From contig JAPDFW010000122.1 in assembly GCA_028826165.1 (NCBI GenBank), positions 1 to 64,000 on the forward strand: a DNA stretch of 64,000 nucleotides, in the 5' to 3' direction. Shown piece after piece: positions 1-64,000 of this stretch; positions within the stretch are counted from its first letter, which is position 1; the number at the start of each line of letters is the position of its first letter. Source of the DNA: Anaeramoeba ignava BMAN (lineage: Eukaryota > Protista > Anaeramoebae). A model generated the notes under the pieces. That model was not told where the DNA came from. It worked only from the letters and a program-made list of their open reading frames with translations, and searched no databases. The translations under genes were made by a program, and so were the position numbers.

Positions 1-3000
1 AATAGTGAAAGTGTCATTGATTTGGAATCGATGTGAAGAAAATGATTTTCCAGAAACGTCCAAGAATATCCAACTTACTGGAGGATTTGTCTCCCCAAGG
101 CGGAGAAGCAAGATCAAGTCGTCTTTATGAGTTTGATAAATTAAGTTTTCTTCCTCTTGGTACAGAGGATTCAGATATTGCTGAGAAAAGAGTTTCATCA
201 GAAAGTCTCATTTCTTGTGGTCATTATTCTCATGATCATCAAATTCTTGAGTAACAAAAGAGGAAAGATCGTATTTATTGGTTTGGTTGGGATTTTTATC
301 GCTGCATCAAAATTTAGAATTAAATATAAATTCAAATCCCGTCCAGAATTTAAATTCAAATCCAAATTCAAATTCAAATTTAAATCCAAATTTAAACTCC
401 AAATAAATACCAAAATTCAAAATTTCAAATTCAGATACCCAAATATAAATCCAAACTCAATTCCAAGAAACTTTAAATACAACTCAAACTATTAAATTAC
501 CAAATTCAAATATATTCAAATTCAAATGCTAAATTCAAATTCAAATCCAAAATTCAAATCCAAATCCCAAACCAAATCCAAATTGAATCCAAATCAAAAC
601 AAATTATTCATCTCTTGGAATGGTTTCTTTTCTTTTAAACTCCATAATTTAACTTCGTTATCATTTCGAACAAATTTGGCAAATTTCAATAAAATTAGAA
701 ATCTAAACAAAGAATGTTCAAAACCGGAAACACAATAATGATGTCCACCATATCACAAAAATCAAAATCATTGCATTTCCCAACATTTAGTGAAAATCAA
801 GCACAAATATATCAGTAATGATTTGAAACAATTCTACAATAAACTTAATCCAATTGAAAATCAAATCAATCACATTTTTGTAATTCAAAATGGATTGAAA
901 GCCCTGGATTCTACACATTCACATCCAAAATGGATTTTGCAGAAGATAAAACAAGACATGTTTATCCACTTTTGCTAATGATCTTGAATTGCCTCGGTTA
1001 TCATCTACAATGTTACTCCTCTTCATATGAACTGCGCTCATATCCATCTTTTATCACGGTGAGTTTTCTATTCAAAAACCAAACTCAACCTTCTCGTTTA
1101 TTTATTCGTTCTGTTCTTTCCAATTGTCAACATTTCCCAAAACGATCTTCTTCATAGTTTCCATGAAATCATCAAAAACTGAGATTCTGCGGTTTAATTC
1201 TGTTTTTCGAAATCAGATTTTCTTCATATTTTCATTAATATTCTTTCCTCTTCTTTCAATTCTTGATGAAAAACTCAAAAAATACTTCTGCATTTCTCAA
1301 AAAGTTATTTCTGAAATATCTTCCAAAAATATCTGCTCAACTTTTATAAACTCAAAGTTATTGAAATTGAAATTTATGTGAATATTAGAAATAACGACAT
1401 CAAATTCCAGAAATAACATCACAATCTGAGAAAAATCACTCTGATAAATGCAACCCTTGAATCGTCTAGATATAGAATTTTATTAGTATTTTCTCTCCTT
1501 TTAGTCAAAGATATTGAGGTTTATTCGAACAAATTTTGATGGTCAAAAATATTGAAATGGATTGATGGAACATCAGCAACATCCAGGTCAATATCATGAT
1601 AAACCATCACAAGATCTTATGGAGTAAATCACTCCTATTCCACAACCAAACGTGCATTTTAAAAAGCAGGAACAACATATTTCCCTGATTTCTTGAAATT
1701 GTTTCAATGCGCAATTGAAAATTTAGGAATTTGTTTTGGTTCATCATTTATCAATAGATTCAATACCAAAATATTACTTGAATATGAGGAATTTGTTTTA
1801 CAAGAGTCTATATTGCCAAATAAAAGAAAAATATGACTTAAATTTAATTAAACGTTCTGATGGAAATAATAAAATTGGAATGGTTGCATGGAAAGTGAAA
1901 AATAAAAACTCAGAATTCGAAGAAAAAGATTGTTTTGATTGAAATGATATTATTTTTCAATAGGATCTTTTGGTTTCGTTTTGAAGATATGCTATTCAAG
2001 TTTAGTAAGTCAATATTCAAGAAGGAAAAATTCTCAAGTTTATATTTCCAACAAAATTCGGGAATAAGAATTGATTATTATCAAAACTTATTAAGAGATG
2101 AGATTTCCAGAGTTGAAGTGGAATAATCCAGATGATCTTGAGCAAGGTTTTCAATATTTATATCTTAATGAAGGGGATATTAAAGAATTAAGAGTGAATA
2201 TGTCTTAACAAAACTTGTTGAATCAAAAATCAAAATAAAATAAAATCAAAATCAAAATGAAAATGAAATTGAAAATAAAAATAAAAATGAAAATCAAAAT
2301 CAAAATCAAAATGAAAATCAAAATAAAAATATAAATCAAAATCAAAATGAAAATCAAAATCAAAATCAAAATCAAAATCAAAATCAAAATCAAAATCAAA
2401 ATCAAAATCAAAACCAAAATCAAAATCAAAATCAAAATCAAAATCAAAATCAAAATCAAAATAAAAATCAAAATCAAAATCAAAATCAAAATCAAAATCA
2501 AAATCAAAATCAAATTGAAAATGAAAATGAAAATCAAAATCAAAATCAAAACCAAAATCAATATGAAAATCAAAATCAAAATCAAAATAAAAATAAAAAT
2601 GAAAATCAATATGAAAATCAAAATAAAAATCAAAATCAAAATGAAAATCAATATGAAAATCAAAATCAAAATCAAAATCAAAATCAAAACCAAAATCAAA
2701 ATCAAAATCAAAATCAAAATCAAAATCAAAATCAAAATCAAAATCAAAATCAAAATCAAAATCAAAATAAAAATCAAAATCAAAATGAAAATCAATATGA
2801 AAATCAAAATCAAAATCAAAATCAAAATCAAAATCAAAATCAAAATCAAAATAAAAATCAAAATCAAAATAAAAATCAAAATCAAAATCAAAATCAAAAT
2901 CAAAATCAAAATCAAAATCAAAATCAAAATCAAAAATCAAAAATCAAAATCAAAAAAATCAAAATCAAAATCAAAATCAAAATCAAAGATAAAAATTTGA

Positions 3001-4665
3001 AATTACAGATATTATTTCAGAATTTGATGATATTGAGTTGTAAACCTCAAAAGGTTCGGGAATGATTGCAGGAGAAAACTTCATCAGCATACAGAATGCT
3101 TTACAATAAGTTATGTAACAGGAAGAGCTGTGGTATTTGGATCATATCTTGTTCGATTAGGACAAAGTAATCAAAAAATGATTCACCAATAATTTTAACA
3201 GGAGCTCAAGCACTTAATAAACTTCTAGGAAGCAATATTTATACATCAAATATTCAAATAGGAGGTCCACAAATCATGGGAGCAAATGGAATATCGCATA
3301 GAATTGTTCAGAATGATTTGGGAGATCCGAGGAAATACTTAAATGGCTTTCCTTTATACCTAAAAGAAAGGGAAAATCATTACCAATCCATTTATCATCC
3401 CTTCTTCAAGATCCAATAGAACGTGAAATAGAATTTATTCCCCCAAACGAACCTTATGATCCTGTGAATTTATTAAATGGTGCATATGATCAAAAACCCA
3501 AAAATGGATCAGTGGTTGTGTGACAAGGAAGCTTTATTGAAACCTTAGAGATGTGGGCACAAACAGTAAGAGTAGGTCGATGTAGATTGGGAGGAATCCC
3601 ATGAGCATCCTTGTACCGGGTTGAGAACTGTTACTTCAATTATTTCCTGCGGATCCAGCTAATCTAAAGTCTGAGGAAACAACAATATTACAAGCAGGAC
3701 AACTTTGGTATCTGATTCAGCATTTAAAAAAACAGCACAAGCAATCCGAGACTTTGATCAAGAAGAACTTCCCGCTTTTAATCTTCGCAAACTTTCGTGG
3801 ATTCTCAGGTGGATTGCGGGACATGTTCCACGAAGTCCTCAAATTCGGATCTATGATTGTTGACAACTTGAGAACTTACAAAAATCCAATTGTTGTTTAT
3901 TTACCTCCTTATTCAGAATTACGAGGAGGTGCTTGGGTTGTTTTGGATCCAAAAATAAACCTTAACGGATTATGTGAAATGTTTGCCGATCCAAGTTCCA
4001 AAGGAGGAGTACTTGAACCAACTGGAACAATTGAAATCAAGTACAAAAATCAAGATCTTATATCAACAATGCATCGTTTGGATCCTGTTTTGATTCAGCT
4101 TGAAAAAACTCTCAACGATCCAAATATCTGCAATGTTGAGCACCAAAAAAACCATATTCTCAGTCAGATTTCTGAACGCGAAAATAAACTTCTTCCAATT
4201 TTTACTCAAATTGCAATCAAGTTTGCTGATCTTCATGATACTCCTGTTCAAATGAAACACAGAAAAGTTATCAAGGAAGTTATCGAATGGAAAAATGCAA
4301 GATCTTATTTTTATTATCATTTCTCTCGCAAAATCCAAGAGTTAAATATTTATAAAAAACTCATTTCATCTGGTGTTTCAAAAAATTTGGAACATTCTTC
4401 TTTTTTATTCCAAAAATGGATTTTCAAACAAAATGATTTTGATCACAAACAATTCCTTGATAATAAGTTATTTATTTCTTATTTACTCAAAAAGAAGATA
4501 TTCAAAAATGGATTCAAGATTTATCTATTCAATTTAAGTCTTCTTTTGATAAAATTCTTAATGAAATGAAAAGTTTTCTTGATAATATTTCTGTTGAAAA
4601 TCGAAAACAATTTATTGAAAAAATTAATTTGGAAATTAATGAAAAATTAATTAAAATTCAATTTA
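1..4665 (+). CDS. ACC1: Acetyl-CoA carboxylase, eukaryotic multidomain type; 3' part (central + carboxyltransferase domains), many frameshifts, 5' end outside window, 3' end approximate
   Basis: ORF 3754..4569 has CT motifs [59 protein letters not shown] and FADLHDTP. Upstream broken frames give NKIGMVAW (~1870), NSGIRI (~2055), [33 protein letters not shown] and [11 protein letters not shown] (3050-3300). Pseudogene versus sequence error is unresolved. Confidence 0.88.
2222..2986 (+). repeat. (AAAATC)n hexamer array inside the ACC carboxyltransferase region; reads as poly-NQ in one frame
   Basis: About 765 bp of near-perfect aaaatc with aaaatg/aaaata variants. No GT donor is visible at its left edge, and ACC-like coding resumes immediately after it (FEITDII...). 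Confidence 0.9.
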
Positions 4666-4716
4666 AAAACAAATAATTTTTGCTTTTTCTTTTTATTTTT
4701 ATTTTTATTTTTATTT

Positions 4717-7700
4717 TTAAGCTTTTGGTTTAATTAAAGACTTAAACTAGAAATTAAAGTTAAACCAGAAAATAAACATTAAAAGTGAAATAATGTCAGT
4801 TTATTATTAATTCCTGAAGAAATTGAAGGAATTGCCATTGCAACTGTTGATGAAAAATTTGAAGAAAACCTAAATGAATTCCAAAATTTTTTGACCAAAA
4901 CTTTCACCAACCATAGTTGGAATTAAGACCAATGTTGTTTCAAAAATAAATCCAACATAAATCAAAAATACATCTAAAAACATCAATTGTTTTCCTTTTT
5001 AGAAACAGCTGTCAAAATACCAAAAATTAATAATATAACTGAAGATATAAACATAATAAGTGAAAGATATTCTTCTCTTCGATGATTTTTCTTTGTTTTA
5101 ATTTATTAATTTATTAATTTATTAATTTATTTTAAATTAATTTTTAAAAATACTTTCAATAAATCTGAAAAACTCACTTAAAAATGATCAGTTGCATTTG
5201 CTACAGAAAATAAAGTGAGAATAAGATCTGTTAAATCAAAAGAGGAGTTATAAGATTTCCAAATCAAATTAACATCTTTTTAAAAAAAAATAAAAGAAAA
5301 AAAGCATTCCACATTTTTTTTTAAAAGAAAACAAATTTATAAATATAAATATTAATATTTTACCTGCAATAACAAAACTCAACTCAACGCCAGTAAAAAG
5401 AAATTGCATAAATCCAAAATAATCGATTTTTAAAATTTGTAAAGATTCTTTAAATGAGCTTTATCTTCTTTTTTTCTTCAATAATTTCGATTTCATCAAC
5501 ACAAATTGAAAGTAACTAAAAACAGAAAAATTTCAATAAAAAATTTGTTTTTGTTTTTTGAGATAAAATTTTGAATAAAATTTTGAGAATTACTTTTCTT
5601 TTTCATTATCATTTTTCTTTTTCATTTTTCTTTATCATTTTCATTTTTTTTCATTTTCATTATCATTTTTCTTTATCATTTTCTTTATCATTTTCTTTTC
5701 ATTTTTCTTTATCTTTTTCTTTATCTTTCTTATCTTTATTTTCTTATCTTTATTAGATTGAGATTCTGTATCTGTTTCTGATAAAGATCAGGTGAATTTG
5801 AAAATTTATCTAAATTTTCATTTTCATTAATATTAATATTTCAAAATTTTCAAAATTTTCTTGATTGGTTTTTGTTATTTTTGTTCTTCCATAAAGAAAT
5901 AAACTAAAAGGAATCAAAATAATTCCCATTAAAATTGCAAGAAATCTAACTTCTTTTTCCAACAAGAATCACCACTACAACCAGAAACTTTATCATATAC
6001 TAAAATTTAAAATAATTAAAAAGTCCCGAAAAGAAAAAAAAAATTTTTAAGAACTTTTTGGAAAAATACAACTTTTAGAAATAAAAAGAAAACACAAACA
6101 ACTATAAAGAGAAACAACTAATCCCATAGAAAGACTCATTGCAGTTCAACAAGAGACATATTAATACCCAAATATTTAAGTGGACTAACTTTAAGAGCTG
6201 TACCTAAAGAACAAATAAAACCAGTTCCAAGACCAAAAACCAGCCAAAGAGTAAAAAAAAAAGTGATTGAAGCTTTTGTTTGAATAAATGTAGCCATTAA
6301 AAACTAAAAACTGCACAAACTCCTCCAATTAAGGATGCTATTTTTGCTCCAAATTTATCATGTAAAAATCCTGCAGGAATTGTGAAATATAAACCTAACA
6401 TTTCGAGTGATGTTAAAACTTGAATGAAACCATCATTGTAATGTTCTGTGTTTTGAATTTTAGAACTAATTTTATCAAAAGCATTCTTTTTTTTTTAAGG
6501 AGAAAATTTATATTTTAATTTTAATTTTAATTTTAATTGCATTTTTTTTATATTTATATTTATATTTATATTTATATTTATATTTATATTTATATTTATA
6601 TTTATATTTATATTTATATTTATATTTATTTATATTTATATTTCTAATTGTATTTATATTTATATTTATATTTATATTTGTATTTATATTTATATTTATA
6701 TTTATATTTATATTTAATTTATATTTATATTTTATATTTATATTTATATTTATATTTATATTTATATTTATATTTATATTTATTTATATTTATGTTTATA
6801 TTTATATTTATGTTTTTATTTATATTTATATTTATATTTATATTTATGTTTTTAAAATTTATATTTATATTTAATTTTATGTTTATATTTATATTTTAAT
6901 TTATATTTATTTATATCTATTTTTTCTTTGTTTATGTTATGTTTATGTTTATATTTATGTTTTTTTATTTATGTTTATGTTTATGTTTATGTTTATGTTT
7001 ATATTTATGTTTATGTTTTATGTTTATGTTTATATTTTTATTTATATTTTATTATTTTTTATGTTTATTTTTTTTATGTTTATGTTTCTTTTGTTATTTT
7101 ATATTTATATTTATATTTATGATTTATATTTATGTTTATGTTATATTTTATGTTATATTTATATTTATGTTTTATATTTTATGTTTTTTTTTATGATTTA
7201 TGTTTATGTTTATTTTTATGTTTATGTTTATGTTTATATTTATGTTTATGTTTATGTTTTTATTTTATCATTTTTGTTATTTTTATTTTCATTTTTATGT
7301 TTATGTTTATGTTTATGATTTATGTTTATATTTATATTTTTATATTTTGTTTATGTTTATATTTATGTTTATATTTATGTTTATGTTTATGTTTATTTAT
7401 GTTTATGATTTATGTTTATGTTTATGTTTATATTTTATGTTTATGTTTATGTTTATATTTTGTTTATGTTTTATGTTTATGTTATGTTTATGTTTATGTT
7501 TATATTTTATATTTATGTTTATGTTATGTTTATATTTATATTTTTATTTTATGTTTATGTTTTATATTTATGAGGTTTATATTTATATTTATGTTTATGT
7601 TTATGATTTGTTTATGTTTATGTTTATATTTATGTTTATATTTATATTTATGTTTATGTTTATATTTATATTTATTTTATATTTATGTTTATGTTTATAT

Positions 7701-9816
7701 TTATGATTTATATTTATATTTATGTTATTTATATTTATATTTATGTTTTTTATTATTTATGTTTATGTTTATATTTATATTTTATGTTTATGTTTATGTT
7801 TATATTTTTATTTTTATGTTTATATTTTATGTTTATTTTTATTTATGTTTTTGTTTATGTTTATGTTATTTTATGTTTATATTTATGTTATGTTTATGTT
7901 TATATTTATATTTATGTTTATGTTTATGTTTTATGTTTATGTTTATTTATTTTATTTTATGTTTATGTTTATTTTTATGTTTATTTATGTTTATGTTTAT
8001 GTTTATATTTATATTTATGTTTATTTTTTATGTTTATGTTTATGTTTATGTTTATATTTATGTTTATGTTATGTTTATGTTTATGTTTATATTTAGTTTA
8101 TGTTTATGTTTATGTTTATGTTTATTTTATATTTATATTTATATTTTATGTTTATTTATATTTATGTTTATATTTTATATTTATGTTTATGTTTTATTAT
8201 GTTTATGTTTTATGTTTATGTTTATATATTTTATGTTTATGTTTATATTTTATGTTTATGTTTATGTTTTTATGTTTATGTTTATATTTATTTTTATGTT
8301 TATGTTTATATTTTGTTTATTTTATGTTTATATTTTATATGTTTATATTTTTTTATTTATGTTTATGTTTATATTTATATTTATATTTTATTTATGTTTA
8401 TGTTTATGTTTATATTTATATTTATATTTATGTTTATATTTATATTTATGTTTATATTTATATTTTTGTTTATGATTTATATTTATAATTTATGTTTATG
8501 ATTTATATTTATGTTTATATTTATGTTTATGTTTTATATTTTTATTTTATATATTTTATGATTTTATATTTATATTTTATGTTTATATTTTATTTTTATT
8601 TATATTTATATTTATGTTTATGTTTATGTTTTATGTTTATATTTATATTTTATTTTTATTTTTATTTTTATGTTTATATTTTATGTTTTATATTTATATT
8701 TATATTTATGTTTATGTTTTAATTTATATTTTATTTTTTTATTTATATTTATGTTTATATTTTTATATTTTATGTTTATGTTTATATTTATGTTTATGTT
8801 TATGTTTATTTATGTTTATATTTTTATATTTTATTTTTATGTTTATATTTATATTTATTTTTATATTTATGTAATTTATATTTATATTTTATGTATTTAT
8901 ATTTATATTTATATTTATATTTATATTTTATTTATGTTTATGTTTATGTTTATTTTTATTTATTTATGTTTATGTTTTGTTTATATTTATGTTTATTTTA
9001 TGTTTATGTTTATATTTATATTTATGATTTATGGTTTATGTTTATGTTTATGTTTATTTTTATGTTTATGTTTATGTTTATATTTTATATTTTATGTTTA
9101 TATTTATGTTTATGTTTATATTTATTTATGTTTATTTTTGTTTATATTTATGTTTTTATATTTATAATTTATATTTATATTTATTTTATTTTATGTTTAT
9201 ATTTTGTTTATGTTTATATTTTTATATTTTGATTTATGTTTTATTTTATTTTTTTTTATATGTATATTTATGTTTTATTTTATTTTATGTTTATATTTTT
9301 ATATTTATGTTTTATATTTATGTTTTACATATTTATATTTATATTTTATGTTTATTTATATTATTTTTTGTTTTATATGATTTATGTTTATTTTTTATTT
9401 ATATTTTATTTTTATTTATATTTATTTTTAAATATTTATGTTTATTTTTTAATTGTATTTTTCTGTTTATTGTTTTTATATTTATATTTTATTTATAATT
9501 TATATTTATATTTATATTTATATTTATATTTATATTTATATTTATATTTATATTTATATTTATATTTATATTTATATTTATATTTATATTTATATTTATA
9601 ATTATATTTATATTTATATTTATATTTATATTTATATTTATATTTCTAATTGTATTTCTAATTGTATTTCTATTTGTATTTATATTTATATTTATATTGT
9701 TTAAATTGTGTGTTGATTAAGATTTTTTATACAGGTGCTCCACATAATAAAGAAATAATAATTGCAGAAATTATTTGTAAAACTTGAAACCAACCAAATT
9801 TATTTCGAGTTTGCAT
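4717..9816 (-). CDS. Nodulin-like / Mch1-type MFS transporter (multi-exon, frameshifts in the 3' half, 3' end approximate)
   Basis: Exon 1 (9816..9733) [28 protein letters not shown] joins via the GT..AG intron 9732..6486 to [11 protein letters not shown]...[26 protein letters not shown] (MFS motif A-like). The C-terminal half, near 4870-4930, has [21 protein letters not shown]. Confidence 0.72.
6486..9732 (-). repeat. 3247-nt intron filled with a degenerate (TTTATA/TTTATG)n microsatellite
   Basis: GTATAA donor at 9732 and AAG acceptor at 6486 on the minus strand restore the frame. The interior is the hexamer array, with pure TTTATA at both ends and TTTATG-rich sequence in the middle. Confidence 0.88.
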
Positions 9817-9911
9817 TTTGTTAATTAAAAAATAAGAAAATAAAAGAGAAAAAATGATTTTTTTTATTTATTAATAACAAATAAAACGAAGTTAAAAAAA
9901 ATTTTTTTTGC

Positions 9912-12900
9912 TTATTTAAATTCAACAAGACATTTTCCATAAAAACTTAAAAATCGGATAAAAATTCGAATGTCTTCTTTTTTGATAATAAATCCAGATT
10001 CTTCTTGAAGTTTAAAATGAATTTTGCTTTTTAAAATTTCTTCATTCAAATCAATCCCAACAAATTTGAATTTTTTAACAAATCGTAAATTATCTTTTGA
10101 ATTTGGGTCTAACCAATATCCTCTGCATGAAAACAATCTCAAATTATCATTAGACTCATCATTCTTATGGAGACTCTTTTCATTTTCCTTTGAATTCACG
10201 CCAAAATTGTCGTCAATACAACGTTGAATTTTTTCAAACCAGAAATCAAGCTTTGATTGAGGAGTAATCAAGAGGGAATGCTCAGAATTAAACAAGAAAA
10301 AAGATTCGTTCTCCTTTGGGATGTCTGCATTTTTTTCAGAAAGGGGAAGCTTGATAAAAAGATCGTGGAGAGGGATATATAGCTCAGGAATAAATTCAGA
10401 TAAATGTTTTTTTGTGTCACAAATTAATAAACAATCGTTGAATAAAAAGCAGTATTTTTGGGATGTTTGGGTCACAGTAAAGTTCTCCAGAATAGGGAAC
10501 AAGATCGAATACTCGGCGGTATCTTTCTTTTTCTTTTGTTTTTTATGGACAAATAATGATTGAGATCGTCTTCGTGGTGAATCTATTCCGCGAGGAGACA
10601 TTTCTCCTGAAATAGAACGGTTTTGTTGAACTTCGACTGTTGTTGTTTCTGGATCGGAATGTTCAAATTGCACTTTTAAAGCCTTCTTCCCAGTTTTGAT
10701 GGTTCCGTACTTCGAAACTCCTGATTGTTTTTCGGAAGGATTTTTCTCACCGTTTGATGTTATGTATTTTTCTTTTGGAATTGATGTGTGTTTACGAAGC
10801 ATTTTATCGTTTAGAGGATCAGGTTTTTCTTCTTTGTGTGTCTTTTTGTTTGGGATTATTTGGTTGGGAGTTAATATTTGGGAGTTTATTTTGGATAATT
10901 TAACCCTTTTTTTATTTGAATTTTTTTTGTTCTTTTTTTGGTTGTCTTGATTTTCATCAGAAATAAGTTTGTTTTTGGAAGAAAAAACAACACTATGTGC
11001 TTTTTGTTTCATATCTCTTGAAACTGGGCTAAGAAACCTATTTGATTTGCGTTCCAGAAATTGAAATGTGATAAACCCTTCTTGGATCAGTCTTCTATGA
11101 GATTGATCCAGTAAATTAATTCCTTTTCCGCTTAATTTTGTTTGAATCGAGATGAGTTTTTGATGTTCTTCTGCAATTCGCTTAGTTTCATTCACTTGAT
11201 TTCCGAATTTATTCACAATTTCAAGTGCGTCAGTTAGATCTTGATAGTCTGGATGCGATTCATCAGTGTATTTCTGGATCTGCTCAAACAAAAGCTTGTA
11301 TTGCCCGATTCTTTGAACTGGTTGAATCAATATCGCATCCAATTCCAGTCTCTGAAAAAACGGATCCTGTTCTTGAATTTTGAGGAAATTTGCAAATGAA
11401 TGGTTTTGTTTTCTTGCTTGTTTCAGAGTTTGAATTGATCGATCAAAGTTGTTGTTATATATGATGTAATTACTAACAAATTGCGGAATATGATTCTTGG
11501 CAATATCGCCAACACCTTTTTTGGGATTCCAGTTCTTGAACCTTTCCAAAAGATTACTCAAAAAAAGCGATCCGTCTTGATAGATATTCTGAATATTAGA
11601 GAAAATAAGCTCTAATTGATCCTTCGAAATCATTGGATTGTTCTTCTCTATTGAGCTTGTGCGATTTGATAGAGGATCGATTATTTTAGATATTAATCCT
11701 GACAAAATACGTAAATAATTTTTCTCAGTGTCAATCAATTCGAAAATACTAAAATCGCGCATAAAATGTTTTTTGATAAATTGCGCGCATTTTTTGTGTT
11801 TGTGATTCTCAGCAAGAATATGTGGGCGTTGCATGATGTCTGTGTAGTGTATCAAATTTGCGCCGTATTCAATAAGAATTTCACAAATCTCAAAAAATCC
11901 GTTTTTGGATGCAATTTGGATCGCATTCATTCCGTTTCCATTTCGGATGTTGATATTCTTGCAAGTGGGGATGATTTTTTTGGCAATCTCAATGTTATTT
12001 GCTTCAACCGCATAATGCAAGAGATTTTTGGATTCTTTGTTATTGACCCATGAAGGGAATCCAAGTTCAACGTAAATATTTGCAATTTCCATATTTGAAT
12101 TTTTAACAGCATCAAATACTTGCTCCATTGCACCGTTATCCAATAAGAGCTCAACAATATCAATGAATCCCTTTGAAAGGGCAAGAAATAACGGTGTGTG
12201 TTGTTGATCATCTTGTTGATCCAATTTTGCTCCATAACTTATTAATATTTTACTGCATTCATAATTTCCGTTGAAACAACTTAAATGCAATGGTGTTTGT
12301 TTCTTCTTGTTTTCTATGTTGATATTTGTTTCTCGTATGATTTGAAGCATTAATTCTGTGTTTCCTGTTGTTGCAATAATGTGTAGAACTGTGTTTCCTT
12401 CTTCATTTTGTTTGTTTATGTCTGTGATTTCTTTGTGTTTGGTAATAAATTGTTTTCTTGAATTTTTTGCTGCATGATGAAGAATTGTATTTCCTTCTCT
12501 GTCTGTTTCTTCTTTATAGGATGGAGATTCTTTTTTTATGTAAATATTTTAATTTCAAAATGAATTTTAATTTTAATTTTAATTTTAATTTTAATTTTAA
12601 TTTTAAATTTAATTTTAATTTTAATTTCAATTTTAATTTTAATTTTAATTTTAATTTTAATTTTGAATTTTAATTTTGATTTCAAAATGAATTTTAATTT
12701 TAATTTTAATTTTGAATTTTAATTTTAATTTTAATTTTCATTTTAATTTTAATTTTAATTTTAATTTTAATTTTTAATTTCAATTTTCATTTTAATTTTA
12801 ATTTTAATTTTAATTTTAATTTCAATTTTCATTTTAATTTTAATTTTAATTTTAATTTTAATTTTAATTTTAATTTATAAATGAATTTTAATTTTAATTT

Positions 12901-14610
12901 TAATTTTTTACTCAAAAACTTCATTAAAATATCAAAACATTCCATATTTTCATTACAAATTGCACACAAATGCAAACAAGGAATTCCATCAGTTGTTGAA
13001 AGCGGTGAAGACCTCGAATCTCTAAGAAGATGAGTTAAAGTATTTGGTTGATTTTTGATAATTGCATGATGAAAAGCATTGAATCCTTTATTATCAAAAA
13101 TATTTGCATCAGCAAAATAACTTAATAAAATTGATATTAAAAAGAATTTCCCAAATCAATAGAATCAATCAAAGGAGTTTTTCCATCTTTATCTTGAGTA
13201 TTAATTTGCACTTGTACTTTTGCTTCTTTTCTGAAAAAAGACCTACAAAAACCTATTTTTCTTCAGCAATCGAAAGATGAAATGGTGTTTTTCCTTGTTT
13301 GTTTTGAATATTAACATCAGATCCAATTGCAATAAGTTGTGTAATAAATTGTTGGTTTTTATTCTCTACAGAACAATGTAGAGGTGTTTCATCAAATTCA
13401 TTTTGTTGGTTAAGTATTTTCATTGTTTCTGGATTTGAAGAAATGTGTTTCAAAATAAACTTGAAAATATCAACATGTGAATAAAGAATAGAATAATGAA
13501 GGCAATTCATTCCATTTAAGTTTTGGATTGTGATATCTGCTCCTGATTTAATTAATATTTTTGCCATTTTGAGATATCCATTTCTGGCAGCTATTAAAAG
13601 TGGTGTTAGATGATCTTGATCTAATAAATTTACATTAGATCCTGTTTTAATCAGAAGTGTTACAATTGCTTGATTATTATTCATAACTGCATAATGTAAA
13701 GCAGTTTTTCCAGTAAGATCCACAGCTGTTAATATAAAAAATTTAAATATTTTTATTTAAATATTTATTAAATAATTGTTTAAATATTTTTATAAATATT
13801 TTTATAAATATTTATTTAAATATTTTATTAAATATTTATTTAGATATTTGTTTAAACATTTTTAAATATTTATTTAAATATTTTTATTAAATATTTGTTT
13901 AAATATTTGTTTAAATATTTGTTTAAACATTTGTTGAAATATTTGTTTAAATAATTGATTAAATAATTGATTAAATATTTGTTTAAGTATTTTTATAAAT
14001 ATTTTTAAATATTTGATTAAATATTTGTTTAAATATTTGTTTAGATATTTGTTTAAATATTTGTTTAAATATTTGTTTAAACATTTTTAAATAATTGATT
14101 AAATATTCTTGTTTAAATATTTATTTAAATAATTGTTTAAACATTTGTTTAAATATTTATTTAAATATTTGTTTAAATATTCTTGATTAAATAATTGATT
14201 AAATAATTGTTTAAATATTTGTTTAAATATTTGATTAAGTAATTGTTGAAAATTTTTTATACCATTTATATTAAGAAATGGTATTTTTAAAACTAATTCA
14301 ATAATTTTTATATTTCCATCTTTAACGGCTTCATGAAGAACTAACTTAGCACCATGTTCAATTAAAACATTTGAAATATTATTATGATGGAAAAACTATT
14401 TAAAACACAAATTAAATTGATTAAAAAATTTTTATTTTTATTTTTATTTTTATTTTTAAAAAACAAATTTACTTGAGAAATCATTAATGCTGTACTTCCA
14501 TTTAGATCAGGATGATTAATATCTTCAATTTTATCAATATTCTTATTTATAAATTCAATATCTCCATTTTTACAAGCAACAAAAAATTCTTGATAAATAT
14601 CCTTATTCAT
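9912..14610 (-). CDS. Ankyrin-repeat + DH (RhoGEF)-PH protein
   Basis: Exons 14610..14473, 14395..14263, 13725..~12912 and ~12529..9912. Ankyrin motifs GKTALHYA and TPLHLSC; DH motifs ELIDTEKNYL and LDAILIQPVQRIGQYKLLFEQI; PH domain split by a long low-complexity insert (RRLIQEG ... YCFLFNDCLLIC). Apparent frameshifts near 13140-13255 and ~12450. Confidence 0.85.
12530..12911 (-). repeat. Intron filled with (TTTTAA)n
   Basis: Minus-strand GT at 12911 and AAG near 12530; the interior is a hexamer array. Confidence 0.75.
13726..14262 (-). repeat. 537-nt intron filled with a ~12-mer (AAATATTTGTTT)n
   Basis: Splicing G|gtataa...aacag|CT restores NINAVDLTGKTALHY. Confidence 0.85.
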
Positions 14611-14699
14611 TTAAAGAAAGAAAGAATGAGAAAAGAAAAAATGAAAAAAAAAATCAAAAAAAATTTTTTCTTTTTTCTTTTTTTTTGCTTTTTTTTTGG

Positions 14700-14898
14700 A
14701 TTAAAAAGGAAATTAAATTTAAAAAAGAAATTAAAATTAAAAGGAAATTTAAAAAGGAAATTAAATTTAAAAGGAAATTAAAAAGGAAATTAAAAAGGAA
14801 ATTAAAATTAAAATTAAAAAGGAAATTAAATTTAAAAAGGAAATTAAAAAGGAAATTAAAAAGAAAATTAAAAGGAAATTAAAAAGGAAATTAAAAAA
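14700..14898 (+). repeat. Intergenic minisatellite (AAAAAGGAAATT)n
   Basis: Imperfect tandem 12-mer copies between the TLC gene stop and the RhoGEF gene start. Confidence 0.8.
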
Positions 14899-16850
14899 TT
14901 AATCCTTTTTTGCTTTTGGTTTTTTAACTGCATCTATTATGTTTTTGATAACAGTCCAAACCCAATAATATTGAATAGCATAAAATGGAATGCAAATTAT
15001 TTGAATGTAAAGAGAAGATTGAAGATAATAATGAGAAAGAACATAAATTGTATCCCAATAAAGTCTTGTCCAGAAAAATGAAAGTGCAAAAATCAATCCA
15101 GTTATTGTATTTGTTTTCCATCGATAAATTGTTAAAAAGATTGTTGAAAATTCATTAATTTGCATTGCAACATAAGTCATTTCATTTTTCTTTATTACCA
15201 ATTCAGTTGCACCAAAAAAGAAACCTTTTAATATTTTAATTTTGATTTTAATTTTCATTTTGATTTTCATTTTGATTTTAATTTTGATTTTAATTTTGAT
15301 TTTGATTTTAATTTTGATTTTAATTTTGATATTGATTTTGATTTTGATTTTAATATTGATTTTGATTTTGATTTTAATTTTAATTTTAATTTTAATTTTA
15401 ATTTTTAATTTTGATTTTAATTTTAAATTTAATTTTGATTTTAATTTTAATTTTAATTTTAATTTTAAATTTAATTTTGATTTTAATTTTAAATTTAATT
15501 TTGATTTTAATTTTAATTTTGATTTTGATTTTAATTTTAATTTTAATTTTGATTTTAATTTTTGATTTTGATTTTTAATTTTAATTTTTGATTTTTAATT
15601 TTGATTTTTGATTTTAATTTTGATTTTAATTTTAATTTTAATTTAAATTTTAATTTTGATTTTGATTTTGATTTTGATTTTGATTTTAATTTTGATTTTA
15701 ATTTTGATTTTAATTTTGATTTTAATTTTGATTTTGATTTTAATTTTGATTTTAATTTTAATTTTAATTTTAATTTTAATTTTGATTTTGATTTTGATTT
15801 TGAATTTGAATTTGATTTTAATTTTGATTTTAATTTTGATTTTGATTTTGATTTTGATTTTAATTTTAATTTTAATTTTGATTTTAATTTTAATTTTAAT
15901 TTTGATTTTGATTTTAATTTTAATTTTAATTTTAATTTTGATTTTGATTTTGATTTTGATTTTAATTTTGATTTTAATTTTGATTTTAATTTTAATTTTG
16001 ATTTTGGTTTTGATTTTAATTTTAATTTTAATTTTGATTTTGATTTTAATTTTAATTTTAATTTTAATTTTAATTTTAATTTTAATTTTGATTTTGATTT
16101 TAATTTTGATTTTAATTTTAATTTTAATTTTAATTTTAATTTTGATTTTAATTTTCATTTTAATTTTAATTTTGATTTTGATTTTGATTTTAATTTTAAT
16201 TTTAATTTTGATTTTGATTTTGATTTTAATTTTGATTTTTTGATTTTAATTTTAATTTCAATTTTGATTTTGATTTTGATTTTAATTTTAATTTTAATTT
16301 TAATTTTAATTTTAATTTTAATTTTGATTTTGATTTTGATTTTAATTTTGATTTTAATTTTGATTTTGATTTTAATTTTAATTTTGATTTTGATATTGAT
16401 ATTGATTTTAATTTTAATTTTAATTTTAATTTTGATTTAGATTTAAATTTCTAAATGATTTTAATTTTGATTTTGATTTAAATTTTAAATTGATGGTTAA
16501 ATTTTAAATTGATGGTTAAATTTCTAAATTGATTTTTGATTTAATTGTCAAAATATAAATATACCAAAAGCATGATGAGCAACAGTTGTCCAATTTTCAT
16601 GAGATGAATAAGTCTCTTCTTTAATAAAATAAGTATGATAAGGAAGATAAACAATAGTAATCATCATTGAAATATGAGGTTTCAAATTGAAAAAATACAC
16701 AGAAACTGCAGATATTGATGATAAAATACTGTGAACGAAAACAAGTAACTTAATATTAGTTTTTTTTGTAATATGGAAAATTATTAAAGAAAGTATTCCA
16801 GTAACAACAATTTCAATATATCTTTGATTTTCTGGATTTAATGGAATCAT
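14899..16850 (-). CDS. TLC (TRAM/LAG1/CLN8) domain membrane protein, 2 exons
   Basis: Exons 16850..16565 and 15224..14899 join as VAHHAFG-FFFGATE. TLC-like motifs HH, QINEFSTIFL, FALSFFWTRL and QYYWVWTVIK; several hydrophobic segments. Confidence 0.75.
15225..16564 (-). repeat. 1340-nt intron filled with (TTTTGA/TTTTAA)n
   Basis: GTATAT donor at 16564 and AAG acceptor at 15225 restore the frame; the interior is a hexamer array. Confidence 0.85.
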
Positions 16851-17002
16851 TTCCTTTGAGTTAAATTAATATTTTTTAATTATTTTTTTTTGAGAAATAA
16901 AAAATGAAAAAAAAAATTCAATTAAAAATTTTTTTTTTCTTTCTTCTTTCTTCTTTCTTCTTTCATTTTTTTTCTTTTAATTATTTAAAAAAAAAAAAGA
17001 AA

Positions 17003-18889
17003 ATGAATTTTGCTTTTTTCTTTTTTTTAACTTTATTTACTCTTTTTCTTTTAATTCCAAATTCAAAACAAGATCCACAACAATGTTTTAACGCAATTCT
17101 TGATGTTTTTTATTATCGAAATGCATCTCATTCAACAGAAATGATTGATGCAAGTTCATTCAAATTTAATGATTTGGGGAATTTTGATTTTTGTTATGAA
17201 TTAACAAGTGAAAAAATAGCAAAATATTGTTTAATAAGTTCCGAAATTTCAGGTCTTGTTATCAAAGTTGGAGTTTGTTTTCCTTATATTTGTACTGAGG
17301 ATGATCTTTATCAAATCACACCTGAATTACTTCTATTTCTTAATCTTCCTTCTAATACTCAATTGGAATATCAAATTTATAAGACATTTTCTTTGGATGG
17401 AAGAGCAATTTGTATGATTATTGTTACTGTGATTTTGTTTTTAATAGCTTGTTTTGGAACATTTATTGAATTTAAGTATTTTATATTACCAGAAAGAGAA
17501 AGGAAGGAATTTTTGAATGAAAATGAAAATGAAAATGAAAATCAAAATAAAAATTTGAATCAAAATCCAAAATGGATGATTATTTTCAAGCAATTCTCTT
17601 TTATCTTAAATTTAAAATCACTTACTCAAGAACATCCAAAATCAATCAAATTTCTTAATGGATTTAGAGTCATTTCAATGCTTTGGATCATTTTGGGACA
17701 TTCATACTCCGCAACATTTGATACAGGTGCCACTTTGAATATTTATTCAGTTGTCGATATATTCAAAAGATTCACATATCAAATTATTCCTGGAGGAGAA
17801 TTTGGAGTTGATACTTTCTTTTTTTTAAGTGGATTTTTAGTTTCTTATTTAACATTGAAAAAAGTGAATCAAAATAACGGGAAATTTATTCATTTGGGGA
17901 AATTCTATTTGCACAGGTATATTCGTTTGGCTCCAACATTTGTATTTGTGCTTTTCTTCAGTTATACATTAGCACCGTATCTTGGATATGGACCTGTTTG
18001 GGAATTAACCCGAAATTGGCTTCAAAAAAACTGTGAGAAATATTGGTGGACAAATATGCTACTGATTAACAATTTCCATCCTACTTTCAGCAAACAATGC
18101 ATGAACCATCTTTGGTATCTTGCGAATGATTGCCAGTTTTACGTTTTAGTTCCTATTTTTGTTTATGCTTTTTATCGCAAGAAATTATTTGGTTGGATCA
18201 CAAGTTTGGCAACAATTATTGCTTCTTATATTGTTACTATTGTTCTTGTTTGGCATTATTCCATTTCTCCATCTATGCTTGGCTCGCATTTGGAACAGTT
18301 TTATAATTATTACTACCAAAAACCTTATTGTCGAATCCCTACATTTCTTATTGGAGTTTCTTTCGCATTTTTCATCACACAATTCAATATCAAAAAATTC
18401 AAAATTCCCAGATATCTTGTCATTTTATTGACTGTGTTTTCCTTATTCTTAATGGGAATAACCACATTTGGTAGTTATACTTTATATAAACATGATAATA
18501 TCAATGTCCAGCAAGAGAAAATTAACTGGGATTATTGGAATACAGCTCAAAATGTTTTTTGGATCACTTTTTCAAGAACTGCTTTTATTTTAGCTGTTGC
18601 AATATTTTCCTTCCTCTTTCTTTCTGGCCATTTATCGTTAGTAAATGATTTCTTATCCGCTGATATTTGGATTCCTTTCGCAAAATTAACTTATTCTGTT
18701 TATGTTGTTCATTTGATTTTGATTACCGTTGTTGTTGGCTCTTTTAGAGATAGTTTTTATTTTTCTGGTTTGTTCATTTCTAAAATGTTTATTTTTAGTG
18801 CTGTTGCTTCTTATTTTTTTGGATTTATTGTGGCTTTACTTGTGGAATTTCCATTTAATAATTTACAAAGATTATTACTTTCAAGATGA
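17003..18889 (+). CDS. NRF-6/OACYL-like membrane O-acyltransferase (NRF domain + acyltransferase-3)
   Basis: Signal peptide MNFAFFFF..., NRF-like DLGNFDFC...GVCFPYIC, and AT3 motifs FLNGFRVISMLWIILGH, GVDTFFFLSGFL, YLHRYIRLAP, HLWYLANDCQFY and KLTYSVYVVH. The ORF track starts at 16904; 17003 is the more likely start. Confidence 0.9.
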   Translation: MNFAFFFFLTLFTLFLLIPNSKQDPQQCFNAILDVFYYRNASHSTEMIDASSFKFNDLGNFDFCYELTSEKIAKYCLISSEISGLVIKVGVCFPYICTEDDLYQITPELLLFLNLPSNTQLEYQIYKTFSLDGRAICMIIVTVILFLIACFGTFIEFKYFILPERERKEFLNENENENENQNKNLNQNPKWMIIFKQFSFILNLKSLTQEHPKSIKFLNGFRVISMLWIILGHSYSATFDTGATLNIYSVVDIFKRFTYQIIPGGEFGVDTFFFLSGFLVSYLTLKKVNQNNGKFIHLGKFYLHRYIRLAPTFVFVLFFSYTLAPYLGYGPVWELTRNWLQKNCEKYWWTNMLLINNFHPTFSKQCMNHLWYLANDCQFYVLVPIFVYAFYRKKLFGWITSLATIIASYIVTIVLVWHYSISPSMLGSHLEQFYNYYYQKPYCRIPTFLIGVSFAFFITQFNIKKFKIPRYLVILLTVFSLFLMGITTFGSYTLYKHDNINVQQEKINWDYWNTAQNVFWITFSRTAFILAVAIFSFLFLSGHLSLVNDFLSADIWIPFAKLTYSVYVVHLILITVVVGSFRDSFYFSGLFISKMFIFSAVASYFFGFIVALLVEFPFNNLQRLLLSR

Positions 18890-19150
18890 AATTTAAAATT
18901 AAAATCTAAATCAAAATCAAAATTAAAATTAAAATCAAAATATAAATCTAAATCTAAATCAAAATCAAAATCAAAATCTAAAATTAAAATCAAAATCAAA
19001 ATCAATATCAAAATTAAAATCAAAATTAAAATCTAAATCAAAATCAAAATTAAAATCAAAATATAAATCTAAATCTAAATCAAAATCAAAATTAAAATTA
19101 AAATTAATATCTAAATCAAAATGAAAATCAAAATTAAAATCTAAAATAAA
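18890..19150 (+). repeat. Intergenic (AAAATC/AAAATT/AAATCT)n array
   Basis: Hexamer array immediately after the acyltransferase stop codon. Confidence 0.75.
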
Positions 19151-19253
19151 AAATTCTGATCAAAAATAAAAAATTCATTTTTTTCTTTTTTTCTTTTTCT
19201 TTTATTAATTTATTTCTTTGTTATTTTTTTTTTTAAATTTATCTAATTTAATT

Positions 19254-22168
19254 ATGCAATTTGATTTTCCATTTAAACCGTTACATAAAAATAATCCAAT
19301 TCATGAAACAAATTTTATTACAGAAATTACAATTAGAACTAAAAACCAAGAAAAAACAACTTTTTCAATAATTTTACCCAAAGATTGGCTTCATGATCCT
19401 TTAAATAATTTAGAAGAAAATGAACAAATTCCTTTTTATAAATCAATTTCTGTTTTTGCTCCTTATTTAGAACCTAATTCTCCATTTATTAATATTATTC
19501 AAACTAGTTTAACTTTTGAAGTTGATCTTGAAAATTGGGTGAAATTTTTCATTCAATCAGAGCATTTTATTTGTAAATTAAGAAGGGAAATTTAATTTAA
19601 ATTTATAAATGAATTTAATTTTATAAATGAATTTTAATAAAGTAAATAAAATTAGATTTTGGGAAACTCCTTCAAAAGGAAATATAATTGATATTGGAGC
19701 TTTTAGAGGTAAAAAATCCAAAATAAAAATTAAAAATTCAAATAAAAAAATCCAAATAAAAATTCAATTAAAAAATTCAAATTAAAAAATTCAATTAAAA
19801 AAATAGAAATCAATGATTCTATTGATGTTGCAAGAATAATGTCATTTAAATATAACAATAAAATTTATACAATTTGGTATTTTTAAATCAAAAAAAAAAG
19901 ATTTATTCAATTTTTTTAATTTAAAATTTGTTTGATTTGAAAAAGTGGAATTTCTCAATCAATAGAATGGGATCAATATAAAAATGATTTTTTAATAGCT
20001 TGTGCTTCATTTTCAATTTTAAATCCAAAATCAACAAATAAAATAGAAGAAATATTTAATTGGTCTTCAAAATCAGAAATTATATTCTCAATTCCAGAAA
20101 TTCCAAAATGTTGGAAAGTAAAAAAAAAGTCCAAAAACAATTACAAAATTATATGGAAATTTGTTGAATATTTTATTTTTCATTTTTTATTTTAGTTTTT
20201 TGAATCAAATCAAGTTCAAAATCCACAAATTGAATTCTATCTTTTTGAAAATGAAAATATTAATGAAAATATTATTGAAAATGAAAATTATCAAAATTTA
20301 CAAAGTTATATCTCAATTCATTCACATCCAAATGATTCAAATTTACATTTAAATAATTTAATTTCAAATGCTTTAGAAGTAATTAATTAATAAGAAAAAG
20401 AAGATTATTTGTTCAAAATCAAAATCAATTTTTTTTTTAATCATTTTATTTTTCAGGAAATTTTAAAAAGTCAAATAACAATACAAGGAACAATTCTTTT
20501 TATTCCAGGAAAAGTAATTTAAAATAATATTTATAATAATATTTAAAATATTTATAATTAATATTTAAAATATTTGTAATTAATATTGCTTTAAAGAACC
20601 AAAATACAAAAGTTACACTCGCACAAATAGTAATCGCAGAAGATTACCAAGATTTACAAACAAAAATAATTGATGATTATTTAGGTACATTATTATTTTA
20701 TGGAATTCTTGAAGAAATTCAAGTTAAAGTTAAAATTGGATTCAAATTATTACCAGATACAGTTTTCACAATTTTTCTTGTTTCTATAAAATCAAATGAA
20801 TATCCAAAATTTTCTTTTCGTTCAGAATATTTATTCAACTTGATTCGTCAAAAGATATCTTCTGAACAAATTGATTCATTACAAAAAATTGATGAAAATA
20901 ACGAAATGAAAAATTTGGATTATTCATTAATTAACGAAGGATTAAATGGTTTATATTTAATTTTTAGAAAGAAAAAGAAAAACCTGTTTTAAATTGTTTT
21001 TTTAAATATTATTTAAATCTTAAACAAAATTTATAGCTTTGAAATGGAAATTACTTATTGAATCAAAAATTATAAACTCAAAAGAGCCTTTAAAACAATT
21101 TGTCGATATAATTCAACCAACAAAATGGATTCTTGATAAAGATGTGTCTTTTTGTATGAATTGCAAATCAGAATTCTCAGTAACAAATCGCAAACATCAT
21201 TGCAGAAATTGTGGATTAATTTTTTGTTCAAAATGCTCTTCAAAAAAAAGACCCATTTGGAAATATAATTTATTTTCACCTCAACGTGTTTGCGATAATT
21301 GTAATATTTTATTAGATGAAGAGCAACAAAATCAACACCAAAATTTGGGAAATAAAATATTCACAAATTCTCATGATTGGAAAAAATGGAAAATTGGTTC
21401 TTTTGTTGAATTTGAAATTTCTAACGAAAAATCTAAAAGAAAATTGAAAAATATTAGATTCACTTTATCATCTCAATCAGAAGAAAATTATTCATTACAA
21501 AAAAATGAATATATTGATAGACAAATGAAAGTAACCAAAATGAACATTCAAAATTCAGATGAAAATGATTCTTCTCAAAATCCAATTTATAAAGTATACA
21601 CATTATCAATATTTAAAATGAATCAAAAAAAAAATTAATTTGATTTTTTATTTATTTATAGACAAAAATTGGTTTCCAAATCTTAAATATAGAAAAAAAT
21701 TGGTATAAATGTAATGTTTGGAGATTTGAAACTGAAGGAATAATAAGAGATTTTTGGATAATAAATGAATTTGATTTCCCATTAAAAATTATTGCACTTG
21801 ATCTAAAAAATGGAATAATTTCTTCAAAAGTAAAAAAAAAAAAACAATTTCTTTCATCTCTTTCATCTCATTTTTTTTTTGTATAATTATTTTCTTAGAC
21901 TTTAGTTAATTTAGATGAAGAAATCCAATTCAAACAAAAAAATTTAACTTGTTTAAAATATGAAGGAAAAGTTGAAACTCAAAATAAAAATGAAATGATT
22001 CAAATGATTTGGATATCTGATAAAATACCAGGATCTGTTGTTAAAATTGTTTCTCATTTTGAAAATGAAAAATTTGAAAATTGGATAATTTCTAATTTCA
22101 AAGGAAAATTAAGCAAAGAAAAACAAAATCAGAAAAAGAAAAAGAAAATGAAGAAAAAAGATTTGTGA
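19254..22168 (+). CDS. Multi-exon FYVE zinc-finger protein
   Basis: WILDKDVSFCMNCKSEFSVTNRKHHCRNCGLIFCSKCS...RVCDNC (21125-21302) is a canonical FYVE domain. Several short GT-AG introns; the last exon, from ~21899, reads open to TGA at 22168. Exon structure is only partly resolved. Confidence 0.8.
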
Positions 22169-22182
22169 AAAGATTATTTAAT

Positions 22183-25100
22183 TTATAAATCAATTATTGA
22201 ATTTGGATTTAATTGATAATAATCTTTTGCATCTTTCAATTCTTCAATGATTTTATGATTAATTTTGCTTTCTTCAAATTCATCATGATAAAAGAAATAG
22301 ATTAATTGTTGAATTGTTTCAAATGATTTTCCTGAATAATCATGAACTTGATTAGATGTATCTTGAACATTTAATTGAAACATTCCTTTAAATAACTCAC
22401 TTCTTAATATTAATATTAATTTATGAACTTTGACTTCTTTTTCTTCTTCACAAATTATTGAAAAATCTTTTGTTTTTTCATTTTGATATAAATTATGGAA
22501 ATCTTTCAATAAACTTTTTCTTCCCTTTTTTGTTTCAATCCATTTTGAATCAAATCCAATTTCTTTGAAAAATTCTTGAATTAATGATTCTTTTTCTTCA
22601 TTAGAAGTCAATACTTTTAAGCTATTTTTAGAAGGTTTGGTATTTTTTTGAGCATAATAATCATAATCGTCACTTAAATCATCATCATCACTAAAACTAT
22701 TAGAATCGTTATCATCATTACCACGAGCAACAAAAAGTTGATTGATTTCATCAAAATCAACAAATCCTGTGTAAAGTAAATTCAAAGCAATTTCAACTTC
22801 TTTTTTGGGTTTTTGATAACAATTATTGATAAATTTTTGGAGAATTGGTTCATCATTATCAAATCTTGTTAATAAAAATAATTTGTGAACATTAAATTTG
22901 AAAGAATCATTTGATGTAATTGTTAGATCTGAAAAATTATCATTTAGATTTTAATAATTTGTTCAAATCTTGGTTAAATGAATAAACTTTTGAAAATAAT
23001 TCAATAAACTGGGTTTTCACAGCTTTTGGTTTTAAATCATAAATATTTGCATCATTCAATAGCAAACTTTTGATTGCATTCTGATTTCTGTTTTGGATTG
23101 ATAATGAAAGAGGTGATCTTTTATATGAATTGCAAATATTAATATCAGCTCCTTTTTCGATTAAATAATCGATAATTTGAGAAGAATTAAGGGAACAAGC
23201 TTGATATAAAGCTGTTTGCTCATCTTCTGCTTGGGCATTAATATCAATTCCCTTTGAAACTAAATATTTAATAACTTCAACTGATGAATAACTCCAGCAG
23301 GCTGAATGTAAAACTGTTTCATTACGATTTGTTTTGACATGAACATCAGCTCCTTTTTCAATTAAATATTCAATAGTTTCAAGACTTTGGTCGCTTTGAC
23401 AAGCAAAATGCAAAGCTGTTTCATTATAAACTGTTTTGGCGTTAACATCAGCTCCTTTTTCAATCAAAAACTTGATAATTTCGTTTGAATTTGTATTTGA
23501 ATTTTGGCATGCAAAATGCAAGGCTGTTTTATCTTCTTCTGTTTTAGCATTAATATCAATTCCTTGTTCAAGTAAATACTCGATGATTGCGTGTGATGGC
23601 GAGTAATGACAAATAATATGCAAGAGTGTTTCATTATCATTTGTTTTTTGGTGAATATCAGCTCCCTTTTCAACAAGATATTTGATAACTTCATATGATG
23701 ATTCACCCCAACAAGCATAATGTAAAAGTGTTTGATCTTGGTTTGTTTTAACATTAATATCAGCTCCCTTTTCAATCATATATTTGATATCTCTAAATGG
23801 ACTATTTTGGCAAGCAAAATGCAAAGCTGTTTCATTTTCATTTGTTTTCGCGTTGATATCAACTCCACTTTCAATAAAAAATTTGATAAATTCAAAAGAT
23901 AAATAATTTTGGCAAACAGTATGCAATACTGTTGCATTATCATATGTTCTTGCATTAATATTGGCTCCCTTTTCAATAAGATATTTCATAATTTCAAGTG
24001 CTGAGTTATTTCTGCAAGCATAATGCAAAGGTGTTTCATTGTCGATTGTTATTGCGTTGACATCGAGTCCTTTTTCAATAAAATATTTGATAATTTCAAG
24101 TGATGAATTGGATTGACAAGCAAAATGCAAAAGTGTTTCATTTTGGTCTGTTTGAGTATTAATGTCAGCACCATTATCAATAAGATATTTAACGATTTCA
24201 AGTGGTGATTTATTCCAAAGAGCAAAGTTCAAAGCTGTTTCGTTGCTATTTGACTTTGCATGAACATCAACACCTTTTTCAACAAGATACTTGATGATTT
24301 CAAATGATGAATTATTCTCACAAACTAAATGCAGTACTGTTTGATTGTTATCTGTTTTTGCATGAACATCAGCTCCTTTATCAACCAAATACTTGATGAT
24401 TTCTAGTTTTGGACTGTATTGACAAGCATGATGCAACGCTGTTTCGTTGTAATCCGATTTGGTATTAATTTCAACTCCCATTTCAACCAAATATTTGATA
24501 ATCTCTAATGAACTCTGCTGGCAAGCATAATGCAAAACGGTTTCATTCCGATCTGTTTTTGTGTGAATATCAACCCCTTTGGAAATCAAATATTCAATAA
24601 CTTCAAGTGATGGGTTATTTCTGCAAGCAAAATGCAAAATTGTCTCATTTTGATTTGTTTTGGAGTTAATATTAATTCCCTTTTCAATCAAATAGTCGAT
24701 AATTTCAAACGCTAAATCATTGTGAATTGCAAAAAACAAAGCTGTTTCGTTTCTATTTGTTGTGGCGTTAATATCAATATTATTTTCAATTAAATATTTG
24801 ATAACCTCAATCGATGAAGTTGATCGACAAGCCAAATGTAAAGCTGTTTTATTTTGTTCTGTTCTCGCATTAATATCGATTTCCTTTTCAACAAAATATT
24901 TTATAACTTCAAGGGATGAATTGTGTTGACAAAGAGTATGCAAGACTGTTTCATTATATCTTGTCTTGGTATTAATATTTGCTCCATTCTCAACTAAATA
25001 CTGGATAATTTCAAGAGATGAGTTGTCTTGGCAAAGAATATGCAAAGGTGTTTCATTTTCAGTTGTTTTTGCATTAACATCTGCTCCTTTTTCAATTAGC

Positions 25101-27733
25101 ATTTCGATAACCGGGATAGAAGCGTTGTATTCACAAGCAAAATGCAAAGTTGTTTTGTTTTCATTTGTTTTGGCGTGAATATCCACTCCTTTTTCAATCA
25201 AATATTGAATAATCTCAGGGGATGTGCTGTTTTCGCAAGCAGTGTGCAATATTGTTTGGTTTTCATTTGTTTTTTCTTTTACATTCGCCCCCTTTTCAAT
25301 CAAATATTTGACAGTTTCAAAGGATGCGTTGTTTTGACAAGCAAAAAACAAAATACTGATATTTTCAACTGTTTTTGAATTCACATCAATTCCTTTCTCA
25401 ATTAAATATTTAATAACTTCAAATGAACCACTCCAACAAGCATAATGCAAAACTGTTTCATCCAATTTTGTTTTAGCGTGAATATCCGCTCCTTTTTCAA
25501 CTAAATACTGGATAATTTCAAAAGAGTCTGATTTGCATGCAAAATGTAATGGTGTTTGATTCCCAATTGTTTTTGAATTAATATCTACTCCTTTTTCAAC
25601 CAAATATTGTATAATTTCCAGAGAATTGTTAAAGCAAGCAGAATGCAAAACTGTTTCATTTTCGTTTCCTTTTTCGTTTATACGAGCTCCCTTTTCAACA
25701 AGATATTTGACAATTTCAAATGAAGCTTTGTGACAAGCCAAATGCAAAACTGTTTGATCATCTTTTGTTTTGGCGTTTATATCCACTCCTTTTTCAACAA
25801 AATACTGGATAGTTTCAATCTGCAAGGTTTTTTGGCAAATAAAATGCAAAACATTTTCATCCGATTTTGTTTTAGCATTAATATCCACTCCTTTTTCAAC
25901 CAAATATTGGATAACATCCAGAGAATTATTTTGGCAAGCAGAATGCAATACTGTTTCATTTTCATCTGTTTTGGCGTGAATATCAGCTCCTTTCGAAATC
26001 AAATACTGAATAACATCCAGAGAATTACCCCAGCAAGCTAAATGGAGTGGAGTTTCATTTTCACTTGATTTTACATTAATATCGGCTCCTTTTTCAATCA
26101 AGTATTGAATAACTTTGATTGAATTCTGCTGGCAAGCTAAATGTAAAACTGTTTTATTTTCGTTGCTTGTTTTTGTGTTAATATCAACTCCCTTTTCAAC
26201 AAAAAATTGGATAATTTCAAGTGAATTATCCCACGAAGCTAAATGCAGAACTGTTTCATCCCAATTTGTTTTTGCATATATATCAGCATCCTTGTCAATA
26301 AAGAACTGAATAACCTCAAGTGGAACGTTTCTTTGGGTAATGAAATGTAAAGCTGTTCTTTTCCTACTTGTTTTTGCATTGATGTCGATTCCAATCTCGA
26401 TCAAATACTTAATAACATCAATATCATTGTTTTTGCAGGCCAAATGCAGAATTGTTTCGTTTGTTTTTGTTTTGGTGTGAATATCAATTCCCTTCGAAAT
26501 CAAATATTTAATCACTTCAAGTGTATTTTTTTTGCATGCAAAATGCAATATTGTTTCATTGTCATTTGTCTTTGCATTAATATTGGCTCCCTTTGAAATC
26601 AAGTATTCAATAACATCGACTGTATTCTTTCGACATGCAAAATGTAACGCTGTTTCGCCTTCATTTGTTTCTAAATTGACACCAATTCCTTTTGAAATCA
26701 AAAACTGAATAACATCAAGTTTTTTTTTCTGGCACGCAAAATGCAAAACTGTTGTATTCATACTTGTCTTAAAATTAATATCAGCTCCCTTTGAAATCAA
26801 ATATTGAATAACTTCAAGTGAATTCATATGAGATGCAAAATGTAAAGGTGTTTCGTTTCCATTTGTTTTGGCATTAATATCAATTCCTTTTTCAACTAAA
26901 TACTTGACAATTTCAAGTGAATTCTTATGAGATGCAAAATGTAAAGGTGTTTCGTTTTCATTTGTTTTAGCGTGAATATCAGCTCCTTTCGAAATCAAGT
27001 ATCGAACAACTTCAATTGAATTTTTATTGCATGCAATATGAAGAGCTGTTTCATTTTCAAATGTTTTTTGATTAATATTGATTCCTTTTGAAATCAAATA
27101 TTCAATAACTTCAAGTGAATTTCTTTTGCAAGCAAAATGTAAAGCTGTTTTATTTTCTTCTGTCTTTTGATTAACATCAATTCCCTTTGAAATCAAATAT
27201 TCAATAACTTCAAGTGAATTCCTTTTGCAAGCAAAATGCAAAACTGTTTCTTTTTCAAATGTTTTAGCATTAATATTGATTCCTTTTGAAATTAAATATT
27301 CAATAACTTTAAGTGAATTCCTTTTGCAGGCAAAATGCAATACTGTTTCATTTTCGTATGTTTTAGCATTAATATCAGCTCCTTTTGAAATCAAATATTC
27401 AATAACTTTAATTGAATTCCTTTTGCAGGCAAAATGCAATACTGTTTCGTTTTCATATGTTTTAGCATTAATATCAGCTCCTTTTGAAATTAAATATTCA
27501 ATCTCTTCAATTGAATTCCTTTTGCAAGCCAAATGTAAAGGTGTTTCGTTATTTTTATTTTTTGCATTAATATTAATCCCCCTTTCAATTAATAATTTGA
27601 TCATTTCGAAAGAAACTTCTTTTTTAAATGCAAAATGTAAAATTGGTTTTATAATATTTTCTGAAATGTTTTGAATTTTTTTGATTGATTCAATATCATT
27701 TTTTTCAATAATTTGTTGAATATTAATATTCAT
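22183..27733 (-). CDS. Giant ankyrin-array + tandem BTB protein, paralog A (~45 ankyrin repeats; one +1 frameshift at ~22943)
   Basis: Continuous 33-35 aa repeats (xETxLHxAC....EIIKYLIEKGxDINAKT). Removing one A in TCTAAATGATAAT restores SNDNFSDLTI...VHKLFLL (BTB1) and joins ORF 22183..22785 (TKDFSIICEEEKEVKVHKLILILRSELF, BTB2). Start taken at MNINIQQ. Confidence 0.85.
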
Positions 27734-27828
27734 TTTCTTTTTTTTTAAAAATAGAAAAATAAAAATAAAAAAAATTTTTTTTTTCATTTTTTCGTTTTTT
27801 TTATTTTTTTTTCTTTTTAAATTTAAAA

Positions 27829-30800
27829 ATGAATGAAATTTATCAATCAATTAAAAAAAATGATATTGAATACGTTAATAAAATAAATTTTTCAAATACA
27901 AAATTAGAAAATAATGAAGAAAATAAAGATTTTTTACATTTTGCAATCAAAAAAAATTCGACATTTGAAATGATTAAATTATTAATTGAAAAAGGAATAA
28001 ATCCAAATTCAAATGATAAATTTCGAAACAATTCTCTTCATTTAGCTTTTTTAAACAATTCATCATTTGAAATTATCAAGTTATTAATTGATAAAGGAGT
28101 TGATGTTAATGCAAAAAATAAAGATAATGAAACACCTTTACATTTGGCTTGCAAAAAAATACAAAATTTATCCTTTGAAATTATCAATTATCTTATTGAA
28201 AAAGGAGCTGATATTCATGCCAAAACAGATAAAAATGAAACAGTATTGCATTTAGTGTGTGGCGTCAATCCAAAAGAAGTTGAAGAATATTTGATCGAAA
28301 ACGAAGAATCATCAGTTATTCAATTAGACAAAAAAATAGCTCAAGTTATAAAGTTATTGGTTGAAAAAGGAATTGATATTAATTCTAAAACAAAAGGAAG
28401 TAAAACAGCTTTGCAACTTATTTTCAAAAAAGAGAATCTATCGTTTGAAATTATTAAATTTATGATTGAAAATGGAGCTGATATTGAAAAAGAACAAACA
28501 AAAATGAAACATTTCTTCATCTTGTTTGCCAAAAAGATAATATTTCTCTTGAAATTATGGAATATTTAGTTGAAAAAGGAGTTGATATTAATGCTAAAAC
28601 AAAAGGAAGTAAAACAGCTTTGCAAATTATTTTCAAAAAAGAGAATTTATCGTTTGAAATTATTAAATTTATGATTGAAAATGGAGCTGATATTGAACAA
28701 AGAACAAACAAAAATGAAACATTTCTTCATCTTGTTTGCCAAAAAGATAATATTTCTCTTGAAATTATGGAATATTTAGTTGAAAAAGGAGTTGATATTA
28801 ATGCTAAAACAAATGATCGTGAAACAGCATTATATTTTGTTCTTGCCAAACAAAATTTATCTCCTGAAATTATTAAATTCTTTATTGAATATGGAGTTGA
28901 TATTAATGAGAATATTAAATACGATCAAACAGCTCTTCATTTCATTTGTAAAGAGTTTCATTCCACTGAAATTATTGAATTGTTGATTGAGAATGGAGCT
29001 GATATTAACAAAGTCGATTCTCGGTTTCAAACACCATTTTATATTGCGTCAAAATATAACTCTTCACTTGAAGTGATCAAATATCTTGTTGGAAAGGAAG
29101 CTGATTTGCACTCAAAAGGCAAATATAATGAAAAAATGCCAATCCATTTGGCTTGCAAAAACAATACGTTGGAAATTGTTAAATATTTAGTTGAGAATGG
29201 AGCTGATATTAATAAAAAAGCAATTAGAAATCAAACTCCTCTGTTTTTTGCTTGTCACAGAACATCTTTTGATGTCGCTAAGTTGATAAATAAAGACACA
29301 AATAATCTTGATAAAATCACGAAAAAAAACGGAGAAGTTATAAATGAAAAAACTGATAATGAATCTCTTGAAGTTATCAAGTACCTTATTGGAAAAGGAG
29401 CTGATATTAACGCAAAAACAACTATCAACGAAACACTTTTACATTTTGCGTGTATTCATTCTTCATTTGGAGTCATCAAGTATCTTGTTGAAAAGGGAAT
29501 TGATGTTAACTCTAAAACAGATCAAAATGAATCAGTTTTGCATTATGCTTGTTATCGCAATACATTTGAAGTTATTAAATATTTAATTTCCCAAGGAGCT
29601 GATATAAGCACAAAAACAAATCGAAATGAAACACCTTTGCATTTTGCATGCCATAAGAATTCACTTGAAATTGTCAAATATTTAGTTGAAAAAGGAATTG
29701 ATATTAATGCCAAAACAAATGATGAAAATGAATCTGCATTGCATATTGCTTGCAGAAAAAATTCTTTGGTAGTTATTCAATATTTGGTTGAACAGGGAAT
29801 GGATATTGATGCCAAAACAAAACCTAAAGATGAAACTGCATTGCTTATTGCGTGTAGAAAAAATTCACTCGAAGTTATCCAATATTTAGTTTCAAAAGGA
29901 GCTAATATTCATGCTAAAACAAAAACAAATGAAACAGTTTTGCATATTGTATCTTATGTGAATTCGTCAGAATCTTTGAGATTTTTGATTGAACAAGGAT
30001 TGGATATTGATGAAAAGGATTCAAAGGAAGAAACACCACTTTCTATTGCAATCCGCAACCAAAATCATTATTCAACAAAACTTTTATTAATGAATGATGC
30101 AAATTTTTTTGATTTAAAAGAAAATGAAATGCTTAATGAAAATTACGAGTTAATCACAAAAATTTATTCAATCAACGAAGATATGAATAATTTATTGCAA
30201 TCAAATCAACTTTCAGATTTAACAATTAAATCAAATGATTCTTTCCAATTCCAAGTTCACAAATTGATTTTATTAACAAGATTTGATAATAATGAATCAA
30301 TTCTCCAAAAATTTATCAATAATTGTTATCAAAAACCCAAAAAAGAAGTTGAAATTGCCTTGAATTTCCTTTACACAGGATTTGTTGATTTTGATGATTT
30401 TAATATCTCTTTAGCTCAAAAAATAGCCAAAATTAACAAGGAAAAACTTTTACTTCTTTCTTTTTTGGGTGAATTGCTTGAATCACGTGAATACAAAGAC
30501 AAAAAGAAAAAAGATATTATTTCAGAAATACAAAATAAAGAAAAATTAATTTAAAATTTTTCAAAGAAATTGGGATTGATTCAAATTGGATTGAATTAAA
30601 AAAGGGAAGAAGAAATTTAATAAAAGATTTATCAAAATTATATGAAGAAAATGAAACTAAAGATTTTACAATAATTTGTGAAAATGAAAAAGAAATTAAA
30701 GTTCATAAATTAATATTAATATTAAGAAGTGAATTATTTAAAGGAATGTTTCTAAATGTTCAAGATTCATCAAATCAAGTTCATGATTATTCAGAAAAAT

Positions 30801-31042
30801 CATTTGAAACAATTCAACAATTAATCTATTTCTTTTATCATGATGAATTTGAAGAAAGCAAAATTAATCATAAAATCATTGAAGAATTAAAAGATGCAAA
30901 AGATTATTATCAATTAAATGATAAATCACTTTTGGATTCTTTTTTATCAGATATATTATTAAAATCTTCAAAAAAGAAAAAAAAATGGAATGAAAGAATG
31001 AGATTTATGAACAAAAAAAATAGTGATTGTAAAGTTTTTTAA
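27829..31042 (+). CDS. Ankyrin-array + tandem BTB protein, paralog B (~20 repeats; -1 frameshifts at ~28488 and ~30545)
   Basis: ORFs 27829..28569, 28557..30554 and 30746..31042 join when single bases are restored. The first matches a missing C relative to the internal duplicate; the second is one A fewer than paralog D in GAAAAAATTAAT. Confidence 0.83.
28361..28812 (+). repeat. Recent ~210-nt (two-ankyrin) tandem duplication in paralog B
   Basis: 28501.. and 28711.. are identical for ~100 nt (aaaatgaaacatttcttcatcttgtttgccaaaaagataa...), and the KTKGSKTALQ..FKKENLSFEIIKFMIENGAD unit occurs twice. Confidence 0.9.
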
Positions 31043-31254
31043 TTTAAAAAACAAAATTAAAAAAAATTTAAAAAAAAGGAAAATTTTAAATTTTAATATA
31101 AATAAAAAAAATTTTAAAAAAGAAAAATTGGGAAAAGGATGTGAATTAATTGATCCTTTTTGATCCACCTTCCTTCCCTTTTCCCGTCTTTTCATTTTTT
31201 CTTTACAAATCAAAAATTCAATACAATTCAAAATCTCAAAAATAAAAAATTAAA

Positions 31255-31294
<40 letters not shown>

Positions 31295-31813
31295 AAAATA
31301 AAAATTAAACAAAAAAACAAAAAAACAAAAAAAATTAAACAAAAAAAAACACAAAAAAAACACAAAAAAATTAAAAGGTTTATTCGAATTAACTTTAATT
31401 AAATTTAATTGAGGTTTTTTTCTTCAAAACAAAAAAATTCTCTTTTAGATTTGTTTCTCTTTTCAAAATGATTATTTTTCATTTGATTATTTAATTCAAT
31501 TCATTTAGATTTAGAATTTATTTAAAACCATCAATTTTGAAACTTAAATCGATTCTAAAAGCGAGAAATGCTTAAAAGAACGATAAAATAAAGTTTTAAT
31601 TGAGAAATTTTAAATAAACTTTTAAATTTAAATAAATTGAAATTTAAATAATTCTTTAAATGGAATTTCCAAATTAATCATTTTAAAAAGTTAGAACGGA
31701 GTTAATTTGAATAAATTTTTTTTAAATTTTTTTTTTAATTAATTTTTATTTTTTAATTATTTTTAAGTTCTAAACTGTCCACTTTTTTTTTTTATTTTTA
31801 TTTTTAATTTTAT

Positions 31814-34800
31814 TTATTTTAAAATTAAATCAATTATTGAATTTGGATTTAATTGATAATAATCTTTTGCATCTTGTAATTCTTCAAAATTTCTTGAATT
31901 AAGTTCATTTTCTTCAATTTCATCATGATAAAGAAAATGAATTAATTGTTGAATTGTTTCAAATGATTTTCCTGAATAATCATGAACTTGATTTGATGAA
32001 TCTTGAACATTTAATTGAAACATCCCTTTAAATAATTCACTTCTTAATATTAATATTAATTTATGAACTTTAATTTCTTTTTCATTTTCACAAATTATTG
32101 TAAAATCTTTAGTTTCATTTTCTTCATATAATTTTGATAAATCTTTTATTAAATTTCTTCTTCCCTTTTTCAATTCAATCCAATTTGAATCAATCCCAAT
32201 TTCTTTGAAAAATTCTAAATTAATTTTTCTTTATTTTGTATTTCTGAAATAATATCTTTTTTCTTTTTAATTTCTTTTCTTTTTATGTAGATTCTCTTCA
32301 TCTTCTTTATTATTGTTTGTTTCTGAATTTTGTTCTTCTTTATGCTTTAAATTAATAAAATTTTGTTGGATTTCATCAAAATCAGCGAATCCCGTGTAAA
32401 GGAAATTCAAAGCAATTTCAACTTCTTTTTTGGGTTTTTGATAACAATTATTGATAAATTTTTGGAGAATTGATTCATTATTATCAAATCTTGTTAATAA
32501 AATCAATTTGTGAACTTGAAATTGGAAAGAATCATTTGATTTAATTGTTAAATCTGAAAGTTGATTTGATTGCAATAAATTATTCATATCTTCGTTGACT
32601 GAATAAATTTTTGTGATTAATTCTCTTATTTCATTAAGCATTTCATTTTCTTCTAAATCGAAAAAATTAGCTTCATTCATTAATAATATAATAGTTATCA
32701 CTTTTTTATCATTTTCAATTGATAATTGAAGAGGTGTTTCATTGTTATTGTTTTTGGCATTAATATCTGCTCCTTTGGAAATTAGGTATTTTGTACCTTC
32801 AATTTCATCATAAAATGATTCACAAATTAAATGCAAAGCTGTGTCGCCATCAGTTGTTTTAGCATTGATATCAATTCCGTTTTCCACCAGAAATTTGATA
32901 ACCTCAAATTGCGAAGTAAAGCTGCTGCAAGCATAATGCAAAACTGTTTTGTCCTCATTTGTCTTAGCATTAATATCAGCTCCTTTTTCGATTAAATATT
33001 TGATAATCTCAACCGAAAGATATTTCGAGGCAAAATGCAAAGGTGTCTCATCATCATATTTTGTTTTAGCGTTGACATCCATCCCTTTTTCAATAACATA
33101 TTGGATAGATTCAAGTGATCCAAAAAATGATTGGCAAGCAAGATGCAAAATTGTTTCATCATTGTATGTTTTAGCATTTATATCAGCTCCTTTTTCAATA
33201 AGATACTTGATGGCTTCAAATGAATAGTATTTGCAAACCAAATGCAAAGCTGTTTGGTTTTCATCTGTTTGGGCGTTCATATCAACTCCTTTTTCAATAA
33301 GATAATTGATAATTTCAATACTTGTCGAAGTTCTTTCGCAAGCATAATAAAGAACTGTTTTATTGTGATTTGTTTTAGCATTTATATCAACACCCTTTTC
33401 GACAAGATACTTGATAACTTCAAATGAATTGTTTTGGCACGCCAAGTGTAATGCAGTTTCGTTATAATTTGTTTTGGTATGAATATCAGCTCCATTTTCA
33501 GCGAGATATTTGATGATTTCAATCGAATTAGTTGAGGATGCATAATGAAAGGGTGTTTTATTGAAATCTGATTTAGCATTAATATCAACTCCTTTTTCGA
33601 TTAAATATCTAATGATATCAAGCGACGAATTATATTTGCAGGCATAATGCAATACTGTTTCTTTTCGATTTGTTTTGGCATCAAGATCAAATCCCTTTTC
33701 AATAAGATAATTGATAACTTCAAACGAAACGCTTTGGAAAAAAGCTGAGTGTAAAATTGTTTCTTTCTCGTATTTTGTTCTGGAATCCATTTTGGCTCCG
33801 TTTTCAATAAGATATCGAACAACTTCAACTTTGGTATTATATTTGCATGCATAAATCAAAGGTGTTTCATTTTGGTTTGTTTCGGAATTGATATCAATCC
33901 CTTTTTCGATTAAATACTTCATAAGTTTAAGTGAATAGTTTTCGCATGCGCGATGCAACATAGTTTCATTGGATTTTGTTTTAATATAGATATCAGCTTC
34001 TTGGGAAATCAAGTATTTGAAAACCTTGTATGAATTTGTTTGGGATGCGAAATGTAGGGCTGTTTCGTTGTTGCTTGTCTTTGCGTTGATATTAACCCCC
34101 TTTTTCACAAGGTGTTTGATAACTTGAAGTGTGTTTTTTTTCGATGCATATTGCAAAATTGTCTGGTTCTTGTTTGTTTTAGAATTTATGTAAATGCCTT
34201 TCGAAATCAAATATTTAACAACTTCAACAGAATTTTTTAGACAAGCTAAATGTAATGCTGTTTCATTCGAATCTGTTTTGGCTTTTACATCAAGTCCTTT
34301 TTCAATTAGATATTTGATAACTTCAAGTGAATTTTTTTCACATGCAAAAAGTAATGATGTTTCATTACTATCTATTTTGTCATTTATATCAAGTCCTTTT
34401 GAAATCAAATATTTAATTACTTCAAGCGAATTTTTTTTGCAAGCAAAATGCAATGATGTTTGACCCCAGTCTGTCTTGGCATGTATATTAGCTCCTTTCG
34501 AAATCAAATATTCAATAACTTCAATTGAATTTTTTTCACATGCATAATGAAATGGTACTTGAGTCCATTCTGTTTTAGCATTTACATCAAGTCCTTTTTC
34601 AATTAGATATTTGATAACTTCAAGCGAATTTTTTTCACACGCGAAATGTAAAGCTGTTTCATTATATTTAGTTTCAGCATTTACATCAAGTCCTTTTTCA
34701 ATCAAATATTTGATGACTTCAAGTGTGTTTTTTTGATATGCATAGTGCAATAGTGTATCATCATAATTTGCTTTTGAGTTAATATCAACTCCTTTTGAAA

Positions 34801-35476
34801 TCAAATAGTCAATCACTTCGACTGAGTTCTCCAAACATGCATAATGCAGTGTTGTTTCGTTGAATTCTGTTTTGGCATTTATATCAAAACCTTTTGAAAT
34901 CAAATATTCAATCACATCAACCGAATTACTCAAACATGCATAATGGAGTATTGTATCACCTTTGATTGTTTTTACATTGATATCAATTCCCTTGGAAATC
35001 AAGTACTTAATAATTTCAAGTGATCTTTTTTGGCATGCATAATGCAACCCTGTTTTGTTTGTTGTTGTTTTTGCATGTATGTTAATTCCTTTTGAAATCA
35101 AATACTCTATCATTTTGATTAAATTTTCAGTTTTATAATAAATGATTGAATAATGAAAAAGTGTTTTTTCTTTTTTGTCTTTGGAATTAATTGATATTCC
35201 TTTTGAGAGCAATAATTCAATCACTTCAATTTCTGAATTATTCATAATTGCATGATGTAACGAATTTCTTTCTTTTTCATCAATTCTTTTTAGTTTTGCT
35301 CCTTTTGAAATTAATAATTCAATCATTTCTTTGCTTGCTTTTTTTTCTAATGCAAAATTTAAAATTGTTTTGTGTGTTTCTTTCTTAAATTTTTTTTCTT
35401 CAATATTCTCAATTTTTTTCAATAATTCAATTTGATTTTTTTCAATAATTTCAAGTAAATTATAATTTTCATTCAT
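31814..35476 (-). CDS. Ankyrin-array + tandem BTB protein, paralog C (~27 repeats; frameshift(s) at ~32225-32285)
   Basis: ORF 32267..35476 (ankyrins + BTB1) and ORF 31814..32173 (BTB2) are separated by an A-rich stretch matching paralog B (KKKKDIISEIQNKE). Confidence 0.85.
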
Positions 35477-35515
35477 TTTTATAAAAATAAAAATGAAAAA
35501 AAATGAAAAAAAAAT

Positions 35516-38500
35516 TTATTTTAAAAATAAATCAATTATTGAATTTTGATTTAATTGATAATAATCTTTTGCATCTTTCAATTCTTCATTAATTTCATTA
35601 TTAAATTCAAATTCATCATGATAAAGAAAATAGATAAATTGTTGAATTGTTTCAAATGATTTTCCTGAATAATCATGAACTTGATTTGATGTATCTTGAA
35701 CATTTAATTGAAACATCCCTTTAAATAATTCACTTCTTAATATTAATATTAATTTATGAACTTTGATTTCTTTTTCATTTTCACAAATTATTGTAAAATC
35801 TTTTGTTTCATTTTCTTCATATAATTTTGATAAATCTTTTATTAAATTTCTTCTTCCCTTTTTCAATTCAATCCATTTTGAATCAATTCCAATTTCTTTG
35901 AAAAATTTTAAATTAATTTTTTCTTTATTTTGTATTTCTTTTAATTCAATGTACATTGCATTATTCACTTTTGCTCTTATATCATCCATTTCTCTCCATG
36001 AAATAGTTTTTGAATCAAATAATTTTTCAGACATTTCAATATAATTATTTAACTGGATAACTTTGTGAAGTTTTTCATAATAAACACCAAAATCAGCAAA
36101 TCCTGTGTAAAGGAAATTCAAAGCAATTTCAACTTCTTTTTTGGGTTTTTGATAACAATTATTGATAAATTTTTGGAGGATTGATTCATTATTATCAAAT
36201 CTTTTTAATAAAATCAATTTGTGAACTGAGAACTGGAAAGAATCATTTGATTTAATTGTTAAATCTGAAAATTGATTTAATTGCAATAAATTATTCATAT
36301 CTTCGTTGATTGAATTAATTTTGAGAAACAATTCAATAATTTGTGATGGGATTTGGGATAATCTAGTTTTAAAGATATCGAATCCATAAATGAACAATAT
36401 TGCTATTACTGATGTAATTCCATTTGGGTATTGGTTATTTAAAGAGAGACTGAAAGGCGAAATATTACTTTTATCAAATACATTAACTTCAGCTCCATTT
36501 TTAGCTAATAATTCAACAATTTCATCAGAATTTAATTTTTGTTTGCAAGCATAATGTAGTGGTGTTTCTTCATTAATTTTTGTTTTGGCATTAATATCAG
36601 CTCCATTTGAAATTAAATATCTGATCACTTCAAGCGAATCTTGTTGGTTGTGTTTACAAGCAAGATGCAAAGGTGTTTCTTGGCTGATATTTCTTGAATT
36701 GACATCTATTCCTTTGGAAACCAAATATTCAACAATTTCAATTGAATTTGCTTTTTTGTCACAAAAAATATTCAAAGCTGTTTGCCTTGCAAGTTTTGTT
36801 TCGGCATTAACATCAATTCCGTTCTCAACAAGATATCGGATAACATCGAGTTGAACGTGTTGTTGATGCATGCAAACATAATGCAAAGCAGTTTCATTAT
36901 AGAATGTTTTTGAATTAATATCAATCCCTTTTTCGACAAAATACTTGATAATTTCAAGAGAATTGGAGTTTTTACAAACAGTATGCAAAGCGTCTTGATC
37001 TTCTATTAATGATTTTATTTGTGTGTTTGATTCGTTTTCAACCAACAATTTGATAATTTCAAGTGAATTAGTACGGCAAGCATAATGCAAAGGTATTTCG
37101 TTATTATCATTTTTTGCATTAATATTAGCTCCTTTTTCAATTAAATATTTGATTGTTCCAAATGCTTTTTGTTTGCAAACCAAATGAAGAGGTGTTTGGC
37201 CACTATGAGTTTTGCAATTCACATTAGCCCCTTTTGAGATTAAATATTCAATTATATCAAATGTTTCCTTTTTGGAACAAACACAATGAAGAGGAGTTTC
37301 CTGGTGATATTTATTTCTAGCATCAACATCAGCCCCGTTTTCGACAAGAAATTTAATCATTTCCAATGATTTGTCACGGCAAGCGGTATGCAATATTGTT
37401 TCGTTTTGGTATCCAATTCCGTTGATATTTGCTCCCTTTTCGATTAGATATTTGATAAGATCTTTTGAATTATTTTTGTAAGCATAAAAAAAGGGAACTT
37501 CTTTTTGGTTGCCGTGCTTGTTTCTTATATGAATATCTGCTCCACTTTCAATTAAAAACTTGATAATTTCAAAGGAATTATTTTGGAAAGCAACTGATAA
37601 AGGTGTTTCATGTCTTGTTAATATTCGATTAATGTTAGCTCCTTTCTCAACTAGATATTTAATAACTTCAAATGGTGCATTATGTTTGCACGCATAATAC
37701 AAAGGAGTTCTATTTCCATTAATTGCATTTATATATAAGCCTCTTGAAAGCAGGTATTTAATAATTTCAAGCGAACATTTTTGTTCACAAGCAAAATGCA
37801 AAAGTGTTTTTTTCGGAAGTTCAATTTGAAATAAATTTATTCCTTTTTCATCAAAATATTTAATCATTTCAATAGAGTTTTTTCTTAATGCAATATGGAA
37901 TACTGTCTCTCTATAAAACGAGTTTTTCTGTAATTGGATTCCTTTTTCAACCAGATATCTAATAATTTCAAATGAATTATTTTCGCAAGCAAAATTTAAA
38001 GCTGTTTCATAATGAGATGTTTTAGCATTAATATCTATTCCTTTTTCAATTAGATATTTGACAACTTCCAATTTATTTTTATGACATGCAAAATGTAAAG
38101 ATGTTTTTTCTAGATTTGTTTTATCGTTAATATTAGCTCCTTTTTGTATCAAATATTCTATAATCCACAATGGATTATTTTCACATGCAAAATGCAGAAC
38201 TGTTTTATTTTCATTCGTTTTTGCATTAATATTAGCTCCATTTTCAACAAGATATGTGATAACTTCAAGAGAATTATTCTGAGATGCAAAATGCAGAGCT
38301 GTTTCGTTTTTGTTTGTTTTGAAATTAATATCAGCTCCTTTTTCAACAACATACTTGACAATTCCAATTAAATTATTTTGAGATGCAAAATGTAAAATTG
38401 TTTGGTTTTGATCTACTTTAGAATTAATTCCAACTCCTTTTTCAATAAGATATTTGATAATTTCCAAAGAATTTTTTTCACATGCCAAATACAAAATTTT

Positions 38501-39904
38501 TTCATTTATTGTTGATTTAAGATCAATATCTATTTGTTTTTCAATAAGACATTTTATAACTTCGAAAGAATTAATTTTATGTTTAAATGCTAAATGCAAA
38601 GCTGTTTCATTATTATTTGTTTTAGAATTGATATCTATTCCCTTTTCAATAAGATATTTAACAATTTCCAAAGAATTATTTTCATGTTTAAATGCTAAAT
38701 GCAAAGCTGTTTCATTATTATTTGTTTTAGAATTGATATCTATTCCCTTTTCAATAAGATATCTAACGATTTCCAAAGAATTATTTTCACATGCATAATG
38801 TAAAACTGTTTCATTTTTATTTGTTTTAAAATTAATATCAATTCCTTTTTCAACAAGATATTTAACAATTTCCAAAGAATTACTTAAACATGCATAATGT
38901 AAAACTGTTTCATTTTTTTTTGTTTTAGAATTAATACCAATTCCCTTTTCAACAAGATATTTAACAATTTCCAGTGAATTATTTAAACATGCATAATGTA
39001 AAGCTGTTTCATTATTTTTTGTTTTAGAATTGATATCAATTCCCTTTTCAACAAGATATTTGACAATTTCCAAAGAATTATTTAAACATGCATAATGTAA
39101 AACTGTTTCATTTTTATTTGTTTTAGAATTGATATCAATTCCCTTTTCAACAAGATATCTGACAATTTTAAGTGAATTATTTTCACAAGCAAAATGTAAA
39201 ACTGTTTCATTATTGTTTGTTTTAGAATTAATATCGACTCCTTTTTCAATAAGATATTCAATAATTTCCAAAGAATTATTTAAACATGCAAAATGTAAAA
39301 CTGTTTCATTTTTTTTAGATTTAGCATTAATATCAATTCCTTTTTCAACAAGATATTTAACAATTTCAAGTGAATTGTATTGACAAGCATAATGAAGTGA
39401 AGTTTTATTTTGTTTGCATTTTAGCTTAATTTCAGCTTCTTTAGAAATTAGTAATTCAATAACATCTTGAGAACTTGAAGTTGAGGCATAATGAAGAGGA
39501 GTTTTTCCATGAAATCCAGTTAAATTTGGATTCGCACCTGCATTTAATAATTTATTCACAATTTCTTTTGTATTTTTGAATTCACAAATCAAATGAAGAG
39601 GAGATTTAAGTTGAGAATTTAAAGAATTTAAATCAGCTCCTTTTGAAATTAATAACGAAACAATTTCTTCTCTTTTTTTTCCTTTTAATTCTGTTATTGC
39701 ATAATGAATTGGTTTATTTTTTAATTTATCAATTTTATTAATATTAATTTGTTTTTGAATAAGAAGATTAATAATTTCAATTTCAAAATTATTTATTATA
39801 GCAAAATGAAGTGAATTTTGTTGAAGATTGTTTGTAAATAAGTTTATATTTTGTTCTTTTTGAATTAAATTTTGAATTATTTGATTTGAAAAATTATTTT
39901 CCAT
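35516..39904 (-). CDS. Ankyrin-array + tandem BTB protein, paralog D (intact, 1462 aa, ~34 repeats)
   Basis: Uninterrupted ORF: ankyrin array, then FSDLTIKSNDSFQFSVHKLILLKRF (BTB1) and TKDFTIICENEKEIKVHKLILILRSELFKGMF (BTB2). It serves as the template for reconstructing A-C. Confidence 0.92.
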   Translation of the reverse strand: MENNFSNQIIQNLIQKEQNINLFTNNLQQNSLHFAIINNFEIEIINLLIQKQININKIDKLKNKPIHYAITELKGKKREEIVSLLISKGADLNSLNSQLKSPLHLICEFKNTKEIVNKLLNAGANPNLTGFHGKTPLHYASTSSSQDVIELLISKEAEIKLKCKQNKTSLHYACQYNSLEIVKYLVEKGIDINAKSKKNETVLHFACLNNSLEIIEYLIEKGVDINSKTNNNETVLHFACENNSLKIVRYLVEKGIDINSKTNKNETVLHYACLNNSLEIVKYLVEKGIDINSKTKNNETALHYACLNNSLEIVKYLVEKGIGINSKTKKNETVLHYACLSNSLEIVKYLVEKGIDINFKTNKNETVLHYACENNSLEIVRYLIEKGIDINSKTNNNETALHLAFKHENNSLEIVKYLIEKGIDINSKTNNNETALHLAFKHKINSFEVIKCLIEKQIDIDLKSTINEKILYLACEKNSLEIIKYLIEKGVGINSKVDQNQTILHFASQNNLIGIVKYVVEKGADINFKTNKNETALHFASQNNSLEVITYLVENGANINAKTNENKTVLHFACENNPLWIIEYLIQKGANINDKTNLEKTSLHFACHKNKLEVVKYLIEKGIDINAKTSHYETALNFACENNSFEIIRYLVEKGIQLQKNSFYRETVFHIALRKNSIEMIKYFDEKGINLFQIELPKKTLLHFACEQKCSLEIIKYLLSRGLYINAINGNRTPLYYACKHNAPFEVIKYLVEKGANINRILTRHETPLSVAFQNNSFEIIKFLIESGADIHIRNKHGNQKEVPFFYAYKNNSKDLIKYLIEKGANINGIGYQNETILHTACRDKSLEMIKFLVENGADVDARNKYHQETPLHCVCSKKETFDIIEYLISKGANVNCKTHSGQTPLHLVCKQKAFGTIKYLIEKGANINAKNDNNEIPLHYACRTNSLEIIKLLVENESNTQIKSLIEDQDALHTVCKNSNSLEIIKYFVEKGIDINSKTFYNETALHYVCMHQQHVQLDVIRYLVENGIDVNAETKLARQTALNIFCDKKANSIEIVEYLVSKGIDVNSRNISQETPLHLACKHNQQDSLEVIRYLISNGADINAKTKINEETPLHYACKQKLNSDEIVELLAKNGAEVNVFDKSNISPFSLSLNNQYPNGITSVIAILFIYGFDIFKTRLSQIPSQIIELFLKINSINEDMNNLLQLNQFSDLTIKSNDSFQFSVHKLILLKRFDNNESILQKFINNCYQKPKKEVEIALNFLYTGFADFGVYYEKLHKVIQLNNYIEMSEKLFDSKTISWREMDDIRAKVNNAMYIELKEIQNKEKINLKFFKEIGIDSKWIELKKGRRNLIKDLSKLYEENETKDFTIICENEKEIKVHKLILILRSELFKGMFQLNVQDTSNQVHDYSGKSFETIQQFIYFLYHDEFEFNNEINEELKDAKDYYQLNQNSIIDLFLK

Positions 39905-40169
39905 TTTAAATAAGAAAAATGAAAAAATAAAATAAAAATAAAATAATTACTCATTTTAAGGAAAATTTGAATAATTTAAATTAAATTTTTTTTTTCTTTC
40001 TTTTTTTTTTCTCTTTTTTTTTAAATTTAGATCTTTATTGTTTTACTTATTAAATTTTTGCTTTATTTAATTTATTTTTTTTATTTATTTTTTTTTTCTT
40101 TTATATTTTTTTTTTCATTTTTTTTCCTTCATTTTTTTTAAATATTATTCCAATTTATAATAAAAGAGA

Positions 40170-43100
40170 ATGTCAACAAATCAAAACACAAACACACAAA
40201 CAGCACCAAAAACAACTCGAATTTATGAAGAAGACAGCGTAACAAAAAAAGGTTATTTGATGAAAAAAGGCGATAAATCAGGATGGAAAAAACGGTATTT
40301 TGTTCTAAAGAAGGAGAACACATTGGTTTACTTCAAGAACGAACGAGAACAAATCCATCCGTTAGGAGTAGTTTCACTAGAAGATGCATATTGCTTTGCA
40401 TATTCGAAAAAAAACAGTCTCCAAATTTTGCATTCTGATCGAAAACCGTTTATTTTAAGTGCGACATCAATTGAATTAAGAGATGAATGGATCAAATCAA
40501 TTACAACGTCTATTAAGACCCATGATCCATCGCGAGAAGAGCAAGACAAACTTGTGAATTATGAGGGGGAAGTGCGCAAGGAAGGGTATTCATTCAAGAG
40601 CTGGAAAACACGGTATTTCAAGCTATATGACAACATTATTTGCTATTATAAGTCCAAGCAAGAAACAGAAACACCTCTTGGCGTTATTTTTTTGAAAGGA
40701 TGCAAACCGTTGATTGAGTATCATTTCGGTCAGGAAAAAAATGTCATTCGCATTTCCCATCCAGTGAGAAGAGACTTTTTTTTCGCCCCGTATATCCCAA
40801 TTTCTTCAATAGCAGACCGTTTTAATTCAGACTCGGATTCAGACTCCGACCGCGAGAAAAAGGAGAAGAAAAAAAGAGAATCAAAAGAAGACGCAATGCT
40901 TAAGGAGTGGTATAAGGTTCTGAACGTGACCTGCAGACGCAGTTCAACTTTGCATTCCAAAAAACTTTCTGAGAAATTCAAACGCTCACAAAGCTCGCCT
41001 AATTTTATGCAGACAAAGGGCAACATTCTTGGTAAGCGCAACTTCGGGGCTCGTGTTCATCAGCTTAATCTTGAAAGCCAGAGCAATACAAACCAGAACA
41101 ACGCCCAGCAGGACAAGATCCTCAATACTCTTCTGCAGAAAACGCACAATAGTCTGGATGGCAATCTTTATCTCTGGTTGAAAAAAAACAAGAAGAAGTC
41201 CTATTGGTTCTTCCTTAATGAAATCCACTTGTGCTACTCGCTTACCCCTGAATCGACTATCGATCCCGTTGGCATCATATATCTTCAGGATGTCAAGATA
41301 GAGGCTGATAAAGCAAACAAACAACCTCCTTATCTTATCAAGCTTACACATTCGAAGCGCCCTTCTTATACAATAGAGACTGATACTCATGCTGAGTTTG
41401 TCAACTGGATTGATGCCCTGAATGATTCTATTAAGGCTTTTGCTTATCTTACTAGGAATTGGAAGGATTTTAGTAAAACTGGGTTCTTGTCAATTTATAG
41501 TGGTCAAGTTTCGAAATCTTGGCAAAGAAAGTTTTTTAAGATTCAATCTAATAATTTTTGTTATTATAAGCTTGATAAGAATAATCCAAATTCTGAACCT
41601 CGTAAGAATTCAACAATAAAAACAAATTAAAACAATAATTAAAATAATTAAATCATTTAAAACAACAATAAAATAAATATAAAAACAACAATTAAAACAA
41701 TAATAAAAACAAATTAAAACAACAATAATAAAAACAATAATAAAAACAACAATAAAAACAAATTAAAACAACAATTAAACAATTATTAAAAAATTAAAAA
41801 CAATAATTAAATAAAAAATTAAAAACAATAAAACAAATCAATAATTAAATAAATAATTAAAATCAATTAATAAAAACAACAATAAAAACAACAATAAAAA
41901 CAACAATAAAAACAATAATAAAAACAATAATAAAAACAATAATAAAAACAATAATTAAAACAATAATTAAAACAACAATAATTAAACAACAATTAAAACA
42001 ATAATTAAAACATTCAAAACAATAATAAAAACAATAATAAAAACAACAATAAAAACAACAATTAAAACAATAATTAAATAAATAATTAAATCAATAATAA
42101 AAACAATAATAAAAACAATAATAAAAACAACAATAAAAACAATAATTAAAACAATAATTAAATCAATTATTAAATAAATAATAAAATCAATAATAAAATC
42201 AATAATAAAATCAACAATAAAATCAATTATAAAAACAATAATTAAATCATTCAAAACAATAATTAAATAAATAATTAAAAAAACAATAATTAAATCAATT
42301 ATAAAAACAATAATTAAAACAACAATAAAATCAATTATAAAATCAATAATTAAATCAATAATAAAATCAATAATCAAAACAATAATCAAATCAATAATTA
42401 AAACAACAATAAAAACAACAATAAAAACAATAATAAAAACAGCAATAAAAACAATAATCAAATCAATAATTAAAACAACAATAAAAACAACAATAAAAAC
42501 AACAATTAAAACAATATTAAAATCAATAATTAAAACAATAATTAAAACAACAATAAAAACAACAATAAAAACAATAATTAAAACAAAAATTAAAACAACA
42601 ATAAAAACAATTAAATAAATAAATAAAAACAACAATAAAAACAATAATAAAAACAACAATAAAAACAATAATTAAAACAATAATAAAAACAATAATTAAA
42701 TCAATTATTAAATCAATTATAAAATCAATAATAAAAACATTTTATTTAAATTATTATAAAAATATAAAAGAAAACTCAACCGTTCCATCAGGTGTTATAA
42801 CTCTTAACGGTGCACAACTTCTTCCAACAGACTCCAAAATTTCCAAAGATTTCAACTTCAAAATTATCACAGCAAAGAATCGAAAATTTCAATTTTTCAC
42901 AGATAGCGAACAAGAATACACAGAATGGACAAGAGCAATCAACGTAGCAATATCAGTAGCAGATGGAGTTGATTTGAACACATCAATTGATTTAAGTTTC
43001 AGCGATACAACGAAAAAAGAACTAACAGAACAAGATATTATTGAACTTCGAAAAATTTCCAAATTTACAGAATTAGAACTTCGAATGATGTATAAAAGAT

Positions 43101-43540
43101 TTATCAAGGAATTCCATCACGGAATCATGGACAAGAACACTTTTGCAAAGTTTGCAAATGAAATGGGAGTAAGTGACGAAATGCGGATTGGATTTTTATA
43201 TAACGGATTTGACAGAAACAAAAACGGTCAACTTGGTTTTGATGAAATTGTTCTTGGTGTTCATTCAATTACAAGAGGAACTCCTGAAGAAAAAATGGTC
43301 TTTGGATTCTATGTTTATGACCAGAAGGCAAAAGGTCAAATTGATATTCATGATGTTTGGGATATCGTTTGTCAAATTACCGCAAAGAATAAATCCGATC
43401 CAATTTCAATGGAAGTTCGTCGCGCTTTTACTGATTTGGATAAGAATAAAGACGGTGTTTTGGATCTTGAAGAGTTTAAACAAGCTGCTGGTGAAAACAA
43501 GTTTCTTGTTGAATGTCTTGGTTTATTTCGTTTGGACTAA
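40170..43540 (+). CDS. Four PH domains + C-terminal NCS/calcineurin-B-like EF-hand module, 2 exons
   Basis: PH motifs KKGYLMKKG..WKKRYFVL, EGEVRKEG..WKTRYFKL, DGNLYL..KSYWFFL and KTGFLSI..WQRKFFKI. Intron 41602..42770 (C|gtaaga...aaag|AA) splits PH4. EF hands DRNKNGQLGFDE, DQKAKGQIDIHD and DKNKDGVLDLEE, preceded by the NCS-like helix ISKFTELELRMMYKRF. Confidence 0.85.
41602..42770 (+). repeat. 1169-nt intron filled with a ~12-mer (AAAACAATAATT/AAAACAACAATA)n
   Basis: Splicing restores NSEPQNSTVPSGVITLNGA; the interior is a minisatellite. Confidence 0.88.
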
Positions 43541-43833
43541 ATTTTTTTTTTTGCTTTTTTTGCTTTTTTATTTTTTCATTTTTTCCTGTCAAAACCCAAA
43601 TTCTTTTTCCCTTTTTTTTTTCTCTTTTGGAAATTATTATTTTTTTTTATTTTTGAGATTCCAAAAATAATTTTTTAATTTTTTTAATTTTGATTTTTTT
43701 AATTTTGATTCGTAATTTTTAAATTAAAAAATAATTAAAAAAAAATTTTTTCATTTTTTTCTTTTTTTATTTTTATTTTTATTTTTATTTTTTATTGATT
43801 GATTAAAAAAAAAATTTAAAAAATCAAAATTAA

Positions 43834-46800
43834 ATGGAAGATATTCAACAAACAGCAGGTAAATTTTTCAATTTAAATTTAAACTTAAAATTTTTCAATT
43901 TGAATTTAAAATTTTTCAATTTAAATTTAAACTTAAAATTTTTCAATTTAAATTTAAAATTTTTCAATTTAAATTAAAACGTTAAAAAATTATAATTAAA
44001 AAAAATTTTTTAAATTAAAAATAGATCATAAAAATTATTCTATTCCAAATGTTGATACAGAAATTGAAAGAATCAAAGAATCTTCAAAAGAACCAACAAT
44101 ACCAATTTATTTTGATGGAGAAGGAAAAATATATAATATAAACTTTCAACAAATACCTGAAGAAATACATAAAAAACAAAGCAAACAAAAAGAAAAAAAA
44201 CCAACAGAATTGAATAAAAAGCAAAAATTATTAAAAGAATATGAACCTCATGATTTATTTGAACTTCCTAAATTTCCTAATATTCCAGATTATAAAACAT
44301 TTAGTGATTATGAACAAGCTGTTTTAAGTTGGAAAATAGATATTGAAAATAAAATTGGATATTGTAATTTACCCCATGTTTTAGGGAGAGTTTATCCTCG
44401 ACCTTTTTTACATAAAGAACAAGTAAATTAAAATTTTTTTTTCAATTAGAATTTTTCATCAAAATTTTTAAATTCAAATGAATTTTAATTTCAATTTCAA
44501 AATGAATTTTAATTTCAATTTCAAAATGAATTTTAATTTCAATTTCAAAATGAATTTTAATTTCAAATTGAATTTGAATTTTAATTTCAATTTCAAAATG
44601 AATTTTAATTTTAATTTCAAAATGAATTTTAATTTCAATTTCAAAATGAATTTTAATTTCAATTTCAAATTGAATTTTAATTTCAATTTCAAAATGAATT
44701 TTAATTTCAAAATGAATTTTAATTTTAATTTTAATTTCAAAATGAATTTCAATTTCAATTTTAAAATGAATTTTAATTTCAATTTCAAAATGAATTTTAA
44801 TTTTAATTTTAATTTTAATTTTAATTTCAAAATGAATTTTAATTTCAATTTCAATTTCAAAATGAATTTTAATTTCAAATTTGAATTTTAATTTTAATTT
44901 CAAAATGAATTTTAATTTCAATTTTAATTTTAATTTTAATTTCGAAATGAATTTTAATTTCAAAATGAATTTTAATTTTAATTTTAATTTTAATATTAAT
45001 TTTAATTTCAAAATGAATTTTAATTTCAATTTCAAAATGAATTTTAATTTCAAAATGAATTTTAATTTCAATTCAAAATGAATTTTAATTTCAAAATGAA
45101 TTTCAATTTTAATTTCAAAATGAATTTTAATTTCAATTTCAATTTCAATTTCAAAATGAATTTTAATTGGAATTTTAATTTTAAAATGAATTTTAATAGA
45201 GTGAAAAAACTTTTGATTTTACAGATCTTTCTTCTGATAGTCAAACACCAAGATCATCTGATGCTAGAAAATTATCAGAAACTCAACCAATTTTAATTAA
45301 GAAATCATTATCAAAAGATGAAGATTTTCCAAAAACTATTCAACCAAAAGTATTTCAATTAAAAAATCTTTTAATAAATATCCTTTAAAAAAAATAAGAA
45401 TAATCTCAAAACAAAATTTAAAGCTTCAAAAAGGAGATACTTTACCAGAATTTTTAGAAGGAACTTATTTATTAATGAATAGAAAAGAAAGTTGGAAAAA
45501 TCGTTTAATTCCATCACCTCCATCAGCTTTTCATTTTAGTAGTTATGAAGGTTAATATTTAATATTTAATATTTAATATTTAATATTTAATATTTAATAT
45601 TTAATATTTAAAAGAATATGAAAAAGCTTATAAAAGATGGGCAAAAATAACAATTAAAACTGTACCAAAAATACCCCTTCATTCAGATCAATTTTCAGAA
45701 ATTTATGGGGTAATAACAAGACAAGAAAAAGAAAAAAAAAGGTTATTAAGAAAAGAAGTTGAAACTGCATTATTATTTCATGTATAAAAAAAATTTTTAT
45801 TGATTAAAAATTTTATTGATTAAAAAAAAATTTCTTTAATTAGAGAGTGGCGAAAAAAAAACGGAAAAAGCAAATGAATAAAATCAATTTTTATTATATT
45901 TGGAATGAAAAAATTAACTATTTAAATTCATTTACTGCACTTAATTGCAACTCAACAGCTTATGAAGTACTAAATTACATAACAAATGGGAAAACATTAA
46001 GAAAAAGAAAAGAAGAAGAATGGAAAGAAATGGAACAAAAACAAAAAGAAGAAGAAAAAGAACAAGCCAAAAAATATCAAGAAAAAACACAAGCAAAAAA
46101 AGATGAAGAAGAAAGAACAATGATTCTTAAATTAAGTCTTGTTAACGATATTGCAAATGTTTCCAAATTATCAAGAACTGATCCATCAAGAGGAACTTGG
46201 TTTTCAATTGATAAAAAATACAAAGAACAAATCACTCAATTCATCCAAACTTTATTCCAAAGAAGACAAAGAAATTTAAATGAATTCAAGTCGTTTACAA
46301 AGCCTCTTGTTGGAAAAATGCATGGAATTTTACCAAAAAGTCAAATATTATCTGTTGAATTGGGTGCAATTGAAAAATCAAATTTTCTTGATTATCAAGA
46401 AATTCTTGCAAAAAGAAGGAATGATTTACCTCGACAAATTATTAATGAAACATATGATTGTCCTGTTGAAATTAAAGTAATTTTAAATTTTAATTTTAAT
46501 TATAATTTTAATTTTAATTTCAAAATGAATTTTAATTTTAATTTTAATTATAATTTTAATTTTAATTTCAAAATGAATTTTAATTTTAATTTTTTAGGGT
46601 CAAATGACTTTATTTACAATTCCAAAATATGATTTATCATTTTCACTTAATTTAGAATCTTGTTCAAATTTTGATTATAATTCAAAATGTCGAGAACAAT
46701 TATCTAAAATTGAAAGAGAATATCAACTTCAAAAATTAAATTCATGGTATTATCCGACTAAATTATCACCTCAAGTATTTATTTATTTTTTTAAATTGAT

Positions 46801-49800
46801 TTATTTAAATTGATTTTTTTAAATTGATTTATTTAAATTGATTTATTTAAATTGATTTATTTAAATTGATTTATTTAAATTGATTTATTTAAATTGATTT
46901 TTTTTAAATTGGATTTTTTTAAATTGATTTTTTTAAATTGGATTTTAAATCAAATTTAGCTTTTGCAAAATGAAAGAAGAGAAGTTGAAGAATTAATAAA
47001 AAATGATGAAATTTCAACAGATATTTTACTTGAAATATTAAAAAAACCAATGAAATTAGATATTTTTACTGAAATGCTCGCTGATTCTATTATATTTCGA
47101 AATCGAGAATATCCATATATTCAATTATTTCTTTCATGTATTACTCAAGATAATTTACACATTGTTCTTTCTTTACTCGAATCTTCATCTTCCTTTTTAA
47201 TTCATACAAAGGTTTTTATTCTTCTATTTAAATTATTATTTAAATTATTATTTAAATTATTATTGAAATTATTATTGAAATTATTATTGAAATTATTATT
47301 GAAATTATTATTGAAATTATTATTTAAATTTTTATTGAAATTATTATTTAAATTATTATTTAAATTATTATTTAAATTATATTTGAAATTATTTTTGAAA
47401 TTATTTTTTAAATTATTTTTTAAATTATTATTTAAATTATTATTTAAATTATTATTTAAATTATTTTTTAAATTATTATTTAAATTTTTATTGAAATTAT
47501 TATTTAAATTATTATTGAAATTATTATTGAAATTATTATTGAAATTATTATTTAAATTATTTTTTAAATTATTATTTAAATTATTATTTAAATTATTTTT
47601 GAAATTATTTTTGAAATTATTATTGAAATTATTATTTAAATTATTATTTAAATTATTATTTTAATTATTATTTAAATTATTATTTAAATTATTTTTAAAT
47701 TATATTTAAATTATATTTTAAATTTTTAATTTATTATTTAAATTATTTAAGGTTGCTCAATTTATTTCTGAAACACTTCAAAGAAATTTTGCAAAATCTT
47801 TAATTGAAAAAATGATAAATGAAAGAGATATTAAAAATATGTATTACATTGCATATTCAATGAATTTACTTGATGGAATTTATATTCAACCAATACCTCC
47901 AAAATTTTCTCATATTATAACAAATGTATTTAAAAAAAATTTTTTAGAATTTAAAAATTTTCAAATTTTAATTCATATTTCTTTATCTAGGATGAATATG
48001 AAAAAATTGAAAAATCCATGTTGTGTTATTATTATTTAGATTTAATTAATCAAAAGGTTACAAAACCAGACCAAAAATTTCTCTATTTAACACTTGCAAC
48101 AGATATTTCCAAAATCAAAACCGAACTGATAAAAACAATTATAGAATTAATTTATTGCAATTCAGGATTTGTGAAAAATCATGTTTTTAAATATTTTGCA
48201 TCAAATTCTTATTCAATTTCAAGATATTATGTTTTTATATTTGAAAATTTAATTTTAATGCAAGAAAATGCAATAACAGTAAGAGAAATTTTTAATTTTT
48301 AAATTTTTAATTTTAATTTTTAATTTTTAATTTTATTTTTTTTGGAAAAAACAAAAGCAAATTTTTCAATCAAATGAAACAAATATTTTGGAGAAATTTG
48401 GGCAATTATCTAGAAGTAAATTATCACATATTAGATTTGGATTGAGAAGAATTTGGAATTTAATGATAAGAAAGGAAGATTGGAAGAATTTTTTAATCAA
48501 AAAATTTTCGGAAAATATTCACATTTTAATGTCGAGTATGAGTCCATTAATTCCAAATAAAAAAGAAGATGATGAAAGTGAATTTATTGAGAACGATGAA
48601 CAAGATCGAAAACCACCATATTTTATTATTCTTTTGCATGATTTTTTCGAGATCATTTTGAAGAAAAGTGATGCTAAAATGGAGCATAATTCTTTGTTGA
48701 ACGAGTTAGTAACACATGAAGTTTTCATGCAATTACTATCTCGACTTGGATATTATATCAAGGAATGTCTGGATAATGAAACACTTATTTATATTGCAAG
48801 TATTATGAGAATGTTTGTGAATGTTTTTAGTAAATTTCATTTAATTCATACAAAGGCAACTGGGAATCCAAATAATAAAAATCATTTGATTATTGAATAT
48901 CAAGAATTGAAAGATTTACTATACATTGTATCAGCAGCACCACGTTCACTTGATAAAATGAAAGCATATATATTTTCAATATTGTGCAAGTTTGTTCAGT
49001 CAGAAGAAGTGTTTTCTTTATTTAAACAAAATCCATCATCATTTGCACAAATCATTTCATTTTTTCATCAATGCAAAAGTGCCGAATTAGGCAAGAAATT
49101 GTGGAAATTTGTCTTTGTAACAATGCTATATAATCAAGGATTTGTTACCTATTTAATTGAATCTGATCAATACAAATCATTAAATAGTTTGATTTCTTCA
49201 AGTTCTCATCCTTCTATTTTGGATAATGGATTGACTACTTTATCTGATGTTTTTAATATATCTTTATTTGAAGAAAAAAGGCTTGAAATGAATTTCCCAC
49301 CATCAAGACCTAACACAAAAAATTCAGTTAAATCGATAGAAAAAGAAGCAAAAAATTTTAATAAATTTTATTTGGAAAATGTTTTCTTTGTGAAAATACA
49401 TATGGTTTATAAGAATTTAAAAAGCAATAAGATTGATGGGAAAAGATTAATTGTAAATATTTCAAATTCAAAACAATTTTTAAAACAAAATTTAAAACAA
49501 ATTTTAAACAAATTTAAAACAAATTTAAAACAAATTTAAAACAAATTTAAAACAAATTTTAAAACAAATTTTAAAACAAATTTAAAACAAATTTAAAACA
49601 AAATTTAAAACAAAATTTAAAACAAATTTAAAACAAATTTTAAAACAAATTTTAAAAACAAATTTTAAAACAAAATTTAAAACAAATTTAAAACAAATTT
49701 AAAACAAATTTAAAACAAATTTTATTTTAAATTCAAATTATATTTTAAATTCAAATTATATTTTAAATTCAAATTATATTTTAAAACAAATTATATTTTA

Positions 49801-50927
49801 AAACAAATTTTATTTTAAATTCAAATTATATTTTAAATCCAATTTATATTTTAAATTCAAATTATATTTTAAATTCAAATTATATTTTAAATTCAAATTA
49901 TATTTTAAATTTAAAACAAATTAAATTTAAAACAAATTTAAAACAAATTCAATTAAATTTTTAAATAAAAAATCATATTTTAAATTTAAATTATATTTTT
50001 AAATTTTATATTTTAAATTCAAATTATATTTTAAATTCAAAAATTTTTTTATTTTAAATTTAAATTATATTTTAAATTCAAATTATATTTTTAAATTATA
50101 TTTTAATTTTTAAATTAAATTTTAAAATTCAAATTATATTTTAAATTTAAATTATTATTTTAAATTCAAATTATATTTTAAATTCAAATTATATTTTAAA
50201 TTCAAATTATATTTTAAATTCAAATTATATTTTTTAAATTCAAAATTAAATTATATTTTAAATTCAAATTATATTTTTTTAAATTTAAATTAATTTTAAT
50301 TTTAAAATTATATTTTAAATTCAAATTATATTTTAAATTCAAATTATATTTTAAATTCAATTTATATTTTAAATTCTAATTATATTTTATTTCAAATTTT
50401 ATTTTAAATTCAAATTATATTTTAATTTTAAATTTTATTTTAAATTCAAATTATATTTTAAATTAAAATTAAATTTTAAATTCAAATTATATTTTAAATT
50501 AAAATTATATTTTAAATTCAAATTATATTTTAAATTCAAATTATATTTTAAATTCAAATTATATTTTAAATTCAAATTATATTTTAAATTTAAATTATAT
50601 TTTAAATTCAAATTATATTTTAAATTTAAATTATATTTTAAATTTAAATTATATTTTAAATTCAAATTATATTTAAATTTTGTTTCTGTATAGAATTTAT
50701 CAAAAGTTTATAGAGCAATTTCAAAAAATCCTCTTTGTGCTAAAATTTATTCAAGTTGTATGAAGAATGAAAATTATAAAGAAGGCTTTTTATTTCTTGA
50801 ATCTTTATTAGAAGATGCTGATCCAAAATCAAAAAAAGGATCAATAATAAAAACATTAAAATCTACTTTTCATATTAAAAGAAAAACACAATCAAATACT
50901 AATCCAACATTATTAGAAAAAAATTAA
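43834..50927 (+). CDS. Large multi-exon protein, tentatively similar to Dictyostelium Sca1-complex scaffold ScaA
   Basis: More than 10 GT-AG exons join in frame. A motif P..P.(Y/F)...Y..A...W occurs twice (LPKFPNIPDYKTFSDYEQAVLSWK; PSPPSAFHFSSYE-EYEKAYKRWAK), followed by a helical C-terminal half. The ScaA similarity is from memory only. Confidence 0.5.
44423..45199 (+). repeat. 777-nt intron of (TTTCAAAATGAATTTTAATTTCAA)-type repeats
   Basis: CAA|gtaaat...aatag|AGT keeps the frame; the same unit recurs in the intron near 46477-46597. Confidence 0.85.
47212..47751 (+). repeat. 540-nt intron of (TTTAAATTATTA/TTGAAATTATTA)n
   Basis: AAG|gttttt...ttaag|GTTGCT joins IHTK-VAQFISE; the KLLF read-through in the ORF track is an artefact. 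Confidence 0.85.
49453..50693 (+). repeat. 1241-nt intron with two successive minisatellites, (TTTAAAACAAA)n then (TTTTAAATTCAAATTATA)n
   Basis: ATT|gtaaat...gtatag|AATTTA joins KRLI-NLSKVYRAI. Confidence 0.85.
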
Positions 50928-51134
50928 ATGAAAGGAATTTATTTTTTTTAAAGAAAATTTGAATTTTAAAAGAAGAAAAAAAGATTAAAAAAAAAAGAAA
51001 AAAAAAATTTTTTTTTGATTTTTCATTTTTTCATTTTTTTTCTTTTTCTTTCAATTAAATTACTTGTAAAATTTTTTATTTATTTTTTTATAATTTAATT
51101 TTTTAATTTTTTAATTTAAAATTTAAAAAGAAAA

Positions 51135-54100
51135 ATGGACAAATTGAAAGAATTAATTGCACCTCATATAGAAAGTTACAATTATGCAATATCAAAACTA
51201 AATGAAGCAATATTAGATCTAAGACCAGGAGAAATTCAAACAGATCCGAAATCACCATCATTTCTATTTTGGATTCGCAACATTTCAATACAAAAACCAC
51301 AACGGCAAGACGGTTCAATCCAAGAAAAAAAAGTATTACTTTATCCATCAGAATGCCGAAGACGCGGAATAAGTTACAGCGGAACATTAACCGCGGAAAT
51401 TGTACTGCAAATCACTGGGGATTTAGGGTTTTATCGCACAGTAACATGCGAATTGGGAAAAATGCCAGTTATGGTTCTTTCAAAACTTTGTAATTTATAT
51501 GGATTAACGGAAGAGCAACTTGTGGAGAAAAAAGAAGAACCGTTTGAAATGGGAGGCTATTTTATATCCAACGGATTGGAGAAAGTTTTCCGAATGATCA
51601 TCCAATCAAGAAAGCATTATATATTTACACTCAAAAGACCCAAATTTACAACAAAGGGTCCTTATTACACACAATTTGCGACTTTCATTCGTTGCTCAAG
51701 ATCCGACGAGTCTTCCCAACAGGTCTATCTGCACTATCTTTCAAACGGGGTTCTGATGATTCGCATTATTATACAGAAGCAAGAGTTCTTGATTCCTGCA
51801 ATTCTTATACTGAAATGTTTTGTTGAGACAAGTGATAAAGAAATATATGACAGAATAACAGAGTTTTTCCCAAACAACAGCTTTATTGCTGAACGTGTGG
51901 AGGTTTTACTCCGCGACTTCCAGAATTACCATCTCAGAAACAAGTCGGAATGCTTGCAATATATCGGGTCACGATTCAGACCCCTTCTGTTTTCACCTAT
52001 GAGTTATACAAATACAAAATGCGGCGAGGAATTTATTCGTCGGTTTATTTTCGTTCATTTGAACAACTTCACTCAAAGAGATAAAAACATTAATTTATCA
52101 ACAAACATTGTTATTGACAACACAAAGACAAACATCTACGCAGCAGAAAGCCAAATGCAAGACCAGAACGACAGTCCAGATGAAGACGAAGCTATTCTCC
52201 AAGAAGGAGAGGAAATTTCGATAAATATAAATTCGGATTCCAATCGCGCAAAATTCGATCTGATGATTACAATGATCCACAAATTATACTCACTTGTTTT
52301 GGGGGAAATTGGCCAAGATAATTCAGATTCCCCAAGTTTCCAAGAGGTTCTTCTTCCTGGACATTTATATCTTACCTTTTTCAAACAGAAATTACAGGAA
52401 TGGATTTTCCAGCAAGTGAATGTGATGAAAAAAATGGCTGGAATCCAAACCTCCTCTTTAAAATACAAACGGAGGAAACAAAAAAAGGAACTTAGTGAGG
52501 AAGAAAAGCGAAGAGAAAGCCAAATTCGCAAACTAAATCCTGATTATTTGGGAAAATCAACATTTTATGACGCAAATTTCTTTCTCAAATGTCTTAAAAA
52601 AAACTCGTTTGATATCGGAAAGAAATTCGATTTCCTCATTGCAACAGGAAATGCAGATTTGATTGATAACGCAGGTTTGCCCCAACAAGCAGGTCTTTCT
52701 ATCATTGCAGAAAAAATTAATTTTTTGAGATATGTTTCTCATTTTCGAAGTATTCATCGTGGGAGCTTTTTTTCAACAATGAAAACAACAAAGATCAGAA
52801 GATTATTGCCTGAGTATTGGGGATTTATCTGCGTTGATCCTGATACAAATGTTCTTTTAGCAGATTCCAAACAGCAAATCAAAATTAAGCATTTGCAAAA
52901 CAAGGTGAACAATGACAATTTCCAAATTGCAACAATAAATCGCAAATCTTTTTTGGAATCTGCCTCGAAAATTAAAAACTTTTTTGTTCATCGTGTTGAT
53001 AGATTGTTTCATATAACAACAATAACTGGGCATTCAATCAAAATTACAGGATATCATCCTCTTTTAGTTTTATCAAATCAAAATTCAAATTCAAATTCAA
53101 ATTTCATTTATATTTATGGAGATAAATTGAAAGTTGGGAATTTTGTTTGGATTAGGCATATTTACCAAAATTATGAGAAACAAAAAGAAGAGCAAAACAA
53201 AGAGCAAATGATATTATCAGACCAAATTTATAAAGATCGTCTTTCTCATTTACAAAATGAATCACAAATAGATTTTCTTTTAAATCAATTTTGTGCTCAT
53301 GATTTGTTACCTTTTACAAATTCTAATCAAAAAATACTTGATATGGCAAGATTTTCTGCAATTTTTTATACAATTGGCTTTTTGAAATGGAATAAAACTC
53401 TCAATTTAATTCAAGCAAAAATAACCGTAGATGACATAAATGATAAACAAGAACTTATTCAAGAGTTGCAATCAAATCCGCTCATCTCCAATTTACAGAT
53501 TAAGAAAAAAGATGGATTTATTTGCAAATTTCAAGGAATTTTACCATATTTTCTATATTCTCTCGGAATACCCTTAAGAGATGAAACTCCAAATAAAATA
53601 TTTCCAAATTGGCTTTTTAAATGCAAAAAATTAATTCAAAAGGAATTTTTAGCATCTTATTTAGGAACATTGAATATCAATTCCAAAAATATTTTGACAG
53701 ATTTTCAAAAAGGAAATGAAAAATATTTAAAAATTAATACTCCAAAATTATTTCCAAAAAAGAATAACAGCATTTTCCAAAATCAAATGAGAAAATTATT
53801 GCAAAATTTAAACCTTGAATTAACAAACCATTATTCAAAAAGCAATAAATTAGAGTATGAAATCAAACAATCTCTATCAAATATGGATATTTTATTCAAT
53901 CAAATTGGTGTTTATTATAATAATTCTGAAACAAAACAATTCTGTTTATTGGGAGAATTTATTCGTTATATTAATCACAATTTTATCAAGAATAGCAAAA
54001 AAACAAAAGCAGAATGGGAAGACAGAAGCATTATTAAATTGGCAAAACAAGCATTTTCTTTGAAAAAATTCAGAGAAACATTCAAACAAAAAGATCAACT

Positions 54101-57100
54101 GATTGCCATACCTATTGAAAAAATTGAAATTTTGGAAAAGAAAAGAGCGATAGTAATGGATATTGAAACAAGCAATGGAAATCACACTTTTATAACAAAC
54201 GGGTTTGTATCTCACAATTGCCCTGTTCACACTCCAGATGGCGCACCTTGTGGATTATTAAATCATCTTTCATCTACATGCGAAGTTGTGAATTATCAAA
54301 GTGATTTATCAACCATTCCAAAAGTGATTTCCAGATTTGAAGGATTTGTTTCCATTTATCCTTATATTGTGAAAAAGAAAATCATTACATATCCAATAAT
54401 GCTTGATGGATGCTTGATTGGAAGAGTAATTGGAGGAAAACTAGTGGAAACCGAAAATCAAACAAATCGGAAAAAGAGCTCAAGCAGAATTGAGTATGAT
54501 AATCAATACATTTTGAAAATTGCGGATCAATTAAGAATGCTTAAAGTATCAAAGAAAAACGGAATACCTGAAAATCTCGAGATTGTTCCGATTGAAAAAC
54601 AAACAGGATCCCTTTTCCCAGGAATTTATCTCTTTACAAGACCAGCAAGAATGATGCGACCAGTGATAAATTTACTTACAAAAACGATAGAGAAAATTGG
54701 CACATTTGAGCAAACATACCTGAACATTGCATTGAATGTAGACGATATAAAGCTTGGAATATCAACACATATGGAAATCAAACCAACAAATATTCTTAGT
54801 ATTGTTGCCAATTTAACACCCTTTTCCGATTTCAATCAGAGCCCGCGAAATATGTATCAGTGCCAAATGGCAAAACAAACAATGGGGTTTCCTGGCTTTT
54901 CAATTCCATATCGAAGCGATAATAAATTGTACAGACTTCACACTTTGCAAAAACCAATTGTGCAAACAAAGTCGCAAAAATATTTTGGAATCGATGAATA
55001 CCCACTTGGTGCAAATGCAATTGTTGCCGTTATTTCCTACACTGGATATGATATGGAGGATGCCATGATTATCAATAAGGGTTCTTATGAACGGGGATTT
55101 GGACACGGCACTGTTTACAAAAATACAAGAGTTGTATTATCAAAAGAGCAATCCAAATACAAGTCATCCAGCTATTTCACCAATCATACCGAAGAGGAAC
55201 CAGATGTTCCAATCGAACCCAATCTAGATCTTGATGGATTGCCGACTGTGGGAACTGTTTTGAAAGAGGGAATGGCAATGATGAGATATTACAATCCAGA
55301 GACAGGCAAAAGCAATGTTCTTAAATACAAAAACACAGAAGTTGCAATTGTTGATGGAGTCGCTGCTTTCTCATCAGACCAAACAGACAGATTAGATGGC
55401 GCTCTTCTTCGTTTGAGATACAAAAGAAATCCTGTGATTGGTGATAAGTTTTGTTTGACTGAAGATCACGAAGTTCTCACTCAATCTGGCTGGAAATTTA
55501 TCAGTGATTTGAAAATTAACGAAAAAATCGCAACTTTAGTTGATATGAAATATCTTCAATATTCTCCTGTTTTGGCTCTTTATCAATACCAAAACGACTC
55601 AAATCTTTTCTCTGTTTCAAATGATTTTCTCGATTTGGTTTGCACTTGGGAACACAAGTTATTTGTCAAAAACAGCTCAAAATCAGGATATTCTTTGCAA
55701 AAGGCAAGTGAAGTCAAGTCTCTTGGTTTATGTTGGTATAAAAAGAATTGTTCGAATCAATTTCCCGAAAGAAAAGTTTTTGATTTGTCGTTGATTTCAA
55801 ATTTGAATCATAACGATTTAGATGAGAATAATAAGGATAAAGTTTCTCATATCGTTGAAATGAATACCTGGATTTTATTTTTTGGGGTTTATATTCGTTT
55901 ATTGATTTCTGATCGATTGCAAAAGGATGAAACCAAAAAAACGATCATTTTCAAAATGGAAGATTTTCAAGAATCAGGAAATGGAGCAAAAATCATTTCA
56001 CTTTGCAAACAACTTGGATTTTCTTATCAACAAACAAAGGAGTCAATTTCTGTGTTTAGTGAATTATTATTTAAGCAACTTGAGGATGTATCACTTTCAA
56101 AACTTCCCAAATGGTGTTTTGAATTGAGTGAAAATCAATCACGATTACTTCTTATAACGATTTTGGATTGCGAAGAGCAAATGAAAGAAACTGAAGATAT
56201 TGAGCGAGGATATTCAGATAAAATGGAAGCTGATCATATACAGAGATTATGTTTGCATTCAGGATTGAGTTGCGATATTATAGGAATGAAAATGCGGATC
56301 AATCAAAAAGAAGAATCGCAAGAACCAAAATATGAAAAAAAGGAGAATGAAGAATTTTATCACGAGGGGAAAGTGTATTGTCCCGAAGTATCAAGTGGGA
56401 TTTTCTTTGTGAGAAGAAATGGGAAGGTTATGTGGACTGGAAACAGCTCAAGACATGGACAAAAAGGAGTTTTGTCTTGGCTTTGGCCTGAAATGGAGAT
56501 GCCTTTTTCTGAATCTGGATTGCGACCTGATATTATTATTAATCCTCATGCTTTTCCTTCAAGAATGACGATAGGAATGCTTATTGAAAGTATGGCAGGA
56601 AAGGTTGGTTCTGTTTATGGAGAATATCAAGATGCAACACCTTTTAATTTTGATGAAGAAAATCGAGCAGTAGATTATTTTGGGAAGAAGTTACTTGAAG
56701 CTGGATATAATTATTATGGGAATGAAGTTCTTTACAGGTATTTTTATGAAAATATTCAAATCAAATTAAATGAAAAAATATTTAAATTGAAAATATTCAA
56801 ATTAAATGAAAAAATATTTAAAAATATTTAAATTGAAAATAGTGGCGTAAATGGAAATGAACTTCATGCAGACATCTTTTTCGGTGTAGTTTATTACCAA
56901 AGATTAAAACATATGGTTGGTGATAAATTTCAAGTTAGATCAACAGGAAGAGTAAACATGTTAACAAGACAACCATTAAAAGGAAGAAAAGTAGGAGGAG
57001 GAATAAGATTTGGAGAAATGGAAAGAGATTCATTACTTGCTCATGGAACACCATTTTTACTTCAAGACCGTTTACTTAATTCTTCAGATATTCATATTAC

Positions 57101-57296
57101 TTTTATTTGTCGTAAATGTGGAAGTGTTTTATCTCCTCTTTTTGTTAGAGGTGATAGTGTTGAAGAAAAATCTATTAAATGCTTAACTTGTGATTCTAAA
57201 CAATATATTGAAAAAGTTCAAATTCCTTATGTTTTCCGTTTCTTAACTTCTGAACTTGCTGCAATGAATATTAAATTGACTCTTGAACTTAAATAA
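51135..57296 (+). CDS. RPA2: RNA polymerase I second-largest subunit (RPA2/Rpa135) precursor with two inteins and one intron (56738..56842)
   Basis: Pol I-type motifs PHIESYN, YPSECR, AEKINFLRYVSHFRSIHRG, LLPEYWGFI/CPVHTPDGAPCGLLNHL, SDFNQSPRNMYQCQM, GDKF/SSRHGQKG, NPHAFPSRMTIGM, YYQRLKHMVGDKFQVRSTG and PYVFRFLTSELAAMNI. The intron AG|gtattt...aatag|T restores LYSGVNG. The precursor is 2018 aa, or 1224 aa after removing both inteins. Confidence 0.96.
52830..54218 (+). mobile_element. Intein 1 in RPA2 (463 aa) with degenerate LAGLIDADG homing-endonuclease domain
   Basis: In-frame insert between WGFI and CPVHTPDG. Block A CVDPDTNVLLAD; block B ITTITGHSIKITGYHPLL (TxxH); block F IVMDIETSNGNHTFITNG; block G VSHN|C. 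Endonuclease-like remnants MARFSAIFYTIG, IQKEFLASYLG and FNQIGVYYN. Confidence 0.95.
55452..56444 (+). mobile_element. Intein 2 in RPA2 (331 aa) with degenerate endonuclease remnant and GN C-terminus
   Basis: In-frame insert between IGDKF and SSRHGQKG. Block A CLTEDHEVLTQSGWKFI; block B LDLVCTWEHKLFV; block F GKVYCPEVSSGIFFVRRNG; end WTGN|S. Remnants MNTWILFFGVYI, KLPKWCFELSENQSRLLL and ADHIQRLCLHSG. Confidence 0.95.
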
Positions 57297-57428
57297 TTCA
57301 ATTTTAAACAAAAAACAAAAACAAAAAACAAAAACAACAATAACAATAAAAATAATAATAGATCTTATATTGATTTAATTTTAATTGAATTTGAATTGAA
57401 TTTGAATTGAATTTAATTTGAATTTTAA

Positions 57429-58904
57429 TTATTTTTCTGTATAAACAATCCCATTTCCAAATTGTTCAAAATTAGGCTCAATTTTTGAAGGAGAACAACC
57501 AAAATGAAATGAAGTTTCTGATGTTCTTTCTCTAACTAAAGGTGGAAAAAAAACTCCATCTCTATACAATTCTAAATTTCTTCCACACAATCGACAAGAA
57601 GTTCCATATAAATTCTTATAAGATAAAACCCATTTCAATAAAGAAAGTAAAATAGATTCATTCCCTTCTAGTTTTAAATTTCTTAAAACAGATCTTGCAT
57701 GTCGAGTTAGTTCTTGAAATATTAATGTTTCTGAAAGTGGATATAAATTTTTTGGAATAATAACATATTTTGGATCTCCTTCAATCGGTTGAAACCATTT
57801 TTTCATAATTCTTTCCCCTTCATCAACACTCAATACATTGATGTCTTGGATTCTAATAATTGAATTTCTGTATTCCAATATTTTCATTGTTTTGAATTTA
57901 TGCTTTTTTCTTTTTTTCTCGTTTTTTATGTTTTTCCCATTTTTTTGACTCGATTCTTGATTTGATTCTTGATTTAATTCATTTTCTTCCATTTCAATAT
58001 TTTCTTCATTCGAATTCATTGAATTATTTGAATTGTTTGAATTGTTTGAATTGTTTGAATTGTTTGAATTATTTTCATCATTATTTTCAATATCCATCAC
58101 TTGGTTTTCTTGCGAATTTTCCTCTTTATTAACAACTATTTTTTCATCCACATTTTCCTTTTTGATAAATTGCTTTAATTGGAACTCTTCTTTTGGCTTT
58201 TCAAACCAGAAAAAAATAGTCATAATGTCTCCCAACATAACATATAAACCTTTAAGAAATAACTGATTTTTCAAATAATCAAACTGGAAAATCTTGACGA
58301 TATTTGCCTGAAGAATTGCCTCAGCAATTTTGCAAGAAGAAATCATTTTCTCAAAGATGTGAATAATTTGGTCAATTTTAGCAGTTGTATCTGTTGTCAT
58401 TTTTAATAAGATTTTTTCTTTGCTAAATTTTTGATCCAAATGTTGTTCGTCTGTTTTTTCCTCGACATCTTCTTCTTTAATAATCTCTTGCTGGATAAAT
58501 TGCTGGTTTGTTTTCTCGCCAAGTATTTTTTCTTCCTCTCCAAGAAACGGGAACACTTGAGAGAGTCTATCGTTGAACTGAGAAAGTGTCAAGTCGCAAA
58601 GAATTCGAACAAATTTCTGTTTTTCTCCAACTCGAAATTTTGATGAATCGAGACTGCCGTGCTCCTTCTGCTTTTCTTTCTTGTTTTCCTGGATCTCCTT
58701 CGCAAATTTTTCTAGTTTTTGCAGCGACCATTGCAATTTCGTTATTGATGATACAATTGATTTTTGATAACTCTCGTTTGTTTGTCTTTGAACGCAATCT
58801 GACCGTGAAAGATCAATGAAAATATCGTGTACATGCGTTCTTGTTATGTCAATCATCTTTAACATCTCAATAAATCTTGCAGCTTCTGGATTAATTTCTC
58901 CCAT
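57429..58904 (-). CDS. MED27: Mediator subunit 27-like protein
   Basis: C-terminal IFQELTRHARSVL...LLKWVLSYKNLYGTSCRLCGR...FPPLVR...SFHFGC matches the Med27 Zn-binding C-terminus (W..SY..L...C..C...PP..R...H..C). Single exon. Confidence 0.72.
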   Translation of the reverse strand: MGEINPEAARFIEMLKMIDITRTHVHDIFIDLSRSDCVQRQTNESYQKSIVSSITKLQWSLQKLEKFAKEIQENKKEKQKEHGSLDSSKFRVGEKQKFVRILCDLTLSQFNDRLSQVFPFLGEEEKILGEKTNQQFIQQEIIKEEDVEEKTDEQHLDQKFSKEKILLKMTTDTTAKIDQIIHIFEKMISSCKIAEAILQANIVKIFQFDYLKNQLFLKGLYVMLGDIMTIFFWFEKPKEEFQLKQFIKKENVDEKIVVNKEENSQENQVMDIENNDENNSNNSNNSNNSNNSNNSMNSNEENIEMEENELNQESNQESSQKNGKNIKNEKKRKKHKFKTMKILEYRNSIIRIQDINVLSVDEGERIMKKWFQPIEGDPKYVIIPKNLYPLSETLIFQELTRHARSVLRNLKLEGNESILLSLLKWVLSYKNLYGTSCRLCGRNLELYRDGVFFPPLVRERTSETSFHFGCSPSKIEPNFEQFGNGIVYTEK

Positions 58905-58969
58905 TATTTTATTTAAGAAAAAAAAAATTTGAAATGAAAAAAAATGATTTTTTAAAAATTAATAAAAAA

Positions 58970-59625
58970 TTAAAATTTAATTTAGAATCAATTTAAAAAA
59001 TAATTTATTATTTAATTTTATTATTAAAATAATAATTTATTAATTTAGATTTAAATATTTTCTTATTTCAAAATATTAAACATATAAATATAAAGAATAA
59101 GAATAAAATTCATTTAATATTTAATTTAGAATCAATTTAAAAAATAATTTAATATTTAATTTTATTACTAAATTAATAATTTTTTAATTTAGATTTAAAT
59201 ATTTTCTTATTCCAAAATATTAATCAATGAAATATAAAAAATAAATAATCAAAAATATCAATTTAAGCAATGAAAATATTAATTTAGTTTAAAAAGAAAT
59301 TCAATTTAAATTATTATTAAATATTATTCAAATTCAATTTTTTCTTTTATTAAAATATTTTATTAATTTTATTAAATTATTGGGAATTGCTTTATATTAT
59401 TTTAAATAAAGAAATATTAATAAAATATATAAAATAGGATTAATTCTAAATTTAACTATTTAATATTCTTTATTTCATTTTTGAAATAAATTAATTAAAA
59501 TATTTCATTAATTTTATTAAATTATTGGGAATTATTTTATATTATTTTAAATAAAGAAATATTAATAAAATATATAAAATAAAATGAATTGTAAATTTAA
59601 CTATTTAATATTCTTTATTCCATTT
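58970..59625. repeat. Two pairs of imperfect ~100-130 bp direct repeats in the AT-rich intergenic region
   Basis: tttaatttagaatcaatttaaaaaataattta... at ~58976 and ~59120; ttaattttattaaattattgggaatt...taaatttaactatttaatattctttatt at ~59363 and ~59508. Confidence 0.7.
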
Positions 59626-60027
59626 TTTATTTTTTTTCATTTTTTTCTTTTCAAAATTTAAAATTAAGTAAATATTTTTTTATTATTTAATTTAACAAAA
59701 ATAAAAATCAAATTTAATAATAAATAATAATATAAATATAAAATATAGATGAAATAAAAACAAAATAATTGCTAATTACTTATTAATTTATTATTATTTA
59801 AATAAACAAAAAAAAAGAGGAAAAATAAATTTTCAAATTTTATTTAAATAAAAAATTATTAATAAAAATTTAAATTTAAATTTAATTCCAAATAAAAATG
59901 AAAAGGAAATTATTTTTATTATTGATTTATTATTATTTCTCAAATATTTATTTTATTTATTCCAACAAAAAAACTAATTTTCCTTTTTTTTTCCTTTTCA
60001 AAAATAAAATTAAAATAAAAAGAAAAA

Positions 60028-63000
60028 ATGAGTGATTCTCCAAAAGAAATTGATTCAACAAAAAAATCAAAACATCATTCAAAACATCATTCAAAACATC
60101 ATTCAAAACATCATTCAAAACATCATTCAAAACATCATTCAAAACATCATTCAAAACATCATTCAAAACCAAAACCAAAATCAAAATCAAATTCAAATTC
60201 AAATTCAAATTCAAAATCAAATAAGAAAAATCAAAATCAAAATCAAAATCAAAATCAAATTCAAAATCAAAATCAAATTCAAAATCAAATTCAAAATCAA
60301 AATCAAATTCAAATTCAAAATCAAAATCAAAATCAAAATCAAAATCAAAATAAAATAAATCTTCAAGAACAAATTATTCAAATGCAAAATCAAATTCAAA
60401 TTTTAATGCAAAATCAAAATCAAAATCAAAATCAAAATCAAAATCAAAATCAAAATCAAAATCAAAATCAAAATCAAAATCAAAATCAAAATCAAAATCA
60501 AAATCAAAATCAAAATCAAAATCAAAATCAAAATCAAAATCAAAACCAAAACCAAAACCAAAATCAAAATCAAAATCAAAATCAAAATCAAAATCAAAAT
60601 CAAAATCAAAATCAAAATATAAATCAAAATCAAAATCAAAATCAAAATCAAAATCAAAATCAAAATCAAAATCAAATCCAAAATCAAATCCAAAATCAAA
60701 ATCAAAATCAAAATCAAAATCAAAATCAAAATCAAAATCAAAATCAAAATGAAATTCAAAATCAAAATCAAAATCAAAATCAAAATGAAGAAATTCAATC
60801 CAAAATTAAAAAATTGAATAAATTCTTAATAAATCAAGCAAATAAACAAATTGGTTTAATGTTTGGAAATGAAGAAACTTCAGATTTTCAAATTTATTGT
60901 GGAAAAGATAAAATTTTAATTCCTTGTCATAAATCAATTTTAGAAGCTCGTTCAAAATATTTTATGATAAACAGAAGAGAAAATAAATTTAATTCAATTT
61001 ATTTTAATAATTTTAGTTCTGAAATTGTTAAGCCAATTATTAAATTTTTTTATAATGGAAAATTTAAATTTGATAAACGAAAATTTGATGAATATTTTAA
61101 ATTTGCAAATCAAATTAAATTAAAAGAAATTCAAATCAAAATTGAACTTGAAATTCAATCAATTTTTAATATTCAAAATATTTTAGAAATTTATTTCAAA
61201 TCTCAAGAAATTAATTCACAAAATCTTTCTCAAAATTGTGAAGAATTTATTTTCCAAAATATTCAATTTATCATTTCAAATCCAAATTTTGATAAATATT
61301 TAAATCAAAATCAAAATCAAATTTACAATTTTATTGGATTAATTTCTTTAAATCAAAATATCCCAAATCAACTTCAAATTATTCAACAAATTGAACAAAA
61401 ATGGAATCAAAATAATCAGAAAAAATTGATAAAATTAATTAAATTTGAAATAAATGAAAATGAAAATGAAATAAATGAAATTGAAAATTCTTTTTCAAAT
61501 TTATTAAATCAAATTTCACAAACAAAATCAATTAATCAAATTCAAATTCAACAAATCAAAAATAAATCAATTTCCCAACTTCAAAATAAAATTGTTTTAT
61601 TAAATTCAAATATTGAAGAATTTAAAGAAAAAGAATTTCAACCTTTACAAAAGAATCAGATTCTTCTTGATTTCCAAATAGCTGATAAACAAAAAGAAAA
61701 AGAAAAATTAGAAAAAATTAAAAAAGAAATTGAAGAAATTAAAGAAGAATATAAAAAATGGAAAAAAGAAATTCAAGAAAAATTTCAACAATTAATTCAA
61801 AATAATGAAAAAATGAAAAAAGAAAATTTACAAGAATTTAATAAAAGAATTATTAATTTGAAAGATTTATTTGAACAAAATAGAAAAAAAGATTTAGAAA
61901 ATTTTCAAAAAAAAATTGAAGAAATCCAAAATAAATTCAAAGAAATAAAGAATATAAATTTGGAAGAAATTGATAAAAAATATCAAGAATTAATAAATTT
62001 TCCCAAATTAAAAACAGAAGAAGATTTAAAATTATTTGAAGAAACAATTCAACAATTTAAAAATGAATTTGAACAAAAAAAAAAGAAAGAAATTGAAGAA
62101 TTTAAAGAATTTATTCAACAAAACAAAATTGAAAATGAAAATGAAAATTTAGAAAAAATTATTCAAGAAATAAAAAATAGAATTAAATTCCAAAAAAATA
62201 AATATTTAGAAAAAATTGAAAAGAAAATTCAAGAAATTGAAATTAAAAATGAAAATTTAAATGAAATTGAAAAAATAATTCAAGATTTTAACAATGAAAT
62301 TGAAAAAAGAAAAAATGAATTTTATTCAAAAATTGATCAAGAAATCAAAAATATTCAAAATGAAATTGAAAATCAAAAATTAAAAATAGAAATTCTTCAA
62401 TCAACAGAAAAAACAATAAATTTTTTACAAGATCTTTCAAATTCAATTCAACAACAAGATAAAAGTAAATCAAACTCAAAAACAAAACAAAAGAAAATTT
62501 AATTTAATTTAATTTAATTTAATTTAATATTTTTAAACCAAAAACAAAAGAAATAATTGAAATTGATATTCCTTTTATTGCCGAATGTATGAATAAATTT
62601 CCAAATAATGAAATTATTCAAGAAAATGGATGTTTTATTTTACAAAAATTTGCAAAAGAAAATGAAGGTAAAATATTTATTTTTTTGAAACAATTTTTGA
62701 ATAACAATATTAAAAATAATAATTGAAATTTTAAAGATAATCAAATAGAAATAAAAAAATTTAATGGATTTGAACCTCTTATAAATGTAATGAATAATTT
62801 CCCAAATAATGAAGATATTCAAATAAAAGCATCTGAAGCTTTATTAATATTTTCAGGAGGATTAAAAAGTAAATTAATTTCTTTTTTTAACAAAATCATA
62901 AATCAAAAATCATAAATCAAAAAAAAAAATGAATTATTTGCAAATTTAAATCTTTTTCTTTTTCTTCTTTCACAAAACAAAAAGGAGAAGAAATAGAAAA

Positions 63001-64000
63001 TCGGAAATTACAAGGAATTGAAATTTCTAAATTAAATGGAATTAAAACAATTATTAATACAATCAATAATTATCCAAATAATCAAATTATTCAAGAAAAA
63101 TCTATTTCAATTTTAATTAATATTGCAATTAATTCAGGTAAAAAAATTTATAAGAAAAAACAAATATTTATTTCCATAATTTTTACATTTCCAATTCTCA
63201 TCAAAAATTTTAAAAAATTTAATTTATAAAATGAAATGAGAAAATTAATTTCAATTTCAATTTCAAATTTATTTCCCAAAAAAAATATCAAAAAAATAGA
63301 AAACAGAATTGAAATTAGAAATTTAAAAGGAATTGAACCTATTATTAAATCAATGAATAATTTCCCAAATAATCAAGATATTCAAGAAAATGGATGTGGA
63401 GCTTTATTGAATATTGCTGTTGATAATGGTAAATAAAAAATAATCAAAAATCCAAATATTTTAATCAATTATTTATTATTAATTATTAATCAAAAAAAAT
63501 ATTTAATCAATTTCAATTTATTTCCAAAAAAATCCAAAAAAAATTAATTTCAATTTCAATTTATTTTCCAAAAAAAAATATCAAAAAAAATAGAAAACCA
63601 AATTGAAATTAGAAATTTAAAAGGAATTGAACCTATTATTAAATCAATGAATAATTTCCCAAATAATAAAGATATTCAAGAAAAAGGATGTTGGGCTTTA
63701 TCGAATATTGCTGTTGATAATGGTAAATAAAAAATAATCAAAAATCCAAATATTTTAATCAATTATTTATTATTAATTATTAATCAAAAAAAATATTTAA
63801 TTAATTTCGATTTATTTCCAAAAAAATCCAAAACAAATTAATTTCAATTTCAATTTCAATTTCAATTTCAATTTCAATTTATTTCCCAAAAAAATAGAAA
63901 ACCAAATTGAAATTAGAAATTTAAAAGGAATTGAACCTATTATTAAATCAATGAATAATTTCCCAAATAATCAAGATATTCAAGAAAAAGGATGTGGAGC
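60028..64000 (+). CDS. KHHS/NQ low-complexity + BTB + coiled-coil + ARM-like repeat protein (3' end outside window)
   Basis: Exon 1 (60028..62464) contains a BTB domain (ETSDFQIYCGKDKILIPCHKSILEARSKYF...IIKFFYNGKF). Then phase-1 exons 62551..62667, 62737..62868, ~62997..63137, 63300..63428, 63594..63722 and 63898..>64000, each encoding one repeat (GIEPIIKSMNNFPNNxDIQExGCxALxNIA). Confidence 0.85.
60067..60786 (+). repeat. Coding repeats: (TCAAAACATCAT)x8 = (SKHH)n, then (AATCAA)n = poly-NQ
   Basis: Seen directly in the DNA and in ORF 60028..62502. Confidence 0.9.
63235..64000 (+). repeat. Tandem ~300-bp intron+exon units
   Basis: The 129-nt exons at 63300, 63594 and 63898 are nearly identical. 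Introns 63429..63593 and 63723..63897 share gtaaataaaaa(a)taatcaaaaatccaaatattttaatcaattatttattattaattattaatc. Confidence 0.92.

Follow-up and report, generated by a model that had tools for sequence, protein, structure and literature searches.

In S. pombe Btb3p and human ABTB1/BPOZ, ankyrin repeats lie N-terminal to tandem BTB domains, and Btb3p binds the yeast Cullin-3 (Cul3) homologue in a manner that requires both BTBs; in these proteins the repeats number about two, a long helical tail lies at the C-terminus, and members are few per genome (PMC1257465, available part). The same portion of that source describes RhoBTB, in which two adjoining BTBs, the first with a large insertion, have been proposed to form an intramolecular dimer, and a GTPase stands in place of the ankyrins (PMC1257465). 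Adaptors of F-box and MATH-BTB type in nematodes and plants form lineage-specific clusters with a constrained cullin-binding part and a faster-evolving substrate part, and a role against foreign proteins has been proposed for them on grounds described as indirect, as far as the accessible text of PMC1866355 and PMC8665587 goes. Here we describe four ankyrin-array BTB-BTB paralogues that lie side by side in the protist Anaeramoeba ignava BMAN (JAPDFW010000122.1, 22183..39904), within a stretch of 64,000 nucleotides referred to as the window (Table 1). The likeness to Btb3p and ABTB1 is one of architecture: unlike them, the window genes encode 21-45 repeats, end directly after BTB2 and belong to a large family. 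On the basis of sequence and structure models, we consider it fairly probable that the four genes encode substrate receptors of Cul3 ubiquitin ligases, from an Anaeramoeba family growing by local duplication. ABTB1/Btb3-type adaptors would be the known base, expanding in the way of the nematode F-box and MATH-BTB families; the latter differ in substrate domain and lineage, and in the positive selection reported there (PMC1866355, PMC8665587, accessible text), which is marginal here.

Table 1. Features of the ankyrin-BTB-BTB cluster, in window positions
Feature	Position	Strand	Description
Gene A	22183..27787	-	array of 45 ankyrin repeats followed by BTB-BTB; the frame shifts once, near 22945, between the array and the BTB cassette
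Gene B	27829..30964	+	array of about 21 ankyrin repeats followed by BTB-BTB; the frame shifts near 28490 and near 30540
Gene C	31814..35476	-	array of 27 ankyrin repeats followed by BTB-BTB; out of frame about 32230-32290 in A-runs, after which the original frame returns
Gene D	35516..39904	-	1462-aa frame without a break; array of about 33 ankyrin repeats followed by BTB-BTB
Tandem BTB cassette of D	35519..36334	-	BTB1 with variable helical insert, BTB2 C-terminal, without 3-box/BACK; single-chain BTB dimer predicted
V-x-D motif in BTB2 of D	35693..35701	-	aligns with phi-x-E Cul3-binding motif of KBTBD4
Recent-duplicate repeat run in A	27065..27559 (ends approximate)	-	about repeats 2-6; 87% to local consensus
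Recent-duplicate repeat run in D	38621..39418 (ends approximate)	-	8 repeats (4-11 of those segmented); 86% to local consensus
Tandem duplication in B	28357..29008	+	two repeats (210 bp), within array

The frames and domain matches bear out the original prediction of four adjacent ankyrin-BTB-BTB genes over this span, and gene D can be read from the DNA alone without invoking any intron; a single open frame exists only in D, however, whereas frameshifts, not mentioned in the prediction, interrupt A, B and C. These breaks, one of which is common to B and C, could mark A, B and C as true pseudogenes, with D as the sole active gene. We regard this as very unlikely: every break lies within or adjoining an A-run, and the BTB2 sequence past the breaks is conserved (pN 0.006-0.012 against pS 0.06-0.15 in B, C and D). 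Moreover, a short-read contig with first-copy alleles spans the break at 28490 without a gap (run X1 only), and contigs of three of the four runs contain one extra base at 30540-30542, for which D or other paralogues are a possible source. This read check covered gene B, and all four runs consist of contigs; summed depth is no copy number. The breaks in A, B and C are probably assembly errors. Programmed frameshifting at the common B/C break was considered and rejected, as no canonical slippery heptamer was seen there by eye and frame-restoring contigs exist. The protein collection contains no exact match to the six frames of A-D, and one 69-aa segment of C has been given a gene annotation of its own.

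The tail of D yields two Pfam BTB matches, and a model of the cassette (pLDDT 91) can be superposed on a tethered BTB dimer along 209 residues (Z 13.8, rmsd 4.2). The two domains are accordingly predicted, on this model, to form a one-chain dimer. The SPOP BTB from the Cul3 complex superimposes over 110 residues (Z 13.1, rmsd 2.6), with equal scores for the transcription-factor BTBs BCL6 and Miz1; viral BTB folds match only weakly. By sequence, the best solved relatives of BTB2 are the Cul3 adaptors KBTBD4, SPOP, KLHL22, KLHL26 and KBTBD2. The V-x-D of BTB2 stands where Cul3 adaptors have the phi-x-E motif of the alpha3/beta4 loop; its two defined positions hold V or I in 91% and D or E in 96% of 179 relatives (D 90%, E 6%), the known adaptors carrying E, and the surface kept across these relatives consists of the Cul3-facing loop and helix 5. 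In a Pfam scan no BACK match was found at E up to 1, and in the model the D chain stops one short helix past helix 5. A 3-box/BACK following the BTB is usual, not universal, among Cul3 adaptors; that of SPOP adds substantially to the affinity for Cul3, according to the available part of PMC3616122.

The aspartate in place of glutamate, the missing 3-box/BACK and the equal fold scores of non-Cul3 BTBs count against an adaptor reading, as do the broken state of three of the four genes in the assembly and the fragmentary state of many close relatives. The first three also fit a tandem BTB that serves self-assembly or scaffolding rather than a cullin, with the arrays acting as structural or signalling scaffolds like ankyrin-R/B; in the same direction point the best solved matches of the array, which are human ankyrins and vary at the same positions. 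We judge scaffolding to be quite improbable, because the surface conserved in the 179 relatives is the Cul3-facing one, the dimer interface would already be occupied within the chain according to the model, and the modules joined to the cassette are of typical substrate-binding kinds. Such a separate module is represented by the ankyrin arrays here and by other modules on related cassettes. The A. ignava genome contains eight cullin-family genes, counted at the family level (PMC11550330 Suppl. Data 4C).

Every named relative comes from Anaeramoeba. Among 76 relatives scanned, the modules ahead of the cassette are ankyrin (52), RCC1 (8), WD40 (3) and Sel1 (2), with one case each of Kelch, another propeller, SKICH, Ras and G-alpha; four have BTB only and two are ordinary BTB-BACK/MATH-BTB proteins. 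The Ras-BTB and G-alpha-BTB members recall the GTPase of RhoBTB within the family itself. The window arrays are the longest seen, relatives having 2-22 repeats. In a tree built by a quick method, with A. flamelloides represented by only 9 rows, the window genes form a local clade (support 95) inside a 57-row A. ignava clade without A. flamelloides (support 100), same-contig genes mostly cluster together, and orthologues of the two species share 37% identity on average. Protein searches and the tree show a lineage-specific, clustered expansion, and the family, sized from those searches, spans dozens to hundreds of members. About 35 of 79 close relatives are fragments; no longer, fused forms were found, which is weak evidence. 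A pattern scan of viral and metagenome contigs revealed no relatives, and the PANTHER ABTB families include no A. ignava members. We found no prior description of the family in the open-access literature, including part of the PMC11550330 supplement; the main text of that genome paper names neither BTB, ankyrin, cullin nor ubiquitin, the counts being in its supplement (PMC11550330). Architecture, predicted fold, motif conservation and the tree support the original proposal as far as a lineage-specific repertoire is concerned whose members are likely substrate receptors of Cul3.

Repeats were counted with a profile made from the window's own repeats, and the earlier counts (45, 20, 27 and 34) proved exact for A and C and off by one for B and D, the value for B deriving from 6+16 repeats in two overlapping pieces. 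Per-position entropy was computed for 100 of 118 segmented repeats, leaving out caps and poor or long-insertion repeats. It reaches its maxima at position 3 (3.68 bits), 13 (3.09), 14 (3.00) and 2 (2.96), so that the expected concentration of variation on the binding face is confirmed at these positions; 98 of the 100 five-residue face words are distinct. The framework, which had been called near-invariant, is conserved and no more: pairwise identity among repeats averages 51%, and at least 85% identity to a local consensus is attained in two short runs, in A (repeats 2-7) and in D (repeats 4-11 of those segmented). An approximated criterion for highly conserved repeats of the fungal NLR type (HiC; 85% alike over at least 100 residues) likewise detects local runs in A and D and none in B or C. 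Most repeats are old, with 65% DNA identity. Aromatic residues, described as frequent on the face, make up 8, 18, 9 and 9% at positions 2, 3, 13 and 14, which is above the back-surface positions (0-1%) but overstated as a feature when three neighbouring proteins have 9-12%.

The variable sites were also likened to those randomised in DARPins, which we take to be positions 2, 3, 5, 13, 14 and 33. This holds for 2, 3, 13 and 14, whereas 5 and 33 are conserved (1.7 and 1.2 bits; dN/dS 0.33). The arrays share with the DARPin and ANK-N5C libraries a consensus-like 33-residue framework and variable positions 2, 3, 10, 13 and 14, and differ from them in the conservation of 5 and 33 and in a longer helix1-helix2 loop, extended in 40 of the 100 repeats. 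A related designed library randomises positions 2, 3, 5, 10, 13 and 33 (PMC4308713). Since designed positions were chosen for their variability among natural ankyrins (PMC4308713), and human ankyrin-1/2 also vary at the binding-face positions of these arrays, the likeness is expected and carries little weight. Podospora NLRs similarly combine ankyrin hairpin and inner-helix variation with local near-identical repeat runs (PMC4986451, in the part available); the window genes differ in having neither NACHT/NB-ARC (Pfam scan) nor a death effector, and just the two short 85% runs.

Variation and constraint are far from uniform across the repeat: dN/dS is 1.15 on the binding face, 0.30 on the back surface and 0.29 in the rest (face versus back, LRT 142), with framework values of 0.2-0.3 in the 100 repeats. 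By these estimates the binding face changes near-neutrally or faster, and the repeat framework and BTB cores are strongly constrained. At position 3, single-hit models give dN/dS 1.8-2.3 (LRT 21-26; with GTR, LRT 15.2 and 6.4), an estimate exceeding all 14 neutral simulations (highest 1.52; simulated without gene conversion). These values are compatible with an arms-race repertoire, devoted to intracellular immunity or symbiont control, whose binding face is under diversifying selection. Also in line with it are the 18% of aromatic residues at that position, the lineage-specific birth and death of genes, the bacterial symbionts and traces of large DNA virus contact in Anaeramoebae (PMC11550330, PMC10710043) and the selection on the same face in fungal NLR ankyrin repeats (PMC4986451), as given in the available parts of these three sources. 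When double substitutions are allowed, however, which fits much better, position 3 drops to 1.37 (LRT 3.9) or 1.11 (LRT 0.5), with positions 2, 13 and 14 at 0.74-1.11; class-specific synonymous rates bring the four sites pooled to 0.59-0.72, and position 3, when estimated from A by itself or D by itself, gives 1.2, which is not significant. In nine close repeat pairs, pN at the four face sites is 0.27 against pS of 0.21 in the framework and 0.33 at the same face sites. The age of most repeats also argues against an arms race, as does the fact that rapid divergence among one protein's own repeats is a general phenomenon (PMC5120217). Hence the predicted dN/dS above 1 at hairpin and helix-1 sites is not robust, position 3 ranging from 1.1 to 2.3 by model and the others lying near 1. 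Position 3 alone surpasses 1, and it does not do so in the models with the best fit, which leaves a weak sign of positive selection at the sequence level, and we consider an arms race rather unlikely.

A dN/dS near 1 on the face is the expectation under released constraint. The family may for the most part be a duplication by-product of a repeat-prone, AT-rich genome, with the fold preserved, a drifting face, and no specific target for most repeats or for many of the genes; the many fragments among relatives and the hundreds of further ankyrin and BTB genes in these genomes are in keeping with such an origin. This too appears unlikely, given the constraint on framework and back surface, the conservation of BTB2 past the breaks, and the complete transcriptome-derived models of two family members, P0005 and P0035.

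Under the favoured reading as Cul3 receptors, BTB2 would dock on Cul3 with its V-x-D loop and its helix 5; targets would be bound by the concave array, with dozens of differing surface patches, and would then be ubiquitinated and degraded. Gene conversion or cassette exchange would keep the BTB part uniform while the arrays gain, lose and diverge repeats. Given such a receptor mechanism, foreign (viral, symbiont or prey) proteins are a plausible main target class, at somewhat less than an even chance, and an immune role of the cluster is possible. A bolder conjecture, which we hold to be doubtful, is a germline 'antibody-like' degradation system of Anaeramoeba, with a homogenised tandem-BTB constant module on hundreds of variable binders, the giant arrays acting as multi-specific scanners that send viral or symbiont proteins to the proteasome; if true, intracellular immunity in this protist would have a repertoire built on Cul3 and not on NLRs. 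The means by which free-living protists detect and dispose of foreign proteins are largely uncharted, and the evidence behind the idea of expanded ubiquitin-ligase adaptors as defence, which comes from worms and plants, is indirect. As Anaeramoeba is culturable, harbours bacterial symbionts and has been in contact with large DNA viruses, the idea can be tested in a distant branch of eukaryotes. In addition, a tandem BTB without a 3-box provides a test case for the rules that govern docking on Cul3, and ankyrin arrays that are consensus-like by nature and carry a ligase handle have the layout that engineers make for targeted degradation.

At synonymous sites the BTB cores mismatch by 5-8% and the nearest repeats of different genes by 20-33%, saturation being at about 47%. 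Since the cores are thus about four times closer than the arrays, these sequence data suggest a homogenised constant part joined to freely diverging binding parts; the uniformity of the cores could in part be a polishing artefact. Repeat order is not common to gene pairs in five of six comparisons, and A-C lies above all 100 shuffles, an excess probably caused by the near-identical runs located there. One repeat pair, A8/B11, is 94% identical over 109 bp, with both members near the family consensus, and may reflect exchange between genes.

The four neighbouring paralogues that couple an ankyrin array to a C-terminal pair of BTB domains (genes A–D) form a real cluster and belong to a far larger expansion of BTB adaptors, a family assembled from familiar components along an established evolutionary scheme; no earlier description of this larger expansion was found in the literature searched. 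The original prediction of four adjacent ankyrin-BTB-BTB genes is borne out, and its approximate repeat numbers (45, 20, 27 and 34) agree with our counts for A and C and need a slight correction for B and D. The DNA is eukaryotic, with ~80% A+T, and the flanking genes are ordinary (RhoGEF, PH, FYVE, the intein-bearing RNA polymerase I subunit 2 and Med27).

Positions of the four cluster genes, their spacers and other features of the window
Feature	Position	Strand	Description
Gene A	22183-27787	minus	45 ankyrin repeats, two BTB; break near 22945
Gene B	27829-30964	plus	~21 ankyrin repeats, two BTB; breaks near 28490 and 30540
Gene C	31814-35476	minus	27 ankyrin repeats, two BTB; break over ~32230-32290
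Gene D	35516-39904	minus	33 ankyrin repeats, two BTB; no break
A/B spacer	27788-27828		head to head, starts within ~100 bases
D/C spacer	35477-35515		39 bases, D stop to C start
Hexamer tandem array	6547-9698		~522 copies, extreme strand skew
RNA polymerase I second-largest subunit	51135-57296		inteins at residues 573-1028 (Pfam) and near 1440-1770 (by eye)
BTB gene of another type	60028-62502		long NQ repeats, coiled-coil-like tail

Only D is a single open frame, and every break in A, B and C lies in or beside a run of A; the published A. ignava assembly, from which the window may come, combined Nanopore reads with Nanopolish and Pilon according to PMC11550330. When B, C and D are compared downstream of the breaks, conservation persists (pN 0.006–0.012 versus pS 0.06–0.15). 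A contig from one of four short-read runs (X1) spans 28576–28708 of gene B with three differing letters and no gaps, and bears the first-copy allele of a 210-bp duplication; against the window's first copy, 10 mismatches are expected over this stretch, 6 of them past the break. This observation, from one run, supports an assembly error near 28490. At 30540–30542, contigs with one extra base occur in three of the four runs, and may originate from D or another paralogue. The breaks in A, B and C are probably errors, the short-read comparison covering gene B. The very short spacer between D and C carries TCATT motifs 20–30 bases ahead of the ATG, similar to the Trichomonas initiator.

The C-terminal cassette consists of BTB1, which has a helical insert and matches Pfam weakly in A–D, and BTB2, which matches strongly. 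All 13 near-length matches of this module are from Anaeramoeba (11 A. ignava, 2 A. flamelloides), as are 81 of 82 shorter ones (74 and 7; the last is encoded in the window) and 20 of 20 further representatives (19 and 1), which suggests a host of A. ignava type. Clustered at 50% identity, cassette matches number 1029 (E ≤0.001), 338 (1e-10) or 32 (1e-30), and the weak tail of the 1029 will contain ordinary BTBs from other organisms. Among the 76 architectures scanned of the 150 relatives listed, 52 have ankyrins, 8 RCC1, 3 WD40 and 2 Sel1, one each has Kelch, another propeller, SKICH, Ras or G-alpha, 4 have BTB alone, and the remaining 2 belong to the usual BTB-BACK or MATH-BTB types. Relatives P0200, P0100, P0079, P0039, P0007 and P0207 join the cassette to a Rab/Ras GTPase, G-alpha, SKICH/HECW_N arrays or leucine-rich repeats; the gene models of P0001 and P0003 contain the ankyrin-BTB-BTB unit twice or have a BTB-BACK-TLD part attached, and could reflect either genuine fusions or joins made in annotation. 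Of 79 close relatives, 44 were classed as ankyrin plus both BTBs (one 181-aa entry wrongly), and the other 35 are fragments or lack ankyrins. Since the 44 carry 2–22 repeats (median 9), the arrays of A, C and D, B excepted, are the longest seen.

A quick tree, built from 94 rows, places A–D together (95) within a 57-row clade (100) that includes none of the nine A. flamelloides rows, and genes of the same contig mostly cluster with each other. The clade is younger than the split of the two species; since their mean identity is 37% (PMC11550330, section 10), missing close A. flamelloides genes alone say little. Supplementary Data 4C of PMC11550330 lists for A. ignava 8 cullins, 102 SPOP-family and 135 KBTBD4-family genes, as well as two ankyrin families with 151 and 149 members; cullin-family genes number 44–45 in A. 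flamelloides strains and 0–16 in the other listed protists. The words BTB, ankyrin, ubiquitin and cullin do not occur in the main text of that paper, which accordingly leaves the A. flamelloides cullin numbers unmentioned. Short ENA metagenome fragments (P0214–P0216, in the P0051 cluster), which at 90% fall into one cluster with a member of the family from A. ignava, are possibly environmental relatives useful for polymorphism work.

After removal of caps, poor scores and long insertions, 100 of 118 segmented repeats were kept. Per-position entropy peaks at positions 3 (3.68 bits), 13 (3.09), 14 (3.00) and 2 (2.96) of the 33-residue repeat, followed by 15, 7 and 10; the ranking is identical in 266 repeats from close paralogues. 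The share of aromatic residues is 18% at position 3, 8–9% at 2, 13 and 14, and 58% at 10. This pattern is generic among ankyrins: positions 2, 3, 5, 10 and 13 of a designed library were, as PMC4308713 describes, selected for having the greatest entropy among 28 natural repeats, and human ankyrin-1/2 varies at the same positions (alignments, by eye).

Whether the originally expected dN/dS >1 at hairpin and helix-1 sites is reached depends on the codon model (own code on a repeat tree, assuming no gene conversion). With one shared synonymous rate, positions 2, 3, 13 and 14 pooled give 1.26–1.42 against 0.29 for the framework, and position 3 gives 1.8–2.1 (LRT 21–26); in 14 simulations with these sites neutral, the maxima were 1.52 for position 3 (1.96 observed) and 1.21 for the pool (1.23 observed). 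The binding face (2, 3, 10, 13 and 14) reaches 1.15 versus 0.30 for the back surface (LRT 142), so exposure alone does not explain its rate. A GTR model with double substitutions fits better by ~56 log units and lowers position 3 to 1.37 (LRT 3.9) or 1.11 (LRT 0.5), and positions 2, 13 and 14 to 0.74–1.11; with class-specific synonymous rates the pool falls to 0.59–0.72. Position 3 is at ~1.2 in A or D alone, and in nine close repeat pairs pN at the four sites is 0.27 versus pS of 0.21 (framework) or 0.33 (same sites). The face thus evolves at ~4x the pace of the framework, which is close to neutral for the face, and positive selection, chiefly at position 3, is possible. PMC5120217 describes rapid divergence between one protein's own repeats as a general phenomenon.

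The BTB cores of A–D differ in 5–8% of same-residue codons, and the nearest repeats between genes in 20–33% (saturation ~47%); the BTB1 insert between conserved blocks is unrelated among genes, and ungapped array matches do not exceed 151 bp. Such uniform cores could stem in part from low GC3, which is 12–15% there, or from polishing artefacts; we infer from the sequences that gene conversion or cassette exchange would have homogenised them.

A model of the last 314 residues of D (pLDDT 91, pTM 0.89) overlays the tethered Miz1-BCL6 BTB dimer (209 residues, Z 13.8, rmsd 4.2), and BTB1 and BTB2 are therefore predicted to form a one-chain dimer, as likewise proposed for RhoBTB (PMC1257465). It also fits the SPOP BTB (110 residues, Z 13.1, rmsd 2.6), with an equal score for BCL6, and the best solved sequence matches of BTB2 are KBTBD4, SPOP, KLHL22, KLHL26 and KBTBD2. 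A V-x-D in BTB2 (V/I 91%, D/E 96% among 179 relatives) aligns to the motif phi-x-E whose loss, PMC3616122 reports for KLHL3, abolishes Cul3 binding. Neither the D model nor the domain search revealed a 3-box or BACK after BTB2. In S. pombe Btb3p, according to PMC1257465, both BTBs are required to bind the Cul3 homologue. In gene B the Cul3-facing loop (~30683) is one codon shorter than in the other three genes, and this shorter form prevails across the wider family (83% gap).

Beyond the architecture, expansion and constraint pattern, which are direct observations, we consider it fairly probable that A–D work as a whole in the following way: the cassette would dock on Cul3, the concave array face would take hold of targets, these would be ubiquitinated, and homogenisation would keep the cassette uniform across genes. 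That the targets are foreign proteins is a guess, drawn from the parallel with nematode F-box and MATH-BTB families, for which such a role has been proposed on evidence that PMC1866355 and PMC8665587 call indirect, and with fungal NLR ankyrins (PMC4986451); the immune repertoire originally envisaged seems unlikely. Anaeramoebae are described as keeping symbionts and sharing inteins with large DNA viruses (PMC11550330, PMC10710043), and a preprint on A. pumila presents an effector-rich Legionellales symbiont, with no mention of BTB (10.64898/2026.04.11.717937).

Inteins, as in the RNA polymerase I subunit, are a known trait of Anaeramoeba (PMC10710043). Several more long hexamer and 12–18 bp arrays occupy intergenic parts of the window.

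Follow-up and report, generated by a model that had tools for sequence, protein, structure and literature searches.

How can an essential polymerase subunit be made from a gene that is interrupted twice, in its most conserved segments, by hundreds of in-frame codons? [quoted passage not shown] A first-pass annotation made from the sequence had read the two inserts as different inteins. Our analysis makes it very likely that RPA2, a single-copy and expressed gene, carries two inteins of different families that would be excised after translation to leave a colinear protein of 1224 amino acids.

The gene comprises two open reading frames, 51135..56831 and 56913..57296, which are joined through a short spliceosomal intron (Table 1); the resulting frame is open across 2018 codons. 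Its annotation as RPA2 is borne out. A Pfam search of the host protein matched the RPA2-specific domain PF06883 (3.9e-17) and placed Rpa2_4 at 54510-54659, within the middle extein. Among solved chains the best relatives are RPA2/A135, with a match to RPA2 at 1e-100 and to RPC2 at 5e-38. Rpb2_6 genes are of three kinds only in the genome, and a single Rpa2_4 match among all genes shows that RPA2 is present in one copy.

Table 1. Parts of the A. ignava RPA2 gene, in window positions; residue numbers refer to the precursor (^ marks a splice junction of the protein).
Feature	Position	Strand	Description and evidence
RPA2 gene	51135-57296	+	Two exons and one 105-nt intron; precursor of 2018 aa
Exon 1, start codon to splice donor	51135..56737	+	1867 aa + 2 nt; ORF, Pfam Rpb2_1/2/3/6, Rpa2_4
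N-extein	51135..52829	+	565 aa, ending ...EYWGFI; alignment to solved RPA2 chains
Intein 1	52830..54218	+	463 aa, aa 566-1028; Cys1, C...SHN, then Cys+1; Pfam Intein_splicing
Middle extein	54219..55451	+	411 aa, CPVHTPDG... to ...IGDKF; contains RPA2-specific domain
Intein 2	55452..56444	+	331 aa, aa 1440-1770; C...TGN, then Ser+1; homologous family and fold
C-extein, first part	56445..56737	+	Starts SSRHGQKG; remainder in exon 2
Spliceosomal intron	56738..56842	+	105 nt, GT..AG; donor GT at 56738; RNA contig skips 105 nt
Exon 2, including stop codon	56843..57296	+	Pfam Rpb2_6 C-terminal part, Rpb2_7; 100% identity to P0001

Both insertion points can be fixed to the residue. The translation gives the junctions WGFI^CPVHTPDG (site 1) and GDKF^SSRHGQKG (site 2), as first annotated, and alignment to intein-free orthologues places the three extein pieces end to end. 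The last 89-90 residues of the N-extein correspond to S. pombe RPA2 416-504 and to S. cerevisiae A135 439-528, and the match stops precisely at the junction; the middle extein aligns over its whole length with S. pombe RPA2 505-902 (E 1.4e-100); and the C-extein matches residues 903-999 of S. pombe RPA2 and 918-1014 of S. cerevisiae A135 from its very start. The pieces abut exactly at 504^505 and 902^903 in the S. pombe protein and at 528^529 and 917^918 in A135. Removal of the two inserts, whose lengths of 463 and 331 aa also agree with the first-pass annotation, leaves exteins that sum to 1224 aa and are colinear, residue for residue, with solved RPA2 structures. Site 1 lies in the fork domain, and site 2 in the hybrid-binding domain, within an active-centre motif.

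The open frames of the inserts are no accident, since at the local base composition an open frame as long as insert 1 would arise by chance with a probability of 1.5e-19, and one as long as insert 2 with a probability of 1.7e-13; the other two reading frames across the inserts contain 16-38 stops each. Long open frames with intein blocks also bear on whether the inserts might be unusual in-frame introns, removed from the RNA and never translated: introns in a genome so AT-rich would not stay open. The gene does possess a true spliceosomal intron, which lends that reading some initial appeal, and the RNA evidence allows the two kinds of sequence to be compared in the same molecule. In RNA run X1, a contig of 3571 nt lacks the 105-nt intron, is continuous over 53634-56735, and retains all of insert 2 together with the 3' 585 nt of insert 1 and its junction; it differs from the window at 5 positions, all synonymous. 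A second contig of the run falls within intein 1. P0001, a EukProt transcript ORF from Anaeramoeba ignava that is 100% identical to the RPA2 precursor, agrees: it includes the final 143 aa of intein 1 with the SHN^CPVH junction, intein 2 in full, and the joint of the spliced exons, across which it reads ...NEVLYSGVNGNE.... The RNA contigs come from one sequencing run and cover the gene from within intein 1 onward, with its 5' half, including the junction at 52830, outside them. The mRNA retains the whole of insert 2 and the 3' end of insert 1, which refutes removal at the RNA level for the former and, for the latter, at its 3' junction. Even with the 5' junction of insert 1 lying outside the contigs, we consider the chance that the inserts are introns to be negligible.

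Both inserts are inteins by homology, predicted fold and splicing residues, as had been proposed. Insert 1 matches the Pfam Intein_splicing family PF14890 (4.7e-15; score 56.2 bits, cut-off 35.8) and, in a search of PDB sequences, the DnaB intein. Its block B reads TGYH, its C-terminal end is ...NHTFITNGFVSHN followed by Cys+1, and it contains an N/S-rich loop at aa 81-93 and a degenerate LAGLIDADG-like domain in mid-sequence. C1, H76, D444, H452, H462 and N463 are invariant in six copies of its family from the same genome (alignment A1). An AF2 model of moderate confidence (pLDDT 72) has the TliVMA, PI-PkoII and PI-PfuI inteins as its best Foldseek matches, with E down to 1e-14, and matches mini-inteins at TM 0.53-0.59 when normalised by target length. 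A protein-database homologue search with the intein 1 region returned the organism's own transcript only; relatives were found in the organism's own genome and in giant-virus contigs.

The first-pass annotation had suggested a check against the Hint, Intein_splicing and LAGLIDADG profiles; insert 1 exceeds the Intein_splicing cut-off, and insert 2 has no profile match. Searched alone against Pfam at E up to 10, intein 2 returned no family apart from one chance match, and against PDB sequences it gave only a weak, off-register match to a RecA intein (E about 0.9). Given the lack of a profile match, its membership rests on hundreds of homologues at the same site and on its fold. Homologues number 190 in long RNA polymerase subunits, and there are 3434 cluster representatives. 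The intein begins with Cys1 in CLTEDHEVLT..., has TWEH as block B and ends in ...FFVRRNGKVMWTGN before Ser+1; the residues that are invariant in alignment A2, C1, T65, H68, W328, G330 and N331, are all kept. Its AF2 model (pLDDT 91.1, pTM 0.90) matches the PhoVMA (4.8e-11), TliVMA and PI-SceI inteins in Foldseek, with the splicing part matching the Prp8 intein and the Hedgehog Hint domain and the middle domain matching I-DmoI.

RPA2 is transcribed and its 105-nt intron is removed from the RNA; we propose that the translated precursor of 2018 aa carries two class-1-type inteins, Cys1...His-Asn^Cys (intein 1) and Cys1...Gly-Asn^Ser (intein 2). Excision of each would follow the canonical pathway, in which an N-S acyl shift at Cys1 and trans-thioesterification onto the +1 Cys or Ser lead to cyclisation of the terminal Asn and a last acyl shift. 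Judged from the sequence, both inteins probably splice. We consider it quite improbable that one or both are splicing-dead, either as tolerated insertions in the polymerase or as marks of a dying pseudogene. Suspicion would fall on intein 2, which ends in Gly-Asn instead of His-Asn, carries Gly in place of the block-F His of many relatives (alignment A2), lacks a Pfam match and has a long branch in family trees; in addition, one of the two RPC2 copies in the genome, with related inteins, has stops and frameshifts. Yet Gly-Asn ends are the rule in the intein 2 family and are known from the Pno RPA2 and Cre RPB2 inteins (PMC1635734), and each of the two inteins retains all the invariant splicing residues of its family. 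Both sites also lie in the most conserved active-centre segments, into which several hundred extra residues would not fit. RPA2 is the sole gene of its kind, open throughout and expressed, with synonymous differences only.

The motifs in alignments A1 and A2 suggest that the endonucleases of both inteins are inactive. In intein 1 the motif positions lack an acid in every own-genome copy and helix 2 is shortened (A1). Where relatives of intein 2 have (S/A)(D/E)G and GDG, this copy reads RLL and DCE, out of register with the acid column; neither catalytic acid is left in its LAGLIDADG domain, a C-terminal segment of the domain is missing, and alignment A2 shows a deletion of about 35 columns. 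The endonuclease fold itself is kept, with Foldseek matches to I-DmoI and I-Tsp061I. A Pfam search detected no PF14528 in intein 2, a family that many of its relatives do match. With the homing-endonuclease domains of both decayed, the inteins would now appear to be fixed and immobile, and they may persist solely because imprecise loss would ruin an essential enzyme.

Persistence in spite of seemingly dead endonucleases could alternatively mean that splicing is conditional, for example that a disulfide between Cys1 and Cys+1 of intein 1 delays it when this anaerobe is under oxidative stress. Redox-controlled inteins are known in other systems. In RPA2, RPB2 and RPC2 alike, site 1 is taken by an intein related to intein 1, in each case with both Cys1 and Cys+1. 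[quoted passage not shown] We nevertheless think conditional splicing unlikely, as nothing in the sequence requires it and persistence is fully accounted for by how costly an imprecise deletion would be at such conserved sites (PMC1635734).

Inteins at both sites have known counterparts. Site 2 is the site of the giant-virus Rpb2 allele RPO-a, found in Emiliania huxleyi virus 163/99B1 and in a Phytophthora ramorum viral relic at GDKF^SSRHGQKG (PMC1635734, PMC5784728 suppl. 3), and the inteins are homologous, belonging to the same large family. The termini are nearly identical: the EhV-99B1 intein starts CLTADHEVLT..GWK and ends ..IFYVRRNGK...TGN before SSRHGQKG. The hosts differ, being a virus Rpb2 for RPO-a and the cellular RPA2 for intein 2, and the EhV intein keeps GDG-type LAGLIDADG motifs, whereas intein 2 lacks both catalytic acids. 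Intein 1 resembles Bde RPB2-c of Batrachochytrium and Ddi/Dla RPC2-a of dictyostelids, which are likewise fork-domain inteins of the form Cys1...His-Asn^Cys, about 460-490 aa long and with degenerate LAGLIDADG domains (PMC1635734); it shares a C(L/V)xPDT start and an ITTITG strand with the Ddi RPC2 intein. These inteins sit in RPB2 and RPC2, whereas the host of intein 1 is the paralogue RPA2. The RPC2-a site, ^CGLVKN, differs from site 1 in lying 10 residues further downstream. The RPB2-c site precedes RPC2-a by 10 alignment columns, and site 1 precedes CGLL by exactly 10 residues; going by these alignment positions, site 1 is probably the RPB2-c site. The first named RPA2 intein, Pno RPA2-a of Phaeosphaeria nodorum (2006), is like intein 2 in its host, its Gly-Asn end and its degenerate endonuclease, but it is a single intein, in a fungal host, and lies at a different site, ..NMYQ^CQMGKQTMG.

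The inteins of A. ignava have also been surveyed as a set (Gallot-Lavallee et al., PNAS 2023; PMC10710043). As described there, the species has 103 inteins and 15 proteins with at least two, and the second subunits of RNA polymerases I-III are among the hosts (Fig. S6 of that paper); the authors linked the inteins to giant viruses and proposed transfer from one paralogue to another. In the sister species A. flamelloides two RPB2 inteins were seen spliced by mass spectrometry, and another A. ignava intein was cloned between reporter halves in E. coli. The main text of the survey does not mention RPA2 by name, and RPA2 is not among the eight intein sites it describes as common to A. ignava and A. 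flamelloides. A double-intein RPA2 is already known in kind, and this instance is almost certainly known too.

Where did the two inteins come from? The first-pass annotation had proposed that they were acquired independently. A comparison of the two found no similarity (E 1.3), and each has its own set of relatives, in keeping with separate origins; independent acquisition is plausible. Each intein also has a relative at the paralogous site in the same genome, which makes transfer from paralogue to paralogue a live alternative to separate entry from outside. RPC2 of A. ignava (contig C89) has the same two intein sites in a different polymerase, where FGIL^CPSDTPEG holds a relative of intein 1 (32-33% identity) and GDKF^SSRHGQKG one of intein 2 (33% identity, ending GGN^S); unlike the single RPA2, it occurs as two inverted copies, of which one is damaged. 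In A. ignava RPB2 there is likewise an intein related to intein 1. Relatives of both inteins also lie at identical sites in giant-virus genomes: inteins at the GDKF-type site were found in 15 of 80 viral contigs, and intein 1 relatives lie at WGxx^CPxE(T/S)PEG in giant-virus Rpb2. A further 62 inteins at GDK(F/L/M)^(S/C)xRHGQKG have the terminal blocks of intein 2.

Trees of the intein 2 family place the two A. ignava GDKF-site inteins differently. A FastTree analysis of 242 family members set them apart, with warnings of long branches and odd composition, and in a 32-row mixture-model tree they lay near each other on a weakly supported branch. An AU test did not reject a clade of the two (constrained tree 7.8 log-likelihood units better, p 0.69), a result compatible with paralogue transfer of intein 2. 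We reject a conversion of both inteins as one block between RPA2 and RPC2, because the middle extein, which separates them, contains the RPA2-specific domain and fits RPA2 far better than RPC2. A more far-reaching scenario is that the RPA2 inteins and their RPC2 counterparts (with that of RPB2 at site 1) arose by homing between ancient paralogues, the two copies of intein 2 being sisters whose endonuclease had already decayed, and that all three polymerases depend on related inteins, perhaps under a common redox-type control. We hold this scenario to be doubtful, with little probability as a whole. Paralogue-to-paralogue transfer has already been proposed in print for A. ignava; the regulatory part would be new, if true.

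Double-intein proteins in A. ignava, inteins in second-largest polymerase subunits and both insertion sites are thus already in the literature. What we add is a checked gene model with exact boundaries, together with evidence from RNA that the mRNA keeps all of intein 2 and the 3' portion of intein 1, to be translated rather than spliced out as RNA. Intein 2, which Pfam does not detect, is one member of a family that numbers thousands and occupies three neighbouring polymerase sites. The related inteins at the same sites of RPA2 and RPC2 offer a compact test case for a debated question, that of homing between paralogues versus repeated entry from giant viruses.

The RNA polymerase I second-largest subunit gene, RPA2, is a single plus-strand gene that we assembled, by ORF listing and DNA reading, from open reading frames at 51135..56831 (1898 aa) and 56913..57296. 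Searches were run on each exon or piece, and the joined precursor of 2018 codons was used for counting and local tblastn alone. Recounting on the joined exons returned the insert lengths claimed in the first-pass annotation, and subtracting both inserts gave the same extein total of 1224 aa. At local base composition, a frame as long as the insert would stay free of stops with a probability of 1.5e-19 (insert 1) or 1.7e-13 (insert 2), and each of the other two frames contains 16-38 stops in both inserts. These open frames are not chance. GC content is 4-14% in the flanking intergenic DNA (49500-50999 and 59000-59999) versus 26-40% in coding parts; intein 1, at 25.9%, lies clearly below the exteins (~36%), and intein 2 (32.1%) somewhat below them.

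Features of the A. ignava RPA2 gene
Feature	Position	Strand	Evidence
RPA2 exon 1	51135-56737	+	ORF and GT donor at 56738
RPA2 intron, 105 nt, GT..AG	GT at 56738, AG ending 56842	+	DNA reading, RNA contig
RPA2 exon 2	56843-57296	+	ORF and exon joint
Insert 1 (intein 1), 463 aa	nt 52830-54218, aa 566-1028	+	Reading of precursor
Insert 2 (intein 2), 331 aa	nt 55452-56444, aa 1440-1770	+	Reading of precursor

Pfam identified Rpb2 domains 1, 2, 3, 6 and 7 together with the RPA2-specific domain. A profile search of the genome found one Rpa2_4 match, and second-largest-subunit genes are of three kinds only; this is therefore the only RPA2 in this genome. Against solved RPA2 chains, the three extein pieces align with zero residues lost or gained at the junctions: the last residue of the N-extein pairs with S. 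pombe RPA2 residue 504 (residue 528 of S. cerevisiae A135), the middle extein corresponds to S. pombe 505-902, and the C-extein starts at S. pombe 903 (S. cerevisiae 918). Alignment to intein-free RPA2 thus bears out both proposed insertion points, with pieces abutting at 504|505 and 902|903.

The first-pass annotation named removal of the inserts from the RNA as a refutation of its reading; this fails across insert 2 and at the 3' junction of insert 1. P0001, an A. ignava transcript ORF from EukProt, is 100% identical to RPA2 in a protein search. The final 143 aa of insert 1 are present in it, as are the SHN|CPVH junction, all of insert 2 and the two exons joined by splicing. A 3571-nt contig from X1, the one public sequencing run with this stretch, skips exactly the annotated intron and is continuous over 53634-56735, while a second lies within insert 1; the gene's 5' part, including the junction at 52830, falls outside contig coverage. 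X1 is RNA-derived, as the intron is missing from its contig. The five positions at which it departs from the window over 53634-57296 are all synonymous, so another allele or culture may be its source.

The expectation that both inserts would match an intein profile stood for intein 1 (Pfam Intein_splicing, 56.2 bits against a cut-off of 35.8) and failed for intein 2, which had no Pfam match. Intein 1, at WGFI|CPVH, starts with Cys, has the block B motif TGYH and ends in NHTFITNGFVSHN, followed by Cys. Its best solved sequence relatives are DnaB inteins. Five further family copies occur in the genome (24-28% identity over the alignment), and none of the six departs from C1, H76, D444, H452, H462 and N463. 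AlphaFold modelled intein 1 with moderate confidence (pLDDT 72); in structure the model comes closest to the endonuclease-bearing inteins TliVMA (1e-14), PI-PkoII and PI-PfuI, and its splicing part is also matched by mini-inteins. In the alignment, no A. ignava copy of the family has an acidic residue at the LAGLIDADG catalytic positions, and the RPA2 copy has a shortened LAGLIDADG helix 2; we infer from sequence that the endonuclease is dead. An Asn/Ser-rich run (..NQNSNSNSN..) at aa 81-93, in a splicing-domain loop just after block B, is absent from the paralogous copies, has pLDDT <50 and is reminiscent of the Asn/Gln runs described for the Dictyostelium RPC2 intein.

A search among long proteins gave 190 homologues of intein 2, which sits at GDKF|SSRH, and 3434 cluster representatives matched it at E up to 1e-3. 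Of the 120 listed from those 190, nearly all are second-largest subunits of RNA polymerases, and many of these hold several inteins. The relatives that could be placed form one family, starting CLTxDHEVLTxxGW and ending VYCxxVPSHxFYVRRNGKxVWTGN, at three neighbouring polymerase sites: GDKF|S(S/N/A)RHGQKG (64 of 242 placed, A. ignava RPA2 intein 2 counted), GDKFA|SRHGQKG (65) and DKIH|SRxRGP (91), the last being the RPB2-b site of Spiromyces and Coelomomyces. Every invariant family column is retained (C1, L9, T10, G13, T65, H68, V308, W328, G330, N331), and the Gly-Asn end, a known variant (Goodwin et al., 2006; PMC1635734), is the rule in this family. A confident model from the family alignment (pLDDT 91.1, pTM 0.90) matches the PhoVMA, TliVMA and PI-SceI inteins, with a middle domain matching I-DmoI. 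This endonuclease looks dead too, because the alignment shows other residues in place of both LAGLIDADG catalytic acids and a deletion of ~35 columns.

As the first-pass annotation proposed, these are two different inteins: direct comparison finds no similarity between them (E 1.3) and their relatives differ, placing them in different families. In this genome, the polymerase hosts of intein 1 relatives are RPB2 and both copies of RPC2 (the polymerase II and III paralogues), all at the homologous fork-domain position, and RPC2 has a relative of each intein at the site where RPA2 has it. For intein 2, odd features of the decayed endonuclease are common to the copies in RPA2 and RPC2. An AU test did not reject them as sisters (constrained tree 7.8 log-likelihood units better, p 0.69), though both are long branches of odd composition. 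Each RPA2 intein may have entered from outside or from a paralogue.

The two RPC2 copies lie inverted ~60 kb apart (C89:217000-227000, +; C89:283000-293000, -), 98.1% identical over 5.5 kb with 32 gap openings. TAA stops and frameshifts interrupt both the intein 2-like insert and the exteins of the plus copy; this copy is a duplicate in decay or else an error of assembly. RPB2 has a 433-aa intein 1 relative (C13:723281-724579, +) at the fork site (..QLHNTHWGIV|C...THN|CPCESPEG..) and no insert at its GDKF site, where the Rpb2_6 profile is unbroken. Two paralogous HEAT/Maestro-like repeat proteins host intein 1 relatives (C126:768347-769666, -; C24:620366-621694, +) 24-26% identical to it, ending NHTFIANGF(V/I)THN|C at the site ...SPHL(I/L)TL|C(S/T)...; here a polymerase-type intein has spread to a non-homologous host.

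Giant-virus MAGs encode intein 1 relatives at the identical site (...WG(Y/F)(I/L)|C...NGFVTHN|CPxE(T/S)PEG), and others at the neighbouring, RPC2-a-like |CGLVKN site (loci L019, L028, L031). One giant-virus MAG contig (L025:1501-2682) has a relative at a further polymerase site, ..PDLIINPH|C...SHN|CIPSRMT.... Intein 2 relatives are encoded by at least 493 stretches in viral contigs, 15 of the 80 kept being at GDKF|. The Emiliania huxleyi virus Rpb2 intein (Green et al., PMC5784728), the RPO-a allele of Goodwin et al. (2006), has intein 2-like termini before SSRHGQKG. A distant eukaryote's RPA2, P0108 (L015:3001-6993, Logan assembly SRR32590482; Rpa2_4 domain, 44% extein identity), carries a 323-aa intein at GDKF|SSRHGQKG and none at the fork site, so RPA2 inteins at the GDKF site are not confined to Anaeramoeba.

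Gallot-Lavallee et al. (2023; PMC10710043) report 103 inteins in A. ignava BMAN, 15 proteins with two or more, inteins in the second subunits of RNA polymerases I-III (Fig. S6), transfer between paralogues and giant-virus links. The at least 38 Intein_splicing matches that we found across many contigs agree with that survey. The main text does not mention RPA2 by name; a survey based on BLAST and HMMs would very probably have found both inteins. Since RPA2 is outside the eight sites given there as common to A. ignava and A. flamelloides, its two inteins probably either entered only the A. ignava lineage or were lost from A. flamelloides. The two-intein RPA2 is confirmed as an observation, and the reading of both inserts as inteins supported; it is already known in kind, and almost certainly in instance, and its novelty is low.

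The precursor would fold two HINT domains, both self-excising through the canonical four-step class-1 pathway to restore the fork-domain motif WGFI-CPVH and the GDKF-SSRHGQKG motif of the hybrid-binding domain. The placement of both motifs at the active centre follows the mapping of Goodwin et al. (2006) and the known architecture of RPB2. Because RPA2 is single-copy, open, expressed and essential, we infer that both splicing events must succeed.
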